Origin: an uncultured Rhodobacterales bacterium
Lineage (GTDB): Bacteria > Pseudomonadota > Alphaproteobacteria > Rhodobacterales > Rhodobacteraceae
NCBI GenBank assembly: GCA_964627355.1
Contig: CAZVIS010000001.1
Span: 37,086 to 101,085 of the forward strand
DNA length: 64,000 nt
Reading direction: 5' to 3'
Below are positions 1-64,000 of the stretch, piece after piece (within the stretch, counting starts at the first letter, position 1; every line of letters begins with the position of its first letter). The notes beneath the pieces are model-generated. The model saw only the letters and a program-made list of their open reading frames with translations, was not told the origin of the DNA and searched no databases. The position numbers and the translations under genes are program-made.

Positions 1-720
1 GCCGTTGTAGAAGAAATATCCGATGTCGAGGTTTTTCAGGTGCTCATAGCCGTTCAGCTGCTCGTAGTAGGTATAGGTCACCGTTTCGAACTTGGCCTCG
101 TCGGTCGGCATCAGAACCGCTTCGGCGTCGCCCCGGAAATAGCTGCCGGTCATGGCGACGATGTGCGCCCGATCCCGCGCCATGAAGGCCCCGAGGTGTC
201 CGCCCAGCTTGTTGTCGGGGTTTGCGCTGACATGGTGGAATTCATCGATGGCGATCAGGCGGTCGTCAAAGGCATCGACCCCGAACCGTTCCACGGCGAA
301 GCGGAAAGTGGCATGGGTGCAGACCAACACGCGGTCACTGCTTTCCAGAAACGCACCGACCGAGTTCACCTTGCCGCCATCCGTGCCGGGCGAGTTGCAA
401 AGGTTCCACCGTGGCTCGACCTTCCAGTCAGCCCAGAAGCCGAATTTGGACAGCGGCTCATCGGCGAAACTGGATCCGATCGACTTTTCCGGCACCACGA
501 TGATCGCCTGCTTCAGGCCCTGATTGTGCAGCTTGTCCAGCGCGATGAACATCAACGCCCGGCTTTTGCCGGAAGCGGGGGGCGACTTGATCAGCAGGTA
601 TTGCTCTCCCCGCTTTTCATAGGCCCGTTCCTGCATGACACGCATGCCCAGTTCGTTGGCCGTGGTCGAACTGCCGTTGCGGGCATAGGTGACAGAGACG
701 GAAGGGACGGATTGTACCAT
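1..720 (-). CDS. SF2 DExH-box helicase, N-terminal ~240 aa only (gene runs off the left edge)
   Basis: My own minus-strand translation from the ATG at 720 reads MVQSVPSVSVTYARNG... It shows Walker A LLIKSPPASGKSRAL, motif II LIAIDEFHH and motif III VAMTGSY. It is absent from the ORF track because there is no stop codon inside the window. Confidence 0.8.
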   Translation of the reverse strand, partial: MVQSVPSVSVTYARNGSSTTANELGMRVMQERAYEKRGEQYLLIKSPPASGKSRALMFIALDKLHNQGLKQAIIVVPEKSIGSSFADEPLSKFGFWADWKVEPRWNLCNSPGTDGGKVNSVGAFLESSDRVLVCTHATFRFAVERFGVDAFDDRLIAIDEFHHVSANPDNKLGGHLGAFMARDRAHIVAMTGSYFRGDAEAVLMPTDEAKFETVTYTYYEQLNGYEHLKNLDIGYFFYNG

Positions 721-722
721 GT

Positions 723-1130
723 TCAAATCCTGTACTCAGAAAGCAGTTTGATCGCCCAGCTGGGCGGCGAGGGCCAGCTTCGCCCGCCTGCCAGATGCCA
801 GGTGACGCTGTCGGCGCCGATCAGGCCATTTTGTTCAAGGTGCAGGACAAAGGCATCGTGATCGTAGATGTAGCAATCCTGACCGTGGAAAAAGGCGATG
901 TGGATGGATTTCCCAAGATACTTCTTGTCGATGGTCAGCCGTCCCTTCAGTTGCACTTTCAGGATGGTTTCGCCATCGACGTGACAGGCCATGAAATCGG
1001 CGCCCTGCCAGTCGTCTGTCAGGCGCAGGCAGTTGTAGCCGTAGTCGGCCAGCCGTGCCGCAACCTTCTGGAAATTGTGGTTTTCCTTTTGGCGCGAGTT
1101 CAGGGACTCGTAGGCGACTGGTCTAAACAC
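723..1130 (-). CDS. 135-aa hypothetical protein, possible small PD-(D/E)xK-fold nuclease
   Basis: ORF track. The GTG start overlaps the stop of the upstream MTase by 8 nt, and the gene ends 2 nt before the helicase ATG. The segment GADFMACHVDGETILKVQLKGR fits a D...(E/Q)xK pattern, but only weakly. Confidence 0.45.
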   Translation of the reverse strand: MFRPVAYESLNSRQKENHNFQKVAARLADYGYNCLRLTDDWQGADFMACHVDGETILKVQLKGRLTIDKKYLGKSIHIAFFHGQDCYIYDHDAFVLHLEQNGLIGADSVTWHLAGGRSWPSPPSWAIKLLSEYRI

Positions 1131-3888
1131 GGGCGCTGACCTTTGGTTTTGTCGTCATCTTCGTATACATATCGAATAGCTTCTCCAGCCGTTCGGTGTC
1201 GTTCTTGAAGCGGCGGCCGATGTAGATGCGTTCGAGGGTTTCGTCGTTGCGGTCGTGGGCGGCTCGCAGGTTTTCGGGCATCCTTTCGGGGTCGTAGAGA
1301 TCGGCGATGGTGGCGGGGAAATGCGCTTCGCGGGCGAGGAGGATTTCTTCGGCGCAGGCAGTCAGGTCAGCCTTGTTCTTTTCGGTGAGGGTGGGGACGG
1401 GGAAGGTGTTCCAGCCGAGGGTGTTGGAGTAGCTGAAATCCGTCCGCATCCGAACGCAGACGGTGCCGATCCAGACCCAGTGCAGGCGCGACGCGATCAG
1501 CGCCATGTTCCAGAGCGGGGCGTCGCACAAAGCAAAGTTCCGATCCCCGACAATCGTGTTCTTGCCAAAGTAATCTATTGGAAGAAATTCCCTGTTTTCA
1601 GAGCTAACCCGTGGAACCACGATGCAATCTGTGTCGCAAATCCCCTGAATTTGCCTGAACTTATGGGGGTATTTCGCATAGTCGCGCGTCGATGAAGCTG
1701 AACTTTCCGAACGCATTTTTCGGACGCCCTCAATTCGCGTTGCAATCGGCGCCACATTCATGGCCTTTTGAACTGCATCATCTTCAATCCAGATGCAGTA
1801 ACGAGAGAGCCCATTGATTAGCTCTTGCGCTCCGACGAAGCGACGAACAAACGGTATAGCCGCTGCTTCTGATCGTGCGAGATCATCTTTTTCATCGGCA
1901 CTGAGCAGCAGATTGCCCCCGTCCGTAGGCATGTTTCCTCGGATCATGTAACCCCGAACGTCCTTTGCTCGCGAAAGCGGCTCGATGATCACGTTTTGAC
2001 CCGCCACGAGGTAAGCGTTGATTTGGTCCACTTCTCGCAGGCCCGTTTCACCGACGGTATCGGCAGAGAACAACTTTTTGCGCTTCGTGTCGGGTTCGCC
2101 GACGCCGACGATCACGACCGTTACGCCTGCATTATGGGCGGCCAGATTGGACCATTTAAACGAAGTGTGCGCGAACTTGATCTCCTGGCCGTTTCCAAAA
2201 ATCATCGGCCAGAGTATGGGCACTTGTTCGCCTTGGCATATTGAGTTCGTGCTCACGAAGGCGAAGCAACCCTTTGTTTTCGTCAAGAAATCGGTAGCCT
2301 TTTTGAACCAGCAGGCGACGAGGTCAAGCGAGCGCCAAGTCTTCGTGTGCTGCCCAAACACATGCGACACATCACTTTTTTGGTCTGCACTTTGTCGCGC
2401 ACTGCCAACATACGGCGGGTTTCCGCAAATATACGTCTCTCCACCCTCGTTCTCGAAATCGATCTGCGCCTGATCCAATGGTGTGTGGAACAGATCCTCA
2501 GCCTGAAACCGCACCCCGGTCCCCGTCGGCGGGCAGATCGACAGCCAGTCCAGCCGCAGAGCGTTGCCCTGGGTGATCCAGTTCTGCGCGTTCAGCGGCA
2601 AGAACTCGGCCCGCGCCTGCACCTCACCGCGATAGGTCACGTCGCACTGGAACTCGGCGATGATTAGCGCCAGACGGGCGATCTCGGCGGCGAAATCGCG
2701 CAGCTCGATGCCGCGGAAGTTGGTCTTGGGGATGGCGGTCTTGGCGTCAGCCTCGCCCCGGCGCTGGTTGATCACCGCCTCGATCGCGCGCATTTCTTTG
2801 TAGGCGATGACAAGGAAGTTGCCCGATCCGCAGGCGGGGTCGAACACCCTGATCTTGGCCATCCGGTTGCGCAGGTTCAGTAGTTTGCGGGGGTTGTCGC
2901 CCGCCTCCTCCAGCTGCGCGCGCAGGTCATCGAGGAACAGCGGGTTCAGCACCTTCAGGATATTCGGCACCGAGGTGTAGTGCATGCCAAGCGCGGACCG
3001 CTCACCCTCATCCGCGACGGCCTGGATCATGCTGCCGAAGATGTCGGGGTTGATCTTGGTCCAGTCGAGGCTGCCGATGTGCAGAAGGTAGCTGCGCGCG
3101 ATCTTAGAAAAGCGCGGAACGTCGGTGTCGCCCGAGAAGAGGCCGCCGTTTACATAGGGGAAGGCGTTGGCCCAGTTGCGCAGGTCGGCCGTGGGGCGGG
3201 CGGGCAGCGCGGTGTTCATCGCGCGGAAGATTTCGCTGATGACCCAGTGGGTGTTGGTGCTGGCCGGGTCGCTGAACTGGCTGACGGTGGTGGTGAACAG
3301 GGTGCCGCCGTTGAAGATGCCGGTGTCTTCGGCGAAGAAGCAGAAGATCAGCCGGGCCATGAAGTGGTTCATGTCATGGCGGCGCGCCTCGGTTCCCCAT
3401 TCGGGGTTGTCCTTGAGCAGTTCGACATAAAGTCGGTTCAGGCGGCCAGTCGCCTTGATGTCAAAAGCGCTTTCGCGGATCTGTTTGACGGTGGTGATGC
3501 CCGCGAGCGGCAGGAAAAAGCCGAAATGGTCATGGAAATCGGGATAGGCGCAGGCAACCGGTGGGTCGTCAGAGGTGAGGTCTTCGGCCTCGAGCGTCTC
3601 GCCATCGGTGGCCAGGATGAAGCGGGCCTTGCCCTTCGCCGTGGCCGGACTGGCGCGCAGGGCGGCGATGGTGGTCGAGGTTTGCCCGGGCGCGCAGGTC
3701 GCAATGTGGATATTGTTGGTCTGAAGGACGCCACCCAGATCGGACTTGTTCGACACGCCGGTGCGCAGGCGTTTGAGGGTGGTTTCCTTGTTCCCGAAGG
3801 CTTCAAGGAACTGAAACGGGAATTCCTGCCGGTCAAAGGGTTTTTCGGCCAGTTCGGAAATGGCCTGTTCAATCTCTACGGCGTTCAT
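1123..3888 (-). CDS. MmeI-family (type IIG/IIL-like) N6-adenine DNA methyltransferase; N-terminal nuclease motif appears degenerate
   Basis: Motif I is VFDPACGSGNFLV and motif IV is CGNPPYVGS. The N-terminus (PFQFLEAFG) and C-terminus (DLYDPERMPENLRAAHDRNDETLERIY..FKNDTERLEKLFDMY) are MmeI-like. At the expected ExK position the sequence reads IHIATC. The likely ATG at 3888 overlaps the vapC stop as ATGA. Confidence 0.8.
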   Translation of the reverse strand: MNAVEIEQAISELAEKPFDRQEFPFQFLEAFGNKETTLKRLRTGVSNKSDLGGVLQTNNIHIATCAPGQTSTTIAALRASPATAKGKARFILATDGETLEAEDLTSDDPPVACAYPDFHDHFGFFLPLAGITTVKQIRESAFDIKATGRLNRLYVELLKDNPEWGTEARRHDMNHFMARLIFCFFAEDTGIFNGGTLFTTTVSQFSDPASTNTHWVISEIFRAMNTALPARPTADLRNWANAFPYVNGGLFSGDTDVPRFSKIARSYLLHIGSLDWTKINPDIFGSMIQAVADEGERSALGMHYTSVPNILKVLNPLFLDDLRAQLEEAGDNPRKLLNLRNRMAKIRVFDPACGSGNFLVIAYKEMRAIEAVINQRRGEADAKTAIPKTNFRGIELRDFAAEIARLALIIAEFQCDVTYRGEVQARAEFLPLNAQNWITQGNALRLDWLSICPPTGTGVRFQAEDLFHTPLDQAQIDFENEGGETYICGNPPYVGSARQSADQKSDVSHVFGQHTKTWRSLDLVACWFKKATDFLTKTKGCFAFVSTNSICQGEQVPILWPMIFGNGQEIKFAHTSFKWSNLAAHNAGVTVVIVGVGEPDTKRKKLFSADTVGETGLREVDQINAYLVAGQNVIIEPLSRAKDVRGYMIRGNMPTDGGNLLLSADEKDDLARSEAAAIPFVRRFVGAQELINGLSRYCIWIEDDAVQKAMNVAPIATRIEGVRKMRSESSASSTRDYAKYPHKFRQIQGICDTDCIVVPRVSSENREFLPIDYFGKNTIVGDRNFALCDAPLWNMALIASRLHWVWIGTVCVRMRTDFSYSNTLGWNTFPVPTLTEKNKADLTACAEEILLAREAHFPATIADLYDPERMPENLRAAHDRNDETLERIYIGRRFKNDTERLEKLFDMYTKMTTKPKVSARV

Positions 3889-4307
3889 TCGGCATTCCAA
3901 GGGTTAATCACGCGAACGCCGCAGCCGTCGAAATCCTTGACGTTGCGGGTGGCAATAGGGGCATCTGTGGCGCGGGCGATTGCGGCTATCTGGCAGTCGG
4001 CCTCGGCAATGGGTCGGCCCGCAGCGCGGCGCTGCGCCGCAATCTCGGCGTAGGCTTTGGCAGCAAGGCTATCGAAGGGCAGAACCCGTGACTGGAAATC
4101 CTGATCGATCATCGCGTCGATGGCCAGTTGCAGCCGGTCACGGCGCTGACCTTCCGGAAGGATCGCGACACCGGTGCGCAGTTCCGCCTCGGTGACCGCC
4201 GAGATGAACAGATCGCCTGCGTCATGGTCGCCGAACCAGTCCAGCACGATCTGGGCGGGCTCGGTCCGCATCAGTTCCGAGATTACGTTGGTGTCGAGGA
4301 GGATCAT
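3885..4307 (-). CDS. vapC: PIN-domain toxin VapC/FitB
   Basis: MILLDTNVISELMR... and ...PIATRNVKDF are typical PIN signatures. The gene lies directly downstream of a ribbon-helix-helix (RHH) antitoxin gene. Confidence 0.85.
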   Translation of the reverse strand: MILLDTNVISELMRTEPAQIVLDWFGDHDAGDLFISAVTEAELRTGVAILPEGQRRDRLQLAIDAMIDQDFQSRVLPFDSLAAKAYAEIAAQRRAAGRPIAEADCQIAAIARATDAPIATRNVKDFDGCGVRVINPWNAE

Positions 4308-4310
4308 CGA

Positions 4311-4553
4311 TTACTCGAAGTCCGGTGTGGGCCGCATCGGGCTGCGCTTTGTCGGCGGCAGGTCAATGCCGCCCACCGCCGCGAACCGGGCATGGATGGC
4401 CTGTCCAAGGTTCTTCGGGGCGCTGGGCTGGCCGACAACCTGCCGCAGGATGTCGCGGGCTTCTTCCTCCATCGATCGACCGTGTTCGGCCGCGCGCACC
4501 CGCAGGCGGCGCTTTACATCGTCGTCGAGATTGCGAATCGTGATGCTGGCCAT
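4311..4553 (-). CDS. vapB: Ribbon-helix-helix antitoxin (VapB/FitA-like)
   Basis: MASITIRNLDDDVKRRLRVRAAEHGRSMEEEARDIL is a typical RHH N-terminus. The ATG at 4553 is preceded by GGAGGG. The track ORF starts further upstream, probably spuriously. Confidence 0.8.
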   Translation of the reverse strand: MASITIRNLDDDVKRRLRVRAAEHGRSMEEEARDILRQVVGQPSAPKNLGQAIHARFAAVGGIDLPPTKRSPMRPTPDFE

Positions 4554-4672
4554 GTTGCCCTCCGGTTGCAGCACTGAAGATAGGCAGTGATTGCATTGCA
4601 ATCAAGACAAAGTTGCCTTGCGGACCGGACCAGTTCTTACCAGTCTCCGTGATTATCGCATTGGAAATACAG

Positions 4673-5353
4673 CTATTTACCCGGCGATACGAGCCACGGC
4701 CGCACCTTCGGCATCGCCGCCGTCACCTCGACTTCGCGCAGCATCCCCCCCGCTATCAGCCCATCACGCACCCAGTCGATCGCGAGCCACCAGTCTTCAT
4801 AGCCGCATCGGGCAGATGCGATCTGCTCCGGGTGGGGCCGCCAGGTGACTGGGCAAGCGAGGATGTCTATGGTTCTCCATGTGCCTCGTGCGGTTGGGCC
4901 TTGAACCCGTATCCGCACGGTGCCCACCACGATGGTGGCGGAGCGTTCGCCATGCTGGTTCTGTTTGGTTTCGACCGGCACGCAGCGCGGCACGGCGTCG
5001 GGCATCCAGTCCGGGGTCAGCCCGGCCCTTGCCAGTTCCGCCACCCGGATCGCCATGCGGATGCCGCCGAGACTTTGGGGCATTCCGGCGACGGTGGCGG
5101 CGATCACCTCGGCATCCGGGTGGGTGTAGCTACCCCTCTTGTGCTGGCCGCCGTCCACTTTGCAGCCAAGCATGGCGCGTTGCAGCAGGACATACTCCAG
5201 GCCGAAGCCGAAGCCTTCCTCGGTCACGTCCTTTGGCGGGGGCAGTTCAAGTTGCGCCTTCTCCACACCAAACGTCCATTCGAGAGCCGCCTGCACGCCC
5301 AGCGCGCGTTTGATGCGGGTGCCGCCCGGGGCGATCTTTCCTTGCATCGTCAT
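4673..5353 (-). CDS. Conserved phage hypothetical protein (226 aa), paralog of 59386-60060
   Basis: ORF track. The ATG at 5353 forms an ATGA overlap with the stop at 5350-5352 of the upstream frame-B ORF. The second copy in the window has the same arrangement. Confidence 0.7.
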   Translation of the reverse strand: MTMQGKIAPGGTRIKRALGVQAALEWTFGVEKAQLELPPPKDVTEEGFGFGLEYVLLQRAMLGCKVDGGQHKRGSYTHPDAEVIAATVAGMPQSLGGIRMAIRVAELARAGLTPDWMPDAVPRCVPVETKQNQHGERSATIVVGTVRIRVQGPTARGTWRTIDILACPVTWRPHPEQIASARCGYEDWWLAIDWVRDGLIAGGMLREVEVTAAMPKVRPWLVSPGK

Positions 5354-6523
5354 TCGGGCCAACCTTCAAACAGCATCAACTGGGCCGGGCGCTGGGCCTC
5401 GCCCGATGGCCGCCAGATCCACGGGCCGGAGGCCATGGGCAGCTGCGAGAGCGCGCCACGCATGTGCTGCTGCCAGAGGGTGAACTCCGTTGCCGAGCAC
5501 GCGCAAAGCGCGTGCCCGATGGGCCAGCCCATCAGCCATCCGACGAAGAGCGGGTTCAGCCGCCGCCGCGCCCGACCCTTCAGGATTCGCCGCGAGACGA
5601 CGCGCCCATGCGAGGCAATCATCGAAGCCCAGAGCGGGCGCGAGATCGGGGCGTGCGGCGAGGACCGCTGCCCATCCGGCGTAATCGCCGGGACCGGGCG
5701 GGTGAAGCCCTGTTCCGCCCGGTAGTGCAGGATGTCCATCCGGGACTTGCCATCCGCCCGAGTAATGCTGGCCTCGCTGGATCCTTTCCAGTTCTGCGCC
5801 GCTGGTGTCGGCCATTGCGCGGCCTGCGCTGGAAGAGGTGGCGCCCCACCCGAACCGTAACTCTGGCCCGGGCCGCCCTTCGCGCCATCCGTCGCCTTCG
5901 GCGTCGACCAGTTGGTGATGCCCAGCGCCAGCGCCTCGGCCTTTCGGGTGAAGTCGCTGTTCCCGGCCGGGTTGTAGCGTTCCGTGCCCGGATGCAGGCT
6001 CATCGGTGTGGGCCAGGATGAAGATGCGCAGCCGCTGGTGCGGCGCGCCAACTTCTGCCGCCGAGAACAGGCCCGCCGCAGGCGTGTAGCCCATTGCCCA
6101 AAGCTCTCGCAGGACGGCTTCAAGGCCGAGGGTGACATGACCGGGGACGTTTTCGAGGAAGACCCACTTTGGGCGGCACTCGACGATGACGCGTGCGACA
6201 TCTGGCCAGAGGTGGCGGGGGTCGTCGGCGCCACCGCGCTTTCCGGCCGCGCTGAAGGGTTGGCAGGGATATCCGGCCAAGACCATGTCGAAAGCCCCGC
6301 GAAAGGGGCGGGCATAGAAGTTTCGCAGATCATCCCAGATTGGGGCAGGTGCGAAGTATCCTGCGCGCTGGGCGGCGATGAGGACGGCGCGGGGCCAGTC
6401 CTCCCACTCGACAAAAGCGCGGGTGTGATATCCGGGCTCTGCGAGCATGAGGCCCATATCCAGCCCTCCGCCGCCTGCGCAGAGGGATAATCCGTGCCGG
6501 GGACGTGACACCATGCCATTCAC
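5350..6523 (-). CDS. Phage C5-cytosine DNA methyltransferase whose coding signal changes frame after motif VIII (frameshifted or split gene)
   Basis: The frame of ORF 5366-6586 carries motif I LCAGGGG, motif IV YPCQPFS, motif VI FLENV and motif VIII QRLRIFILAH. The frame of ORF 5350-6519 carries WSTPKATDGAKGG, WPTPAAQNWKGS and RRLNPLFVGWLMGWPIGH. The GTG at 6523 overlaps the upstream stop as GTGA. Confidence 0.7.
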
Positions 6524-7488
6524 GCCACCACGCGCAGGTTGAGGCGCTCGCGCGTCACCAGCCCGCGTGCCAGCATCAGTCCGCACATCGTGGCACTGAT
6601 CATTCCCTTGGGCAGGTATTCGTCGGAGTTGACCTTGGCGGCATAGAAGGCCGCCAACTCATCCTCGCTGGGCGGAGGCGCTGCATCTGCCTTGCGCCGC
6701 CGCTTGGCCTTTGTGCCCTTTGCGGTCGCAAGTGCCGCCTGCGCATCGCGCTGGGCCGCCCGTTCCATGAACCGGTCGAGGGCCTTGGGGCCATCGGGCG
6801 GGTTCGGGTGATCGGTACGGGTCTCGAGCGCGACCTCGATGATCCGCGCATGCGACAACCCGAGGTTGTCGATCCAGCGCCGAACATGCGTCTTGGCTGG
6901 CCAGCCCTGCCACCAGGCGGGCAGGGTGGCATTGGCGGCAAAGCCCAGCGCCGTCAGCAGTTCTGCGAAGAACCGATCAAATTCGGCCTCGCGCGCAGCT
7001 GCGTCCTCCTCCTCCTTTACAGGTTTACTTAGGGGTTCTCTTACAAGGTTAGTCTCCGGATTCCGGAGATGGCTTTGGGCAAAATCCGGAGATGGGTTTG
7101 TCAGAAATCCGGAGGTGGCCCCATGTCCGGAATCCGGAGATGGGTTGTCGTCCTGTTCTTCCTCCGTTCCGGAAAGCCCATCTCCGCTTTCCGGACATGG
7201 CTCTTGTGGAAATCCATCCTCGAATCCCAAGATGTAGCGGGTGGCTTGCCGCTTGTGGGTGCGCGGATCGTGCACGCGGACGCGGTGGATCAGGCGCAAT
7301 TCCTCGAGTTTGGCCAGATGCGCGTTCAGCGCCGAGATCGACATTTCCGAGTCGTCGGCCAGCCGTTCCTGTGTGGGGAAGCAGCCGAAGTCGGGGTTGT
7401 GCCGGTCGCAGAGAAACCAGAGCACGATCTTGGTGGCGGGTTTAAGCCCGCGCTGCTGGATCGCCCAGACGGTGGCTTTGTGGCTCAT
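6520..7488 (-). CDS. wHTH replication-initiator-like protein (lambda O-like organisation)
   Basis: The N-terminus MSHKATVWAIQQRGLKPATKIVLWFLCDRHNPDFGCFPTQERLADDSEMSISALNAHLAKLEE looks like a winged HTH. A low-complexity linker is encoded by an iteron array. A paralog lies at 61320-62273. Confidence 0.6.
   Translation of the reverse strand: MSHKATVWAIQQRGLKPATKIVLWFLCDRHNPDFGCFPTQERLADDSEMSISALNAHLAKLEELRLIHRVRVHDPRTHKRQATRYILGFEDGFPQEPCPESGDGLSGTEEEQDDNPSPDSGHGATSGFLTNPSPDFAQSHLRNPETNLVREPLSKPVKEEEDAAAREAEFDRFFAELLTALGFAANATLPAWWQGWPAKTHVRRWIDNLGLSHARIIEVALETRTDHPNPPDGPKALDRFMERAAQRDAQAALATAKGTKAKRRRKADAAPPPSEDELAAFYAAKVNSDEYLPKGMISATMCGLMLARGLVTRERLNLRVVA
7062..7143. repeat. Four direct iterons TCCGGAG(A/G)TGG inside the rep-like gene (putative phage origin)
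   Basis: Copies start at 7062, 7085, 7108 and 7133, a spacing of 23, 23 and 25 bp. Related inverted or partial copies lie at 7178-7200. A lower-GC stretch at 7021-7054 is adjacent. The same array occurs at 61847-61928. Confidence 0.7.
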
Positions 7489-7880
7489 GGGGCGGCCCTC
7501 CGTGCTGGAAGCTGCGCCCGGCTGGTGAAGCCGTTGTCGGCCAAGGCACCCAGCGCGTCGTCAACCGAGCGCACCAGCGCCCAGCCAAAGCCCTGCGCGC
7601 AGACGGTGTCGCGGAAGACCTCCTGAGATTTGCGCAATCGGCCGGTTTCGCTTTTGACCTCGAGGAACAGCACGCGGCCGCCGCAGATCACGATCAGGTC
7701 GGCAAACCCGGCATGGACGCCCATGCCGACGAGGATCGATTGCCGCCTTGCGCCGCGGGGCCCGGCCTCGGTCACCTCGTTGGCGCAGTGATGGACGATG
7801 GCATCTCGGGGCAGGGCGAAGCGCAGGGCTTGGACAATGGCGCGCTGGGCGTCGGCTTCGGGGGTGCTGCGCCGATTCAT
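7485..7880 (-). CDS. VRR-NUC domain nuclease
   Basis: GFADLIVICGGRVLFLEVKSETGRLRKSQEVF shows the D...ExK and Q signature. The ATG at 7880 gives MNRRSTPEADAQRAIV. The stop overlaps the next gene. Confidence 0.75.
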   Translation of the reverse strand: MNRRSTPEADAQRAIVQALRFALPRDAIVHHCANEVTEAGPRGARRQSILVGMGVHAGFADLIVICGGRVLFLEVKSETGRLRKSQEVFRDTVCAQGFGWALVRSVDDALGALADNGFTSRAQLPARRAAP

Positions 7881-8143
7881 GCGGCACCGCCATTCGGGAA
7901 GGCCGCCGCCGCGATGGCATGCAGCGGGCGCCGATCCAGCAAGCGCAGCACCTCCAGCGCGTCGCCACATTCACGCGCATCGTCGGTTTGGCCGACCAGG
8001 ACACGGGCGGCGAGAATGATCAGGCTGTCCGGATGTTGCGTGGTATCGGCCAGAACGCCGCGCGCTTCGGTCAGGCGGTCTTGCATCCAATCGCCGGTGG
8101 TCGAGGTCGGAATGACGGGCGGGGAGGGCAACGGCGCGTTCAT
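7877..8143 (-). CDS. 88-aa conserved phage hypothetical protein
   Basis: ORF track. A paralog lies at 62659-62925; both share DWMQDRLTEARG...ILAARV....RRPLHAIA.AAF. Confidence 0.55.
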   Translation of the reverse strand: MNAPLPSPPVIPTSTTGDWMQDRLTEARGVLADTTQHPDSLIILAARVLVGQTDDARECGDALEVLRLLDRRPLHAIAAAAFPNGGAA

Positions 8144-8406
8144 CGCCGACCCCGCGACGGTGTTTTGCGGGCCTGTTCTCTGGTCTCAAGCCAGCTGCGC
8201 ACCGTGCTGCGCCGGTAATAGACCTTGCGCCCGAGCTTGATGCTTTGCGGCCCGGTGCGCCGCATATCCCAGCGCCAAAGCGTGTCCTCGGACACCCCGA
8301 GGCTGATCGCCAGATCATGCCGACTGATCCAGTCATCCAGCAGACCGATATCGGGCGCCGGTTGATTAATATCCTGCGTATCCAACATCCGTGATTCTCT
8401 CCCCAT
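8140..8406 (-). CDS. AlpA/MerR-type HTH, excisionase-like regulator
   Basis: ISRHDLAISLGVSEDTLWRWDMRRTGPQSIKLGRKVYYRRSTVRSWLE is HTH_17-like. The start may be at 8388 instead of 8406. A paralog lies at 62922-63170. Confidence 0.65.
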   Translation of the reverse strand: MGRESRMLDTQDINQPAPDIGLLDDWISRHDLAISLGVSEDTLWRWDMRRTGPQSIKLGRKVYYRRSTVRSWLETREQARKTPSRGRR

Positions 8407-8462
8407 TTGCGCCCGACTGCGGGCGGTTGCGACTCGGGTGCAGGGGAGCAGAGGAGGGGGGA

Positions 8463-8523
8463 TGGCAGGGTGGCATAAACCGGCATATTCAAAACGCAGT
8501 TCGTGCCACCCCTTGTTTTATTG
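8463..8523. promoter_or_regulatory. Shared ~60-bp element with an exact 17-mer TGGCAGGGTGGCATAAA, upstream of the AlpA-like gene
   Basis: The 17-mer is identical to 10641-10657, with partial similarity for about 45 bp beyond it. Both copies have the same orientation and a similar distance upstream of a minus-strand gene start. Confidence 0.5.
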
Positions 8524-8679
8524 ACGTTTTCTTCTGGTCGTATCGCCGGAATGGCGGCGAGTGATCTGGCGCAACAACAACCGAAGATTGCGTCGTCAGG
8601 GTGCCGCCGGGGAACCCTCAGCACGTCAGTGACCGGTGCCGCGCGCTCCCCCTATGGTAACTTTGACAAGGACGAAGCG

Positions 8680-9279
8680 ATGGCTTTACCGGCACGTGTG
8701 TTTTGGAAGTTGGAAAATTTGGCAGTACGCTGGGGGTGCTTACCTGCCGATATTGTGGGTTGGGCCACCGAAGGCATCATTGAAATCGTCACCAGCATCG
8801 GGAAAGTTCAGTGCAGCGGAACCGAGCCGCAGGTCGGGCTGGTGGTGGTCTGCGCAGAAGACATCATGCCGCTATTTCGCGGCAATCGCTCGGAACCGAA
8901 AACCTGCATGATCTGGCGCATCCGGCCGCAGGATACTTGTACATGGAAGATCATCACCGATCCTGCCCAAGGAGTAACAATCGAACTGGAAGATCTGCTG
9001 GTGACGGCAAAAACCGCACAGCGTTTTGAAGATGAATACGATCCGCTGCACCGCGTTCATGTCAGCCCCGGGCGATCATCACGGCACGATTGGGAGGGGA
9101 TGCTTCAGGCCCTGATGATCCGGTTGTTCGAGCACGGATTGCCGGAGTCACAGGCTGACTTTGTGGCGGAGGGCCAGGAATGGTTCGTCGCAAACGCCAA
9201 GGACGGTTCTGTTCCGGACGAAAGCCAGATCCGGCGTAAGCTCAGCCCGATCTGGAGGGCGCTGAAGAAGCCGCAGTAG
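8680..9279 (+). CDS. 200-aa hypothetical protein (paralog starts at 63814)
   Basis: An internal ATG at 8680 gives MALPARVFWKLENLAVRWGCLPADIVGW. This parallels MTLPTRAFFSLNEFCDRLECSHADVAAW at 63814. Confidence 0.55.
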   Translation: MALPARVFWKLENLAVRWGCLPADIVGWATEGIIEIVTSIGKVQCSGTEPQVGLVVVCAEDIMPLFRGNRSEPKTCMIWRIRPQDTCTWKIITDPAQGVTIELEDLLVTAKTAQRFEDEYDPLHRVHVSPGRSSRHDWEGMLQALMIRLFEHGLPESQADFVAEGQEWFVANAKDGSVPDESQIRRKLSPIWRALKKPQ

Positions 9280-9313
9280 GGGCAACTCAGGATAAACGAC
9301 GGCGCTGATGCCC

Positions 9314-9344
9314 GTTCAGGGCGAGTTCAACGCCCGCCCTGAAC
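9314..9344. terminator. Hairpin between the convergent genes 8680-9279 and the integrase gene
   Basis: GTTCAGGGC (9314-9322) pairs with GCCCTGAAC (9336-9344) around a 13-nt loop. The second arm lies inside the 3' end of the integrase gene. Confidence 0.3.
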
Positions 9345-10565
9345 AATGCGCAGCTGCGGCTTCATCATTTCCGCGACCGCATTGACCCCGTCCCGCAGCG
9401 GCGAGTCCATCATATGTGCATAGCGTTGCGTGGTGCGCATCTGGGAATGGCCCAGCAGCTTGCCGATCATTTCCAATGAGGCGCCGCCGCTGACCAGCAG
9501 GGAGGCGAAGGTGTGGCGCAGGTCATGGATCCGCACACCCGCAATTCCAGCCTTGATCTGGATCTGACGCCAGAAGCAGCGGATTTCCTTGACCGGCTGG
9601 CCCGGCACATCGCCGGGGAACAGCCACGGACAATCCTTGTGCACAGCCGTTTGCCGCTGGCGCACGATGGCGGCAACATCCGGTGAAATCGGCAGACGGT
9701 GGATCTTGCGCTGCTTGGTGGTGGTCGCGGGCTTCGACCATGTGGCAAACTCGAGGTTGAACTGCTCAAAGCGTGCGCAGCGCACCTCGCTAAGGCGGGC
9801 ACCTGTCAACATGCACATGCGGATGATGTTGGCGGCACGCTGGTCCTCGGCCACGCCCAGCGCGCTGGCCAGACGATCAATCTCATCCATGCTCAGATAG
9901 CGTTCGCGTTCGGTCTCGATACGCCGGTGAAACCCCATCGCCGGGTTGTCGGGGCGCATCTTCCACTGGACGGCAAGGTTGAACATCTTGCGCAGAACCT
10001 CGCCGGTTCGGTTGGCGCGGATCGGCGTCGGTTTCGATCCCTGCAGTTTGCGCGCGCGATTGTTGGGTTTGGCCTTGGACGGGCGGGCGCGGCCCATGGC
10101 CACTTGGGCAAGCAATCTGTCGACATCATCCAGCGTGACCTCCTCGACCAGCTTGTGCTTCCAGACCGGCTGGACCAGTTTGCGTAGCATGGATATCTGG
10201 TCAGAGCGATTGGTCGGTGCCAGATTGGGCAGATGGGTTTCGATATAGCGGTCGATCAGATCGGGGACCCGGGGGGCGGTCATCCCGGTTTCCCGTTCAC
10301 CTAGCGGGTCGCCACCATCGTCGATGATGCGGCGCAGCGCCTTGGCCTGTTCGCGCGCAGCGGTGACTGTCCACTCTGGCCATCTGCCGATGGTGAAGCG
10401 GCGCTGGCGACCCTTGACCCGGTAATCCAGCGTGAAATTCCTGCTGCCAGATGTGAAGACGCGCAGCGAAAACCCCCGCACGTCCTCGTCGAAAACCTGG
10501 TAAATGCCCGCCCGAGGCTCGGCGGCTCTGACCAGTTTTTCGGTCAGTTTCTCTCTTTGCGCCAT
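9327..10565 (-). CDS. int: Tyrosine recombinase / phage integrase
   Basis: The C-terminus reads ARLSEVRCARF...HDLRHTFASLLVSGGASLEMIGKLLGHSQMRTTQRYAH (R, HxxR and Y catalytic pattern). The ATG at 10565 gives MAQREKLTEKLV and is preceded by GGAGGTGG. Confidence 0.9.
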   Translation of the reverse strand: MAQREKLTEKLVRAAEPRAGIYQVFDEDVRGFSLRVFTSGSRNFTLDYRVKGRQRRFTIGRWPEWTVTAAREQAKALRRIIDDGGDPLGERETGMTAPRVPDLIDRYIETHLPNLAPTNRSDQISMLRKLVQPVWKHKLVEEVTLDDVDRLLAQVAMGRARPSKAKPNNRARKLQGSKPTPIRANRTGEVLRKMFNLAVQWKMRPDNPAMGFHRRIETERERYLSMDEIDRLASALGVAEDQRAANIIRMCMLTGARLSEVRCARFEQFNLEFATWSKPATTTKQRKIHRLPISPDVAAIVRQRQTAVHKDCPWLFPGDVPGQPVKEIRCFWRQIQIKAGIAGVRIHDLRHTFASLLVSGGASLEMIGKLLGHSQMRTTQRYAHMMDSPLRDGVNAVAEMMKPQLRIVQGGR

Positions 10566-10640
10566 GATGAACCACCTCCGTGCTGACGTGACACAGGCGT
10601 GATCCGCGCTGCAGTTCAACTCAAACATCGGCCGAAGGGG

Positions 10641-10701
10641 TGGCAGGGTGGCATAAAGTGGCAGATTGAAACGGACGTCTGTGCCGGTCACTTTTTTGTT
10701 C
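10641..10701. promoter_or_regulatory. Second copy of the TGGCAGGGTGGCATAAA element, upstream of int
   Basis: See 8463-8523. It contains three TGGCA half-sites at 8-10 bp spacing. Confidence 0.5.
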
Positions 10702-11040
10702 TGCAAGGCAGGGGGCGCTGGGCCAGACTATCCCCCGCTGACCCAGAAGCGCTGCGAGCTCGCACCTATCATTCGGATGAACGGAAGCAAGACGGAACTC
10801 TCGCGGTCGCCATCGCGCGTACGTTCTGTTCTCGGTGAGTGGGGGTAACAACCAGGCAACAAGATGTGCGGGGTAGCGGGCCACCGCTACCGCCGAGTCG
10901 GGGAAACCTGACGACCGCTGACCTGCCCCGGCCGACACACAGTGCTTGATGAGAAAAAGAAATACCGGTAGGCTTGGCGCCTGATGGTGACGGCGTTGCG
11001 TACCGCTCCGCTTGCAAACTGAGAATAAGAAAAGTGAATC

Positions 11041-12099
11041 GTGACAGCAGGGCAGTGCGCAAATCAGTTAACAGCGATTGATCTATTTTGTGGCGCCGGG
11101 GGCCTGACCCTCGGTTTGCAGCAGGCTGGATTCAAGGTTCTCGCGGGCGTCGAACTCGAGGAAATTCCTTCAAATACCTACAGGACGAACCACCCCGACA
11201 CACTCTGTTTTCAGAGTGACATTCGCCAATTGGGCGCTGCACAATTACTTAAGGCTGTTGGATTGAAGCGGGGCCAGCTTGACCTTTTGGCGGGGTGCCC
11301 CCCGTGCCAAGGCTTCTCAACACTTCGCACCCGCAAGAAGCAAATGGCGGTCACGGACGAACGAAATGATCTACTTTTTGAATTTCTTCGAATGGTCGAG
11401 GCATTGTCACCACGCGCATTAATGATGGAGAATGTTCCATCGCTAGCCAGTGACAGTCGAATGACGCAGTTTGTAAAGTGCATTTCGCGCCTCGGGTACC
11501 GTGTGAATCGTAAGAACGTGCGGGTGGTGAACGCCGCAGATTACGGTGTGCCTCAGCGGCGACAAAGGATGATTCTACTGGCTTCGAAAACAGGTCAGAT
11601 AAAGGATGCGGTACGCACCGAGACGTTAACAGTACGCCAATGCTTGGAGAGCGTCGGACTCCGGCCAGTCGGCGAGGCGGACGATCCGCTGCACGACCAT
11701 ATGCCGATCCGAACTGAGCGTGTGCAGGAGATCATTCGTAGCATCCCCAAAGATGGTGGTTCTCGTAGCGCCTTGCCCGAACATCTCGTGCTGTCGTGCC
11801 ACAAGAGCAAGGCCTCAGGATTCCGCGACGTGTATGGGCGCATGGCGTGGGATCGAGTGGCACCAACGATCACTGGAGGGTGCGGCAACCCCTCTAAGGG
11901 CCGCTACCTTCACCCAGAGGAAGACCGCGCAATAAGCCTCCGCGAGGCGGCTCTATTGCAGACTTTCCCAGTCAATTACCAGTTTGATTTATCCAAGGGA
12001 CGGGACAAGGTGGCACTTATGATCGGCAACGCGCTGCCCCCGGAGTTCATCAGGCGACACGCCTTTGCGATAGCGCAATCGCTTTCATCGGAAGACTGA
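11041..12099 (+). CDS. Dcm-type C5-cytosine DNA methyltransferase
   Basis: Motif I is DLFCGAGGLTLG, motif IV is GCPPCQGFS, motif VI is MMENVP and motif VIII is QRRQRMILLA. The start is GTG. GC is about 50% against mid-60s in the flanks. Confidence 0.9.
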   Translation: MTAGQCANQLTAIDLFCGAGGLTLGLQQAGFKVLAGVELEEIPSNTYRTNHPDTLCFQSDIRQLGAAQLLKAVGLKRGQLDLLAGCPPCQGFSTLRTRKKQMAVTDERNDLLFEFLRMVEALSPRALMMENVPSLASDSRMTQFVKCISRLGYRVNRKNVRVVNAADYGVPQRRQRMILLASKTGQIKDAVRTETLTVRQCLESVGLRPVGEADDPLHDHMPIRTERVQEIIRSIPKDGGSRSALPEHLVLSCHKSKASGFRDVYGRMAWDRVAPTITGGCGNPSKGRYLHPEEDRAISLREAALLQTFPVNYQFDLSKGRDKVALMIGNALPPEFIRRHAFAIAQSLSSED

Positions 12100-12100
12100 C

Positions 12101-14068
12101 ATGATTACAAACACCCAACTTCACCTGGGGTTTCATGGTCGGATAATCGAGCATATCGGTATCCAGATGTACCAGAGCCCTACCGCTGCCCTGGCTGAAA
12201 TTGTTTCTAATGCTTGGGACGCGGACGCTACTGAAGTTGATATTTTGTTTGACTTCGACGCGGACCGAAAGACTGAGTGGACGATCACCATTCTGGACAA
12301 CGGCAATGGCATGACGAAGGAAGAATGTCAGCAGAAGTTTCTAAGCGTTGGCTTCAACAGGCGAGAGCAGGACGGTCCAAAAGCGACATCGTCCCAAAAG
12401 CTGCGCCCGTTGATGGGCCGGAAGGGGATTGGCAAGTTCGCAGGCTTTGGAATCGCGCGCTTTATCAAGATTGATACGGTGAGTAGGGAAACCGGCGAAC
12501 AGACAGTTTTTGAGTTGGATCAAGAAGTCATACGGAAAGGTGACAGCTACGTATCGACGAGTGCGCTGGATATTGCCGCGACCCACTCTGAGAGCGCGAC
12601 CAATCGCCATCATGGCACAAAGATAATACTGCGCGACCTGGACCTAGCCCGCCGAATACCAATGGAACAGTTTCGCGCCTCACTTGCCCGGCGCTTTTTG
12701 ATAAACAGCATTGCGGACGAGTTTGTCGTGAAGGTGAACGAAGTTGCAATCTCGGACAGCACAGACATTTCTACCATTGAGATGAGTTTTCCGCGCGACC
12801 TGCCGGACAATGACAGAACTGAGCGCGGGGTGACGGTCGATAGTGACGGTTGGGGCACGGAGACCGTTTCCGAGGGGAAGGTGGTACGCTGGCGAGTTCA
12901 GTTCTTTAAGGAATTGGTCAAGAACGAAGAGCTTTTCGGTGTTACAATCTTCGCTCATAAAAAGCTGGCACAGAGACCGTTCATGTTCAATCTGTCGGGC
13001 GGTTTGGCAAGTCAGGCAGGGCCAGAATACATGTCGGGACAGGTTGTGGCAGACTGGGTGGACGAGTTTGGCGACGACGTGATCTCTACCGAGCGACAGA
13101 GGTTACGGTGGGAACACGCAGAACTTGCCGAGTTGCAAGCTTGGGGACAGGCGCTGATCCGTCGGCTACTCTCGATTTGGAAAAGCAACCGCAACAGCGA
13201 AAAGCTGCGGCTGTTGGAGGCCAAGGTCGGGACGTTCGCGGAACGCTTGAAGGCGCTGGGTTCCGAAGGTGCAACTGTCCGCACTGCACTATCTAAACTG
13301 GCATCAGTCGAAAAACTCTCTTCAAGCCAGTTTCAGGATTTAGGCTCAGCTATCCTGCTCGCGTGGGAGGGGGGGCGCCTAAAAGGACTGATTCAAAAAA
13401 TCGCGCGAACGGATGACATGGACGAGGCCGAGCTCGTCGGGATACTTGCTGAAGCCAATGCGATTACAGCGCTGCATACTGCGGAAACTGTCAATGCGAA
13501 GTTACAGGCGATCAGCGGTCTGGAATCGAGGATTGCCCGAAAAGAGCTGGAGAATGCGGTCAGGGACTACATCGCGCAGAACCCATGGCTGATTTCTCCT
13601 CGTTGGGAAACCTTCGCTGTCGAAAAACGGCTTGCCACGATTTGCGACAGTGCCGCTGGCGAGTCCTTCAAGAACAGTGATGACTTCAACAAAAGAGTGG
13701 ACCTAATTCTGACCAGTGACCAGCAGCTCCTGGTCCTGGAGTTCATGCGGCCAGGGATCACGCTCGACGCAGACCATCTCAGACGTTTCGGCCAATATAT
13801 GGATATTCTGCAAGAATACATCGAGCAGAACACTGGATTGGGTTTGAAATATTTGACCGGTTACATCGTCGCTGACAAGCTCGCCCAGCGATCAGGGCAC
13901 GCGACTCAAATCAAGAACATGAACAATATTGGTCGGTACGCCATGGACTGGGAAACGCTAATCCAACAGGCCAAGCATCAGTGGAAAGAATTTTTGGTTC
14001 ATGTGAAAGAGCGTTCGCCACATGACGCCCGCCTCAACGCGGTGGGAACAGAAATTGTTGAAAGTTGA
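12101..14068 (+). CDS. GHKL (Bergerat-fold, MORC/MutL-like) ATPase with a nuclease-like C-terminal motif
   Basis: The N-box is LAEIVSNAWDADA, G1 is ILDNGNGMT and G2 is MGRKGIGKFAGFG. The C-terminus KRVDLILTSDQQLLVLEFMRPG resembles a PD-(D/E)xK (Shedu/DUF4263-like) core. The ATG lies 1 nt after the MTase stop. Confidence 0.75.
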   Translation: MITNTQLHLGFHGRIIEHIGIQMYQSPTAALAEIVSNAWDADATEVDILFDFDADRKTEWTITILDNGNGMTKEECQQKFLSVGFNRREQDGPKATSSQKLRPLMGRKGIGKFAGFGIARFIKIDTVSRETGEQTVFELDQEVIRKGDSYVSTSALDIAATHSESATNRHHGTKIILRDLDLARRIPMEQFRASLARRFLINSIADEFVVKVNEVAISDSTDISTIEMSFPRDLPDNDRTERGVTVDSDGWGTETVSEGKVVRWRVQFFKELVKNEELFGVTIFAHKKLAQRPFMFNLSGGLASQAGPEYMSGQVVADWVDEFGDDVISTERQRLRWEHAELAELQAWGQALIRRLLSIWKSNRNSEKLRLLEAKVGTFAERLKALGSEGATVRTALSKLASVEKLSSSQFQDLGSAILLAWEGGRLKGLIQKIARTDDMDEAELVGILAEANAITALHTAETVNAKLQAISGLESRIARKELENAVRDYIAQNPWLISPRWETFAVEKRLATICDSAAGESFKNSDDFNKRVDLILTSDQQLLVLEFMRPGITLDADHLRRFGQYMDILQEYIEQNTGLGLKYLTGYIVADKLAQRSGHATQIKNMNNIGRYAMDWETLIQQAKHQWKEFLVHVKERSPHDARLNAVGTEIVES

Positions 14069-14460
14069 TCGCGGTTTCTGACGTTCGTTAACGGTCCGTC
14101 GCTGCGCTACCCCACCCCGTGTTCCGTGCGCCAGTGGTCCGATGTCCCGATCAGTTCCACCGCCACGAGGCAGTTTCGGCGGACGCAAAACAGAATCTGG
14201 CATTCGCTGTGACAGGCAAGAAAGCACGGCAAGTGGCAGCTGGAATCGTAAATATTCGGCGCGTTGAAGCGAAAAAGATTGATCATAATCGTACTCGTTC
14301 GAGTCAACGCTAAGTCAACGGACAGACGCGGTTTTGGGCAGATCCAGCGCAGTTGAGTGCAGGCGAATCTTGCGGGATGCAGGGCAATAAAGCGCGTGAT
14401 AACAAAAGCCTGTCGCCTAAGCTGTTGAAATGTATAAGCCCCGGAAATCGCATAGCATTT

Positions 14461-14507
14461 GGCTCATAACCTGAAGGCCGCAGGTTCAAATCCTGCCCCC
14501 GCAACCA
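14461..14507 (+). other. 3' fragment (47 nt) of initiator tRNA-Met: anticodon loop (CAT), T-arm, acceptor 3' strand and CCA. Looks like an att-type scar.
   Basis: GGCTCATAACCTGAAGGCCGCAGGTTCAAATCCTGCCCCCGCAACCA matches the 3' part of bacterial tRNA-fMet. The upstream sequence has no CGCGGGG acceptor strand or D-arm, so the gene is incomplete. Confidence 0.8.
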
Positions 14508-14536
14508 AAAAATCCCAATATATCAATAACCTAGAA

Positions 14537-14560
14537 CCCGACCTAAACAGTCGGGCTTTG
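14537..14560 (+). terminator. Hairpin downstream of the tRNA fragment
   Basis: CCCGAC-ctaaaca-GTCGGG is followed by CTTTGG. The T-tract is weak. Confidence 0.35.
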
Positions 14561-14713
14561 GCTTGTCCGAAACACCTCAACGCCACCTCAACGTTCGACG
14601 AGGCCCCTCACTGAACGGGCAGCAGCGGAGCCAGCATCGTGTGCACCTGCAACAGTGGGCACTAAGACCAGGACGTTCCGCGCTCGACAAGCTGCCATCT
14701 TTGATCGCTGCCT

Positions 14714-17239
14714 TCATGAACTGAGCAGATCTGCGAGTGCTTGCATTCCACCTTGCCCTCCGCCTGTGGACAAGCGGTTCTCAAAAAACTGCCCGATGAT
14801 AGCGCGCAATGCTGATGTGTCCTCGCGAGCAATCGCTCGTTGAGCTTCCAATACGAGGCGATCATGCAGCGCCTTGTCTACGGCGGCGTACCGTTCCTGT
14901 CCCAGATGAACGACAAGACCGACAAGGAACTCTGGATCGCGGAAAAGAATCCCAAACCGGAGACCGTTCATCTCCTGAAGGGCTCGCTCAGTTGCTTCGA
15001 AGTCCTCGGTGCGCAGTGCTCGATGCGCGGTTCCGGAAAGGCGATCAAAACGATCAATTTCCACCGCCTCAGCTTTGCCACGCAGTTTGTCGAAGGCCGC
15101 CTCTATGCTTTCCAATTCCGCCGAAAGCGTGCGTCCGCGGTGCTCGGGCTTTTGGCGCAATACGGCAATGTCCTGACGAACGCGCCTCGCTTCCTCGGCC
15201 GCAGAACGATGCGTTTCCGCGTCAACGGAAGTCGACAATGCAGCGTGCTGGTCGTCCAGACGTCGGCTTAGCTTTTCCACGGCTTCTTCAGTGGACGGCC
15301 CAAGAACTTCAGCAGCCGCCTCTATAGCTTGCTCGGCCTCAAGGAGGAGGGCATTGGCAAGATCGGCACCCTCTTTTCCGTCGTAGTTCGCGTGGCCAGC
15401 TTCGGGCAGGTACAGGTCGCGCGCTTCAATAACCCGCCCCAGATCGGGTGCCTCCACCGCCAGAACCAGGAGATGGTTGTCCTCGATACGCCACCTGAGA
15501 TTAAGCATCTCACCACGCCGGATACGCTCCCCTGGATCAAGATGGCGCTGCGCATCAAGGCGGAAGTCACCCACGGAAAGCGAGAATTCCGGGTCGTCGA
15601 TCTCGTCGGTCTTCTGAAAGAGCTCGACCTTGATGTGTCCAGCCTCGCCGCCACGCAGGTCTCGTGCAACGCGGACGGGAGTGACCCCTTCTGCCGGTAG
15701 CGCCGTACCCTTCTCAACCAGAATCTCAAGGCCGTTGCGTTCCTGGCCAACTTGACCCTTCTGGACTTTGACGGCCAAAGTGTAGGTCATGGGAATGCTT
15801 CCGGACATCGCACCCAAGCGCTCGATGGTGATCTCACGACTGGCTGAGGGTAGGCGCAGCCCCGATGGATCAGTGACCTCCACAACAAACGTGTTCGCTC
15901 CCATGCGTGGAAGCCGAAGGTCAAATTTCATGCCGCCGATAAGAGGGGCCTTTCCAAACGTCACGCCATCGCGGCCAGTCACTTCAACTACGTAGCCTGG
16001 TGGAGTAGATGCCGACGTCTTGATGGTAAGCCTTGTGGTCTCGTCAGCAGCAGTGGCTGCATAGTCATATGAAACCTCGATCTCTCCGCTCGTCTTCTCG
16101 CTCCGGCGCACCGTCTTCCCCCGAGCGCCTGCGTCCGACCACTCTCTGGTTGCAGCGAATATCGAGGCTCCTGTTGCGACCGCCGTCATGGGATCGAGTC
16201 CATGCTGTACGTCTATTCCGAGTTCGCGCGGAACCGTATCCCGGATGAGGGGCATCTTCGATGGGCCACCGATCAGAACAACTCGCTCCACGTCGTCCGG
16301 ACCAAGCCCGCTGCTGCGGAGGATCTTGCGGCAGAGGTCAATGGATTCGGAGACCTTTTCTTCGACGAGTTCTTCAACATCAGCCCGCGTAAGGTCGACC
16401 GAAAGGAAGATGTCCGCGCCACTGGCGTCAGTTACGCGCGCTTCTTCGTCCCCCGCGTGTATTGTCGTAGTGTCCATCGTGGACAGGTCGATCCGCGCCT
16501 TTTCAACCGCGTGCCGAGCAATGCCAAGGAGCCTCTTGTAGCGAGGATCCTTGTGAAAATCTGCCGGAATGTCGAAGTTCTCCTCCAGCCAGGGGCGGAC
16601 ATGGCTATCCAAAATCCGTCGGTCGAAATCACGACCGCCGAGCATGTTGATCCCCTCGTGGGCGAGAACGGTGACGCTTCCCTTTATGCTCTGCACCAAT
16701 GCCAGATCGAATGTGCCGCCACCGATGTCATAGACGAGGAACACGCCATTCGGGGTCTTGCTACCCGCCACCGATGCCATGGCCGCCGCGACGGGCTCTT
16801 GAACGAGCGTTACGTGGTCCAGTCCGGCCATCCGGGCCGCCCTGATCGTCGCTTCACTCTGCATTTGATTGAAGGCAGCAGGAATGGTGACGACTGTTCC
16901 TTCGAGTTGGAATTCGCCGGCTTCCATGCGCGCCTGCCCGACCAATGTGCGCAAAATCTCGGCGCTACACTCCTCCGGCGTCCAATCGACGCCCGCCCCA
17001 TCGAAGTGAATCGGGCTGTTTGTTCCCATCAGCCTCTTGAACCCGTGTGCTGTGTTCTCTGGAGACGTGAAGATTCTGGAATAGGCGCCGTTGCCCACAA
17101 AACGGTGATTCCGCTTGTCGAGGTAGATCACGCTCGGCAGCACGTCCGTCCCGTCAGCGGTCTTGAACAGCCGCGTGGTTCCGTCAGCATGACCAACCAC
17201 CACAGAGTTCGAAGTGCCAAGATCGATTCCCAGATGCAT
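14714..17239 (-). CDS. Non-canonical Hsp70/DnaK-like ATPase (841 aa) with a long helical C-terminal extension
   Basis: Phosphate-1 is LGIDLGTSNSVV, phosphate-2 is VYDIGGGTFDLALV and the adenosine motif is VVLIGGPSKMPLIRD. About 300 extra C-terminal residues follow. The ATG shares one base with the upstream stop (TGATG). Confidence 0.9.
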   Translation of the reverse strand: MHLGIDLGTSNSVVVGHADGTTRLFKTADGTDVLPSVIYLDKRNHRFVGNGAYSRIFTSPENTAHGFKRLMGTNSPIHFDGAGVDWTPEECSAEILRTLVGQARMEAGEFQLEGTVVTIPAAFNQMQSEATIRAARMAGLDHVTLVQEPVAAAMASVAGSKTPNGVFLVYDIGGGTFDLALVQSIKGSVTVLAHEGINMLGGRDFDRRILDSHVRPWLEENFDIPADFHKDPRYKRLLGIARHAVEKARIDLSTMDTTTIHAGDEEARVTDASGADIFLSVDLTRADVEELVEEKVSESIDLCRKILRSSGLGPDDVERVVLIGGPSKMPLIRDTVPRELGIDVQHGLDPMTAVATGASIFAATREWSDAGARGKTVRRSEKTSGEIEVSYDYAATAADETTRLTIKTSASTPPGYVVEVTGRDGVTFGKAPLIGGMKFDLRLPRMGANTFVVEVTDPSGLRLPSASREITIERLGAMSGSIPMTYTLAVKVQKGQVGQERNGLEILVEKGTALPAEGVTPVRVARDLRGGEAGHIKVELFQKTDEIDDPEFSLSVGDFRLDAQRHLDPGERIRRGEMLNLRWRIEDNHLLVLAVEAPDLGRVIEARDLYLPEAGHANYDGKEGADLANALLLEAEQAIEAAAEVLGPSTEEAVEKLSRRLDDQHAALSTSVDAETHRSAAEEARRVRQDIAVLRQKPEHRGRTLSAELESIEAAFDKLRGKAEAVEIDRFDRLSGTAHRALRTEDFEATERALQEMNGLRFGILFRDPEFLVGLVVHLGQERYAAVDKALHDRLVLEAQRAIAREDTSALRAIIGQFFENRLSTGGGQGGMQALADLLSS

Positions 17240-17610
17240 CAGGCTTCTCCTTCCAAGCGGCGATCGACGGTAACAGCCCCGAGAGCAACCACGCGCTCCT
17301 GCGCGAGTATTGTGGGTTCATTGGTAAAGGCAACGATCAGCTCATCTTCCGTCGTGAACTCATCGCCGTTCAGAACACGGACCGGCAAGCCCGGGTGAAA
17401 CGGCTGGCCGTCAAACACCGCGACACGCATTCCGGCCTCGGTCAGCACCGACTCAAGTCGCGTGAGCGCGTACCGACTTTGCGCGGCCGCTCTCGCGCCG
17501 AGGTCATCACCCACGTTATCTCGAAGACGATCATAGGCGCGCAGGAGCCGCCAGTATTCCACAGCAAGTCGAGCGAACGAAGATGACAGGTTGGCGGCTG
17601 GTTCGGTCAT
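17239..17610 (-). CDS. GrpE-like protein (putative nucleotide-exchange factor), 123 aa
   Basis: The C-terminal half GMRVAVFDGQPFHPGLPVRVLNGDEFTTEDELIVAFTNEPTILAQERVVALGAVTV follows the GrpE beta-domain pattern (G..v....G..FdP..H.A.........V...GY......R.A.V.V). The ATG at 17610 forms an ATGA overlap with the upstream stop. Confidence 0.55.
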   Translation of the reverse strand: MTEPAANLSSSFARLAVEYWRLLRAYDRLRDNVGDDLGARAAAQSRYALTRLESVLTEAGMRVAVFDGQPFHPGLPVRVLNGDEFTTEDELIVAFTNEPTILAQERVVALGAVTVDRRLEGEA

Positions 17611-19475
17611 TGGTTCAAAAGTTCTCTCTGGGTTTCGATGTCCCACTCGGCATCTGCTGGCAGACGTGGATGATCGCGCTTGAAAGCACGTAGTGCCGCA
17701 ACGGACCTTGCACCGAAGCCGCCATCGACACTCGACCCGTAGTAGCCGAGTTCCTGAAGCCTGCGCTGCACAATACGTGCGTCGTCAGCATTTCGAAGGT
17801 CCAGAAGCCGGGCAGGCGTTTCGATCGTGCCAGTAGAGAATGGTGGATTCGGTGACGTTGGTTGGGGCGACGGGTCTGCAGCAGGTCGCGCCAGCTGTGG
17901 CGCCGCAGTTGACGCTGGAGCTTGGGATCCACGCCATCCTGCAAGAATTGCAGAGGCTTCACGCTGTAGCTTTGCATCTTCTCTCAAGGCTTCTGCCTGT
18001 ACAGGAGCCAGAGCGCCCTCGCGATAAGTGTAGCTTCCGCATCGCGCATTCCAGGTATCGACAAGCTCGTTGAAGCGGTTGACCTCGGTTTCACTGATTT
18101 CGAAGATCATTTCGCGCAAATGATTCAGGCGCGCATCCTGGAAAACGCAATATCGAATCTCTGGAGTTGTGAGGGGTCTGCCAACATAGGGAATCGGAGC
18201 AGTTTCGCCCTGGGAGTTTGCCTCAGTCGTTAGTGAAGGCGACGGGGGTCTTGCGACTAGCGTGGGGCTTGGCGAAGGTGTCCGTGGACTGGGAGCCTCT
18301 GATTGCGAGAACAAAAGCAACCCGCCCACAATGGCAACTACGACCCATATGGCGCCCGGAATGCCCGTCCTTCTTTCCGCTGCTGGGACGCGAGAAGTTG
18401 GTGAGGCGGGAGGCGGGGCACGTGTAACGGGCTCCTGCCGTGCAGCCTGCTGGACTTTGGCAGGTGGAGCCGGTTGAGTCGGAAGGCGCCGGACAATCTC
18501 TTCCAGAGTTTGCACATCATTGCCCAGTTTGGAGGCGATGCTGTCAAGTTCTGGAAACGTCGTGAGGAGCGCGCGTGTTAAGGCCAGCGCTTCCCGGTGT
18601 CGACCCTTTTCATTTGCCAGCCAAAGGCAAAAGTCTCGGATTTCTATGCACAGCCGTCTTGAACGTTCTTCTTCATGCCCTTCGGCCTGCTCAAGCAGCT
18701 GTACAGGCTGATTAATGTCATCCCAAGCAACCAACAGGTTCTGCAGTCGTTCGACCACTTTGGATGCGGTATGTGGAATAACTCTGCATCGGTCCATCTC
18801 GGACATGACCATTTCGCGCACTTCTTCGAGTCGCAGTTCAGAGGCCCTGTCGTATTCGCGCACGATTCGGCGGAGCATTGGCCCCAATGAATTCTGCTTT
18901 ATGGCCGTTTCGACCATTCCGGTCAGCGCAGCGGCCCCTCTAGCGTTCTGAACTTCAATGCTTCCCACAGCCTGACGAGCGTGAGCGTCCTCGAGCTTCT
19001 TCAACGCCTCGTCGAAGTGCTCCCGGTCAGGTCTCGGAATTCCAGCGCGTTGCCTTGAAGTGGCAATCGCTTGGAAAGCCTTGCCCCGGTCAAGTTCTGA
19101 CCATGCTTGGATGAGCACGGACAACGGTGCCGTGCTGCCGGGAAATCGGCCGCAAATATGCGCCGCAGCGTTGGCCTTGGCGAGCGGAGAAGCCTGTCGC
19201 GCGGCGGCCAGAGCTGAATCTTGATCCCCGCGAAGAACATCGTTGGAAAGAGAAATTGCTGCCTCGGAGGAAACATCCGCAAACCAACCCACTTCAGCCT
19301 CAAGACGAAGTCGGGGTGGGATCAGGGTCTGCTGCGCCTTTGCAGCTGTTGCCTCGTCAGAACGACCATCAACCACTGCGTCTTGACCAAGTTCGAATAT
19401 GTCGTCGGCACTGGCATCAAGGGGCGCACCGAGAACGTGAAAGGGGTTGAGCGTCAGATCAAACACCACAGCCAC
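17607..19475 (-). CDS. Membrane-spanning protein: J-domain-like N-terminus (no HPD seen), one TM helix, C-terminal peptidoglycan-binding domain
   Basis: The N-terminus reads LNPFHVLGAPLDASADDIFEL. The TM segment is RRTGIPGAIWVVVAIVGGLLLFS. The C-terminus IVQRRLQELGYYGSSVDGGFGARSVAALRAFKRDH matches the PG_binding_1 pattern. The GTG start is preceded by GGAG. Confidence 0.7.
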   Translation of the reverse strand: MAVVFDLTLNPFHVLGAPLDASADDIFELGQDAVVDGRSDEATAAKAQQTLIPPRLRLEAEVGWFADVSSEAAISLSNDVLRGDQDSALAAARQASPLAKANAAAHICGRFPGSTAPLSVLIQAWSELDRGKAFQAIATSRQRAGIPRPDREHFDEALKKLEDAHARQAVGSIEVQNARGAAALTGMVETAIKQNSLGPMLRRIVREYDRASELRLEEVREMVMSEMDRCRVIPHTASKVVERLQNLLVAWDDINQPVQLLEQAEGHEEERSRRLCIEIRDFCLWLANEKGRHREALALTRALLTTFPELDSIASKLGNDVQTLEEIVRRLPTQPAPPAKVQQAARQEPVTRAPPPASPTSRVPAAERRTGIPGAIWVVVAIVGGLLLFSQSEAPSPRTPSPSPTLVARPPSPSLTTEANSQGETAPIPYVGRPLTTPEIRYCVFQDARLNHLREMIFEISETEVNRFNELVDTWNARCGSYTYREGALAPVQAEALREDAKLQREASAILAGWRGSQAPASTAAPQLARPAADPSPQPTSPNPPFSTGTIETPARLLDLRNADDARIVQRRLQELGYYGSSVDGGFGARSVAALRAFKRDHPRLPADAEWDIETQRELLNQ

Positions 19476-19769
19476 CGATGTTTACTCCAACTTTCACCGA
19501 TTCAAGACGCCAGAACTCATGGCAAGTTTCGGACCCACAGGTACAGTTTCTGCCAAGTACCGCGAAACTTGAACGCCCCATGACCCGACATCCGAAGTCC
19601 TGCCATCGACGCCAGAACCGGATCATGTTGCACCTAGTGGCGTCCGTCAACCGATACGCAGGGCAACGCTAACATGCCGCGTCACTTCCACCGGCCCGTA
19701 CTCGTTTGTTGTGCTGAGCCTTGGTCGAGGGGGCGGTCGCTTTCTGCCGACACTTGCTTCGTCCGGGTT

Positions 19770-20015
19770 TCACCTGCACGTCCGCGCCTGGTCGCGCAGG
19801 ACGGCATAGTCGCTGAGCATCCCGATAAGGACCGTGCCCTCTGGCAAGGTCGCGATCTCGGCTGCGGCTTTGCTCTGTTCGGCCGGACTGTACTCCACGA
19901 CAGGCGGGCAGGGTGCGTGGCCTTCAGAACCTGCCATCGCGCATGCGCTCAGCCAAAGCATCGCGATCAGCGGGGCGACGGCTGGCGGCGTCCAGCATCT
20001 GGCGTTGGATTTCAT
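19770..20015 (-). CDS. Lipoprotein, o-spanin-like
   Basis: It has the lipobox MLWLSAC. It starts inside the preceding gene (overlapped spanin architecture) and lies at the end of the lysis cassette. Confidence 0.55.
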   Translation of the reverse strand: MKSNARCWTPPAVAPLIAMLWLSACAMAGSEGHAPCPPVVEYSPAEQSKAAAEIATLPEGTVLIGMLSDYAVLRDQARTCR

Positions 20016-20175
20016 GGGTCGTCTCCGATGTTGAAAGGCGCTCGGCCAGCCGCCCGGCGCGTTCCCCAGTGCGGCGGAGATTCAGAACGAACAGGGTGAT
20101 GGTGAAGGCCGCCAGCACCCAGCCCATCGCTTTGCGCGCTGGAGAGCTGGCGAGGAGGGTTGGGAGCCAACCCAT
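19924..20175 (-). CDS. N-terminal TM protein, i-spanin-like
   Basis: The TM segment WVLAAFTITLFVL is followed by a charged helical segment. The ATG overlaps the endolysin stop. Confidence 0.5.
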   Translation of the reverse strand: MGWLPTLLASSPARKAMGWVLAAFTITLFVLNLRRTGERAGRLAERLSTSETTHEIQRQMLDAASRRPADRDALAERMRDGRF

Positions 20176-20852
20176 TACCGTTGGCCCCGCTTCCAGTCGT
20201 CGATCCGGGCATGGATGGCGACGGCGATGCCGATCAGCGCCACGGCGATGAACACCCAGCGCAGGGTGTCGAGATAGGGCACAAGGGGCAGGATCGTGGA
20301 TTGGGTTTCCGCCAGGATGTCTTGCGCGACTTCGACACCGGCAGCACCAACGGTTGCGATGCCAGCAGCCCCGCCGCCTTTCAGGGTGCGGCTATCGGCC
20401 AGGACCTCGCGGGCAGGGGCGGCCTCCGGCACGAAGGGCGTGGCGCGCAGGGCGAAGGGTTCGCCCCAGCTGCGCGCTGGCCCGAGGTCGATGTGCATGA
20501 AGCCCGAACGGGGATAGGTGCCGAAGCCCAGAAAGCCCACTGTCCGGGCAGCCTCGGCGAAGGCGGCGGGGTCGTGGTTCGACATGGAGATGTCGAAGGC
20601 TGTACCCAGCATGTGCTTGGAGGCCGGTGCGCCACCGACGGCGCGGTTGTGGCTGGGGCTGCGATAGCCGGAACGGATGATCATCGGCTTGCCGAGGCGG
20701 TTGCGCAGGGATTGCAGCTTGTCCATGGCCTCGGTATTGATCTTGATTGCGCCGGTGCCGCGGCAGGCGATCTCGGCCGGGGAGAAGCTGGGCCAGCGCC
20801 ATTCGCTCTCGGGCACGTCGCGGAAATGTGCATAGGTGGTGGTCGGCATCAT
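20175..20852 (-). CDS. Peptidase M15A-type endolysin with a C-terminal TM anchor
   Basis: IIRSGYRSPSHNRAVGGAPASKHMLGTAFDI...GFMHIDLG shows the H..D...H zinc-peptidase pattern. The C-terminal segment is WVFIAVALIGIAVAI. Confidence 0.75.
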   Translation of the reverse strand: MMPTTTYAHFRDVPESEWRWPSFSPAEIACRGTGAIKINTEAMDKLQSLRNRLGKPMIIRSGYRSPSHNRAVGGAPASKHMLGTAFDISMSNHDPAAFAEAARTVGFLGFGTYPRSGFMHIDLGPARSWGEPFALRATPFVPEAAPAREVLADSRTLKGGGAAGIATVGAAGVEVAQDILAETQSTILPLVPYLDTLRWVFIAVALIGIAVAIHARIDDWKRGQR

Positions 20853-20865
20853 CAGTCTCCAGAAA

Positions 20866-20890
20866 TGCAAAACCCGCCTCTGGGGCGGGT
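20866..20890 (-). terminator. Intrinsic-terminator-like hairpin immediately upstream of the endolysin gene
   Basis: The minus strand reads ACCCGCC-ccaga-GGCGGGT followed by TTTTGCATTT. Confidence 0.45.
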
Positions 20891-20919
20891 CGGGGGACGG
20901 GTTTCGGGTTGGGCGGACT

Positions 20920-21015
20920 TCAGAAGATCAGGAACATCAAGACGCCGCAGGCGAGCGCGACGAGCCAGACGCGGCCCTCGCGACGCAGGATCGCGGTGAG
21001 ATCACGGCTGCGCAT
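20920..21015 (-). CDS. 31-aa hydrophobic peptide (possible holin partner or antiholin)
   Basis: My own translation is MRSRDLTAILRREGRVWLVALACGVLMFLIF. It overlaps the holin 3' end by 14 nt. It is too short for the ORF track. Confidence 0.3.
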   Translation of the reverse strand: MRSRDLTAILRREGRVWLVALACGVLMFLIF

Positions 21016-21367
21016 CGTCGTCCTTCCGCGCGCTGTCGGTCCTGACGGTGTCGGCGCGCCGGGTGCGGAAGATGTCGATGATCATCCCCGAGATCGACAG
21101 GCCGCCGATGCCGACGACGAAGCTCGAGAACCCCGCGCTGTCGCCGTTCGGGGCGAGCTTGCCGATCACCGGCTCGAGGATGGGGGCGACCAGCGGGCCG
21201 AGATAGACGGCGCAGATCGAGCCGACGAGCAGCGACAGTACCCCGTCGCGCCAGTGCTCGCGCAGGGTAACCCAGCGGACGATGCCGCCGAGGGCACCGG
21301 CGAGGGCGGCCTTGCCGGGCTCGGTCCAGAGCCAGCGGAAGGGGTCAAGGTTGTTGGGGTCGGACAT
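21002..21367 (-). CDS. Putative holin (three hydrophobic segments, charged C-terminus)
   Basis: The hydrophobic segments are AALAGALGGIV, GVLSLLVGSICAVYLGPLVAPIL and FSSFVVGIGGLSISGMIIDIF. The tail is RTRRADTVRTDSARKDDD. The gene lies just upstream of the endolysin. Confidence 0.6.
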   Translation of the reverse strand: MSDPNNLDPFRWLWTEPGKAALAGALGGIVRWVTLREHWRDGVLSLLVGSICAVYLGPLVAPILEPVIGKLAPNGDSAGFSSFVVGIGGLSISGMIIDIFRTRRADTVRTDSARKDDDAQP

Positions 21368-21423
21368 GGCGGCTCCTTATGCAGGGTTGTTGTAGGTTCA
21401 GACGGACCGCGACGCAGGGCCGC

Positions 21424-22284
21424 TCAGAACGTCCAGGCGATCAGGACGAAGCCGTTGCCGCCTCGGCCGCCGCTCCCGCCAGTCAGCCCGCCCCCGCCGC
21501 CACCCCCGCCGCAGCCGGGACCGCCATTGCCGCCCCGGCCGCCCGCTCCGGCATCGGAGGACCCGCCGCCGGACCCGCTGCAGAACGTCGGCGGCGTCCA
21601 CAATTCGAAGCCCGCGTTGCCGTCCGCCCCTGCAAGACCCCCGGCGATCGTGGGACAAAGCCCGGAACCGGTGATGGCCCCTCCGGCAAAGGCCGCAGCA
21701 GTGACCCCGGCCCCTCCCGCCCCGCCCAGCAGATATGTGCCATTAACGGCGAAGGTCTGGGTGACCCCAACGGCACCGGTATGAACCCCGCCCGCGACGC
21801 CGATGCCGCCTATCGTGTAGGTCGCCGGTCCGAGCGCGCCGTAGAGGGGAGTCTGTGCGGCGGAGATTGCAGCCCCGCCTGCGCCTGCGGTCCCGGCCGC
21901 TGTGGCCGATCCATTGCCGCCGACCGCACCGCCATTGGCGCGCAGGAGCATGGTTTGTGGAGCGGGGGCCGCCGACAGGCCCACGAAGCTGTCGCCGCCC
22001 GCACCTGCACCACCTTGTCCGGCCTGGATGAATAGCGCCTTCGGCAGCAGCGCGCAGGGCACGACCAGCCGCGCAAAACCACCGCCGCCGCCACCACCGC
22101 CGCCGCCCCGGGCGGCGGCCGCTGCCGCCGAGAAGCCGGAGCCCCCGGCACCACCCGCCGCTGCTGCAATGATGTGCAGCAGGACTGCACCATCGGGCAT
22201 GACGAAGGGGATCGCCTGACCGCCGTTCGGCCCGAAGAGGCGCATCGGCCCGGCTTCGCGTGGCAGGGGATAGGGGAAGGCCAT
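21424..22284 (-). CDS. Glycine-rich phage tail-fibre-region protein
   Basis: ORF track. It has non-repetitive N- and C-terminal ends (MAFPYPLPREAG... and ...GNGFVLIAWTF) and is abutted by neighbouring genes on the same strand. Confidence 0.5.
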   Translation of the reverse strand: MAFPYPLPREAGPMRLFGPNGGQAIPFVMPDGAVLLHIIAAAAGGAGGSGFSAAAAAARGGGGGGGGGGFARLVVPCALLPKALFIQAGQGGAGAGGDSFVGLSAAPAPQTMLLRANGGAVGGNGSATAAGTAGAGGAAISAAQTPLYGALGPATYTIGGIGVAGGVHTGAVGVTQTFAVNGTYLLGGAGGAGVTAAAFAGGAITGSGLCPTIAGGLAGADGNAGFELWTPPTFCSGSGGGSSDAGAGGRGGNGGPGCGGGGGGGGLTGGSGGRGGNGFVLIAWTF

Positions 22285-22694
22285 CAGTAGGCTCCCCCAT
22301 GTGCTGAGACCGCGTAGCCGCCCGCGACCGCCGTGCCCAGCGCCACCATGATCCGGTAGCCGGGGGGGATCGGCAGATTGAACCCGATCTCTGGGGCGGC
22401 AAGTGCCGCGACCTCGCTGTTCGTCGTCGCGGGCAGGGATAACTCGGCGATCAGGCAGTTGTTGGCCGCGGTCGTGTTGGCGAGCCCGTTGTTCAGGAAG
22501 ACGCGCAGCACCGAGGCGACGTTCGTCCCGCGCGGTCGGGCGATCACCCGCTGCAGATAGCCGCCGTTTGTGGCATCGGCGGTGAAGACCGTCTCCAGCG
22601 TGCCGGTGCCGTCCTTGGCGGTGTTGGCGGCGGTGAGGCCGTTGATCCAGGCGGCCACCGGCTCGCGGGAGAAGATCGGGGTGGGATTGCCCAT
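22284..22694 (-). CDS. 136-aa phage hypothetical protein (tail-fibre region)
   Basis: ORF track. Its stop overlaps the downstream start. Confidence 0.5.
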   Translation of the reverse strand: MGNPTPIFSREPVAAWINGLTAANTAKDGTGTLETVFTADATNGGYLQRVIARPRGTNVASVLRVFLNNGLANTTAANNCLIAELSLPATTNSEVAALAAPEIGFNLPIPPGYRIMVALGTAVAGGYAVSAHGGAY

Positions 22695-22709
22695 CGATGG
22701 GTCCTTTCT

Positions 22710-23681
22710 CTAGAGGAAACAGGTCTGGCGCATCGCCAGCGCGAAGCCGGTCTTCACGGCGTCATCGAGCCGCCAGTCGGTGCCGCCGCCCGACACGGTG
22801 ATGTCGCCCTTGTCGCCGTCGGCAACGCCGCCGCCGCCCGCGCCGACCAGATCGATGGTCGATCCGGCCTGCCGCCCGCGGAACTTGCCCAAGGTGCTGT
22901 TGTACCAAAGATCACCATCGGCAGGGGCCGGGAGGTCAGCTGCGGCGGGGTTCAGCTGCAGCGCCAGATCGGCGCGCAGCTTGCCGGTCGACCGGATCGC
23001 GGTCAGGGCGTTGAAGAAGCTCGACCCGTCCGGGCTGACCTTCAGCGTGAAGTCGTCCGACCCGCCCGTGCCAAAGATCGCTCGAGTGCTGAACCCGGTC
23101 TGGAACACCAGCAGCGCATCGGCCGCAGCGCTGTTCTTGTTGATCGTCATCTGCATCGAGGTGCCTGCATTGTTCAGCAGCACCGCGGGCGTGTTGATCG
23201 ACACGCGGTTGGTGGCATCCGGCACCGCACCGCCGATGCCGATCCGGTTGACCTGTACATTGGCCGCCGGATCGATGGTCCAGATGGCACCACCGCCGCT
23301 GACGATGATGGCGCCCTTGTCGCCGTCGGTGACGCCGCCGCCCGTTGCGACCGCCCAAGATGTGCCGATCCAGACGTAAAGTGCCCCGTCGGCAGCACTC
23401 CACGCGATCCAGCCGATGCGTGGCACGAGGCGCATCCAGGCGCCATCGGTCCAGAAGGCGACGTTCTGATCCCAGCCCGTCCAGAGGCCGGTGGCCCCGC
23501 TCGCCACGATATGGCGATCACCCTCGACCGGCGCGCCGGGCGGGACGGTCAGCACCCGGCTGATCACGCCGATCTGCACCATCCCGTCCAGGAGACGGAG
23601 CGCGTCATTGTGGGTGACATGCTTCTGGGCCTGCGCCGCCAGGATGTTCGGCAGCGCGAGGTTTGCGGTCGGGTTCGGCAT
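22710..23681 (-). CDS. DUF2793-like tail fibre protein
   Basis: The N-terminus TANLALPNILAAQAQKHVTHNDALRLLDG is as I remember for DUF2793 proteins, which follow RcGTA g15-type genes. Confidence 0.6.
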   Translation of the reverse strand: MPNPTANLALPNILAAQAQKHVTHNDALRLLDGMVQIGVISRVLTVPPGAPVEGDRHIVASGATGLWTGWDQNVAFWTDGAWMRLVPRIGWIAWSAADGALYVWIGTSWAVATGGGVTDGDKGAIIVSGGGAIWTIDPAANVQVNRIGIGGAVPDATNRVSINTPAVLLNNAGTSMQMTINKNSAAADALLVFQTGFSTRAIFGTGGSDDFTLKVSPDGSSFFNALTAIRSTGKLRADLALQLNPAAADLPAPADGDLWYNSTLGKFRGRQAGSTIDLVGAGGGGVADGDKGDITVSGGGTDWRLDDAVKTGFALAMRQTCFL

Positions 23682-23690
23682 GGGAGGCCT

Positions 23691-26600
23691 TCAGGTATAA
23701 AGCGTGACGATGGCGGGCGTGCCCCGCCCGAGCCGGGCTGACAGCTGGAAGATGCGGACGGTGAAGGACTGGCCGGGGCCGAGGACGGCACCTAAGTCGG
23801 CGGTTTGCGCGGCGGCGCTGTAGAGGACCGAGGTCGTGCCCGATGCGAGGGTCCGCTTCAGCGTCGCCTCGTCCCAAATCTCTACCTCATAGGCTTCAGC
23901 GGCCTCCGCCACCGGCGGCTCGCCGATCTCCCAGGAGTCCGCCGACAGGTCGCGTGAGCGCCGCACCCAGCGGATTGTCAGGTCGCCCGGCACCCGGCCG
24001 GTCCGCCACGGCTGCTCGACGTTGACCGGCGCGAAGGGCAGAAGGCCACGGCCTGACGGGGTGAAGGCGGCTGCAAGGTAAGTCGGATCGGTCAGGCTTC
24101 GGGTGGAGGGGCCAATGCGCCAGTTCCAGGGGATGCCGATCTCCGACTCTGCTATCGGCAACGGTACAATCCGACCGTCCAACGCCACGATCCGCGCGCC
24201 GGGCGGCGTCGGGTTGCCCATCGCCTGTTCCGTGCCGACCTGCCCGCGCAGCAGGCGTGACAGCTGGTAGCGTCCTGCAGAGACCAGTTCGACGGTCGCC
24301 GCCTGGAGGATTTCCCAGTGCCCGGGGGAGGTCTCGACCGCGAAGGCGTTTGCGCCGCCGAAGAGATCGAGGTCTGTCACGCTGGCGAGCGTCCCGGTGG
24401 CCACGTCGATCAGCATCGAGTTGCCGAGATCGAAGATACTGACCGGGCCGGGGTAGAGCGCCGATGCCAATGTTCCCATGACGGCCTGCCCATCGACGGC
24501 GGTCAGGAAAGCAAAGCCATCCAGCGCCGGGCTTCGGAAGACGGCCAGTTGTCCCGGCCAAGGCTGTGAGGTTGCGGCGAGGTACGGTCGGTGGGCAGGC
24601 ACGTCCTCGCGCAGTTGCGGCAGATCGAGGAACACAGCGTCCGGCACTCCGAACACGACGGGGCGTGCGATGGAGGCGGGGCGGGGCGCACCTGGCGGCA
24701 GATCGTAAGCGCTACGGTCCTGGCGGATGTAGTCCAGTGTCCGGGCATAAGTGTCGGCGGTCTGCGCAATCCGAAGCTGCAAAGTGCGTCCGTCGTGGAG
24801 CAACCCCACCACGTCGGTCGGGTCGAGGGCCAGGCGCGAAGGCGGCAGCCGGAACGTGGCCGTCTCGCGGCCGACCCAAGCCTCGACCAGTGCGCGGCGG
24901 CAGCGGCGTTCGGCTTCTTCGGGCGGCACCGCAATGGCAAAGGCCTCGGAGGCAATCCTCGCCGAGTCGACCGTGATCCGCCGCGCCTCGACGATGGCGG
25001 CATCGTAATCCTCGTCGGCGCGGGCGATGGTCCACTTCAACGCCTGCGGCAGTTCGGATTCCTGCGCGCGGATGATCTCCATCGGCTCGCCCGTGCCCGC
25101 TTCTCCCGCCAGCATGTCGTCGGGCGTGATCGTCAGCACCGCCGCGCGGCCGCGCATCACGAAGCGCAGCTTGCCTTCGCTCTCGACCGCATCGAAGCCG
25201 AAGTGCCGGGACAGCACCGCGATGGAGGTCCGGGGGCTTTCCAGCGCCGAGATCACAAACCCCTCGACCGCACCCCAAAGGCTGGAGACGTCGATCTGGT
25301 TTGCGGGCATTCCGGCACGAGTGCAGAGCGCCCGGACCAGCGCCGCCAGCGACACAGCACCAAGCCGCCCGGTCAGCCAGTGCCCGAGTCGCCAGTTGTC
25401 GCCATCGGACCAGACGTCCGTCAGTTCGGGGAAGAACGGATAGGGCCGCGCATCCCAGGTCCAGGCGGCGCATTCGGGCAGCGTGACCATCGGCGCGCCG
25501 TAAACGCTGGACGTGGGGTTGTTTGCCCCGTTGCCCCAGAACAGCCACGAGGCTTCCAGATAGGCCCGCTGGATCGCATCGTCGCGCCAGCCGCGCGAGA
25601 AGTGGGGCGCGAAGGATTCCGAGGATTTCGGATCGACGAAGACGTTCGGCTGGTTGCTGCCCCGGTCGATGGCAGGACAGCCCAGTTCCGTGAACCAGAT
25701 CGGTTTCGACTGCGGCACCCATGCGGTGGGCGATCCGATCTCAGTGCCGCCGGGGCGGTTGTAGTGCGGGTTCGACCACCATGACCGCAGATCCTTGTAG
25801 CGGAACACCCACGGCTTGCCCCTGGCCATATCGGTGATCGGCGTCCGCACCTGCGCAGACCGATGCGCGTCGGTGGCATAGAACCAGTCGAACCCCTCGC
25901 CTCCGGCGATGTTGGCCTGCAGATAGGCGCGGTCGTGGATATCCGGCCAGGCGAGGGCGTCGAGGTGCTGGTCTCCATCCCGCCAGTCCGACAGCGGCAT
26001 GTAGTTGTCGATGCCGACGAAGCTGATGTTCGCGTCCGCCCAGAGCGGGTCGAGGTGGAAATAGACGTCGTTGCTGCCGTCCTGCGGCTGGTGGCCGAAG
26101 TATTCCGACCAGTCGGCCGCATAGCTGATCTTTGTGCCCGGCCCGAGGATGGCGCGCACGTCGGCCGCCAGCGCCTGGAAGGCCGCGACGGCCGGATAGG
26201 TGCTTGGCCCACTTCGGATCTGGGTCAGCCCGCGCATCTCGCTGCCAATCAGGAAGGCGTCGACCCCGCCCGCCGCCGCGCAGAGGTGGGCGTAATGCAG
26301 GATCATGCGCCGCAAGCCCCAGTCGGTCGGCGTGCCCGTGAAGCTGACGGTCTTTGCCGCCACCGTGAACTGCGTCCGCAAAGCCGTCCCGAAGAACGCC
26401 GCGACCTGCGTTGCCGCTCCGGCCGTCTTGTCCGGCGAGCCTGCAAAACCCGCCGCAGGGGAGCAGGTGATCCGCCCACGCCAGGGGAACACACTCTGGC
26501 CCACGCTTGCTGCGTTCGGGGTGTAGGGATCGGGCCGGGTATTCCCCGGCGGGATATCCATCATCAGGAACGGATAGAACGTCACCCGCTTGCCCCGCGC

Positions 26601-27656
26601 CCGAAGTTCCTCGATGGTTTGCACGATGCTCGCGTCCGAGGGCGTGCCTCCGTACACCGGCTTCCCGTCGATCTGGCTCACCACCCCGTAGGAGCCGCGC
26701 GACAGCCCGCCCACGGACCAGCCGGGCGAGGTCTGCTTGATGGCCACCTCCACCTTCGGCCTGACCGTGCAGACCCCCGCGCGCAGATCGTCCCCGAACC
26801 ATGCCGAGACCAGCGAGACGCTTTGCACAGCAGGGGCCATCGCTGCCAGCCGATCCAGTGCCACTTCGATATCCGGCACATCGGTCAGCGCGTTGCAGTT
26901 CTCGGCCCCTGAGGCCCCGGCGCCGGTGCGGCGCACGAGGCTGGTTGCGTAAGCAGACTCGCCCGAGGCCGGGATCAATGTGACGGCCCCGATCAGCCCC
27001 TCGGCGGTGTCCCACTCCGCCAGCGGACGGAACACCTCGAACGACAGTTGTGGCAGCCGGTTGCCATAGCGCTCCAGTGCCAGGTCTTCGAACACGACAT
27101 AGGCCGTGCCGCGATAGGCGGGGGTTACGGACGCCCCCATACGGGCGGCGATAAACGGGTCCGCCGTCTGCGACTCATTGCCGGGGTACCAGCGCCAGAC
27201 CACCCCCGACATGTCCATAGGTGCGCCGTCGGCCCAGATGCGGCCGATGCCGGTGATCGACCCCTCGCACAGCGCCACCGCAAATGACGCAGAATAGAGA
27301 TACTCCGTCGTCGTGACCTTCGGCTGGCGCCCGCCACCCTTGCCACCGCCGGACCGGGTGGTGACGACCTCTTCGCGGAAGTCCGTCGCCCAGAGGATAT
27401 TGCCGCCGATCCGCATCCGCCCGAAGAGGCGCGGCATGACGGTCCCTTCGGTCGCAGAGGTGATGCGCAAGCTATCCAGCCGCGCGCCTTCGATGCGCTG
27501 TCCGGGCGTCAGCGACGACAAGAGAAAGCTGTCGACCACGGAGCCGATTGACGATCCGACCAGCCCGCCGATCGCCGCGCCGGACAGCCCGAGGATCGTG
27601 CCGCCAAAGCCCGCGCCCAGCGCCGAACCCACAGCGCCAAGAACAAGCGTGGCCAT
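23691..27656 (-). CDS. RcGTA g15-like host-specificity / baseplate-hub protein (about 1320 aa)
   Basis: MATLVLGAVGSALGAGFGGTILGLSGAAIGGLVGSSIG is a glycine-zipper N-terminus. The protein is very large and follows an NlpC/P60 gene. The ATG at 27656 is chosen over the longer track ORF. Confidence 0.75.
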   Translation of the reverse strand: MATLVLGAVGSALGAGFGGTILGLSGAAIGGLVGSSIGSVVDSFLLSSLTPGQRIEGARLDSLRITSATEGTVMPRLFGRMRIGGNILWATDFREEVVTTRSGGGKGGGRQPKVTTTEYLYSASFAVALCEGSITGIGRIWADGAPMDMSGVVWRWYPGNESQTADPFIAARMGASVTPAYRGTAYVVFEDLALERYGNRLPQLSFEVFRPLAEWDTAEGLIGAVTLIPASGESAYATSLVRRTGAGASGAENCNALTDVPDIEVALDRLAAMAPAVQSVSLVSAWFGDDLRAGVCTVRPKVEVAIKQTSPGWSVGGLSRGSYGVVSQIDGKPVYGGTPSDASIVQTIEELRARGKRVTFYPFLMMDIPPGNTRPDPYTPNAASVGQSVFPWRGRITCSPAAGFAGSPDKTAGAATQVAAFFGTALRTQFTVAAKTVSFTGTPTDWGLRRMILHYAHLCAAAGGVDAFLIGSEMRGLTQIRSGPSTYPAVAAFQALAADVRAILGPGTKISYAADWSEYFGHQPQDGSNDVYFHLDPLWADANISFVGIDNYMPLSDWRDGDQHLDALAWPDIHDRAYLQANIAGGEGFDWFYATDAHRSAQVRTPITDMARGKPWVFRYKDLRSWWSNPHYNRPGGTEIGSPTAWVPQSKPIWFTELGCPAIDRGSNQPNVFVDPKSSESFAPHFSRGWRDDAIQRAYLEASWLFWGNGANNPTSSVYGAPMVTLPECAAWTWDARPYPFFPELTDVWSDGDNWRLGHWLTGRLGAVSLAALVRALCTRAGMPANQIDVSSLWGAVEGFVISALESPRTSIAVLSRHFGFDAVESEGKLRFVMRGRAAVLTITPDDMLAGEAGTGEPMEIIRAQESELPQALKWTIARADEDYDAAIVEARRITVDSARIASEAFAIAVPPEEAERRCRRALVEAWVGRETATFRLPPSRLALDPTDVVGLLHDGRTLQLRIAQTADTYARTLDYIRQDRSAYDLPPGAPRPASIARPVVFGVPDAVFLDLPQLREDVPAHRPYLAATSQPWPGQLAVFRSPALDGFAFLTAVDGQAVMGTLASALYPGPVSIFDLGNSMLIDVATGTLASVTDLDLFGGANAFAVETSPGHWEILQAATVELVSAGRYQLSRLLRGQVGTEQAMGNPTPPGARIVALDGRIVPLPIAESEIGIPWNWRIGPSTRSLTDPTYLAAAFTPSGRGLLPFAPVNVEQPWRTGRVPGDLTIRWVRRSRDLSADSWEIGEPPVAEAAEAYEVEIWDEATLKRTLASGTTSVLYSAAAQTADLGAVLGPGQSFTVRIFQLSARLGRGTPAIVTLYT

Positions 27657-27660
27657 GTGA

Positions 27661-28104
27661 TCAAGCCTCCAGGGGCTGCGGAAACAGGAAGGCCAGCGCG
27701 ATGCGCCGCGACCATGCGGGGGTGAGCGGTTCTTCGACCACGCCGAGGCCTTCGTAGGCGTGTGTGAACGAACGTTCACTTGTCAGGATGCCGATGTGCT
27801 TCGCAATCGCCCCGCGCCGCATGCGAAACAGCACCAGCGCGCCGCGCTTCGCATCAGCCACCGGCACCATCAGCATCCACCGCCCCGCGCCGTCGGCCAG
27901 CACCTCGAACGGTCCGGCCTCGCCCCAATCCCGACTGTAGGGCGGCACCGGCAGCGGTTCCGGCCCGACGACCTCGCGCCAGACGCCGCGCGCAAGGCCG
28001 AGGCAGTCACAACCTGCGCCCTTGACGCTCGCCTGATCATGGTAGGGCGTGCCCAACCACCCACGGGCGGCGGCGATCACGAGGGCGGGGTCGGCCGACA
28101 TCAC
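27661..28104 (-). CDS. NlpC/P60 cell-wall peptidase (RcGTA g14-like)
   Basis: ARGWLGTPYHDQASVKGAGCDCLGLARGVW contains the catalytic Cys context. A His lies in AKHIGIL. Confidence 0.8.
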   Translation of the reverse strand: MMSADPALVIAAARGWLGTPYHDQASVKGAGCDCLGLARGVWREVVGPEPLPVPPYSRDWGEAGPFEVLADGAGRWMLMVPVADAKRGALVLFRMRRGAIAKHIGILTSERSFTHAYEGLGVVEEPLTPAWSRRIALAFLFPQPLEA

Positions 28105-28985
28105 AGCACACCGCCATCATTGCCGCCGTCACGCACCGCATAGCGCAGGACGGAATCCTGCCCCGGGATGGTCGGAAAGCCCCGGAAGTTGACAGCGTTG
28201 CCGAACTTCGCCGAACAGGTGGCGATCCGCTTGTCGCAACCTGCCCGGATCGCGAAGGTATGGCCTGCCGCGATGGCCTGCACCGGGGCCTCAAGCAGCG
28301 TGATCGTCACGTCACTGCCCGCCTTGTCGTGGATCATGATCTCGCCCCGCCGCCCGAGGTTCGGCCCAGAAGTCCATTCGACGGTGCCGAAGCCGAACCA
28401 GCCCTCGGCAAAGCCAGCCAGCCCCGAGGCCAGGAAGGCGCGGTCGCGCAGCAGTGTGAGAACAATGCCGGTGCCCTTGTTCACCGCTGACTCCAGATCC
28501 ACGCCGCAACGCGCATCGCCCAGCGCCGCATCGCAGTTCGCCTGGAACATCCGCCCCACCGTCTGCGCCAGCACATGCGACAGACTGCGGACCTCGGCCA
28601 CGAAGGCCAGCCGCCCACGCCTGATCTGCCCGATGGCGCCCTGCCGCATCAGCACGCGCTGCGCGGTGTCCGCCCAATTCACCCGCCATGCCTCGACCTG
28701 TGCGTTGTCCCAGCGCCCGTCGAGAATGTCCGTTTCCGTGATCCGCCCCGACATCAGCACGCCTTCCGCGTCCTGCGCATCGACCGACAGATCGGACCCC
28801 GACCGGACCTCGGACGCGATCAGCCCGCTGTCCGGCTCGAAACTCGTGCCAAGGAAGGCCAGCGTCCGGTCGTGATCGGTGAACCCCATGACAACCCCGT
28901 CGGCCCGGACGATCCGCCAGCACCAGGCCAGCGTCGTCGTGCCATCGTCCAGATGCGCCTGCAGGGCGACGGGCAATGCTTTCAT
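28101..28985 (-). CDS. Distal tail protein (RcGTA g13-like, DUF2163-type)
   Basis: Based on position and size, MKALPVALQAHLDDGTTTLAWCWRI and the C-terminus CDKRIATCSAKFGNAVNFRGFP. Confidence 0.65.
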   Translation of the reverse strand: MKALPVALQAHLDDGTTTLAWCWRIVRADGVVMGFTDHDRTLAFLGTSFEPDSGLIASEVRSGSDLSVDAQDAEGVLMSGRITETDILDGRWDNAQVEAWRVNWADTAQRVLMRQGAIGQIRRGRLAFVAEVRSLSHVLAQTVGRMFQANCDAALGDARCGVDLESAVNKGTGIVLTLLRDRAFLASGLAGFAEGWFGFGTVEWTSGPNLGRRGEIMIHDKAGSDVTITLLEAPVQAIAAGHTFAIRAGCDKRIATCSAKFGNAVNFRGFPTIPGQDSVLRYAVRDGGNDGGVL

Positions 28986-29608
28986 CGTCTGATCTCCATC
29001 AGGGGAATGGAAGTGATCGTGCCCAGCCGCTCGACATCGAGGGTCACATCCATGCTGTCGCTCTCGAACCGGACCGGCACGTCGAACTCGAAGCCTGCCG
29101 CGACTGCCACGGCCGCGCCAGGTGCTGTGGTGAAGGTGACAAGTCCGGTCGTAGTGTCGACGGTCCAGCCCGACAGCTGCTCCACGCCGCCCAGCGCCAT
29201 GCGGATGGTACCGGCCACCGGCTTGACGATGGTCCGAGTCCAGAACTGCGCGTCGGAGACATACCGCTTGAACAGCTGGAAGACCCGGTTCGATCCCGTG
29301 CCGGTGCCGATCGGCTGGTCGGCGAAGCCCGGAGTGGCCGAAGGTGCGCAGGATTTGAAGTCGGACCAGTCCTTGAACCGGAAACCGTGCAGCCGCCCGT
29401 TGCGGGCTTCGAAGAAGGCCACCACCGCCGCCAGATCGTCGGCGCGACGCACGCCATAGCCGACATCATAGCGCCGCCGCGAGTTGGCCCAGCTGGCATT
29501 GCGCTCCTCATCGCCCGAGAACAACTCGACGATCTGCGTGCGCCGCTCGGGCCCTCCGCGCGCGCCGCGGCTGATATTGTCGGGGAACCGGACTTCGTGG
29601 AAGGCCAT
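28982..29608 (-). CDS. Distal tail protein (RcGTA g12-like, DUF2460-type)
   Basis: MAFHEVRFPDNISRGARGGPERRTQIV is a typical N-terminus. The gene is overlap-coupled to both neighbours. Confidence 0.65.
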   Translation of the reverse strand: MAFHEVRFPDNISRGARGGPERRTQIVELFSGDEERNASWANSRRRYDVGYGVRRADDLAAVVAFFEARNGRLHGFRFKDWSDFKSCAPSATPGFADQPIGTGTGSNRVFQLFKRYVSDAQFWTRTIVKPVAGTIRMALGGVEQLSGWTVDTTTGLVTFTTAPGAAVAVAAGFEFDVPVRFESDSMDVTLDVERLGTITSIPLMEIRR

Positions 29609-32055
29609 CAGATGCCCCTCCGGCCAGCGTTGACGGCACGGGCAATGTCGGCTGCAACTTGCGTGCGGGACTGCCGGAAGCTCTCGGCGTCGCGTGCCAT
29701 GATGGTGACGGAGATGTTCGGGGAGGCACCTTGTCCTTGCCCATATCTGGCAGCCTCACGGCGGGAGAGGACACGTTCGCCCCGCTGCAGGATGGCCGGA
29801 ACTTCGTCGGGTCTGATCCCCGCCCAGCCACCGGCATGCATGCGCGGGGCATTGGAAAAGGCCAGCGCGGGAACCATGCGGCCCGGGCGTGATGATCCTA
29901 CCATGCCACCCGCATGCAGGATGTTGGCGAACAGGCCACCGGCACCGCCCAGCGCACCGGACAGGGCGTTGGCAATCGGCCCCAGGATGAAGCGCCGTGC
30001 CGCCAGCTTGGCCAGATCGGCGATCAGCGAGGTGACCAGATCCCGGAAGTCGAGCTTGCCGGTCTTGACGAACTCACCCACGGCGCTCTCGGCCGAGGTG
30101 AAGGCCCCGACCAGCGTCTGGCCAATGTCCCCGCTGATCTCGCGGGCCTTGGCGGCATAGTCGGCAAGGGTCGCGGTGACGGCAGCCCAGCCGGTTGCTG
30201 CCGCATCCGCGCCCGCCGCCGCCGCTGCCCCGGCACCGCGCGCGGCACCGCCCGCACCTTTTGCGGCTGTGGTCGCCTCATCCAGTTCGGTATTCAGCGC
30301 ATCTGCTGAAGCTGCTGCATCGGCGAGCGCGGATTCGCCTTCGCTTCCCGCCCCGGCAACGGCATCCTTCAGCGCCTGCCAGCTGGCCAGTGGTCGCCCC
30401 GCTGCATCTGCCAGCATGCCCGAGGCCTCGCGATAGCCGTCGGCCCGGCCCCGCGCGTCTTCTGCCATCCCGGCCAGGCCAAGGTCGGGCGTGGTGACAT
30501 AGGTTTGCGCCATAGCAGCCGAGAAGGCTTCTGCGGCGGCGGTTCCGGCGGCAGCGGCAGAACCGGCGAAGGGGTTGTCGATCCGGCCGAGGGCCAGCGG
30601 GTCCAGCGTGCCGATGCGGGCCCCGCCTTCGCCCACGGCCCAATCCGGCAGCAAGGCCAGCGCGGCGTTCAACCCGGTGATGAAAGCATTGATGCGTGTG
30701 ACGACGCCGTTCAGCATCGCCTCGACGCCCGAGATCAGACCGTTCGCCGCCTGAAAGGCGAAGTCGCCGATCGTGCCGGGCAGCTGGCCCCAGATCGCCT
30801 TGACCGCGTCATAGGCCCCCTGGAAGATCCCGGCCGCCGCATTGCCGAAGCTGGTCACGGCATCGAGCGAGGACTGCATCGCGCCAAGGATGGTTGCCTG
30901 CAGCCCGGCCCAGCTGGCTTCCACCTTCGACCAGGCGGACGCGCCGCCAAGGCCGATGCGATCCCAGACCTCCAAGGCCACATCCTTCAGGAGGCCCATC
31001 GCGGCCCCGAACCCGCCTGCGCCTGCTGACAGCCGGGTGAACTGGAAGACCAGTTCGCCAGCGCCGACGATCAGCGCCCCGATACCGGTGCGGATCAGCG
31101 CGCCGTGCAGGATCACCAACCCGGTGGCCAGCCCGCGCACCGACAGGGCGGCGGCCGCCAGCCCTGCCACCCAGCGCCCCGCCATCAAGGTGGCGAAGGT
31201 CGCGGCATAGGTCGTCAGGCGGCCGATGTTGTCGAAGAGTGCCGAGATGGCTATACTGATCGGCCCGGTGCTGCGCGCCATGTCGGCCAGCGTGTTGGCC
31301 ACGGCCTCCAGCGCCGGGGCGACGGCAGCGGTCAGCCGGTTGGTCAGCCCCAGCCAGATCAGGCTGAGCCGGGCGATGGCGTCACCCGCGCGTTCGATCT
31401 GCGCCGCATCACTGGCGCTGACCGCCACGCCGAAGTCGCGCACATCCCTCGTCGCTTCGCGCAGGGTCGCGGGATCGATACGCAGAAACGCAAGCGCCGC
31501 CTTGTCGCCGAAGAGGTCCGAGGCGACGGCCGCCCGTTCGGCTTCCGGCACGAAGCGGTTCAGTGCCTCCTGAATGGCCACGATGCGCTGATCGAGCGGC
31601 AGCGCTTGCAGTTCAGCGGCTGTCAGGTTCAGCCGCTGCAGCGCTCCGACCGCCGTTCCCGACCCTGCGGCGGCTTCCGACAACCGGGTGGTCAGCTTCT
31701 TCGTCGCCTGTTCGATCTCGCCCATCGAGACCCCGGCCAGTTCCCCAGCCCATGTCAGCACCTGGAGGCTTTCGACAGTGGTCCGCAGCGACGCCGCCAT
31801 GTCCGCCTGCGCACCGATGGTCTCGAGGCCAGACCGGACCATCGCCACACCCGCTGCGGCCGCCGCGACCGTCACGGCCGCCATTGCAAACCCCGCCTTG
31901 CGGGCAAAGCTGGCAAGCCGGGTGTTGGCCAGTTCCATCTCGGAAGACAGCCGACCGAAGCCCCGCGCGCCAGCCGTGCCGATGCCTTCCAGCTCGGCGC
32001 GCACCTGACGGCCGCCTTCCGCCACGAGGCGGACGGATACACGCTTCTCAGCCAT
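29608..32055 (-). CDS. Tail tape measure protein (815 aa)
   Basis: It is a long Ala/Gly-rich helical protein that directly follows the chaperone G/GT pair. Confidence 0.8.
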   Translation of the reverse strand: MAEKRVSVRLVAEGGRQVRAELEGIGTAGARGFGRLSSEMELANTRLASFARKAGFAMAAVTVAAAAAGVAMVRSGLETIGAQADMAASLRTTVESLQVLTWAGELAGVSMGEIEQATKKLTTRLSEAAAGSGTAVGALQRLNLTAAELQALPLDQRIVAIQEALNRFVPEAERAAVASDLFGDKAALAFLRIDPATLREATRDVRDFGVAVSASDAAQIERAGDAIARLSLIWLGLTNRLTAAVAPALEAVANTLADMARSTGPISIAISALFDNIGRLTTYAATFATLMAGRWVAGLAAAALSVRGLATGLVILHGALIRTGIGALIVGAGELVFQFTRLSAGAGGFGAAMGLLKDVALEVWDRIGLGGASAWSKVEASWAGLQATILGAMQSSLDAVTSFGNAAAGIFQGAYDAVKAIWGQLPGTIGDFAFQAANGLISGVEAMLNGVVTRINAFITGLNAALALLPDWAVGEGGARIGTLDPLALGRIDNPFAGSAAAAGTAAAEAFSAAMAQTYVTTPDLGLAGMAEDARGRADGYREASGMLADAAGRPLASWQALKDAVAGAGSEGESALADAAASADALNTELDEATTAAKGAGGAARGAGAAAAAGADAAATGWAAVTATLADYAAKAREISGDIGQTLVGAFTSAESAVGEFVKTGKLDFRDLVTSLIADLAKLAARRFILGPIANALSGALGGAGGLFANILHAGGMVGSSRPGRMVPALAFSNAPRMHAGGWAGIRPDEVPAILQRGERVLSRREAARYGQGQGASPNISVTIMARDAESFRQSRTQVAADIARAVNAGRRGI

Positions 32056-32715
32056 CTCGGCCTCCTTCCATTTGCTCGTTCAGTTTGCGCACCATCACCG
32101 CCTCGATCTCGGGGAGCAGTTCGGCGGCGATCAGGGGGTTGATCCCGAGGGCCCGTGCGAGGGCCAATGCCGCGCCCATGTCCCAGCCGAGCACAGCGCC
32201 GGGGATCACGCGCAACTGGCCTCCAAGGCGACCGACGAGGTCCCAGACCTGCCAGCCTTCCAGCGTCTGCGGGCGGTTCAGTCGTGTGGGACAGTCCGGG
32301 CACGGCCCTGCGCAGGCCGCGCAGTAGCCGTCGCCCCCGCCGAAGGACCAGTCGGCGAGGGCGCGGAGACGTTTTTTTCTGCGTCCAGGATCAGGCCCCT
32401 CGCAACATAACGGGTCTGGAACGCTTCGAAGACCGGCCAGATTTCCAGAAGGGCATCGATGCCCTCGGGGCTGACAGGCAGCAGGTTGCCCGCCTCATCG
32501 CCAACTCCCTGCCAATCCAGAACGGCGCGGCGCGCGACGGCCTTGGCCATGGCCAGCGCCAGTGCCTCCTGTGTGGCATCTTCGGGCAATGCCTCGATAG
32601 CCGGATCGGCGCGGGCGGACACCATCAGCGCCGTGGTCAGCGGGCCGACCAGCAGGCGCAAGCCGGGGGCGAGCTCCAGCCATTCCGGTGTGGCGGACAG
32701 ATTCAGGCGGATCAT
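32048..32715 (-). CDS. Predicted -1 frameshift-extended chaperone (GT-like product)
   Basis: My own translation shows the -1 frame is open from the A7 slip site to a TGA at 32048-32050. It reads ...AEKKRLRALADWSFGGGDGYCAACAGPCPDCPTRLNRPQTLEGWQVWDLVGRL...KLNEQMEGGRDG and has no start codon of its own. Confidence 0.6.
32278..32715 (-). CDS. Tail assembly chaperone (G-like, zero-frame product)
   Basis: The ATG at 32715 gives MIRLNLSATPEWLEL. The gene lies between the tail tube and tape measure genes. Confidence 0.7.
   Translation of the reverse strand: MIRLNLSATPEWLELAPGLRLLVGPLTTALMVSARADPAIEALPEDATQEALALAMAKAVARRAVLDWQGVGDEAGNLLPVSPEGIDALLEIWPVFEAFQTRYVARGLILDAEKNVSAPSPTGPSAGATATARPAQGRARTVPHD
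32372..32378 (-). promoter_or_regulatory. Slippery heptamer A AAA AAC (T7 run on the plus strand)
   Basis: The zero-frame codons are GAA AAA AAC (E K N) inside the chaperone gene. Confidence 0.6.
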
Positions 32716-32717
32716 GA

Positions 32718-33656
32718 TCAGTACCCCGTGAGCAGGTTGACGAGAACGGCGGTGCACATGCGGGCCGGGCTGGTGGCCTTGGCGGCGATCCAGTCGAAGG
32801 TGGCCTGCACCCCTTGGGGCCCGGCGATCTCGATGCGGGGACGGGGCAGGTAGACGGCATGGGCGGTGAAGGTGAAACTGGCATTGGCCCCGAGGCTGTA
32901 GCTGAACTCCAGCTCGCAGGGCGTGCCGTCGATCGCTTGGGTGATCAGCGTGGTGTCGGAGAACCGCACCTCGATCCGGCCTGACAGGGCGGCCATGGCA
33001 GGGTCTGCTCCGTCAATGCGGCCGTCGCCGCGGATGGTCTCGATCCGGTCGAGGTTGTTGGAATAGGTGATCTCGGCCGAGACGACATTCCCCAGCGCCA
33101 CCGTGTTGCGCTTCACGGTGCCGTTGAAATGGCCGAACCGCTGCAGCCCCAGCGCCGTCGGTGTGCCAGCGGCTGTTGCGGCGGCGATGTTCTCGCCTTG
33201 CGCCACAAGCCGGGCGGTGGCGGTCAGGAGCCCGGAGCGCTGCATCTGCCAGGACAGCTGATCCAGCACGCAGCCGGAATACATCGCGAAACGAGGCACC
33301 TCCGGCATCGCGGTTTCAATCGCCATGCTGGGCAGGGTCCAGTTGCCGGATTGAAACGTATGGGTCTTCGGCGTGGTGCCACTGGTGACCGGCTGGCCAA
33401 AGGCGGCCTTCAGCCAGAACCCGAAGGCCTCGACATCGATGGGCACCACCACTTCGCCGTCGGCCGTGACGGCGTCCTTCACAGGAGCAAGAGGATCACG
33501 CCCGTAACCCAGCAGCTCGGATTCCAGCAGCGGCTGTTCCGACCCCAGCGTTGTTCGGGCGAAGGGCATCAGCCGGAAGCCACCGGCCGGAGGGGTGCCG
33601 TAAGTCAACTCATACGCAAGCGCCATCTGCGCCCGCGCGCCTTGCGCACGTGCCAT
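32718..33656 (-). CDS. Putative major tail (tube) protein, 312 aa
   Basis: Called from its position immediately upstream of the chaperone genes. No motif was recognised. Confidence 0.55.
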   Translation of the reverse strand: MARAQGARAQMALAYELTYGTPPAGGFRLMPFARTTLGSEQPLLESELLGYGRDPLAPVKDAVTADGEVVVPIDVEAFGFWLKAAFGQPVTSGTTPKTHTFQSGNWTLPSMAIETAMPEVPRFAMYSGCVLDQLSWQMQRSGLLTATARLVAQGENIAAATAAGTPTALGLQRFGHFNGTVKRNTVALGNVVSAEITYSNNLDRIETIRGDGRIDGADPAMAALSGRIEVRFSDTTLITQAIDGTPCELEFSYSLGANASFTFTAHAVYLPRPRIEIAGPQGVQATFDWIAAKATSPARMCTAVLVNLLTGY

Positions 33657-33698
33657 GGGAAGGGTCCTTTCACTTTGAATTAGGGCGATTGCCTTGCG

Positions 33699-34170
33699 AT
33701 GACGCCGCTTCTGGCGTCATTTGTCTTCATGGCAAAGCAAGTCTCGGGTCAGTGGGTTCGTCGTTGGTTTCGCAGTACGGCGAATCTCGTCGCGATTGTA
33801 TCCACGATGGCGGTCATCGCATCCGGCGATGCTGCGCAAGCGCAACAGGCGGGCGCGATCTCGTCACGGGTCGGCAAGGTTCTCGACGGCGATACTTTCA
33901 CCTTGAGGGGCGAGTCGCGTCGGATCCGGGTCTTGGGGGCTTGATGCGCCCGAATGGGACCAGTCAGGCGGATCGACAGCAACCTCCACGCTGCGCGACC
34001 TGATCTCCGGTAACACGCTGCGCTGCGATGTTCTGGATATCGACCGGTACGGGCGTCTCGTCGCGCAGTGCTTCCTGCCGGACGGCCGCGACATCGCGGC
34101 CGAAATGATCCGCTCCGGTGTCGCAACAGAATACTGCCGCTTCTCGCGGGGCTACTACGGGACCTGCTGA
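33699..34170 (+). pseudogene. Staphylococcal-nuclease (thermonuclease)-like gene, frameshifted in a G5 run
   Basis: Frame 1 reads ...GKVLDGDTFTLRGESRRIRVLGA and then stops. The +1 frame continues LDAPEWDQSGG...DIDRYGRLVAQCF...GVATEYCRFSRGYY. The two join at GGGGG 33935-33939. An N-terminal hydrophobic, signal-like segment is present. Confidence 0.7.
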
Positions 34171-34219
34171 ATGACGACGGGCAACCCGACCGATCGCGCA
34201 ACATGGCCTGACTCAAGGA

Positions 34220-34456
34220 GTGCTACGCTTGCTTGAAACCCTAGGACCTCTACTCGCAGGCCTTCTGGGCCTTCTGGGCCTCCTGTTCGTCCTTTGGCTC
34301 TTCATCCTGCTTCCGGCCGGTATGGCGAAGTCCCGTGGGAGAAGTGCCTTCGGCTGGGTGATCCTGAGCGTGCTGTTTTCGCCGATCCTGGCGTGCCTTC
34401 TTCTCTTGCTGCTCGGCAACAACCCGAACCGATCGACCCGCACGACCAACGACTGA
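34220..34456 (+). CDS. Small two-TM membrane protein (moron)
   Basis: LGPLLAGLLGLLGLLFVLWLFILL and FGWVILSVLFSPILACLLLLLL are the TM segments. AAGGAG lies upstream. The start could be the TTG at 34229. Confidence 0.5.
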   Translation: MLRLLETLGPLLAGLLGLLGLLFVLWLFILLPAGMAKSRGRSAFGWVILSVLFSPILACLLLLLLGNNPNRSTRTTND

Positions 34457-34503
34457 ACATTCCCAGGACCACCTTCAGCGCACGGAACCAGGTCGCGCAG
34501 GCG

Positions 34504-34923
34504 TCATGCCAGCGGGTCAGCCGTGGAATAGTGCAACACTATGGGGATCACCGCCGCCTTCAGGCTGGCAGCACCCTCAAAAGCCAAATCGATCGGGCGG
34601 GGTGCTTCCGGCTCGACCCAGTCGCAAAGGCCGCCCAGCGTGCGGTCGAGGGTAATCGCCGCGCCAATGCTGGCACAGAGGGTGTCGAAAGCGGTATCAC
34701 GTGCGGCGCCCTGCACGACCGCCTCAATCTCGGCGCGGTGCTGGTAGTGGTAGCGCAAGGGCGAGAGCGTGACTTCAGGCCCCCCCGGCTCACCATCACG
34801 CAGGATCAGAAGGCCTGCGGCGGGCACGCGTTCGGGCAGGACGTCACCGCGCAGGGCAGTGTGGGGCAGCACCGAAAGCCGCACGTGGAGCGCGGTGAGT
34901 ATGGTTTCGCGGATGCTGGGCAA
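34504..34923 (-). CDS. Head-tail / tail-completion protein (DUF3168-like)
   Basis: The TTG at 34923 is preceded by AAGGAGG. The product starts (M)PSIRETILTALHVRL. The call also rests on its position in the structural operon. Confidence 0.5.
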   Translation of the reverse strand: MPSIRETILTALHVRLSVLPHTALRGDVLPERVPAAGLLILRDGEPGGPEVTLSPLRYHYQHRAEIEAVVQGAARDTAFDTLCASIGAAITLDRTLGGLCDWVEPEAPRPIDLAFEGAASLKAAVIPIVLHYSTADPLA

Positions 34924-35214
34924 GTTGCTCCTCCTTTCGGTTGTAGAACGGCCAGTTGCGTGAAACAAAGAAACACACCTTTGGCGGGATGTGGCAGATG
35001 AGGGCAGTAAGATGTCGAGCCAACTGGTCGTCCTTTGGTAGCGTTAGGACGAGCAATAGATTCGACAAAAAGACAAAGCAGCTCACACCGGTGTATTGGT
35101 TGCTGGCGGTCAAATAAAGAAGTGAAATTTGGCTGCTCATACATTCCTATTCGTCTGGTGCAATGGCCGTGACAAAATGAAACGCAAAAAAGACAGAACG
35201 CAAAAGGACAAATT

Positions 35215-35841
35215 ATGTTTGGATTTGGAAGATCGAAGACGGACTATGAGAAAATTTGTGAAGACCCTAGCTCTGTATTCAAGTTGCTCTACGGAGATCG
35301 AGCGAAGACGTCGGAGATATTGGATGATGGTGATTTCATAAGCGCATGGATGAATAGCGGGAAACAAAGAGATATCACTCTTGTTATCAGGAGGGAGGCT
35401 ATTGCCGGAGATGTGCCGTCCTTGAAGCAAATGGTTTGGTTTCTTGAAAAAATGTACCAAGAAATCTCATCAGCAAGCATTGAAAAGAAGCGGAAACTTG
35501 AAACTCTTATCGCGATTCTCGGGGAAAGAGTTGGTCACTGCAATAGATTGATCGCAAATGGGATTCCGTATCATTATCAGGCGATGGTTTCGTCACACAA
35601 TTTATACAGGGCGCTCTCCGAACTTGGTAAGCCTGGCACGATAGAAAAGACGCGGGATACTCTCAATGCGATTGTCGAGCACGCTCAAGCTGTGATTAAA
35701 ATGGGCAAAAGCCACTCGGCGTTCGATGGTGATGCAGGGTTCATTGCCGACGCCGAGTCGGCTCTTCACGATGTTGATGATTATCGCAAGTTTCTAAATG
35801 CACTGGGAGGCAGTATTTCGGACCTTGATGAAAAACGCTAG
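35215..35841 (+). CDS. 208-aa hypothetical protein on an AT-rich (about 41% GC) insert (moron)
   Basis: ORF track. Two 60-nt lines counted by hand gave 40-42% GC. It is on the opposite strand to the structural operon. AAGGA lies upstream of the ATG. Confidence 0.7.
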   Translation: MFGFGRSKTDYEKICEDPSSVFKLLYGDRAKTSEILDDGDFISAWMNSGKQRDITLVIRREAIAGDVPSLKQMVWFLEKMYQEISSASIEKKRKLETLIAILGERVGHCNRLIANGIPYHYQAMVSSHNLYRALSELGKPGTIEKTRDTLNAIVEHAQAVIKMGKSHSAFDGDAGFIADAESALHDVDDYRKFLNALGGSISDLDEKR

Positions 35842-36476
35842 CTACCATTGTCCTGCATTGGCCCCCAGTTCGCCACGATAGTCCCCGGCACGCCATCAAC
35901 CGCTCGTTCGGCATCCCGCGCCAGATCCAGCCGCTTGCGCAGCTTGACCTGCGGCACCAGGAGGAAAATCGGCACGGTTGCAACGCCGCGTCCGGTCTTC
36001 GACTTCGATGCCACAGCCCGACCTTTCGAATTCAGCCTTCCCTCCGCCACCAGCAGGCTCGGCCCTCTGCGGCGATAGATGAACCTCAAGCGCAACCCCG
36101 TGCGACGTTCCCATTCGCCGGGGGTGATGCGACCGCCGCGTGCAGATTTCCCGGCGGCTGGGGTCGGGATCGCCAGCCAGAACCCATCCTTCGACCGGAT
36201 CAGGGGCCCGGCATCATGCGCGCCGACGATCACCGGAGCGTTGGACCACACCAGCGCCGCCGCGTTCAGGCTGTTGCCGGATTTCGGAAAGCTTGCGAGG
36301 CGGATGCTGTTGCCAAGCCGGGTGCCGAGCCCCGCGCCGGTGATCTGGCCCCGCCAGGCGGATTTCAGGGAGGTGCCCGCCTCGCGCATGGCGGCGGAGA
36401 CCGCCTTTTCCCCGGCAGCGACTTCCGCTCGCATCAGCGCGACGAGGTCCGGATGGAACGTGACCTTCAGCTTCAT
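35838..36476 (-). CDS. 212-aa phage structural-region hypothetical protein
   Basis: ORF track. It is overlap-coupled to the upstream gene. Confidence 0.5.
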   Translation of the reverse strand: MKLKVTFHPDLVALMRAEVAAGEKAVSAAMREAGTSLKSAWRGQITGAGLGTRLGNSIRLASFPKSGNSLNAAALVWSNAPVIVGAHDAGPLIRSKDGFWLAIPTPAAGKSARGGRITPGEWERRTGLRLRFIYRRRGPSLLVAEGRLNSKGRAVASKSKTGRGVATVPIFLLVPQVKLRKRLDLARDAERAVDGVPGTIVANWGPMQDNGS

Positions 36477-36787
36477 GACGGCCGAAGGTCCAGTGACCAG
36501 ATCAGGCGTTCGCGGTCGCGGATAGGTTCCCCGTGGATGGTGAAGCTGTCCGCCCCGATTACGATCAGATCGCCGGGCCGGGGGTCGGGCAGGTCGGACA
36601 GGCGCACGTCGACCATCATGGTGTCGCTGACAAAGCGCCCGGCCCCGAACTCGGTGATCCGGTCCGGGGCGCGGCGGATCACGCGGATCGGGCGTTCCTC
36701 CGACGTCGAGGCGGAGATCCAGACAGCGGCCGCCGCCATGGACGGGTTGGCATAGATGCGGTCCATGGCGGCGACAAAGACGGTCAT
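36473..36787 (-). CDS. Head-tail joining / head completion protein (104 aa)
   Basis: Called from its position directly after the major capsid gene, and from its size. Confidence 0.45.
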   Translation of the reverse strand: MTVFVAAMDRIYANPSMAAAAVWISASTSEERPIRVIRRAPDRITEFGAGRFVSDTMMVDVRLSDLPDPRPGDLIVIGADSFTIHGEPIRDRERLIWSLDLRPS

Positions 36788-36793
36788 GGCGGG

Positions 36794-37816
36794 TCAGTTC
36801 GAGGTCGAGATGCGGATCGCGATGCGCGGCCGCTTGTTGACCGGCAGGATCGAGGCTTCGGTCATCAGGTCGATCCAGCGGCCCTTCTCGTCGAGATGCT
36901 GGCGGGCGTAGAGCGGCAGCCCCATGGTGTTCGCCGCCTCCAGCAGGTTGGCCGGGCCGCCATAGGTGGTGAAGGTGTCCATGGTGCCGAGCGGGAAGGC
37001 GATGCCCTCGCTGGCCGGGATCAGCCGTTCGGCGACCTTGGTGGAAAGCGTTACGGTGCCCGCGTACTCCTCGAACACGATGCCCGCGAAGGGGAAGTTG
37101 CGCCGCATGTCCTGGCGCAAGGGCTGCGCGCCGGTGGCGGAATAGAACTTGTAGGCTTCCTCGGTCTTCGGATGCGCGATCAGCTTGTCGAAGAATTCCC
37201 GGCTGACGAGGGCGTAGACATCGCTCATGCTTTCTCCCAGCAGGTTGTCCTCGATGGCGCGCAGCACGTCGCGCACCTTGCCCTGCACGTTGGTGGCGGG
37301 CGTGCCGAGCAGGAAGTCGACCGCGATCTGGGTCAGCCCGAACTCGGTGAAGTAGTTGTAGAGCGTCGTCCCGGCCCCGTCCTTCACGATGCCGCGGAGC
37401 GCGTTCATCTCCATGTATTCGCGAGTCTGGGCGTGCTTGCGACGCATCAGCTGCAGCTTGCGGTTCATCACCTCGACCAGCGGGTCGGCGGTGTCGAAGG
37501 CGCCCAGCGCGGGCTGGCCCTGGATGTCATGCGGCAGCACAACATCGTCATGCGGGATCCACGGCAGGGCAAAGCTGCGCATCGACCGCCCCTCGCGTGT
37601 GCCGACGGTGGCGGGGCCGCCGAGCGGGACCGAGGGCAGCAGGTTCAGCACACCCTCGTACTGCTCGATGATGACGGACCGCTGGGTGACGCCTTCGAAG
37701 CGGAAGAGGCCGATCTGGCCGAGGCGGGTGTAGAGGTTGGGCAGGATGTTGATGGCCTGCGTCATCTCGGCCAGCGAATAGCCGCCAGCGTCGAAGGGAT
37801 TGCGAACGAGGGTCAT
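36794..37816 (-). CDS. Major capsid protein, lambda gpE family
   Basis: The ATG at 37816 gives MTLVRNPFDAGGYSLAEMTQAINILPNLYTRLGQIGLF, the typical capsid-E N-terminus. A gpD-like gene precedes it. Confidence 0.8.
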   Translation of the reverse strand: MTLVRNPFDAGGYSLAEMTQAINILPNLYTRLGQIGLFRFEGVTQRSVIIEQYEGVLNLLPSVPLGGPATVGTREGRSMRSFALPWIPHDDVVLPHDIQGQPALGAFDTADPLVEVMNRKLQLMRRKHAQTREYMEMNALRGIVKDGAGTTLYNYFTEFGLTQIAVDFLLGTPATNVQGKVRDVLRAIEDNLLGESMSDVYALVSREFFDKLIAHPKTEEAYKFYSATGAQPLRQDMRRNFPFAGIVFEEYAGTVTLSTKVAERLIPASEGIAFPLGTMDTFTTYGGPANLLEAANTMGLPLYARQHLDEKGRWIDLMTEASILPVNKRPRIAIRISTSN

Positions 37817-37862
37817 GGAGGGGCTCCGGGGGAATGAGAGGATGGGACGCCGACGTCGCGCG

Positions 37863-38243
37863 TCAGACGCCGTCGCGGGCGATGATGCCGACAGCAGCGA
37901 GCTGCGCGATCTTGGCGGCGATCTTGGTCGCGTCGTTGACGGTGGCCTCGTAGGCAAGACCTGCGCGCGAGACGATCGAGGGGCCACGGGTGACGACGAT
38001 GCCGACCGCATCCGCCAGCGCGGTGTTCACGGGATAGAGCAGGACCGCGACTGCGACCTGGGAACCGTCCGCCCCGGTCGCGGGCGACAGGGTGTACTTG
38101 CCGTTTACGGTGATGCGGCCGAGCACGGCACCGGACGGGAACGACGTGCCGATGAGAAGGGTGACCACCTCGCGGGTGTAGTTCGGGTTGACCTCGTATT
38201 TGAGGACATCGCCCATGCTGCTGGGTTCCGTCAGGACGGGCAT
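37863..38243 (-). CDS. Head decoration protein (gpD-like)
   Basis: It is 126 aa and reads MPVLTEPSSMGDVLKYEVNPNYTRE... It lies between the protease and capsid E genes. Confidence 0.7.
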   Translation of the reverse strand: MPVLTEPSSMGDVLKYEVNPNYTREVVTLLIGTSFPSGAVLGRITVNGKYTLSPATGADGSQVAVAVLLYPVNTALADAVGIVVTRGPSIVSRAGLAYEATVNDATKIAAKIAQLAAVGIIARDGV

Positions 38244-38304
38244 TGGTCAGTCTCCATGTGTTGGGGCGGTGGCAGGCGGCGAAAGGTTGGCGCGGTGCGC
38301 CGAT

Positions 38305-39597
38305 TCAGCGCTTGGCGTCGGTCGCGGTCTTGCGGGCGGCCGCGACGATGGGGCTTTCCTTGGCTGAAGCGGCCGGGGCGGTGGCGATGATGCCTGCCGC
38401 ATCGCTGCGGGCGGCGAGGTCTGCCAGAACCCTGGCGCGCAGGGCTTCCGGCTTCAGACCCTTCGTGACGGCGTCGGCGGCGTCGATGGCCACGCCGAGC
38501 CGGGCCGCCTCTGCGCAGACCTGCGCCACTTCGGCCGCTTCGGCGCGGACGGCGTCGGCGGTCATCGTCACCGGATTGGCGGCGGTCGCAACCGGTGCTG
38601 GTGCGTTGGCGACGGGGGCCACGGTTTCGGGGGGAGTTTCGGGAACGGTGGTCATCTGAGAACCCTTTCTGCTGGGGGACATGGTACCGCGGGGTGCGGC
38701 GGCGAAGGCGTGGAAGGCGGTCACGGGGTCGGAGAGATCGTCAGCCAGACCGGCGGCGATGGCATCCGTGCTGCGGAACACGGCGGCTTCGGTGGCGAGC
38801 GCCGCCGCTTGCGTCAGCCGATCCCCGCGCCCTGCGGCGACGGTTTCCGCAAAGAGGAAGCGCACCACCTCCAGCTGGCGCTGCATCTGGTCGTGCACGG
38901 CCTCTGGCAGCGGCTGATAGGGATTGGCGTCGACCTTGTGCGCCCCGGCATGGATGAGCGTGACGGCAACGCCTTTCTGATCGAGGGCCCCGCTCATGTC
39001 GGTGTGCAGCGCCACGACGCCGATGCTGCCGACCGCCCCGGTGCGCGGCAGGACGATCCGATCGGCCTGGGAGGCGAGGACATAGCCCGCTGACAGGGCG
39101 TGTTCCGCAACGAATGCATGGACCGGCTTCTGGACCCGTGCGGCGCGGATACGGTCCGCCAGATCGAAGGCCCCGGCGACTTCGCCCCCGAAGCTGTCGA
39201 TATCCAAAGCGATGCCACGAATGCCGGGATCAGCGAGCGCCGCCTGCAGCTGGGCGGCGATGCCCTCATAGGACGTCAACCCCGAGGATTGGCCGATCCA
39301 TGCGCCCCGGTGCACAAGTGTGCCCGCGATTTCGATGACGGCGATGCCATCGACAACCGCGAACGGCTGGATGCCACTGCGCTGGTGGCGCTGGGCGAGG
39401 TCATTGCTGAACAGCGATGTGCGGGCGGGCAACGCAGCTTCGAGCTGATCTGCGGCCTCCACCTCGAGCCCCTGGAAGGTGATCTCCTGCCCGGTGATGC
39501 GCGGCCCAAGGCCAGACAGGAACGCCAGCGCCTTGGCCGGATCGACCATCAGGGGCGTGTTGAAGGCACGCTGGGCAATCTGGGCGTGATGCATCAC
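38305..39597 (-). CDS. S49 (ClpP-like) head maturation protease / scaffold (gpC-like)
   Basis: IRGIALDIDSFGGEVAGAFDLADRI...AFVAEHALSAGYVLASQADRIV matches the SppA/S49 pattern. Confidence 0.8.
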   Translation of the reverse strand: MMHHAQIAQRAFNTPLMVDPAKALAFLSGLGPRITGQEITFQGLEVEAADQLEAALPARTSLFSNDLAQRHQRSGIQPFAVVDGIAVIEIAGTLVHRGAWIGQSSGLTSYEGIAAQLQAALADPGIRGIALDIDSFGGEVAGAFDLADRIRAARVQKPVHAFVAEHALSAGYVLASQADRIVLPRTGAVGSIGVVALHTDMSGALDQKGVAVTLIHAGAHKVDANPYQPLPEAVHDQMQRQLEVVRFLFAETVAAGRGDRLTQAAALATEAAVFRSTDAIAAGLADDLSDPVTAFHAFAAAPRGTMSPSRKGSQMTTVPETPPETVAPVANAPAPVATAANPVTMTADAVRAEAAEVAQVCAEAARLGVAIDAADAVTKGLKPEALRARVLADLAARSDAAGIIATAPAASAKESPIVAAARKTATDAKR

Positions 39598-41084
39598 TTG
39601 TCCTCCTTCCCGGCGGGTTTCTCGTCGGAATCGTCTGCGGCATCCTTGTCGGTATCCGGATCGTCGCCTCCCTTGCCGCTTTCTCCCGGCCCCTGCGCAG
39701 GCGACCCTGGGCGGCGGAAGTCGAGGCCCAGTGCCAGCTCGCGCTTCCGCTCGGCGGCGATCTCGCGGTCGACCTGTTCGGCGTCATAGCCGCGTTCCGA
39801 CAGCGCCTGCGTGCGCGATTTCAGGCCCGCCTCGATCTGCAGGATTTCGGCCGAGGCGTCCTTCATCGGATCGACCCAGTCCCATTTGGTCGGCAACCAG
39901 GCGCAGGCCTGGTAGTGCCGCCGCTGGCTGTCATAGCCGGGCAGGTCCAAGGCCCCCGACAGCACGGCGGTGTCCATCCAGCGGGTCCAGACCGGGCGGC
40001 AGAGCTGGAACACCATCACGCCATGCTGCCAGGCGGAGATGCGGCGACGGAATTCGATGAGGCTGATCCGGGTGTTGGAGAAGTTGCCCTTCGCCGTGTC
40101 GCCGGTCAGATAGCCGTAAGGCATGCCCAGCGCCGCGCCGATCTGCAGCAGGGTGCGGTACTGGAACGGCTCGTACGTGCCGCCCGAGTCCGGGGTCGCC
40201 GGGGTAGACACATCCTCGCCGGGATCGAGACGGACCACCTGGCCGGGTTCGACCTCCAGATCCTCTTCGGTCGGTTCCAACGGGGTTTCCGGGGCGGGTG
40301 AGGTGATGAACATCGCGAACATCGCCGCGATCTTCTTCCGCTCCAACTCGGCATCGTCATAGAGGTCCAGCGTGAACAGCTTGACGATGGCGGCAGCGAA
40401 CCGCGACACGCCGCGCAACTGCCCCGCCTCGACCGGATCGAGGACATGGATGACATCGGCGGCCGGGACACGGACGGTTTCGCCCGACAGCCCCGGATCG
40501 GTCAGATCGCCCGGATGGCGGCGCAGGAAGTGATAGGCGACGCGGCGGCCGATGCCGTCGAACTCGATCCCCTGCCGGATCAGTCCCGCCCCGGGCAGGG
40601 TGCGGTTCATATCCAAGGGCAGCATCTCGGCGGGCAGCATCTGCAACTGCAGCGGAACGGTCAGCCCATCCTCGGCCCGACGCGGCCGGATGCGGATGAA
40701 GACCTCGCCGGACAGGAACACCTCGCGGGCGGCCCGACGCTGAAGGCCATAGAAATCGGTCAAACCCTCGGCATCGGCATCATCGGTCCAGGCGAGCCAC
40801 AGCGCCTGCAGGGTTTCCTTCAGCGCCGCGTCCGTGATCGAGCTGGACGGCTTGATCCCGTCGCCGACGACATTGCTGGCGAAGGATTCCACCGCGTTCG
40901 TGGCATAGCCGTTGTTCCGCACCAGCCAGCGGGCGCGGGCGGTGATCGTGTCACCCGAGGCGGCAATCAGCGTGTTCACATGCGCGCGGCTGGCCCGGAA
41001 CCCGCGCAGGCGACGATGGGCTTGCGCGGCATCGAAGCCCCCGATGATGCTGCCGATGCGTTGGCGGAAGGCGTCGAACCCCAT
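39594..41084 (-). CDS. Portal protein, lambda family
   Basis: Called from size, position and NGYATNAVESFASNVVGDGIKP. Confidence 0.8.
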   Translation of the reverse strand: MGFDAFRQRIGSIIGGFDAAQAHRRLRGFRASRAHVNTLIAASGDTITARARWLVRNNGYATNAVESFASNVVGDGIKPSSSITDAALKETLQALWLAWTDDADAEGLTDFYGLQRRAAREVFLSGEVFIRIRPRRAEDGLTVPLQLQMLPAEMLPLDMNRTLPGAGLIRQGIEFDGIGRRVAYHFLRRHPGDLTDPGLSGETVRVPAADVIHVLDPVEAGQLRGVSRFAAAIVKLFTLDLYDDAELERKKIAAMFAMFITSPAPETPLEPTEEDLEVEPGQVVRLDPGEDVSTPATPDSGGTYEPFQYRTLLQIGAALGMPYGYLTGDTAKGNFSNTRISLIEFRRRISAWQHGVMVFQLCRPVWTRWMDTAVLSGALDLPGYDSQRRHYQACAWLPTKWDWVDPMKDASAEILQIEAGLKSRTQALSERGYDAEQVDREIAAERKRELALGLDFRRPGSPAQGPGESGKGGDDPDTDKDAADDSDEKPAGKEDK

Positions 41085-41087
41085 CGC

Positions 41088-41303
41088 TCACAGACCCTTG
41101 GAGGCGACGGTGCCCCAGCGACGACGACGCGAGGTGCCGGTGCTGGCGGTGGCAATCCGGGTTTCCAGATCGCTGATCGCGGTCGCCAGTTCGGCATCCG
41201 ATCCATAGGTGATCGTCTTGCCGTCATAGCTGACCGAGCGGACGCCCGCGTAACGTGCCTCCTGCAGCGTGGCGAGCAGGGTCTGCATCCGGTCCAGTTC
41301 CAT
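41088..41303 (-). CDS. gpW-like head-tail joining protein
   Basis: It is 71 aa, lies between TerL and the portal gene, and reads LQEARYAGVRSVSYDGKTITYGSDAELATAISDLE. Confidence 0.7.
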   Translation of the reverse strand: MELDRMQTLLATLQEARYAGVRSVSYDGKTITYGSDAELATAISDLETRIATASTGTSRRRRWGTVASKGL

Positions 41304-41304
41304 C

Positions 41305-43356
41305 TCAATCCCTCATGAAGTTCGGTGTGTAGGCCCGGCGTTTCCGCCGGGGCGTGTTTGGTGTTCCGGCCTTGGGCGGGGCGGGCGCGGGCGGGTCGGC
41401 TGGTGCCGCAAGTTGCGCGGGACGGATTTCCACCCCGGCCTGCGCCTCAAGCCGCCGCCAGGTCGCTTCGTCCCAGCGGTCGGCGCCCATGATCCAGGCC
41501 GCCGCCCGGGCATAGACCCGGGTGTCCAGCGCCTCGTTGCGTTCGCGCATCTTCTGCCATTCCTGGTGGGCGTAGCCGCGCTTGTTGCGCACCGTCACCA
41601 GCTGTTCGGCCACCAGCTGCTTCAGCCATTCGGTGTCGATCCAGTCGGGCAGGTGCACGGTACCGGGCGCGTCTAGAACGCCCAGCGCGCGGTCTTCATC
41701 CGAGGGGCGCTCCAGCCGCAGGAAGCGGTAGGTTTCGGTCTTGAATGTCGCCGTGGCCACCGACCAGAGCCGGGCACCGCGGCGCAGACGCTTGCCGCCG
41801 ATGGTCGCGTCGACAAACGTCGGCCCCGACACCGGGGTCGCGCGGTTGAACCCTTCCAGACCCTTGATCGGGCAGACCTGATCGAAGCCCTGCTTGCGAG
41901 TCCATGCGTAAACCGCCGGGGCTTCATAGCCGGTGTCGATCGCCAGCTTGCCGATCACCATCACCGCACCATTGGCGCAGACCCACGTCCGACCCAAGAG
42001 GGCCGTCAGCTTGTCCCAGCAGGCCGGATCGTCCGGGCCCCCGGCAACCACTATGTGATCGACCAGCCAGCTCTCCAATCCCCGACCCCAGGCCCAGACG
42101 TCAACCTCGATCCGGTCCTTCTGCACATCGACGCCTGCGGTCAGGAACAACCCGCCCGCGGGGATCTGCACCCCGCCATAGGCCTCACGGCGTTCTGCCA
42201 GCCGCTGCCATTCGGGGGCGTCGCCCGACTCGACCCATGTCTCACCCAGCAGGGTGTTGCGCGCCGCGCGCAGCATCTCTTCCGAGCCCTGCGCCGCCAG
42301 CCAGTCCCGCGCGATCTGTTGCCAGCTTTTCCAGCCAAGGGGCGAATAGAGGGCCGAGATGTGGAAGCCGATGGCATGGGGGTCGGCCGACACCGCCGTC
42401 GCGCGCCACTCGCCCCGTTCCAGCATCTGCGTCTTGTGATGCTCGGCGATTGGCTTCTCACACCCCTCGCAGTGATAGGCCGCCGTGTCGGGCCGCCCCT
42501 TGTCCCAGCGCAGCCGTTCGAATTGCAGCCACTGCATCGCGCCGCAATGTGGGCAGGGCACGAAGTACCGCCGCTGGTCGGACGCCTCGAACTCGCGCTC
42601 GATCCGGCTCAGCCCCCGGATGGTGGGCGTCGAGACGATGAACACCTTGCGGCGATGCGAGAAGGTGGTGGTCCGGGCTTCGGCGAGTGTGACCGGATCA
42701 CCTTCCTCGTCGGCCGAGGCGGGATAGGCGTCGACCTCATCCAGAAAGATGTAGCGCGCAGGCATCGAGCGCAGGCCGGTCGCGGAGTTGGCGCCGGTCA
42801 GCACCAGGATGCCGCCGGGGAATTCTTTCGACAACATCGAATTGCCCGCGTCGCGCGACCGGGCCGGGTTTACGCGTTCCCGCAGGGCCGGGCTGTCCGC
42901 GATCAGCGGGTCGAGCCGCCCCCGCGACGTGCGTTTGGCCATCTCGACCGTCGGCAGCACCGCCAGCATCGGCCCCGGCGCATGGTGGATGACGAAACCG
43001 ATCCAGTTGTTGCCCGCCTCGGTCGCGCCGACCTGTGCGGCCTTCATGAAGCTGACCCGCTGCGCCGGGTGGCGGGGCGACAGCGCATCCATGATCTCAC
43101 GCAGGTAGGGCGCGCGGGCGGTGCGATACCGCCCCGGTTCGGCTGCACCACGCGACGAGAGCCAGCGATGCGCATCCGCCCATTCCGACACCGTCAGGTC
43201 CGGATCGGGCCGCATCCCTCGGCGCCAAGCGCGCAGGATGTCTTCGGCCCCGTCGAATCCGAGGTCGAGGTCTTCGGTCAGCTCATCGTCGACCGTATCG
43301 TCACTATCCGAGGCTGACCCGGAGATCGGCGAGGGCGTCGAGTTGCGCTCTGACAT
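41305..43356 (-). CDS. terL: Terminase large subunit (GpA-like)
   Basis: It is 683 aa, with RVSFMKAAQVGATEAGNNWIG (Walker A-like) and ARYIFLDEVDAYP. Confidence 0.85.
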   Translation of the reverse strand: MSERNSTPSPISGSASDSDDTVDDELTEDLDLGFDGAEDILRAWRRGMRPDPDLTVSEWADAHRWLSSRGAAEPGRYRTARAPYLREIMDALSPRHPAQRVSFMKAAQVGATEAGNNWIGFVIHHAPGPMLAVLPTVEMAKRTSRGRLDPLIADSPALRERVNPARSRDAGNSMLSKEFPGGILVLTGANSATGLRSMPARYIFLDEVDAYPASADEEGDPVTLAEARTTTFSHRRKVFIVSTPTIRGLSRIEREFEASDQRRYFVPCPHCGAMQWLQFERLRWDKGRPDTAAYHCEGCEKPIAEHHKTQMLERGEWRATAVSADPHAIGFHISALYSPLGWKSWQQIARDWLAAQGSEEMLRAARNTLLGETWVESGDAPEWQRLAERREAYGGVQIPAGGLFLTAGVDVQKDRIEVDVWAWGRGLESWLVDHIVVAGGPDDPACWDKLTALLGRTWVCANGAVMVIGKLAIDTGYEAPAVYAWTRKQGFDQVCPIKGLEGFNRATPVSGPTFVDATIGGKRLRRGARLWSVATATFKTETYRFLRLERPSDEDRALGVLDAPGTVHLPDWIDTEWLKQLVAEQLVTVRNKRGYAHQEWQKMRERNEALDTRVYARAAAWIMGADRWDEATWRRLEAQAGVEIRPAQLAAPADPPAPAPPKAGTPNTPRRKRRAYTPNFMRD

Positions 43357-43537
43357 GGGCTTCCAGCACCCTCTGCAGGATCGCGGCCTCGATGATCACC
43401 GGTTTTGCCGTTTGTTTTTCGACCTCCGCAGCCACTTCGGCCGCCATCAGCGCCGCCACCCGGGCAGGCCAGGTGACCCAAGCATCGCGTTCCTGCCGCG
43501 CGAGGCGGAACACCAGCGTTTCCGCCCGGGCGCGCAA
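43304..43537 (-). pseudogene. Duplicated 3' fragment of the small terminase gene
   Basis: RARAETLVFRLARQERDAWVTWPARVAALMAAEVAAEVEKQTAKPVIIEAAILQRVLEAHVRAQLDALADLRVSLG is nearly identical to the C-terminus of the product of 44155-44691. Confidence 0.8.
43316..43534. repeat. 219-bp direct repeat, left copy (TerS 3' end plus TerL 5' end)
   Basis: A hand alignment to 44167-44385 gave 14 mismatches in 219 positions and no gaps. Confidence 0.85.
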
Positions 43538-43582
43538 TGCGACCCAGCGCACGTTGTCCCATCGCAATTCACAAGTCTTCAG

Positions 43583-44116
43583 CTATCCCGTGCTGATGGT
43601 CGACGCGCCGTTGGGGGTCAGTCCCAGCGCTTCGGTGAGATCGTTGAAGATGCCAAGGCGTGCCTCAATGACTGCAATCTCCTCTGGCGTGGTGGCGCGC
43701 GTGGCCTCGATGTCGAGGAAAAGCTGTTCGCATCCTCCTGGTGTTACGATCGCGAACATCTGCCCTGTTTCATCGCCAATATTGCGCCAGCCATGCCGCA
43801 CATGTGGCGGCAGAGTCACCACTGTACCGGGCGCCGCAACAAACTCATCGGTCCCGCAGTGGAACAGGTAGGTGCCGCGAACCACACGAAAAACCTCGGT
43901 TTCCCTTGTGTGGGTATGTGGCGCAGGACCCTGACCGGGGGGTGTGAAGGTCTCCCACATTCCGAACGCACCGCCGGTTTCCGCCGATGTGGCGTGGATC
44001 ACAACGTTTGCCCCAAATGGCGTCCGCGCTTTGCGCTCTTGGCCCGGGATCGAAACGACGGCCCTCGTGAAGTCTGGCATGGACGCCTCCACTCTCTCGC
44101 AGTGCAGTTTTACCAT
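43583..44116 (-). CDS. Cupin-domain protein (inserted cargo)
   Basis: GQGPAPHTHTRETEVFRVVRGTYLF...TVVTLPPHVRHGWRN fits the cupin G(x)5HxH...E and G(x)5PxG..H..N motifs. Confidence 0.75.
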   Translation of the reverse strand: MVKLHCERVEASMPDFTRAVVSIPGQERKARTPFGANVVIHATSAETGGAFGMWETFTPPGQGPAPHTHTRETEVFRVVRGTYLFHCGTDEFVAAPGTVVTLPPHVRHGWRNIGDETGQMFAIVTPGGCEQLFLDIEATRATTPEEIAVIEARLGIFNDLTEALGLTPNGASTISTG

Positions 44117-44154
44117 GGCGGGCAGAAGAGCAATAGATCACCCCTGAAATCTCA

Positions 44155-44691
44155 TCAGCCAAGCGAGACCCGGAGATCGGCGAGGGCGTCGAGTTGCACT
44201 CTGACATGAGCTTCCAGCACCCGCTGCAGGATCGCGGCCTCGATGATCACCGGTTTTGCCGATTGCTTTTCCACCTCCCCTGCCACTTCGGCCGCCATCA
44301 GTGCCGCCACCCGGGCAGGCCAGGTGACCCAGCTATCGCGTTCCTGCCGTGCGAGGCGGAACACCAGCGTTTCCGCACGGGCGCGGTCGACCAGCGTGCC
44401 CTTCTTCTTCTGGATCCCGAGCTGCTTTTCCTGCGCCTGGTAGACCGTCAGCGCGGTGCGAGCCTTCAGGTACGACGAGCTGTCGGCCGGTCCGGAGAAC
44501 CCGGTATCGCCGCCGGTGCTGCGCCGCTGCTGGTCCGGATCGGTCATCTCGGCGCGCCGCGCGTCCGAGGCGGCGGCATTGATCGACCCGTCGCTGTAGA
44601 CCACCAGCCGAGCGGTCCGCCGCGCCTTCTGGATCGCCCCGCGCGACAGGCCGGAATGGGCGGAATACTCGCGTTCGGACATGCCTTCCAT
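44155..44691 (-). CDS. terS: Terminase small subunit (Nu1-like, N-terminal HTH)
   Basis: MSEREYSAHSGLSRGAIQKARRTARL is HTH-like. It is the first gene of the late operon. Confidence 0.65.
   Translation of the reverse strand: MEGMSEREYSAHSGLSRGAIQKARRTARLVVYSDGSINAAASDARRAEMTDPDQQRRSTGGDTGFSGPADSSSYLKARTALTVYQAQEKQLGIQKKKGTLVDRARAETLVFRLARQERDSWVTWPARVAALMAAEVAGEVEKQSAKPVIIEAAILQRVLEAHVRVQLDALADLRVSLG
44167..44385. repeat. 219-bp direct repeat, right copy
   Basis: See 43316-43534. It includes a dead TerL start (MSECNSTPSPISGS...). Confidence 0.85.
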
Positions 44692-44814
44692 CGCGATTGA
44701 ACTTGCCTCAAGCCATTGGAAATAAACGGATAAGATGGTCTATTTCGGTTGATCATACTCTCCACCAGAGCGAGTCTCGGGTCAGGACATCACCCCGGAT
44801 CGGAGATCCAGATC

Positions 44815-45036
44815 ATGACCATGGCCACCACCACCATCCGCCTCGACATCGAAACGCTGCCCTACCACCTCGACCGCAGCCGCCCGACAGCAGTGGCGGA
44901 GGCCATCGAGAGGGCGCTGCGCCAGGAGGGGATCGCGGCCGACTGCTCGGACCTCTTCTCGCACCTGAAGATCGAGCTGCCGACCGCACAGCTGGCCGCC
45001 GCCAGCGCCGTGCTGGCCGACCTCAAGCTGATCTGA
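44815..45036 (+). CDS. 73-aa hypothetical protein
   Basis: Internal ATG of track ORF 44749-45036; the product starts MTMATTTIRLDIETLPYHL. Confidence 0.4.
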   Translation: MTMATTTIRLDIETLPYHLDRSRPTAVAEAIERALRQEGIAADCSDLFSHLKIELPTAQLAAASAVLADLKLI

Positions 45037-45105
45037 GGCACGCCGATAAGCACCCGCGCGCAGATCGCCATCCAGACAGGCCCGGATTCATGGGCGCATG
45101 TCTAT

Positions 45106-45402
45106 GTGCACTACGACGGATACCCCTCCCACATGCTGCCTGCGCTGGCCCGCTGGAAGCCCGAGGACATCCTCGTAGCCAAGGAAATCCGGCAGGTCAC
45201 GCCCGAGGCGCTGGACTGCTTCAGCCCGCCCCGCGATCCGCGCATCCTGCCGCGCCCGACGCGGGAATTCGCCCATCTCTACATCTGGACTGGCGGCCAG
45301 TGGGTGCACGTGGTGCCGATGGCTGACGCAGATCGGCCCCATGCCGCACGCACCGCAGTGGAATCCGAACGTACTGATATTGCTCGGAATTGCCTACGCT
45401 GA
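45106..45402 (+). CDS. Hypothetical protein (start uncertain)
   Basis: ORF track. The frame stays open upstream (..AQIAIQTGPDSWAHVYVHYDGYPSH) but contains no ATG. Confidence 0.4.
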   Translation: MHYDGYPSHMLPALARWKPEDILVAKEIRQVTPEALDCFSPPRDPRILPRPTREFAHLYIWTGGQWVHVVPMADADRPHAARTAVESERTDIARNCLR

Positions 45403-45466
45403 CGGCCAGATCAGAGCGATGCTGATCATACGAAAACGATGCAACTCACCGAAGGACGACCACGCC

Positions 45467-45694
45467 ATGACCACCTGCCGCGCCAGAGACAACACCAAGG
45501 CCCTCGACGCCTTCATGACCACCAAGTTCCAGATCGACGCCATGCTGGACCGTCTGCAGACCCTGAGCGCCGACCATTTCGAGACCAGCCCCGACGAGAT
45601 CAACTGGGGCCACGTCGGCACCCTGAACCACTACGCCAGCCTCCTGCGCCAGATCACCGACGCGGCCTTCAAGGAGGGCGAACATGCCGCTTGA
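45467..45694 (+). CDS. 75-aa hypothetical protein
   Basis: Internal ATG of the track ORF; the product starts MTTCRARDNTKALDAFMT. Confidence 0.4.
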   Translation: MTTCRARDNTKALDAFMTTKFQIDAMLDRLQTLSADHFETSPDEINWGHVGTLNHYASLLRQITDAAFKEGEHAA

Positions 45695-45908
45695 TCCCGC
45701 CCAGCGCCATCAGATCGAACAGGACGCGATCACCGCCGCGTGGGAGGCCGAACGCCTCGCCGCCTGCGACGAGGCCGTCGCCCTGCTGCGCGAGATCGCC
45801 GATCTGGAGCGCGACGACGATGGCGACATGATCTTCGGGGCCGACGAGAACGGCCGCAACGATCTACTGTCGCGCATCTCCGCCTTCCTTGCCACCCACG
45901 ACCAATAG
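45684..45908 (+). CDS. 74-aa hypothetical acidic protein
   Basis: ORF track. It overlaps the previous stop. Confidence 0.45.
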   Translation: MPLDPAQRHQIEQDAITAAWEAERLAACDEAVALLREIADLERDDDGDMIFGADENGRNDLLSRISAFLATHDQ

Positions 45909-45917
45909 GGGACCCCC

Positions 45918-46466
45918 ATGACGAAACTCACCGAAACCCAGACCATCATCCTCACCGCCGGGGCACAGCGCCCCGACAACATCGCCCTGCCGATGCCCAA
46001 GGGGCTGGCCGGTGCGGCGGCGAAGATGGCCGTCAACCGGATGATCGCGCTTGGCTGGCTGCAGGAGGTCGATGCCAATCTGCGGCGCGGTGAACCGCTC
46101 TGGCGCGAGACCGGCGAAGGGCATGGGACCACGCTGGTGGTGACGGACGCGGGGCTGCTGGCCATCGGAGTCGAGCCGGTGGTGGTACAGGCCACGACCC
46201 CCATCCAGACCGATGCAGCCGCAACGCTGCAGCCGAAGCCGCCCGCCCAGCGCGAGGGGACAAAACAGGCCATGCTGATCGCGATGCTGCAGCGCCCCGA
46301 GGGTGCCACCATTGCCGAGATCGTCGCGGCAACGGGATGGATGGGTCACACGGCGCGTGGTGCCATCTCCGGCGTGTTGAAGAAGAAGCTCGCACTGCCG
46401 GTCACCGCCGAAAAGGTCGAAGGAAGGGGGACTGTCTATCAGTTGGACGGAAACCATCGGCTTTGA
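45918..46466 (+). CDS. DUF3489-like protein
   Basis: The C-terminal segment TKQAMLIAMLQRPEGATIAEIVAATGWMGHTARGAISGVLKKKLAL matches the DUF3489 pattern as I remember it. Confidence 0.6.
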   Translation: MTKLTETQTIILTAGAQRPDNIALPMPKGLAGAAAKMAVNRMIALGWLQEVDANLRRGEPLWRETGEGHGTTLVVTDAGLLAIGVEPVVVQATTPIQTDAAATLQPKPPAQREGTKQAMLIAMLQRPEGATIAEIVAATGWMGHTARGAISGVLKKKLALPVTAEKVEGRGTVYQLDGNHRL

Positions 46467-46543
46467 CCTTTGAGTTGACTCGGTGCGCCCGCCTTGAAAC
46501 AACGCGTTAGGTTGCAACGAGTTAAGTTGCGTCGGAGGGCGAC

Positions 46544-46996
46544 ATGACGCGATGGATACTTCGGATCATTGCCCTCGGGCTCTTGGCCTTCGCCTCTTTC
46601 ACAGCCTACGACTTTTACCGCGCGGGCTACCTCAGCCTTCCCGATCTTCCAGACGGCGCCTACACGCTTTCATCCGCGAGTGGCTTGCGGGCGATCATTC
46701 TGGACGCCGATGTTCCGGATCAGGTCGGTGATGATCCGCCGAAGTATTTCCGCACGCTGAGTGCAGCCAACCCGGATCGCAAATACTTAACCGTTCCTTT
46801 TGACGTTCAGCCTTGGTTCAAGGACGCATGGTCATGGTGCAAAGCACCGACAGACGAAGAGAAGGTCGATCTCGAACGGATGCCGGATGACTTCAAGCGC
46901 ACCGTGGAAAACGCGCGCTTCGAGGCTGTCTGCCGAATTGATGTCGATGGTACCGAAGTCGTACGGGGTCTGATCTTCTCAGTTCCTCAGTTATAG
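46544..46996 (+). CDS. 150-aa N-terminally membrane-anchored hypothetical protein
   Basis: ORF track. The TM segment is ILRIIALGLLAFASFTAY. Confidence 0.5.
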   Translation: MTRWILRIIALGLLAFASFTAYDFYRAGYLSLPDLPDGAYTLSSASGLRAIILDADVPDQVGDDPPKYFRTLSAANPDRKYLTVPFDVQPWFKDAWSWCKAPTDEEKVDLERMPDDFKRTVENARFEAVCRIDVDGTEVVRGLIFSVPQL

Positions 46997-48322
46997 TACG
47001 TCTCCGACCAGCGGTGCGCGAGCTTTTCGCCCCGTAGCCAACTCCCACCGTCGAACGGCGACATCACAATAGACTGGGTCCAGTTCCATCGCGAAGCACC
47101 GCCGCCGAGCGCGTTCGGCGGCCACCAGCTGGGTGCCGGAGCCGCAGAACGGCTCGTAGATCAGGTCGGCCGGATCCGAAAACGCCGTCAGCACCGCCTC
47201 GACCAGCGCCACTGGGAACACGGCCGGATGCGATCCAGCCGCACCCAGCCCGCCCTTGTGGCGCATGATGCGGAACACAGAGTCCGGGATGCGGTGGCTC
47301 TGGATCGCGTTGCCGGTGCCGGTCTTGGCGTGGACGGTGCCGTCCGCCCCGCGCAGTCCGCCGCCGCCAAGGGTTTCGCCCGCGTGCTTGGACGGAACCG
47401 TCTTGTGCGGTTTGCGGGGCGCGCGGTTGAAGTGGAAAATGAACTCGTGCGACGGGGCCAGGCGGCCGTTCCAGTCGCCCGGCAGGCCCGGGCCCTGATC
47501 CCAGACATACCAGCCAAACCGCCGCCAGCCAGAGGCGCGCATCCATTCGACCCATCCTTCCCAATAGGCCTGCCATTCGCATTCGCGGTGCACGAGGCCG
47601 AGGTTGACCAGCAGCTGCGCGTCGTCGGTGACCGGGGCTGAGGCAAACACGCCCTGCATCAGCGCATCCCAATCGCCGACCTTTTCCCTGGCCGCGCCAT
47701 AGTCGCGCTGCTGCGCATAGGGCGGCGAGGTGAACATCAGAGTGGCCTGTTCGCCCTGCATCAGCCTGGCAACGGCAATTGGATCGGTGGCATCGCCGCA
47801 GCAAAGGCGGTGCTTGCCCAGCGCCCAGATGTCCCCCGGCCTGGTGATCGGTTCGGCGGGCGGGTCGGGGATGGCATCGGCAGCATCGTCGGAAATCGCC
47901 GGGCGGTCGTCCACACCGGCAAGCAGCGCGTCCAGCTCATCATCGGGAATCCCGATCAGCCCCAAGTCGAAATCCTCGGCCAGCAGCGCTTGCAGTTCCT
48001 GCAGCAGCAAGGCCTCGTCCCAGCCACCCAGCTCTGTCAGCTTGTTGTCGGCGATGCGATAGGCCCGGCGCTGCGCCTCGGTCAGGTGGCCCAACACGAT
48101 GACCGGCGCTTCGGTCAAACCGAGATGGGCGGCGGCCAGAATGCGCCCATGGCCTGCGATCAGCTCGCCGTCGGCCGCCACCAGCACCGGCACGGTCCAG
48201 CCGAACTCGGCCATACTGGCAGCGATCTTCGCGACCTGATCGGCGTCATGGGTCTTGGCATTCCGGGCATAGGGCTTCAGCCGGGCCAGGGGCCAATGCT
48301 CGATCCGCTCGGGCTGCATCAT
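46991..48322 (-). CDS. ParB-like nuclease domain fused to an N4/N6 DNA methyltransferase (SPPY)
   Basis: LKPYARNAKTHDADQVAKIAASMAEFGWTVPVLV..GELIAGHGR is the ParB-N part. The MTase part shows LMFTSPPYAQQRDY and a C-terminal FCGSGT motif. Confidence 0.85.
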   Translation of the reverse strand: MMQPERIEHWPLARLKPYARNAKTHDADQVAKIAASMAEFGWTVPVLVAADGELIAGHGRILAAAHLGLTEAPVIVLGHLTEAQRRAYRIADNKLTELGGWDEALLLQELQALLAEDFDLGLIGIPDDELDALLAGVDDRPAISDDAADAIPDPPAEPITRPGDIWALGKHRLCCGDATDPIAVARLMQGEQATLMFTSPPYAQQRDYGAAREKVGDWDALMQGVFASAPVTDDAQLLVNLGLVHRECEWQAYWEGWVEWMRASGWRRFGWYVWDQGPGLPGDWNGRLAPSHEFIFHFNRAPRKPHKTVPSKHAGETLGGGGLRGADGTVHAKTGTGNAIQSHRIPDSVFRIMRHKGGLGAAGSHPAVFPVALVEAVLTAFSDPADLIYEPFCGSGTQLVAAERARRRCFAMELDPVYCDVAVRRWELATGRKARAPLVGDVL

Positions 48323-48831
48323 CGCGCAGGTTCAGCCAAGGGCGTGTAGACCACCAGCGTGGTTCTGCCCGGAACCCACCAGCTTGGGAAGTCCTCTGGC
48401 CATGCGGCGCGCAGACCCTTCGCCGCCGCCAGCGCTGTGATGTCCCGCCGTCTGGCGGCATCGAAGGTGCCATAGAGATGTGCAGCGACAGCGGATGCCA
48501 TCCGGTCCTTGCGATAGAAGAACGGATGGTCGACCAGGTCCCGTGGCCAGGGATCGGCACGGCCGCCGCGACCATCGAACAATCCGCGCCGCGCCAGCAC
48601 GGCCGACGTGAAGTCGGACCGGGACAGCGTCCAGCCATGGATCACGCCAAACAGCACCGCAAGCCGGTGCTGCAAGGTGCGCAGTTCCTGCTGCAAGGCG
48701 TTCAGCCGCGGGACGGTTCTGGTCTCGGCGATCAAGGCGCGCTTGTCGGCCAAGGCACTGATCAGGAGACTGATTTCCAAGGCGTCTGACGTGCTGATCG
48801 TGCCGGGCATGCGGGATTTCGAGGTGATCAT
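48319..48831 (-). CDS. 170-aa hypothetical protein between the two ParB-MTase genes
   Basis: ORF track. It has ATGA overlaps at both ends. Confidence 0.55.
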   Translation of the reverse strand: MITSKSRMPGTISTSDALEISLLISALADKRALIAETRTVPRLNALQQELRTLQHRLAVLFGVIHGWTLSRSDFTSAVLARRGLFDGRGGRADPWPRDLVDHPFFYRKDRMASAVAAHLYGTFDAARRRDITALAAAKGLRAAWPEDFPSWWVPGRTTLVVYTPLAEPAR

Positions 48832-50087
48832 GCCGCCAGCCTCCTGCCCTTCAGGTCGGCAAAGGTCTCGCCGGTGTCGGCCAGCACCGCATTGGCGCCG
48901 GTGAACTGCTGCCAGCGCTCGATGGCCACATCGACATAGGCCGGGTTCAACTCGATCCCGAAGCAGACCCGCCCTGTGGTTTCCGCCGCGATCAGCGTGG
49001 TGCCCGATCCCATGAACGGCTCATACACCGTCTGACTGGGGCTGGAATTGTTCAGAATCGGGCGGCGCATGCATTCGACTGGCTTCTGGGTGCCGTGCAC
49101 GGTGGCGGCATCCTGATCCTTGCCGGAGATGTGCCACAGCGTCGTCTGCTTGCGGTCCCCGGCCCAGTGGCCCTTGCCGGTCTTCCTGACGGCATACCAG
49201 CAGGGTTCATGCTGCCAGTGATAATCGCCGCGGCTAAGAACGAGGCGGTCCTTGGCCCAGATGATCTGCGACCGGACAGCGAAGCCCGCCGCCACCAGGC
49301 TCTCAGCCACGGTCGTGGCATGCAGCGCACCATGCCAGACATAGGCCACGTCGCCGGGGAACAGCGCCCATGCTTCGCGCCAGTCGGCCCGGTCATCGTT
49401 CAACACCTTGCCGGTGCGCTTGGTCTTGGCCGCGCCCTCCTGGTTGCGCCAGGACGGGTCATACTCAACGCCATAGGGTGGGTCCGTGACCATCAGCAGA
49501 GGGCGGACATCGCCCAGCAGCCGCCCGACCACATCGGCAGAGGTGCTGTCGCCGCAGATCAGCCGGTGCGATCCGAGTTGCCAAAGGTCGCCCGCCACCG
49601 ATACCGGCGTGACCGGCGCATCCGGAATGTCATCCTCGCCCTCGACCGCGCCGCCTTCCACCTGATCGGGGTCGCGCAGCAGCGCGTCCAGATCGTCATC
49701 GGCAATGCCCAGCAGCGACAGGTCGAAATCCTCGGCCAGCAGCCCCGCGATCTCGTCGCGCAACATGGCCTCGTCCCACTCGCCCAATTCGGTCAGCTTG
49801 TTGTCGGCGATGCGATAGGCGCGGCGTTCGGCCTCGTCGAGATGGCTGAGACGGATCACCGGCACGTCCTTCAGCCCCAGCATCGCGGCCGCCAGCACCC
49901 GGCCATGCCCCGCGATCAGCTCACCATCGTCGGCCACCATGCAGGGCACGGTCCAGCCGAACTTGGCCATGCTGGCCGCGATCTTCGCGACTTGGTCTGT
50001 GCCGTGGATCTTGGCGTTGCGGGCATAGGGGCGCAGCCGGTTGATCGGCCAAGTCTCAATCTGGCTCGGCGCGAAGACCAGGTCCAT
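48828..50087 (-). CDS. ParB-like nuclease domain fused to an N6-adenine-type DNA methyltransferase (DPPY)
   Basis: LRPYARNAKIHGTDQVAKIAASMAKFGWTVPCMV..GELIAGHGR is the ParB-N part. The MTase part shows LMVTDPPYGVEYD and FMGSGTT. Confidence 0.85.
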   Translation of the reverse strand: MDLVFAPSQIETWPINRLRPYARNAKIHGTDQVAKIAASMAKFGWTVPCMVADDGELIAGHGRVLAAAMLGLKDVPVIRLSHLDEAERRAYRIADNKLTELGEWDEAMLRDEIAGLLAEDFDLSLLGIADDDLDALLRDPDQVEGGAVEGEDDIPDAPVTPVSVAGDLWQLGSHRLICGDSTSADVVGRLLGDVRPLLMVTDPPYGVEYDPSWRNQEGAAKTKRTGKVLNDDRADWREAWALFPGDVAYVWHGALHATTVAESLVAAGFAVRSQIIWAKDRLVLSRGDYHWQHEPCWYAVRKTGKGHWAGDRKQTTLWHISGKDQDAATVHGTQKPVECMRRPILNNSSPSQTVYEPFMGSGTTLIAAETTGRVCFGIELNPAYVDVAIERWQQFTGANAVLADTGETFADLKGRRLAA

Positions 50088-50414
50088 GTGCGATTCTCAT
50101 TCGGGGCAGGCGGACGTGCCGAAGCGCGCTGGGCAATGCCAACGGCCGAATCGGGATCCGCGATTGGGGAATAGGAAAGCGCCCGAGAGAGGTTTCCTCC
50201 GGGCGCTATTCTTCGATGATTAAGGGGTAGGTCAAGGGGGGCAGGTCTGTCAACGGGAATCTGCAAGCGGAATCAATGGGATTCTCGGTTCGGTGAGACG
50301 GCCGGGCTTTTGTGGTGCAGTCCTGATCCGGCTTGCGGGCGATCAATGCACTGGACCCAGCGGCCTCCGACATGCAACTACGACTGCCTTTCCTGCCTCC
50401 AAGGATGAATCGCC

Positions 50415-51041
50415 ATGCGACCCGGTCGCACCCCACCGCCACGCCAGGCCCTGACCCGCCGCGCACTCGGCACCCGGTTCGCCGGGGCCGCAGTTGCAAT
50501 CGGTTTCGGGCAAGGGGCTGCGGCGAGCGAGGCCGCGACTACAGTGCCGGTGCTCGACCCTGACCTGCGCGACGCAGCGCTGCGGGGCCTGGCACTGGCG
50601 GGCTATCGCGGTGATCCGGTCACTGCCGCTGTGGCAAATGCTGCTCTGGCACGGCTGGCGGAAACCGATCCCGAGGCCGGACTGCTTGGCCGCATCTACC
50701 AGATGCTCGATGTCCGCCCGGCCGCCTACTGGCCCGAACGCGTCCCGGCGGCCGCAGCGGCCGATCTCGCCATCCTGCACGCGGCGATCCACGCATCACA
50801 GCCGGTGGCCTTCGGCTACACCGACCTTGACGGCAACGAGACCACGCGCACCGTGCTGCCGCTGGCGCTGGTCCACCCGCCGCAGGGCGTGAAGCTGCTC
50901 GCCTGGTGCGCCGAGCGCCAGGACTTCCGCCAGTTCTTCGTGCGCTCGATGCAGGGCCCCACGCCCCGGCCGGGGGATTTCAAGGGTGACAGGATGGCCC
51001 TGCTGGAAGGGTTGCTGGAGAAGTACGACGGTCGTGCCTGA
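50415..51041 (+). CDS. WYL-domain protein (start uncertain)
   Basis: QPVAFGYTDLDGNETTRTVLPLALVHPPQGVKLLAWCAERQDFRQFFVRSM fits the WYL pattern. No clear N-terminal HTH was seen. Confidence 0.6.
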   Translation: MRPGRTPPPRQALTRRALGTRFAGAAVAIGFGQGAAASEAATTVPVLDPDLRDAALRGLALAGYRGDPVTAAVANAALARLAETDPEAGLLGRIYQMLDVRPAAYWPERVPAAAAADLAILHAAIHASQPVAFGYTDLDGNETTRTVLPLALVHPPQGVKLLAWCAERQDFRQFFVRSMQGPTPRPGDFKGDRMALLEGLLEKYDGRA

Positions 51042-51100
51042 CGTGCTGCTGGCCGGTACTGCGTCCGATGGGCCTGGCACCGGCCAGTTACGTCGCGAGG

Positions 51101-51261
51101 GTGGCTTCCGACAGGGGTGGCTTCCTCGAAGTGGCTTCCGAAAACTGGCCAAGGTGGCTTCCTCAAAAGAATCCAGCTTGGCCAGATCGTGATTTTCTAA
51201 GCCACTGATATCATGTCGTTTACCCGACTGGCTTCCGCCAAGTGGCTTCCAAGTGGATTCC
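51101..51261 (+). repeat. Array of seven 9-bp direct repeats GTGGCTTCC (five exact, two one-off)
   Basis: Exact copies start at 51101, 51117, 51131, 51154 and 51242. The variants are CTGGCTTCC at 51228 and GTGGATTCC at 51253. The array is intergenic, between the WYL gene and hsdM. Confidence 0.75.
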
Positions 51262-51382
51262 CCGGTGAAAGTGCCTGCCGCTAGCGAAACGCCGCGCTGC
51301 GCCCCCCCGCATACAAAAGGGGTCGGGGAGGAACCATGCCAGGGGGGGCGAGCTGCGCGTACTCTGGCGCAATCATGACGGG

Positions 51383-51411
51383 TTGATGGATGCAAGTGTC
51401 GCGCGTATCAT
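51383..51411 (+). promoter_or_regulatory. Sigma70-like promoter candidate for the type I R-M operon
   Basis: TTGATG-N17-TATCAT lies about 65 nt upstream of the hsdM start. Confidence 0.35.
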
Positions 51412-51477
51412 CGTTCAGGAAAAACAGCGGAAGTTGAAGGCAAACAAGCCCTTCCGACGACTTTGGAAGGTGAAATC

Positions 51478-53499
51478 TTGAGCAAGGACACGATCAAGAC
51501 CAACGCCGCTTACATCTGGTCCATCGCGGAAATCCTGCGCGGGGATTTCAAGCAGTCTGAATACGGCAAGATCGTCCTGCCCTTCACCGTCCTCCGACGC
51601 CTCGACTGCCTGTTGGAGCCGACCAAAACCGCAGTGCTTGAAACGGCCGCAACGCTGCCGGATGAAACCGACGACGAGGCGCGTGCGATGATCTTGACCG
51701 CTATCGCCTCGCCGGGTGGACAGATTTACAACGAAAGCCAGTTCACCTTTGCCTCGTTGCGGAGACAAGACCCACGCCAGCTGCGGGCGAACTTGATCGA
51801 TTACATCGCCAAGTTCAGCCCGAACGTCCGCGATATCTTCATCGAAAAGTTCGAGTTCACCGAAGCGCTGAAAAAGCTCGATAGTGCTGGAATCCTCTGG
51901 GCCGTGTTTGACCGGGTGAGCCAGATTGACCTGCATCCCGAGGCTGTGTCCAACCTCGAAATGGGATACCTGTTCGAGGAGCTGATCCGCCGCTTCTCGG
52001 AAATGTCCAACGAAACCGCCGGAGAGCATTTCACCCCGCGCGAAGTGGTGCGCCTGATGGTCGACCTTCTGATCGCCAATGATCAGGGCGCTTTGTCAGG
52101 GCGGCACATCGTTCGGCGCATATACGATCCGGCGTGCGGAACGGGCGGCATGTTGTCCATCGCCGAGGAACGCATGGTGGAGATGAACCCGACCCTGCAC
52201 GTCGACCTGTTCGGCCAGGAACTGAACGCGGAGTCCTTCGCCATCTGCAAATCCGACATGCTGGTGAAAGGCCACGACGCGTCGCGCATCGCCTTCGGCA
52301 ACACCCTTATTCAGGATGCGCACAAGGGCCAGACCTTCCACTACATGCTGTCGAATCCGCCCTATGGCGTGGATTGGAAGAAGTACGCCGACCCGATCAG
52401 GGAAGAAGCCGCCGAACTTGGCGTGGAAGGCCGGTTTGGCGCTGGGCTGCCGCGCATCTCCGATGGTCAGCTGCTGTTCCTTCAGCACATGATCTCGAAG
52501 ATGCGCGACGATGAAAATGGCTCGCGCATCGGAATCGTCATGAACGGATCGCCACTGTTCACCGGCGGTGCGGCATCGGGTGAGTCCGAAATCCGGCGCT
52601 GGATGCTGGAAAGCGACTGGGTCGAGGCGATCATCGCGCTGCCGACCGACATCTTCTACAACACCGGCATTCAGACCTATGTGTGGATCCTGACCAACCG
52701 CAAGCCGGTCGACCGGCGCGGCCGGGTTCAGCTGATCGACGGCTCGGGCGAACGGTTCTGGCGGTCCATGCGCAAATCCCTCGGATCGAAACGCCGGGAA
52801 ATCACTGACGAGGCCCGGGCCGAGATCGTGCGCATCTACGGTGAGTATCTGAATGGAAATGCAGGCTATGGCGATGTGTCCAAGATCTTCCCGACCACGG
52901 ATTTCGGCTATCGCGAGATCCGGGTGGAGCGCCCTCTTCGCCTCCGGTTCGAGGTCACGGACGACGCGCTCATCGCGCTTGCCCAAGACAAGGCCATGGA
53001 AAAGCTGACCGCCACAGACAGGCAGGACCTGCTTGTGGCGTTGAAAACTGACCTTGGTGGCGAAGTGTTCATGGACCGGGTTGATTTCGACAGCGCCCTT
53101 TCCCGGGTTCTGCGCGATGCGCGGCTGAAAGTCGGTGCGCCGGTGCGCAAGGCCAGCCTTGCCCAGTTCGGCACACCGGATGAAGATGCCGCGATCTGCC
53201 GGGACAGGGACGGCAACCCCGAACCCGACACCAGTCTTCGGGATCACGAACTTGTCCCCCTGCTGGAAGACTGGCAGTCGTACTTCGACCGCGAGGTGCT
53301 GCCGTTCGTTCCCGATGCCTGGGTGGACACAGCCTACACCGATGACAGTGACGGCCTGGTGGGTCGCGTCGGGTATGAGATCAACTTCAACCGCTACTTT
53401 TACCGCTACGTTCCGCCGCGCGCGTTGGCCGAGATCGACGCCGAACTGAAGACGCTGGAGTCGGAAATCGCCGCGCTGCTGTCCGAGGTGGTGGTGTGA
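51478..53499 (+). CDS. hsdM: Type I R-M methyltransferase subunit
   Basis: GEHFTPREVVRLMV, YDPACGTGGML and LSNPPYGVDW are present. The TTG at 51478 is preceded by GGAAGG. Confidence 0.9.
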   Translation: MSKDTIKTNAAYIWSIAEILRGDFKQSEYGKIVLPFTVLRRLDCLLEPTKTAVLETAATLPDETDDEARAMILTAIASPGGQIYNESQFTFASLRRQDPRQLRANLIDYIAKFSPNVRDIFIEKFEFTEALKKLDSAGILWAVFDRVSQIDLHPEAVSNLEMGYLFEELIRRFSEMSNETAGEHFTPREVVRLMVDLLIANDQGALSGRHIVRRIYDPACGTGGMLSIAEERMVEMNPTLHVDLFGQELNAESFAICKSDMLVKGHDASRIAFGNTLIQDAHKGQTFHYMLSNPPYGVDWKKYADPIREEAAELGVEGRFGAGLPRISDGQLLFLQHMISKMRDDENGSRIGIVMNGSPLFTGGAASGESEIRRWMLESDWVEAIIALPTDIFYNTGIQTYVWILTNRKPVDRRGRVQLIDGSGERFWRSMRKSLGSKRREITDEARAEIVRIYGEYLNGNAGYGDVSKIFPTTDFGYREIRVERPLRLRFEVTDDALIALAQDKAMEKLTATDRQDLLVALKTDLGGEVFMDRVDFDSALSRVLRDARLKVGAPVRKASLAQFGTPDEDAAICRDRDGNPEPDTSLRDHELVPLLEDWQSYFDREVLPFVPDAWVDTAYTDDSDGLVGRVGYEINFNRYFYRYVPPRALAEIDAELKTLESEIAALLSEVVV

Positions 53500-53674
53500 T
53501 TTTTTCGCGACCCAGCGCGGATCGTTATTGCTTTGGTGATGACGCTCCACTAACTCTACCCATAACAAGACCCGCCACGCCTCGGGCAGAGCTTCGGCTT
53601 TGTACTGCGCACCCTGGCGGGTTACTTGTTTTTGGGGCCTGCCTTTGTGCCGAAACCGGCAGCAGGCTGGCCCG

Positions 53675-54583
53675 ATGAAGTTCACCAAGCCTGCCACGTC
53701 CATCACCGATCAACTCGCGCTGCTGCGCCGTCGCGGCATGGTGGTCGATGATGAACCTGCCGCGCGCCACTACCTCGCTTACATCTCGTACTATAGACTG
53801 CGTGCCTATTGGATCCCGTTCGAAGGCCCCGCGCCCGCCGCAGGTGACCATGCCTTCAAGCCGGGCACTACGTTTGATGATGTCTTGGCGCTGTATCTGT
53901 TCGACCGGCATCTGCGTCTCCTCGTCCTGGATGCGATCGAGCGGGTGGAAGTCGCGCTGCGGGCTGCGTGGGCGCACCACGTCGCCATGACGCATGGACC
54001 GCACGGGCACATCGACCCTGCACATCACCAGAACCCAATCTTCCACGCCAACTCACTTGTCGATTACCAAAAGGAAATCGACCGCTCTAACGACCTGTTT
54101 ATCAGCCATTATCTTAGAACCTACGATAATCCCGCGATGCCTCCTGTCTGGATGGCGGCAGAGATCGTGTCGCTTGGCGCTCTGTCAAAATGGATCGGCA
54201 ACATGGTGGCCCGCCAGGACCGCCAAGCTATCTGCAAATCCTTCGGGGTTGATGAGAAAATACTGGTATCCTTCGCGCACCATATTTCGACCGTGCGAAA
54301 CACCGCCGCTCATCATGGATGCCTGTGGAACCGGCGGTTCACGGTCAAAATGACGGTCCCTGGCTATCCTGCCAACCTGGCTATCGCCATGCGCGGGGCC
54401 GACGAACGACGGCTGCACAACACTCTTGTGATGCTGGATCACCTGTTGGGCGTTGTCGCGCCGCACAGCGGTTGGCGCGGGCGGCTGGTGGCGCTGATCA
54501 ACGGATGCCCCCAGGCCGATCCCGCGGCGATGGGCTTTCCGACCGACTGGCGTGCCCGTGCGGCGTGGAGGGTGGGTGCATGA
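53675..54583 (+). CDS. Abi-like (AbiD/AbiF, Abi_2 family) protein embedded in the type I locus
   Basis: MKFTKPATSITDQLALLRRRGMVVDDEPAARHYLAYISYYRLRAYW...VRNTAAHHGCLWNRRF is the characteristic Abi_2 pattern. Its stop overlaps the hsdS ATG as ATGA. Confidence 0.8.
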   Translation: MKFTKPATSITDQLALLRRRGMVVDDEPAARHYLAYISYYRLRAYWIPFEGPAPAAGDHAFKPGTTFDDVLALYLFDRHLRLLVLDAIERVEVALRAAWAHHVAMTHGPHGHIDPAHHQNPIFHANSLVDYQKEIDRSNDLFISHYLRTYDNPAMPPVWMAAEIVSLGALSKWIGNMVARQDRQAICKSFGVDEKILVSFAHHISTVRNTAAHHGCLWNRRFTVKMTVPGYPANLAIAMRGADERRLHNTLVMLDHLLGVVAPHSGWRGRLVALINGCPQADPAAMGFPTDWRARAAWRVGA

Positions 54584-55920
54584 TCACTCCGGAAAATGCC
54601 ATCAGCCTGACCCCGCCCCCAGACTGGCGCGTGGTGCCGTTCTGGTCACTGTTCCGACGCACGAAATCGATTGGCCATCCCGATGAGGAGCTGCTTTCCG
54701 TCTACCGTGACCATGGAGTGATCCCCACATCCTCCCGCGACGACAACCACAACAAACCATCCGAAGACCTGACGGGCTACCAGTTGGTCACTGAGGGCGC
54801 GTTGGTCACAAACAAGATGAAGGCGTGGCAGGGGTCAATCGCAATCTCGCGTCACCGCGGCATCGTCAGTCCAGCCTATTACGTCTACCAGCCGCTCAGC
54901 GAAGAACATGACCAGTTCTTGCACTACCTGCTGCGTTCGGAACCCTACATTGCGCTTTACCAGCGGATTTCAAAGGGCGTGCGGGTCAGCCAGTGGGATT
55001 TGGAACACGAAGCTCTGCGCACGATTCCGGTCACGCTTCCTGACTTCGCCACGCAGAAACAAATCGCCGATTTCCTAGACACCGAGACCGCCCGCATAGA
55101 TGCGCTGATCGAGAAAAAGCATCAGTTTCATGAAATTGTTGTTGAGCGCGAGGAAGCCTCGTTCTTGGATGCAGTTACTGGTCGAAACCTGATGTGTGAT
55201 CGTCAGCCTTCGGGCGTGCGCTGGATCGGCGAACTGCCATTTGGCTGGCTTGCGCCAAAATTCACGCAGGTCGCAAGGCAGGAAACTGGACACACGCCCA
55301 GTCGTAAGGAGCCGTCCTACTGGATCCCCGAGGAGTGCGTGATCCCGTGGGTGTCGCTGGCAGATGTTTGGCAGTTGCGCAGCGGCGAAGCTGTATATCT
55401 GGCCGACACTGCAGAAAAGATAAGTGCATTTGGTATGGCGAACTCGTCAGCACGACTGTTGCCCAAGGACACGGTTATCCTGTCTCGCACGGCATCTGTC
55501 GGATTCGTCGCGATCATGGCCACCGACATGGCAACGACACAGGACTTCGCAGCTTGGATTCCCGGCCCAAGAGTAAGGTCGAGATTCATCTACTATGTGC
55601 TGCGTGCAATGAAGCCCGAGTTTCGCAGGCTCATGATGGGATCGACCCATCAAACCATTTATATGCCCGACATCCGCTCGTTCCGGACACCACTCCCGCC
55701 ACTGTCGGAGCAGGATCGGATTATTGCAGCTCTTGATGCCTCGATTGGGACGTATCGGCAGGTCAACGTGAAGATTCAAACATCCATCACCCGACTCCGC
55801 GAGTACCGGGCTGCTTTGATCACGGCCGCCGTAACTGGTCAAATTGATGTTGCCGCCAACGCCCGCTCGGGTTCCGTCCAGCGCCAGCTTGACCACATTT
55901 CAGAGGAGGTTAGCGCTTGA
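54580..55920 (+). CDS. hsdS: Type I R-M specificity subunit
   Basis: It has a two-TRD layout with conserved helices (ETARIDALIEKKHQF and TSITRLREYRAALITAAVTGQIDV). Confidence 0.85.
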   Translation: MITPENAISLTPPPDWRVVPFWSLFRRTKSIGHPDEELLSVYRDHGVIPTSSRDDNHNKPSEDLTGYQLVTEGALVTNKMKAWQGSIAISRHRGIVSPAYYVYQPLSEEHDQFLHYLLRSEPYIALYQRISKGVRVSQWDLEHEALRTIPVTLPDFATQKQIADFLDTETARIDALIEKKHQFHEIVVEREEASFLDAVTGRNLMCDRQPSGVRWIGELPFGWLAPKFTQVARQETGHTPSRKEPSYWIPEECVIPWVSLADVWQLRSGEAVYLADTAEKISAFGMANSSARLLPKDTVILSRTASVGFVAIMATDMATTQDFAAWIPGPRVRSRFIYYVLRAMKPEFRRLMMGSTHQTIYMPDIRSFRTPLPPLSEQDRIIAALDASIGTYRQVNVKIQTSITRLREYRAALITAAVTGQIDVAANARSGSVQRQLDHISEEVSA

Positions 55921-56330
55921 GCCAAGAGGTCGCCCAACTCAAGGCATTCATTCCTGCCTTCATGCGCCAGCACATGGAAGCGGTCCCGCCCCAGCGCACC
56001 ACGTCCGGCAAGGTGCATCTGGAGGTCTGGCGCTCGCCCGGCAAGCGGCGGCCAGTGGGGCTGGAAATGGATCACGACGCCCATGTAAACTTGTGGCTGG
56101 TACGAATGAACGTGCCGCCTTCCTTGCCTGCCTCGGTCGGCGTCTTTCAGAAAGAGCCCAAGGGCCGCGGCTGGACGGATGCCGCAGGTGACGGCGCGAA
56201 CAGCAACCTCAGCAGCTATGACGAGTTCCGCACCAAGCGGATCACTCGCCTTGCTGTCTCATCGATCGAGGATGCGCGGATCGTGTTGGAGGCTTTGCTT
56301 GACGCACAGGCTGGCAAGGCCGGTAGTTGA
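55917..56330 (+). CDS. 137-aa hypothetical protein between hsdS and hsdR
   Basis: ORF track. The TTG start overlaps the hsdS stop as TTGA. Confidence 0.5.
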   Translation: MSQEVAQLKAFIPAFMRQHMEAVPPQRTTSGKVHLEVWRSPGKRRPVGLEMDHDAHVNLWLVRMNVPPSLPASVGVFQKEPKGRGWTDAAGDGANSNLSSYDEFRTKRITRLAVSSIEDARIVLEALLDAQAGKAGS

Positions 56331-56378
56331 GGTTCATTTCCGGCAGCCTGGCGCTGCTCGCGACAGTGAGGGTTGATC

Positions 56379-59372
56379 ATGACTTCTTCGAACATTCGCC
56401 GTGAGAAACTGCACACCGAAGAGGCCGTCGAAATCCATCTGGTGGATCAACTTGTCACCCGGCAGGGCTGGTTGGAACGTCCTTTCACCGCATTTGATCG
56501 TCCAAACGCCATCGACCCCGAGATTGCGGCCGAGTTTGTCCGAGCGACCCAACCCGAAGCATGGACCCGGCTGAACGACCAATACCCCGGCCGCGCCGAG
56601 GCCGAGCTGTCCCGGCAGATTGCTAGCCGTCTCGGTGCTGTCGGCACACTGGAGGTGCTGCGACAGGGGATCACCATCGTCCCGGGCATCCGCATCAGCC
56701 TGTGCGGGTTTCGCCCGGCGTCCGCCATGAACCCGGATCTGGTGCGGGCCTATGAGGGCAACATCCTGACCGCCATGCGTCAAGTCCGCTACAGCCGGTC
56801 ATCCGAAAACGCGATTGACGTCGTGCTGTTCGTGAACGGCATCCCGGTGATCACGCTGGAGATCAAGAACACGCTGACCGGTTCGACCTACCAGACTGCA
56901 GAGACCCAGTATCGCCGCGACCGGTCGCCAAATGGCGAGCCGCTGTTGACTTTCAAGCGCGGGGCACTTGTCCACTTCGCCTTGGACCAGGACAATGTCT
57001 CGATGGCGACCCACCTTGAAAACGGGCGGACGCGGTTCCTGCCCTTCAACCGGGGGCGCGATGGCGGCGCGGGCAATCCCGATGTCCAGGATGAGTTTCG
57101 CATCGCCTACCTCTACCGCGATGTGCCAGGCAGCAAGGCGGTGTGGTCGCGCGAGGTCTTGCTCGACGTCATCCACAAGTTCGTGCTGGTCAGCGAAGTC
57201 GAAGAGCCTGGTGGCAAGGTTAAGCGCACGACCATCTGGCCCCGTTTCCACCAGCTTGATGCCGTGCGTCGGCTCTGCGCCGATGCCAAGCAGAAGGGCG
57301 CCGGGCAGAACTACCTGTTTCAACACTCGGCAGGTTCGGGGAAATCGAACACCATCGCATGGGTCGCCCACCAGCTTGCCACCCTGCACGATGAAGAGGA
57401 TCGACCGGTCTTTGACAGCGTGATCATCGTCACGGACCGGGTCGTGCTGGACAGGCAGCTTCAGAACACGGTCAAGTCCTTTGCCCAGACCGCGAACTAC
57501 GTGAAGGCCATCGATGGGACTTCGCGGCAGCTGCGGGCCGCCATCGAGCAGGGTGCCAAGATCATCATCTCGACGATCCACAAGTTTTCCACGGATCAGA
57601 TGAGCGTGCTGAAGAACGAGGCCCAGCGCAGGTTCGCGATCCTGATCGATGAGGCGCATAGTTCGCAGTCGGGCAAACATGCCGACAGCATGGCACGGGT
57701 GCTGGCGGACGGAGGGATTTCCGACGACGAGGAACACGATGAAGTGGAGCGAGCCCTGCTGGAACTGCAGCGCCTGCGAGGGCCACAGGCCAATCTTTCC
57801 TATCTGGCATTCACCGCGACCCCCCGCAACGTGACGATGGAGCGCTTCGGGATCAGTGGGCTGGACGGGTTGCCGATGCCTTTCCATCTCTATTCGATGC
57901 GGCAAGCAATCGAGGAGGGGTTCATCCTCGACGTGCTCCAGAATTATCAGACCTATCAGGCCTATTTTGCCTTGGAGAAGGCCATCGACGAGGATCCGGA
58001 ACTTCTGGAACGAAAGTCGCGCCGCAAGGTGGCGCGCTATGTCGATTTCCACGAAACCGCGATGGATCAGAAGGCCGAAGTCATCGTCGAGCATTTCCGC
58101 CGCCATGCCCTGCCAGAGTTAACAGGCCAGGCAAAAGCGATGGTTGTAACCTCCAGCCGGGAACATGCCATCCGGACACATCAGGCAATCTGCAGATACA
58201 TCGTCGCGCAGGGCTATGACGACGTGCATTCCCTGGTCGCATTCTCGGGCGAGATATTGGTGGACGGCCAGGCCTATTCCGAGCCGGGGATGAACGGCTT
58301 TCCCGAAACCGAACTGCCCCGCAGGTTCGACGGCACAGAATTCAACCTCCTCGTGGTCGCCGAAAAGTATCAAACCGGTTTCGACCAGCCGAAGCTGGTA
58401 GCAATGTACATCGACCGCAAGTTGGACGGGCTTCAGGCCGTCCAGACACTGTCGCGCCTCAACCGGACCTTTCCGTCCAAGACCCGGACCTTCATTCTGG
58501 ATTTCCGAAATGCGGTCGACGACATCAAGGAGGCGTTCAAGCCATACTTCAATGCCACCAGCATGGAAGATCGCTCAGACCCAAACCAGATCTACAACCT
58601 GCACGCGCGACTGAATGCATTCGGCATCCTGCAACAGGACGAAATTGAACGTTTTGTCATCCGTTTCCTTGGAAATCGCCAAGCAGCTGATGAGCGACCG
58701 GTTCTGGAGGGGATAGTGCGTCAAGCGGTTGGCCGCTTTGAAGTCCAGTTGGCTGACGATGAACAGGAGGAGTTTCGCCAGTTGCTGGCTTCGTTCCTGC
58801 GTTTCTATTCGTTCATTGCGCAGGTGGTCAGCCTCCAGGATACGGGGCTGGAAAAGCTGCATCTGTATGGCTCCTGGTTGAAGCGGCTGCTGCCGTCGCG
58901 CGCGGCACCCGAAGGGGAAGACATCACCGACGATATGCTTCAACTCACAGCATATCGCTTGCAGGATCAGGGCGTCTCGGATGGGCGTCTCCAACGCGAT
59001 GATACCGCCAGCCTGTCGCCAATCGACCGGTTCGGAGCGAATGCCTACACGGAAGAAGAGCAGAAGGCCCTGTCTGAAATCATCGATGCATTCAATGCGC
59101 GCCATGGCACGAACTTCACCGAAGAGGACTATATCCGCTTCGAGGCGGTCAACGAAGCCATTCTGGATGACGAGGCATGGGTCGAGATTCTGCGCAACAA
59201 CGCTCCGGAAGTGGTGAAAGACCGTTTCAACGCCGAATTCATGCGCCGCGCGATCCATGTTTTCCAGCGGGACAACCAGATGCGAAACGCTTTCATGCAG
59301 GACAAGGAGGCGCGTGACATGCTGATGGGGTTGATGTTCCGTCGCGTGATGCGAGCGGCACGCGCTGCGTGA
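56379..59372 (+). CDS. hsdR: Type I restriction endonuclease subunit R
   Basis: The nuclease core is IDVVLFVNGIPVITLEIKN. Helicase motif I is QHSAGSGKSNTIA and motif II is ILIDEAHSSQ. Confidence 0.9.
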   Translation: MTSSNIRREKLHTEEAVEIHLVDQLVTRQGWLERPFTAFDRPNAIDPEIAAEFVRATQPEAWTRLNDQYPGRAEAELSRQIASRLGAVGTLEVLRQGITIVPGIRISLCGFRPASAMNPDLVRAYEGNILTAMRQVRYSRSSENAIDVVLFVNGIPVITLEIKNTLTGSTYQTAETQYRRDRSPNGEPLLTFKRGALVHFALDQDNVSMATHLENGRTRFLPFNRGRDGGAGNPDVQDEFRIAYLYRDVPGSKAVWSREVLLDVIHKFVLVSEVEEPGGKVKRTTIWPRFHQLDAVRRLCADAKQKGAGQNYLFQHSAGSGKSNTIAWVAHQLATLHDEEDRPVFDSVIIVTDRVVLDRQLQNTVKSFAQTANYVKAIDGTSRQLRAAIEQGAKIIISTIHKFSTDQMSVLKNEAQRRFAILIDEAHSSQSGKHADSMARVLADGGISDDEEHDEVERALLELQRLRGPQANLSYLAFTATPRNVTMERFGISGLDGLPMPFHLYSMRQAIEEGFILDVLQNYQTYQAYFALEKAIDEDPELLERKSRRKVARYVDFHETAMDQKAEVIVEHFRRHALPELTGQAKAMVVTSSREHAIRTHQAICRYIVAQGYDDVHSLVAFSGEILVDGQAYSEPGMNGFPETELPRRFDGTEFNLLVVAEKYQTGFDQPKLVAMYIDRKLDGLQAVQTLSRLNRTFPSKTRTFILDFRNAVDDIKEAFKPYFNATSMEDRSDPNQIYNLHARLNAFGILQQDEIERFVIRFLGNRQAADERPVLEGIVRQAVGRFEVQLADDEQEEFRQLLASFLRFYSFIAQVVSLQDTGLEKLHLYGSWLKRLLPSRAAPEGEDITDDMLQLTAYRLQDQGVSDGRLQRDDTASLSPIDRFGANAYTEEEQKALSEIIDAFNARHGTNFTEEDYIRFEAVNEAILDDEAWVEILRNNAPEVVKDRFNAEFMRRAIHVFQRDNQMRNAFMQDKEARDMLMGLMFRRVMRAARAA

Positions 59373-59385
59373 TAATGATGCGGCT

Positions 59386-60060
59386 TCATGACTGTGTGGT
59401 CTTGGTTTTTGTCCAAGGCCGGATCTTCGGCATCCCCACCTTCACCTCCACCTCTCGCAGCATCCCGCCCGCTAGCAGCCCATCCCGCAGCCAATCCAGT
59501 GCTTGCCACCAATCCTCATACCCGCGCCGGGCAGCTGCGATCTGTTCCGGGTGGGGCCGCCAGGTGACCGGGCAGGCCAGGACCTCGACGGTGCGCCAGC
59601 GCCCCCGGGTCAGAACGCGTTCGATGCCGACCACGATGGTGGCGGAGCGTTCGCCATGCTGGTTCTGCCTCGTTTCGACAGGCACGCAACGTGGCGCGGC
59701 GCCGGGCAGCCAGTCGGGGGTCAGACCTGCACGCGCCAGTTCGGCCACGCGGATCGCCATGCGGATGCCGCCCAGGCTGTCGGGCAGTCCGGCCACGGTG
59801 GCGGCAATCACCTCAGCGTCGGGGTGGGTGGAGCTGCCGATCTTGTGCTGGCCGCCATCCACCTTGCAGCCCAGCGCCGCGCGTTGCAGCAGGACGTACT
59901 CCAGGCCGAAGCCGGAGGCCTCGCCGGAATCGTCCTGTCGGGGCGGCAGTTCCAGCTGGGCCCGTTCGATCCGGAACGCCCATTCCAGCGCCGCCTGCAC
60001 GCCCAGCGTGCGTTTCCCCCTTGCGCCAGGTTCGCGCACGATCCGTCCGGGCGCGCTCAT
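59386..60060 (-). CDS. Conserved phage hypothetical protein (224 aa), paralog of 4673-5353
   Basis: ORF track. The ATG forms an ATGA overlap with the frame-B stop of the upstream MTase. Confidence 0.7.
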   Translation of the reverse strand: MSAPGRIVREPGARGKRTLGVQAALEWAFRIERAQLELPPRQDDSGEASGFGLEYVLLQRAALGCKVDGGQHKIGSSTHPDAEVIAATVAGLPDSLGGIRMAIRVAELARAGLTPDWLPGAAPRCVPVETRQNQHGERSATIVVGIERVLTRGRWRTVEVLACPVTWRPHPEQIAAARRGYEDWWQALDWLRDGLLAGGMLREVEVKVGMPKIRPWTKTKTTQS

Positions 60061-61323
60061 GGCTGCAGCCCTTCAAGGAAATCCATCTGCGCCGGGCGCT
60101 GGGCCGCCTCCGTCGGCCGCCAGATCCACGGGCCCGAGGCCATGGGCAGCCGCGAGAGCGCGCCACGCATGTGCTGCTGCCAGAGGGTGAACTCCATTGC
60201 CGAGCAGGCGCAGAGCGCGTGCCCGATGGGCCAGCCCATCAGCCATCCGACGAAGAGCGGGTTCAGCCGCCGCCGCGAGCGGCCTTTCAGGATGCGCCGC
60301 GAGACGACCCGCCCATGCGAGGCAATCAGCGAAGCCCAGAGCGGGCGCGAGATCGGGGCATGCGGCGAGGACCGCCGCCCATGCCGGGTGATCGCCGGGA
60401 CCGGGCGGGTGAAGCCCTGCTCCGCCCGGTAGTGCAGGATATCCATCCTGCTCTTGCCATCGGCCCGCGTCACGCTGGCTTCGCTGCTGCCCTTCCAGTT
60501 CTGCGCCGCCGGGGTCGGCCATTGCAGCGCCTGCGCCGACAGCTTCGGCTCGCCCCGGCTGTTGATCTTGCCGCGCAGCCGGTCCATCCGGTCGTCGGCC
60601 ACCGGGGTCTGCCACTGCGCCGCCTGCGCGGGCAGGGGCGGCGTCCCGCCCGAGCCATAGCTCTGGCCCGGCCCACCCTTCGTGCCATCGGTCGCCTTCG
60701 GCGTCGACCAGGTGGCGATGCCCAGCGCCAGCGCCTCTGCCTTGCGGGTGAAGTCGCTGTTCCCGGCTGGGTTGTAGCGATCCGTGCCGGGATGCAGGCT
60801 CATCGGTGTGGGCCAGGACGAAGATGCGCAGCCGCTGGTGCGGCGCGCCGACTTCAGCCGCAGAGAACAGGCCCGCCGCAGGCGTGTAGCCCAGTGACCA
60901 AAGCTGGCGCAGGACGGTTTCAAGGCCGAGGGTGACGTGACCGGCGACGTTTTCGAGGAAGACCCATTCGGGGCGGCATTCGGCGATGACCCGGGCGACG
61001 TCGGGCCAGAGGTGGCGGGGGTCGTCGGCCCCGCCACGCTTGCCAGCGGCGCTGAAGGGCTGGCAAGGGTATCCGGCGAGGACGATGTCGAATGCCCCGA
61101 GGAAGACCCGGGCATCGAAGCTGCGTAGGTCGGTCCAGATCGGGGCAGGGGCGAAATACCCGGCTGCCTGTCCGGCGACGAGTACGGCGCGCGGCCACCC
61201 CTCCCATTCGACGAAGGCCCGGGTGTGATATCCGGGTTCGGCGAGCATGACGCCCAGATCGAGGCCTCCGCCGCCTGCGCAGAGGGACAATCCGTGCCGG
61301 GGACGTGACACCAGGCCATTCAC
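60057..61323 (-). CDS. Phage C5-cytosine methyltransferase, second copy, with the same frame switch after motif VIII
   Basis: The frame of 60073-61323 carries motifs I-VIII (LCAGGGG, YPCQPFS, FLENV, QRLRIFVLAH). The frame of 60057-61319 carries the WPTP-type repeats and RRLNPLFVGWLMGWPIGH. Confidence 0.7.
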
Positions 61324-62273
61324 CGCACCCCCCGCATCCGGAGGCGTTCGGGCGTGACGAGGCCCCGGCCCAGCATGGCGTCGCGCATCGTGTTGCTGAT
61401 GGCGCTGATGGGGACGTAGCCGTCGGCGTTGACGAGGTTGGCGTAGAACGCGGGCAGGTCGGTGATCCGCTTCGCCTCCGGGGCTGGCACCGCCTTCGGC
61501 TTGCGGCGTTTCCGGCCAGTCTCCTCGCCCTTGCGCTGGGCGGCCCGCTGCATGGCGCGGTCCAGCGCCTTGGGCCCGTCAGGTGGTTCGGGGTGTTCCT
61601 GGCGGGACGCCTCGGCCGTGGCGATGATCTCCGCCCCGGTCAGCCCCAGCTCGTCGCGCCAGCGCTGGACGTGCAGCCGGGGGGACGAGCCCTGCCACCA
61701 GCCGGGCAGGGCGGCGTTGGCGGCGAAGCCCAGCGCCGTCAGCAGCTCTGCGTAGAACCGATCAAAATCGGAATCGCGCCCTCGCGCATCCTCCTCCTCC
61801 TTTACAGGTTCTCTTAGGGGTTCTCTTACAAGGTTAGTCTCCGGATTCCGGAGATGGCTTTGGGCAAAATCCGGAGATGGCTTTGCCGAAAATCCGGAGA
61901 TGGCTCCATGTCCGGAATCCGGAGATGGATCGTCGTAAGGTTCCTCGTCTGTTCCCGCAAAGCCGTCTCCGGTTTCCGGAGTCGGCTCTCGCGGAAACCC
62001 GTCTTCGAACGCCAGGATGTAGCGTGTGGCAAGGCGCTTGTGGGTCTGGGGGTCCTGCATGCGGACCCGGTGGATCAGGCGCAGGTTCTGCAGCCGGGCG
62101 AGGTGTTCGTTCAGCGCCGAGATCGACATTTCCGCGTCGTCGGCCAGCCGTGCCTGAGTCGGGAAGCAGCCGAAGTCGGGGTTGTGCCGGTCGCACAGGA
62201 ACCAGAGCACGATCTTGGTGGCAGGCTTCAGCCCGCGTTGCTGGATGGCCCAGATGGTTGCACGGTGGCTCAT
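61320..62273 (-). CDS. wHTH replication-initiator-like protein, second copy
   Basis: Paralog of 6520-7488, with the iteron array in the linker-coding part. Confidence 0.6.
   Translation of the reverse strand: MSHRATIWAIQQRGLKPATKIVLWFLCDRHNPDFGCFPTQARLADDAEMSISALNEHLARLQNLRLIHRVRMQDPQTHKRLATRYILAFEDGFPREPTPETGDGFAGTDEEPYDDPSPDSGHGAISGFSAKPSPDFAQSHLRNPETNLVREPLREPVKEEEDARGRDSDFDRFYAELLTALGFAANAALPGWWQGSSPRLHVQRWRDELGLTGAEIIATAEASRQEHPEPPDGPKALDRAMQRAAQRKGEETGRKRRKPKAVPAPEAKRITDLPAFYANLVNADGYVPISAISNTMRDAMLGRGLVTPERLRMRGVR
61847..61928. repeat. Four exact iterons TCCGGAGATGG (putative origin of prophage B)
   Basis: Copies start at 61847, 61870, 61893 and 61918, a spacing of 23, 23 and 25 bp. 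A lower-GC stretch at 61801-61840 is adjacent. Confidence 0.7.
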
Positions 62274-62662
62274 GGTGCGAGCCTCCGCGCCGGGCGGATG
62301 CGGCTGGTGAAGCCGTGAACTGTCAGCGCGCCCAGCGCGTCATCAACCGACCGGACCAGCGCCCAACTGAGGCCTTGCGCGCAGACCGTGTCGCGGAAGA
62401 CCTCCTGCGACTTGCGCAGGCGGCCGGTCGGGCTCTTCACCTCGAGGAACAGGACGCGGCCGCCGGAGATCACGATCAGATCGGCAAAGCCGGTGTGCAC
62501 GCCCATGCCGACCAGGACGGACTGACGGGTCTGGCCACGCGCCCCGGCCTCCGTCACCTCGTTGGCGCAGTGATGGACGATGGCATCGCGGGGCAGGGCG
62601 ACGCGCAGCGCCTGGACGATGGCGCGCTGCGCGTCGGCTTCGGGAGTGCTGCGCCGGTTCAT
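62270..62662 (-). CDS. VRR-NUC domain nuclease, second copy
   Basis: GFADLIVISGGRVLFLEVKSPTGRLRKSQEVF. The ATG is at 62662. Confidence 0.75.
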   Translation of the reverse strand: MNRRSTPEADAQRAIVQALRVALPRDAIVHHCANEVTEAGARGQTRQSVLVGMGVHTGFADLIVISGGRVLFLEVKSPTGRLRKSQEVFRDTVCAQGLSWALVRSVDDALGALTVHGFTSRIRPARRLAP

Positions 62663-62925
62663 GCCACACCCCGGTTCCGGAAAGCGGCCTCGGCGATGGC
62701 ATGGAGGGGGCGGCGATCCAGTTCGCACAGGATGTCGATGGCGTCGGCGCATTCGCTGGCGCTGCTGGACTGCCCGGCGACGACACGGGCCGCCAGGATG
62801 ACCTGCGAGACCGGGTGCTGCGGGAGGTCAGCAAGGATCCCGCGCGCCTCCGTCAGGCGGTCCTGCATCCAGTCGCTGGTGTCACAGGTCGACATGACAG
62901 GCGGGTGGGTCAGGAGCCGGGTCAT
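62659..62925 (-). CDS. 88-aa conserved phage hypothetical protein, second copy
   Basis: An internal ATG at 62925 gives MTRLLTHPPVMSTCDTSDWMQDRLTEARG. Confidence 0.5.
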   Translation of the reverse strand: MTRLLTHPPVMSTCDTSDWMQDRLTEARGILADLPQHPVSQVILAARVVAGQSSSASECADAIDILCELDRRPLHAIAEAAFRNRGVA

Positions 62926-63170
62926 TTCCGCCCCCGCCGCACCTTGGACGGGCGGACCTGTTCCTGCGCGCTGATCCACTCCTGCACCGAGGTGCGGCGG
63001 TAGAGCACCTTCCGGCCGATCCGGGTGCAGGGTGGCCCGAGCTGACGCGCCTCCCACCGGGCGAGCGTGTCGGTGGCCAGCCCGAGTTCACCAGCAAGCT
63101 GTTCGCGGCTGATCCATTCTGCCAGCAGGTTCAGCGGCTGGTCCTGGCAGGCAGGGGCAGTGTCGTGCAT
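62922..63170 (-). CDS. AlpA/MerR-type HTH, excisionase-like, second copy
   Basis: The ATG at 63170 gives MHDTAPACQDQPLNLLAEWISREQLAGELGLATDTLARWEARQLGPP. Confidence 0.65.
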   Translation of the reverse strand: MHDTAPACQDQPLNLLAEWISREQLAGELGLATDTLARWEARQLGPPCTRIGRKVLYRRTSVQEWISAQEQVRPSKVRRGRK

Positions 63171-63813
63171 TTCGATCTCCCATCGAGAGCCCGGCGAAGG
63201 CCGGGGACGGGGAAGGGAAGCAGACAGAGGGAGCCGGAACCTAGGCGGAGACCGGAATGGGAACGGCGGGCTCAATTCCGGTCCTTGTTTCCTTGGGAAT
63301 CCTGCAGGCTGTCCGGAATTCGGACGAACTGCCGCCTGCCGCCGCAACGCCCTTTCCGGTCCTTGTGGCCAGAAACCTGCGCCGCGCGTCGTGACCAGTC
63401 GACGTCTGTCCGCTTCGGGCGTCAGGCCACGGGGAAGGGCAGGGGGACGAGGATCGGGCTCACGATCCGCAGCACAATCACCTTACGGCAACTCCCTCTG
63501 GACGACGAAAGGGCACAGTGCCGGGCACTTGGTGATCACAATTCGTTCACGTTTTGTCCTGAGAGCCCGGAGGGCTAGTGCACATTCTACTGGAAGGCGA
63601 GTAGCGTCCCTCTCGTCAGTTCAAGATGATTCTCTCCGCCATGACTTCCGGGCATCGGTGCTGTCGGCACCGGGTTCGACAAGCATGTCTGTCAGCAACA
63701 CCTTGGCGTGTTTCTGAACCGACCGCCTTGGGACAGGGGTCGGTCAGGACCACGATCCCGCGACACCCGGTGCTGACCCGGGCTTCGGACATCGTCGAAA
63801 GGACGCGCCTGCC

Positions 63814-64000
63814 ATGACCTTGCCTACACGAGCCTTCTTTTCCCTCAATGAGTTCTGCGACCGCCTGGAATGCTCCCATGCGGATGTTGCTGCCTGGTCG
63901 ATCAGCGGGCTCTTCTCCATCTTCACTGGCATCTCTCCGGTGCTCTGCGGCCTGCAGCCTGTGGCCGGGATCGTCGCCGTCAATGCGGCCGACATGATGA
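63814..64000 (+). CDS. 5' part of a hypothetical gene (paralog of 8680-9279); runs off the right edge
   Basis: My own translation from the ATG at 63814 is MTLPTRAFFSLNEFCDRLECSHADVAAWSISGLFSIF... There is no stop in the window. Confidence 0.5.
   Translation, partial: MTLPTRAFFSLNEFCDRLECSHADVAAWSISGLFSIFTGISPVLCGLQPVAGIVAVNAADMM

Follow-up and report, generated by a model that had tools for sequence, protein, structure and literature searches.

Three genes, here called A, B and C, lie on the minus strand of the window, the 64-kb stretch of DNA that was analyzed, and are coupled through overlapping start and stop codons (Table 1). A shares 4 nt with B, and B shares 1 nt with C; both overlaps were read directly where an earlier note on this DNA had placed them. 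On a metagenome contig of identical sequence, independently called genes show the same overlaps and encode products of 622, 123, and 841 aa. The A-B-C order was kept in all related loci long enough for judgement (about 27), which include plasmids and Hydrogenedentota, the latter with a clear homolog of A in the same operon.

Table 1. Features of the three-gene operon and its surroundings (positions in the window).
Feature	Position	Strand	Description and basis
Gene A	17607..19475	(-)	ORF call; 622-aa bitopic inner-membrane protein: J-like domain, helical solenoid, TM helix, periplasmic 2-Cys domain, PG-binding domain
Putative J-like domain, HPD segment deleted	19281..19475	(-)	A residues 1-65; helix pattern and hhalign
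Cytoplasmic all-alpha solenoid	18471..19280	(-)	A residues 66-335; pLDDT > 95
Sole transmembrane helix	18303..18365	(-)	A residues 371-391; hydropathy; RR on N-terminal (cytoplasmic) side
Periplasmic helical domain, C443 and C479	17928..18188	(-)	A residues 430-516; family motif and model
PG_binding_1	17625..17786	(-)	A residues 564-617; Pfam E 4.4e-9; 36.8 bits vs. cut-off 23
ATGA overlap, A stop/B start	17607..17610	(-)	CAATGACC, read directly
Gene B	17239..17610	(-)	ORF call; 123 aa; miniature GrpE-fold protein (AlphaFold2 and Foldseek)
TGATG overlap, B stop/C start	17237..17241	(-)	CCTGATGCAT, read directly
Gene C	14714..17239	(-)	ORF call; 841-aa divergent Hsp70; Pfam HSP70 E 3.4e-62, residues 3-363
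Nucleotide-binding domain	16151..17239	(-)	C residues 1-363; DnaK structure alignments, invariant columns
Putative inserted beta-sandwich (Ig/cadherin-like)	15800..16087	(-)	C residues about 385-480, between nucleotide-binding domain and SBD; weak Pfam matches
Divergent substrate-binding beta domain	15440..15787	(-)	C residues about 485-600; hhalign, HMMER
Ala/Glu/Leu/Arg-rich C-terminal region	14714..15409	(-)	C residues 611-841; composition, family conservation
tRNA-fMet 3' fragment (anticodon arm to CCA), att-type scar	14437..14507	(+)	207 nt beyond gene C end; sequence read

Protein C has more than 120 full-length homologs at a minimum of 50% identity, and full-length orthologs in other lineages are 32-36% identical to it. 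Its nucleotide-binding domain, whose Hsp70 motifs the earlier note had reported, shares about 40% identity with that of DnaK, and the catalytic residues are invariant (D6, T9, K68, E148, D171, G173-175, T176, and D178). The alignment replaces DnaK R167 by T144 and N170 by Q147, changes E206, E209, and D211 to Q, S, and K, and deletes D208 and E217. These seven DnaK positions contact the J domain, and in the alignment C lacks R167 and the acidic J-contact patch of DnaK. The hydrophobic linker of DnaK is also missing from C; both this linker and R167 are required for the canonical Hsp70 client cycle.

The remainder of C is not the helical extension of about 300 aa that had been proposed. It comprises a beta-rich insert, a divergent substrate-binding beta domain (SBD) and a tail of about 230 aa. 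Weak Cadherin-like matches to the insert (E 0.002-0.007) recur in three of five orthologs. Residues 503-598 matched the SBD of DnaK and HSPA1A (hhalign, P 0.004 over 85 columns, with manually entered SBD sequences), a second, weak HMMER stretch aligned to DnaK 413-466, and orthologs of C carry a second HSP70 stretch in precomputed Pfam tables. The C-terminal region (A+E+L+R 50%, P 1.7%) is kept throughout the family, with invariant positions up to residue 821, and presumably forms a helical lid and extension.

Protein B had no match in Pfam, NCBIfam, or PADLOC, and GrpE was the commonest of the weak Pfam matches among members of its family (8 of 67), which comprises 638 representative clusters. 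The AlphaFold2 model (pLDDT 94.4) has a helical hairpin (4-58) followed by a beta domain (61-117), and its best eight PDB matches were all GrpE or GrpEL1 (Foldseek probability 0.72-1.00, 107-129 aligned columns), which bears out the resemblance to GrpE noticed earlier. B is presumed to be the dedicated nucleotide exchange factor of the system. In other lineages, the small GrpE-like protein occurs as a fusion with an HSDR_N or Mrr_N restriction-type domain and adjoins an orthologous Hsp70.

Protein A was modeled by AlphaFold2 with a mean pLDDT of 84.6, exceeding 95 for residues 1-330, and its 36 homologs are each annotated as hypothetical. The N-terminus reads MAVVFDLTLNPFHVLGAPLDASADDI; the protein sequence contains no HPD tripeptide, and Pfam gave no DnaJ match. 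Helices at residues 11-15, 23-35, 41-51, and 54-62 follow the J-domain pattern in the model, and hhalign against seven manually entered J domains gave P 5e-4 over 55 columns at a weak probability of 23-32%, with an eight-residue gap where KYHPD sits. The score of 22 was reached by none of 200 column-shuffled nulls (mean 9.1, maximum 19). The similarity, though weak, is beyond chance and suggests a J-like N-terminus without HPD, in line with the opening described in the earlier note. The solenoid that follows contains the top conserved motif of the family (W-D-x-I-N-Q-P-V-Q...G-H-E-E-x-R-S, residues 251-272) and had only weak, TPR-like matches among known folds (Foldseek, E 0.03 or worse).

The single membrane helix proposed earlier, with RR before it, was recovered as the only hydrophobic segment of A (Kyte-Doolittle 19-residue maximum 2.32 at residue 371; no other segment reaches 1.6). 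The periplasmic domain is built from helices at 437-456, 462-479, 489-498, and 500-516 (pLDDT 85-96), and C443 and C479 are nearly invariant within the family motif (I/V)RYCxFQ...RFNxLVxDxNxRC. A peptidoglycan-binding C-terminus had also been proposed, and PG_binding_1 exceeded the Pfam cut-off; the family profile matches the PG-binding domain of SleB (6tci_A, E 1.2e-6). A tether to the cell wall, as predicted for the protein in the window, does not define the family: PG-binding domains are frequent and non-universal among the homologs, they belong to three different families, and the Rhodobacterales versions of A stop just past the membrane helix.

A tripartite Hsp70 machine orthogonal to the housekeeping set is well supported. 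C scored 234 bits against the DnaK equivalog, for which the cut-off is 823, and was far under the HscA and HscC-type cut-offs as well, in agreement with the earlier view of a paralogous set distinct from the housekeeping dnaK-dnaJ-grpE. Together with the deletion of HPD from A and the loss of J-contact residues from C, these scores support a probable separation from the housekeeping system.

The DNA to the left of the operon encodes an integrase and MmeI, as well as a Dcm methylase accompanied by a GHKL restriction enzyme. On the other side, prophage spanin and endolysin genes precede the operon on the same strand, and the operon begins 295 nt downstream of them. The right flank is a genuine prophage, as had been claimed for both sides; the left flank is an island that carries an integrase and phage-like genes. 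The tRNA-fMet att scar stands as a 3' fragment containing a unique 28-mer, but not as a tRNA gene: ARAGORN found none in the window, and the Rfam tRNA score of 22.3 bits is under the threshold of 29. The G+C content of the triad is 57-59%, vs. 68-69% for the neighboring prophage.

Related loci occupy varied chromosomal, integrative-element, and plasmid settings, and their surroundings are rich in integrases, relaxases, and restriction-modification, BREX, CBASS, Gabija-like, and toxin-antitoxin genes. One locus (L039) directly follows BREX genes (PglX-like methylase, PglZ, and BrxL), another (L040) is flanked by a SNIPE nuclease and CBASS, and three (L005-7) lie within an integrase/MobC element at three different insertion sites, one of which adjoins MmeI and HipA. 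Small integrase/MobC/NikA elements carry the triad, and so do plasmids that are conjugative or mobilizable; the plasmid copies have as neighbors a restriction endonuclease, Fic/VbhA, RelE, a Gabija-like pair, and a RES toxin. The 136 neighboring ORFs, from crude ORF calls and with no formal background control, were mostly integrases, resolvases, relaxases, and restriction-modification, GajB-like, mad2, and ABC-3C matches. Across several bacterial phyla, the operon is carried by mobile DNA and has anti-phage genes around it. Its accessory, mobile character was anticipated by the earlier note, which had named a fixed core-genome position without mobile genes as evidence to the contrary; because the flanks vary and elements and plasmids carry the cluster, it does not occupy such a position.

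No match to the system was obtained with PADLOC or NCBIfam defense models, and no description of this three-gene system was found in libraries or the literature. The claim that nothing of the kind had been described holds for this architecture, but membrane-proximal conflict systems combining HSP70, GrpE, and DnaJ/TPR-fused proteins have been predicted (Kaur 2020; PMC7159879). That Hsp70-GrpE-DnaJ theme is the closest precedent, although the predicted systems are centered on GTPases, which are absent from the present operon. Neither Pfam nor Foldseek revealed a recognizable toxic or enzymatic effector domain in A, B, or C. This, the lack of a defense-model match, and ordinary neighbors at some loci (an aldo-keto reductase and imuB-dnaE2 at L041; transporters at L055) speak against a role in defense.

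We favor the view that the operon encodes one self-contained Hsp70 machine on mobile DNA that most likely serves anti-phage or anti-plasmid defense or exclusion, and give it about an even chance. Since the operon lies on mobile DNA beside anti-phage genes, this genomic association makes it a credible candidate for a chaperone-based defense system. C would be the ATP-driven engine that binds clients, and B, as a minimal GrpE, would reset C through release of ADP. A sits in the inner membrane, with its J-like domain and solenoid on the cytoplasmic side and a disulfide-type domain, frequently joined by a PG-binding domain, on the periplasmic side; most likely, it would keep C close to the inside of the envelope via a non-canonical, HPD-less interface. 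The Hsp70 may act as a switch that answers to a signal from the envelope. The trigger could be an envelope event, or an invader protein bound by the SBD of C, that changes the nucleotide state of C, which would then either clamp the invader protein or release and remodel A, causing the infection to fail.

Alternatively, the operon could be a mobile module for proteostasis or envelope stress, in which a specialized Hsp70, served by a dedicated exchange factor and membrane adaptor, protects or assembles envelope proteins or signals envelope stress. The benefit to the host would then be tolerance of stress, not immunity. Comparable cases include HscC of E. coli, which has DjlB and DjlC as membrane-anchored partners, the action of DjlA-DnaK on the Rcs pathway, and transmissible islands for heat resistance or protein quality control. 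The chaperone-system folds of all three proteins, the retained SBD of C, the absence of a toxin-type effector, the predicted cell-wall binding by A, and the metabolic, ordinary neighbors at some loci are consistent with such a module, as are reviews that treat HscC and other DnaK derivatives as specialized chaperones whose role is unknown (PMC8215388, PMC13580251). We consider it somewhat unlikely. The neighbors are integrases and restriction-modification, BREX, CBASS, and toxin-antitoxin genes, and no heat-shock, protease, or small-HSP gene stood beside the operon in any locus examined. Also against it are the missing HPD of A, the loss from C of the linker and arginine of the canonical client cycle, and the fusion of related small GrpE-like proteins to restriction-type nuclease or DNA-binding domains.

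The triad could instead serve its carrier, as an addiction, entry-exclusion, or establishment module of an island, plasmid, or prophage that, for example, blocks entry of a competing element or aids membrane insertion of element proteins, and not general host immunity. Its presence within mobile elements and plasmids fits this, as does its typical cargo position in the window, between the spanin and endolysin genes and the att-type scar. We regard such a function as improbable: the G+C content departs from that of the prophage, many element types rather than one host the triad, and none of 50,697 GenBank phage genomes carries it (a single IMG/VR contig does). This near-absence argues against a phage-borne exclusion role, not against defense, with which a selfish function overlaps and from which sequence alone hardly separates it.

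ARC6/ZipN, a bitopic membrane protein, combines a J-like domain with helical repeats and tethers a cytoskeletal ring; A appears to resemble it in these two features, in its single TM helix, and in having a domain on the outside. An envelope or division scaffold, in which A, aided by the Hsp70, would organize an assembly on the cytoplasmic side of the membrane, is nevertheless very improbable, as ARC6 was not among the top 50 PDB matches of the A model (Foldseek) and the patchy, mobile, plasmid-borne distribution is unlike that of a core cell-biology role.

The three minus-strand genes of the triad, which encode a membrane protein (A), a GrpE-like protein (B) and an Hsp70 (C), form a translationally coupled and conserved operon. 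The linkage by overlapping start and stop codons that an earlier note had described was confirmed in the window sequence, where an ATGA holds both the stop codon of A and the start codon of B and a TGATG holds both the stop codon of B and the start codon of C. The same three gene calls and the same overlaps were present on an identical metagenome contig. The G+C content of the triad segment was 57-59% compared to 68-69% in the DNA to its right. A scan with one genome per species detected 30 loci across Paracoccaceae, Roseibium, Hyphomonadaceae and Stakelama, and the gene order A-B-C was retained at every locus with enough sequence. The Hsp70 gene was interrupted at one locus of the scan; in a Paracoccaceae locus (L010:12560-16325), the triad Hsp70 is split in an insertion-like manner, with residues 1-453 and 453-841 encoded about 1.2 kb apart. 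Plasmids from Agrobacterium vitis, Sinorhizobium and Aminobacter also bear the triad. Identity to A drops to 27% in Aminobacter, where the protein nonetheless keeps the architecture of A and carries two PG-binding repeats. The Hydrogenedentota homologue of A, a 1050-aa LysM protein, is unambiguous (hhalign probability 100%, E 7e-68) and is followed in order by a GYF/RDD membrane protein, a 123-aa B homologue and an 843-aa Hsp70. On Hydrogenedentota metagenome contigs (L051-L054), the gene between those for the A homologue and the small GrpE-like protein encodes a GYF_2 and RDD membrane protein; L054 keeps the RDD gene and is missing the A homologue. The operon is flanked there by IS21, and in L051 and L053 also by a HEPN_Swt1-SNF2 helicase. 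In RefSeq, A and B are entered as "hypothetical" and C as "Hsp70 family protein," and the operon therefore escapes annotation-based surveys.

Positions of the triad and of neighboring features in the window
Feature	Coordinates	Strand	Remarks
MmeI-family type IIL restriction-modification enzyme	1123-3900	-	complete, 925 aa, all five MmeI Pfam domains
Phage-like genes	4613-8624		left of the integrase
Second C5 methylase	5366-6586		truncated-looking
Direct repeat, first copy	8459-8522		64 nt
Tyrosine integrase	9327-10706		left of triad
Direct repeat, second copy	10637-10700		overlaps 5' end of integrase gene
Dcm-type C5 cytosine methylase and GHKL restriction enzyme	11041-14068	+	BbrUII/HgiDII family
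tRNA-fMet 3' fragment	14437-14507	+	anticodon arm to CCA; 207 nt past end of C
Gene C	14714-17239	-	ORF, 841 aa
Gene B	17239-17610	-	ORF, 123 aa counted from ATG
Gene A	17607-19475	-	ORF, 622 aa
Prophage late region	19770-43356	-	same strand as triad, right side
Two N6/N4 DNA methylases	46991-50087

In C, only residues 3-363 were recognized, as an Hsp70 nucleotide-binding domain (Pfam HSP70, E 3.4e-62; NCBIfam). Alignment to DnaK structures gave about 40% identity to DnaK and showed that D6, T9, K68, E148, D171, GGG173-175, T176 and D178 are all kept, and the catalytic and phosphate-binding residues were invariant across 32 homologues. C has the actin-fold nucleotide-binding domain with phosphate-binding and catalytic residues that marks the Hsp70 superfamily. 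C scored far under the equivalog cut-offs for DnaK (234 bits vs. 823; NCBIfam TIGR02350) and HscA (204 bits vs. 709; NCBIfam TIGR01991), in agreement with the view from sequence inspection that it has the Hsp70 nucleotide-binding motifs and is not the housekeeping DnaK. A hydrophobic DVLLLD interdomain linker and the J-contact residue R167 typify DnaK-type Hsp70 proteins, and DnaK reads the J domain by R167, N170, E206, D208, E209, D211 and E217. In C, R167 aligns with T144 and N170 with a glutamine, and the acidic patch is altered by replacement (E206 to Q, E209 to S and D211 to K) and by deletion of D208 and E217. The DVLLLD linker is not present; the sequence that follows the nucleotide-binding domain is ...ATREWSDAGARGKTVRRSEK.

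Beyond the nucleotide-binding domain of C lies a beta-rich stretch in which weak Cadherin-like matches recur. Residues ~503-598 aligned with the beta part of the Hsp70 substrate-binding domain over 85 columns (hhalign P 0.004). A second HMMER stretch aligned with DnaK 413-466, weakly and not significantly on its own, and C orthologues have a second HSP70 stretch in precomputed Pfam tables. C is predicted to carry a divergent substrate-binding beta domain at ~503-598. The final 230 residues are rich in Ala, Glu, Leu and Arg. What the earlier note proposed as a 300-aa helical extension of C is better read as the beta insert together with a longer tail, presumed helical. Overall, C is predicted to be an ATPase-competent Hsp70 with a client-binding domain.

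The relationship of B to GrpE was apparent from its fold. B had no Pfam, NCBIfam or PADLOC family match, Pfam GrpE (PF01025) was unmatched by hmmscan even at E 10, and the family profile was blank against PDB sequences and gave no hhalign signal against E. coli GrpE. A profile search of 1.84 billion representatives placed 638 clusters in the B family (E < 1e-3), 67 of which were used to build the alignment for AlphaFold2. The model (pLDDT 94.4) consists of a helical hairpin (residues 4-58) and a beta domain (61-117); the GrpE fold was defined as a compact beta domain preceded by a helical hairpin that contributes to a dimeric four-helix bundle. The top eight PDB matches detected with Foldseek were all GrpE or GrpEL1 (9bls_C, 8gb3_E, 9a81_A, 9blt_C, 4ani_A, 1dkg_A, 9blt_B, and 3a6m_A; probability 0.72-1.00 over 107-129 columns, TM-score 0.42-0.55 normalized to B as the query) and came from human, Mycobacterium, Bacillus, Geobacillus, E. 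coli and Thermus. GrpE was also the commonest weak Pfam match within the B family (8 of 67 members, best E 0.0025). The model, the Foldseek matches and the weak Pfam matches together identify B as a GrpE-fold protein without the long N-terminal paired helix of GrpE, for which the 123-aa protein has no counterpart, its hairpin starting already at residue 4 of the model; N-terminal extensions or fusions are present in some relatives. The GrpE beta-domain pattern that had been noticed in the C-terminal half of B agrees with this fold. By its modeled fold, B probably serves in nucleotide exchange on C.

The membrane partner, A, is a bitopic, often wall-binding protein with an HPD-less J-like domain. 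Residues 1-330 are all helical in the AlphaFold2 model (pLDDT > 95) and are followed by a disordered Pro/Ala-rich linker and a single hydrophobic helix (371-391) preceded by RR. Past the membrane helix, a Pro/Ser-rich linker leads to a helical domain (430-516), in which two cysteines are nearly invariant, and then to a PG_binding_1 domain, so that the topology and the peptidoglycan-binding end first read from the sequence were both borne out. The outer part varies among homologues, which have PG_binding_1, PG_binding_2, LysM or nothing past the membrane helix. The first 65 residues have a J-type helix pattern (11-15, 23-35, 41-51, and 54-62; AlphaFold2 model), and their profile aligned over 55 columns with seven J domains (hhalign P 5e-4 to 9e-4). 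The alignment score of 22 was higher than that of all 200 column shuffles (mean 9.1, maximum 19), in line with the earlier description of a J-like opening. The hhalign probability was only 23-32%, and we therefore term the N-terminus J-like rather than a J domain. The HPD tripeptide of J-domain proteins sits between helices II and III; HPD occurs nowhere in A, and the alignment has an 8-residue gap exactly at the KYHPD site, where the A-family consensus is D-G. A had no Pfam DnaJ match by hmmscan at E up to 10. The J and GrpE signals came only from the fold of B and the targeted profile-profile test, sequence-profile searches being blank. The remaining cytoplasmic part of A, which contains its most conserved motif (WDxINQPVQ...GHEExRS), had weak TPR-like structural matches only, and Foldseek searches of the PDB and viral libraries with the whole model returned weak TPR-like or tape-measure-like noise. 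We consider it very probable that A, B and C constitute one dedicated Hsp70 machine, and most of the structural reading in the earlier note was correct.

The triad resides in a mobile and defence-rich context. The Dcm methylase (352 aa) on its left is followed after a 1-nt gap by the 655-aa GHKL-ATPase restriction enzyme, which scored 290 bits against the NCBIfam model of the BbrUII/HgiDII family, under the equivalog cut-off of 550; together they are a compact type II restriction-modification unit oriented convergently to the triad. The tyrosine integrase gene is bracketed by the two copies of the direct repeat, which are 72% identical. The phage-like genes, among them the second C5 methylase and genes for an HTH_36 protein and a VRR-NUC protein, are possibly a remnant of another element. 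Neither an intact tRNA nor a second copy of the tRNA-fMet fragment was present within the 64-kb window. On the right, the complete prophage late region closes, 295 nt upstream of A, with an M15 endolysin gene and spanin-like ORFs. The spanin-like ORFs overlap, and one of them (19770-20015) carries a lipobox. The prophage encodes a lambda-type terminase (gpA) and portal, an S49 protease, a tape measure protein, a Gly-rich fibre-like ORF and the endolysin, as well as a GTA-type tail module (DUF2460, BR0599, a GTA_TIM/Rcc01698 host-specificity protein, and DUF2793). The GTA_TIM match could suggest that the right flank is a mere gene-transfer-agent cluster, a reading rejected because terminase, portal, protease, tape measure and lysis ORFs make up a full prophage.

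Related loci have neighbors of the same kind. MmeI homologues flank the triad in unrelated loci as well (L007 and L039). At related loci, the triad directly follows a BREX cluster, adjoins IS21 and an AAA_15 ATPase, or is framed by a CBASS operon on one side and a SNIPE nuclease with an integrase on the other, in an element that carries ArdC. A small integrase/HTH/MobC element with the triad occurs at three chromosomal sites, one of them beside MmeI and HipA, and the plasmid-borne triads adjoin a restriction endonuclease, Fic/VbhA, RelE, a Gabija-like ATPase-helicase pair and a RES toxin. A qualitative survey of the three nearest ORFs per side at 26 further loci (136 ORFs) found integrase, resolvase, ResIII, NikA, relaxase, UvrD/GajB, T5orf172/MUG113, ABC-3C CTD10, Type I and Type ISP restriction, mad2 and DRT-helicase to be the commonest families; ordinary neighbors were present at a few related loci. 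On this qualitative evidence, the triad family resides in defence islands and mobile elements, and the accessory, mobile location proposed earlier holds across varied elements, plasmids and chromosomal sites. The triad is not usual phage cargo, being detected in 0 of 50,697 phage genomes and on one IMG/VR contig.

The B module is also found in other proteins, fused to HSDR_N, to Mrr_N or to N-terminal domains without a family match, and an Hsp70 gene comes directly downstream of each fusion that was examined. Two of these Hsp70 proteins (L045 and L046) were compared with C, and each aligned with it over its full length at 32-36% identity. These fusions indicate that the conserved core is B plus C, with A as one of several front ends. 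One two-gene form (L045:8001-12088) consists of a fusion of HSDR_N, a restriction-type nuclease fold, to the GrpE module and an 833-aa Hsp70; another (L046:8001-17053) consists of a 350-aa fusion and a shorter 706-aa Hsp70, downstream of which are an AAA ATPase and two large ORFs.

A defence interpretation of the triad is plausible, and we judge the chances of a role in inter-genomic conflict to be even. In such a role, B would release ADP from C, and from C alone, while A would tether C under the membrane via an interface diverged on both sides, which would insulate the triad from host DnaK, DnaJ and GrpE. C might then change its nucleotide or client state in response to an envelope event or an invader protein, with the result that the invader protein is clamped or A is remodeled; any particular trigger or output is, at best, unlikely to be the right one. 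The main rival, that the triad is a mobile stress or proteostasis module, is favored by the lack of a toxin-type domain in the triad, but the neighbors of the triad and the nuclease fusions of B argue against it, and we regard it as rather improbable. A more specific proposal, which we hold to be very doubtful, is that the GrpE-like B and the long Hsp70 are a general immunity chassis with exchangeable front ends. In the form with A, this wall-anchored protein would station the Hsp70 beneath the inner membrane, in the way of the mitochondrial import motor or Sec63-BiP, and the Hsp70 would act as a chaperone motor that seizes, ratchets or unfolds invader proteins during their passage across the membrane and so halts infection at entry; phage ejection or pilot proteins and the conjugative relaxase would be candidate clients. 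Where the GrpE module is instead fused to a restriction-type nuclease, as in other lineages, the chassis would arm that nuclease.

Hsp70 systems rank with the best-studied machines in biology. A 2026 review nonetheless describes bacterial DnaK derivatives as unexplored "dark matter" (PMC13580251). The triad family is a compact, horizontally mobile, three-gene Hsp70 system with its own presumed minimal exchange factor, and the canonical J-Hsp70 interface is altered on both sides, with HPD deleted in A and R167 and the acidic patch lost in C. In our view, the triad is a repurposed Hsp70 cochaperone system that has become a mobile module anchored in the membrane. Should it serve in defence, ATP-driven chaperones would join the known classes of immune sensors and motors and cell-wall events would have a testable link to cytoplasmic responses; if not, the triad would be a natural orthogonal Hsp70 circuit, of use in engineering and in learning how partner specificity is encoded.

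No system model in PADLOC-DB v2 fit the triad; A and B had no match, and C had a single marginal match, to PDC-M61B (E 9.5e-4 over 90 residues). The operon was not recognized by PADLOC, NCBIfam or RefSeq, and literature searches found no described Hsp70-based defence system with this architecture. Like canonical DnaK-DnaJ-GrpE, the triad encodes together an Hsp70 ATPase with intact catalytic residues, a GrpE-fold partner and a J-type (in A, J-like) partner. In contrast to DnaK, the 841-aa C has a putative inserted beta-sandwich and a long tail and is without a DVLLLD-type linker, R167 and the acidic J-contact patch; the 123-aa B is without the long N-terminal helix of GrpE; A is a wall-anchored membrane protein without the HPD, Zn-finger and C-terminal client domains of DnaJ; and the operon is accessory and mobile rather than core. 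Judged by sequence, the triad appears to resemble an Hsp70-exchange factor-J system yet falls outside the DnaK/HscA, GrpE-sequence and J-domain-protein families.

The mitochondrial presequence translocase motor, which consists of mtHsp70, Tim44, Pam18, the J-like Pam16 and Mge1, places an Hsp70 at the inner face of a membrane, as A is proposed to do with C, by means of partners that include an HPD-less J-like protein, and has a GrpE-type exchange factor. This is a functional analogy; no translocon, HPD-bearing J partner or Tim44-like protein was identified for the triad, and beyond the Hsp70, GrpE and J folds that both have, there is no homology. Among studied bacterial systems, HscC with DjlB and DjlC comes nearest; in it, a specialized Hsp70 is likewise encoded beside a membrane J-type partner. 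Kluck et al. (2002) reportedly found the HPD J domains of DjlB and DjlC to be functional and HscC to be independent of an exchange factor. The triad differs in lacking HPD and in having a dedicated GrpE-fold protein, and the lid is shortened in HscC but presumably extended in C. HscC is a non-essential E. coli Hsp70 paralogue whose membrane-anchored partners DjlB (YbeS) and DjlC (YbeV) are encoded adjacent to it, and the function of the three is largely unknown (PMC8215388).

The closest conceptual precedent is the HSP70-GrpE-DnaJ/TPR theme in the GAP1-N2 GTPase-centred systems that Kaur, Burroughs, Iyer and Aravind (2020) predicted, without experiments, to act at the membrane against invaders; these combine HSP70 and GrpE with peptidoglycan-binding ectodomains and with a DnaJ- or TPR-fused partner (PMC7159879). 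They also contain GYF and TM proteins, as does the Hydrogenedentota version of the operon (PMC7159879). GAP1-N2 systems are found mainly in Actinobacteria and Firmicutes and are defined by GAP1-N2, one or two GTPases (TRAFAC) and FNIII-repeat proteins (PMC7159879); no GAP1-N2, GTPase or FNIII component was detected among the ORFs and Pfam matches of the window or in annotated related loci, and membership of the triad was rejected on this basis. CnuD/CnuCD of the predicted CoCoNuT defence loci have Hsp70-like nucleotide- and substrate-binding domains followed by a helical HEAT-like region, and CnuD is partnered with a McrBC-type GTPase and nuclease and has degenerate Walker-A-like motifs that suggest a poor ATPase (Bell et al., 2024; PMC11090510). 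C, in contrast, has invariant catalytic residues and a GrpE-fold partner, and its surroundings lack McrBC; CoCoNuT membership was rejected because the defining partners are absent. A third precedent is the fusion of DnaK-like domains to EACC1-protease modules.
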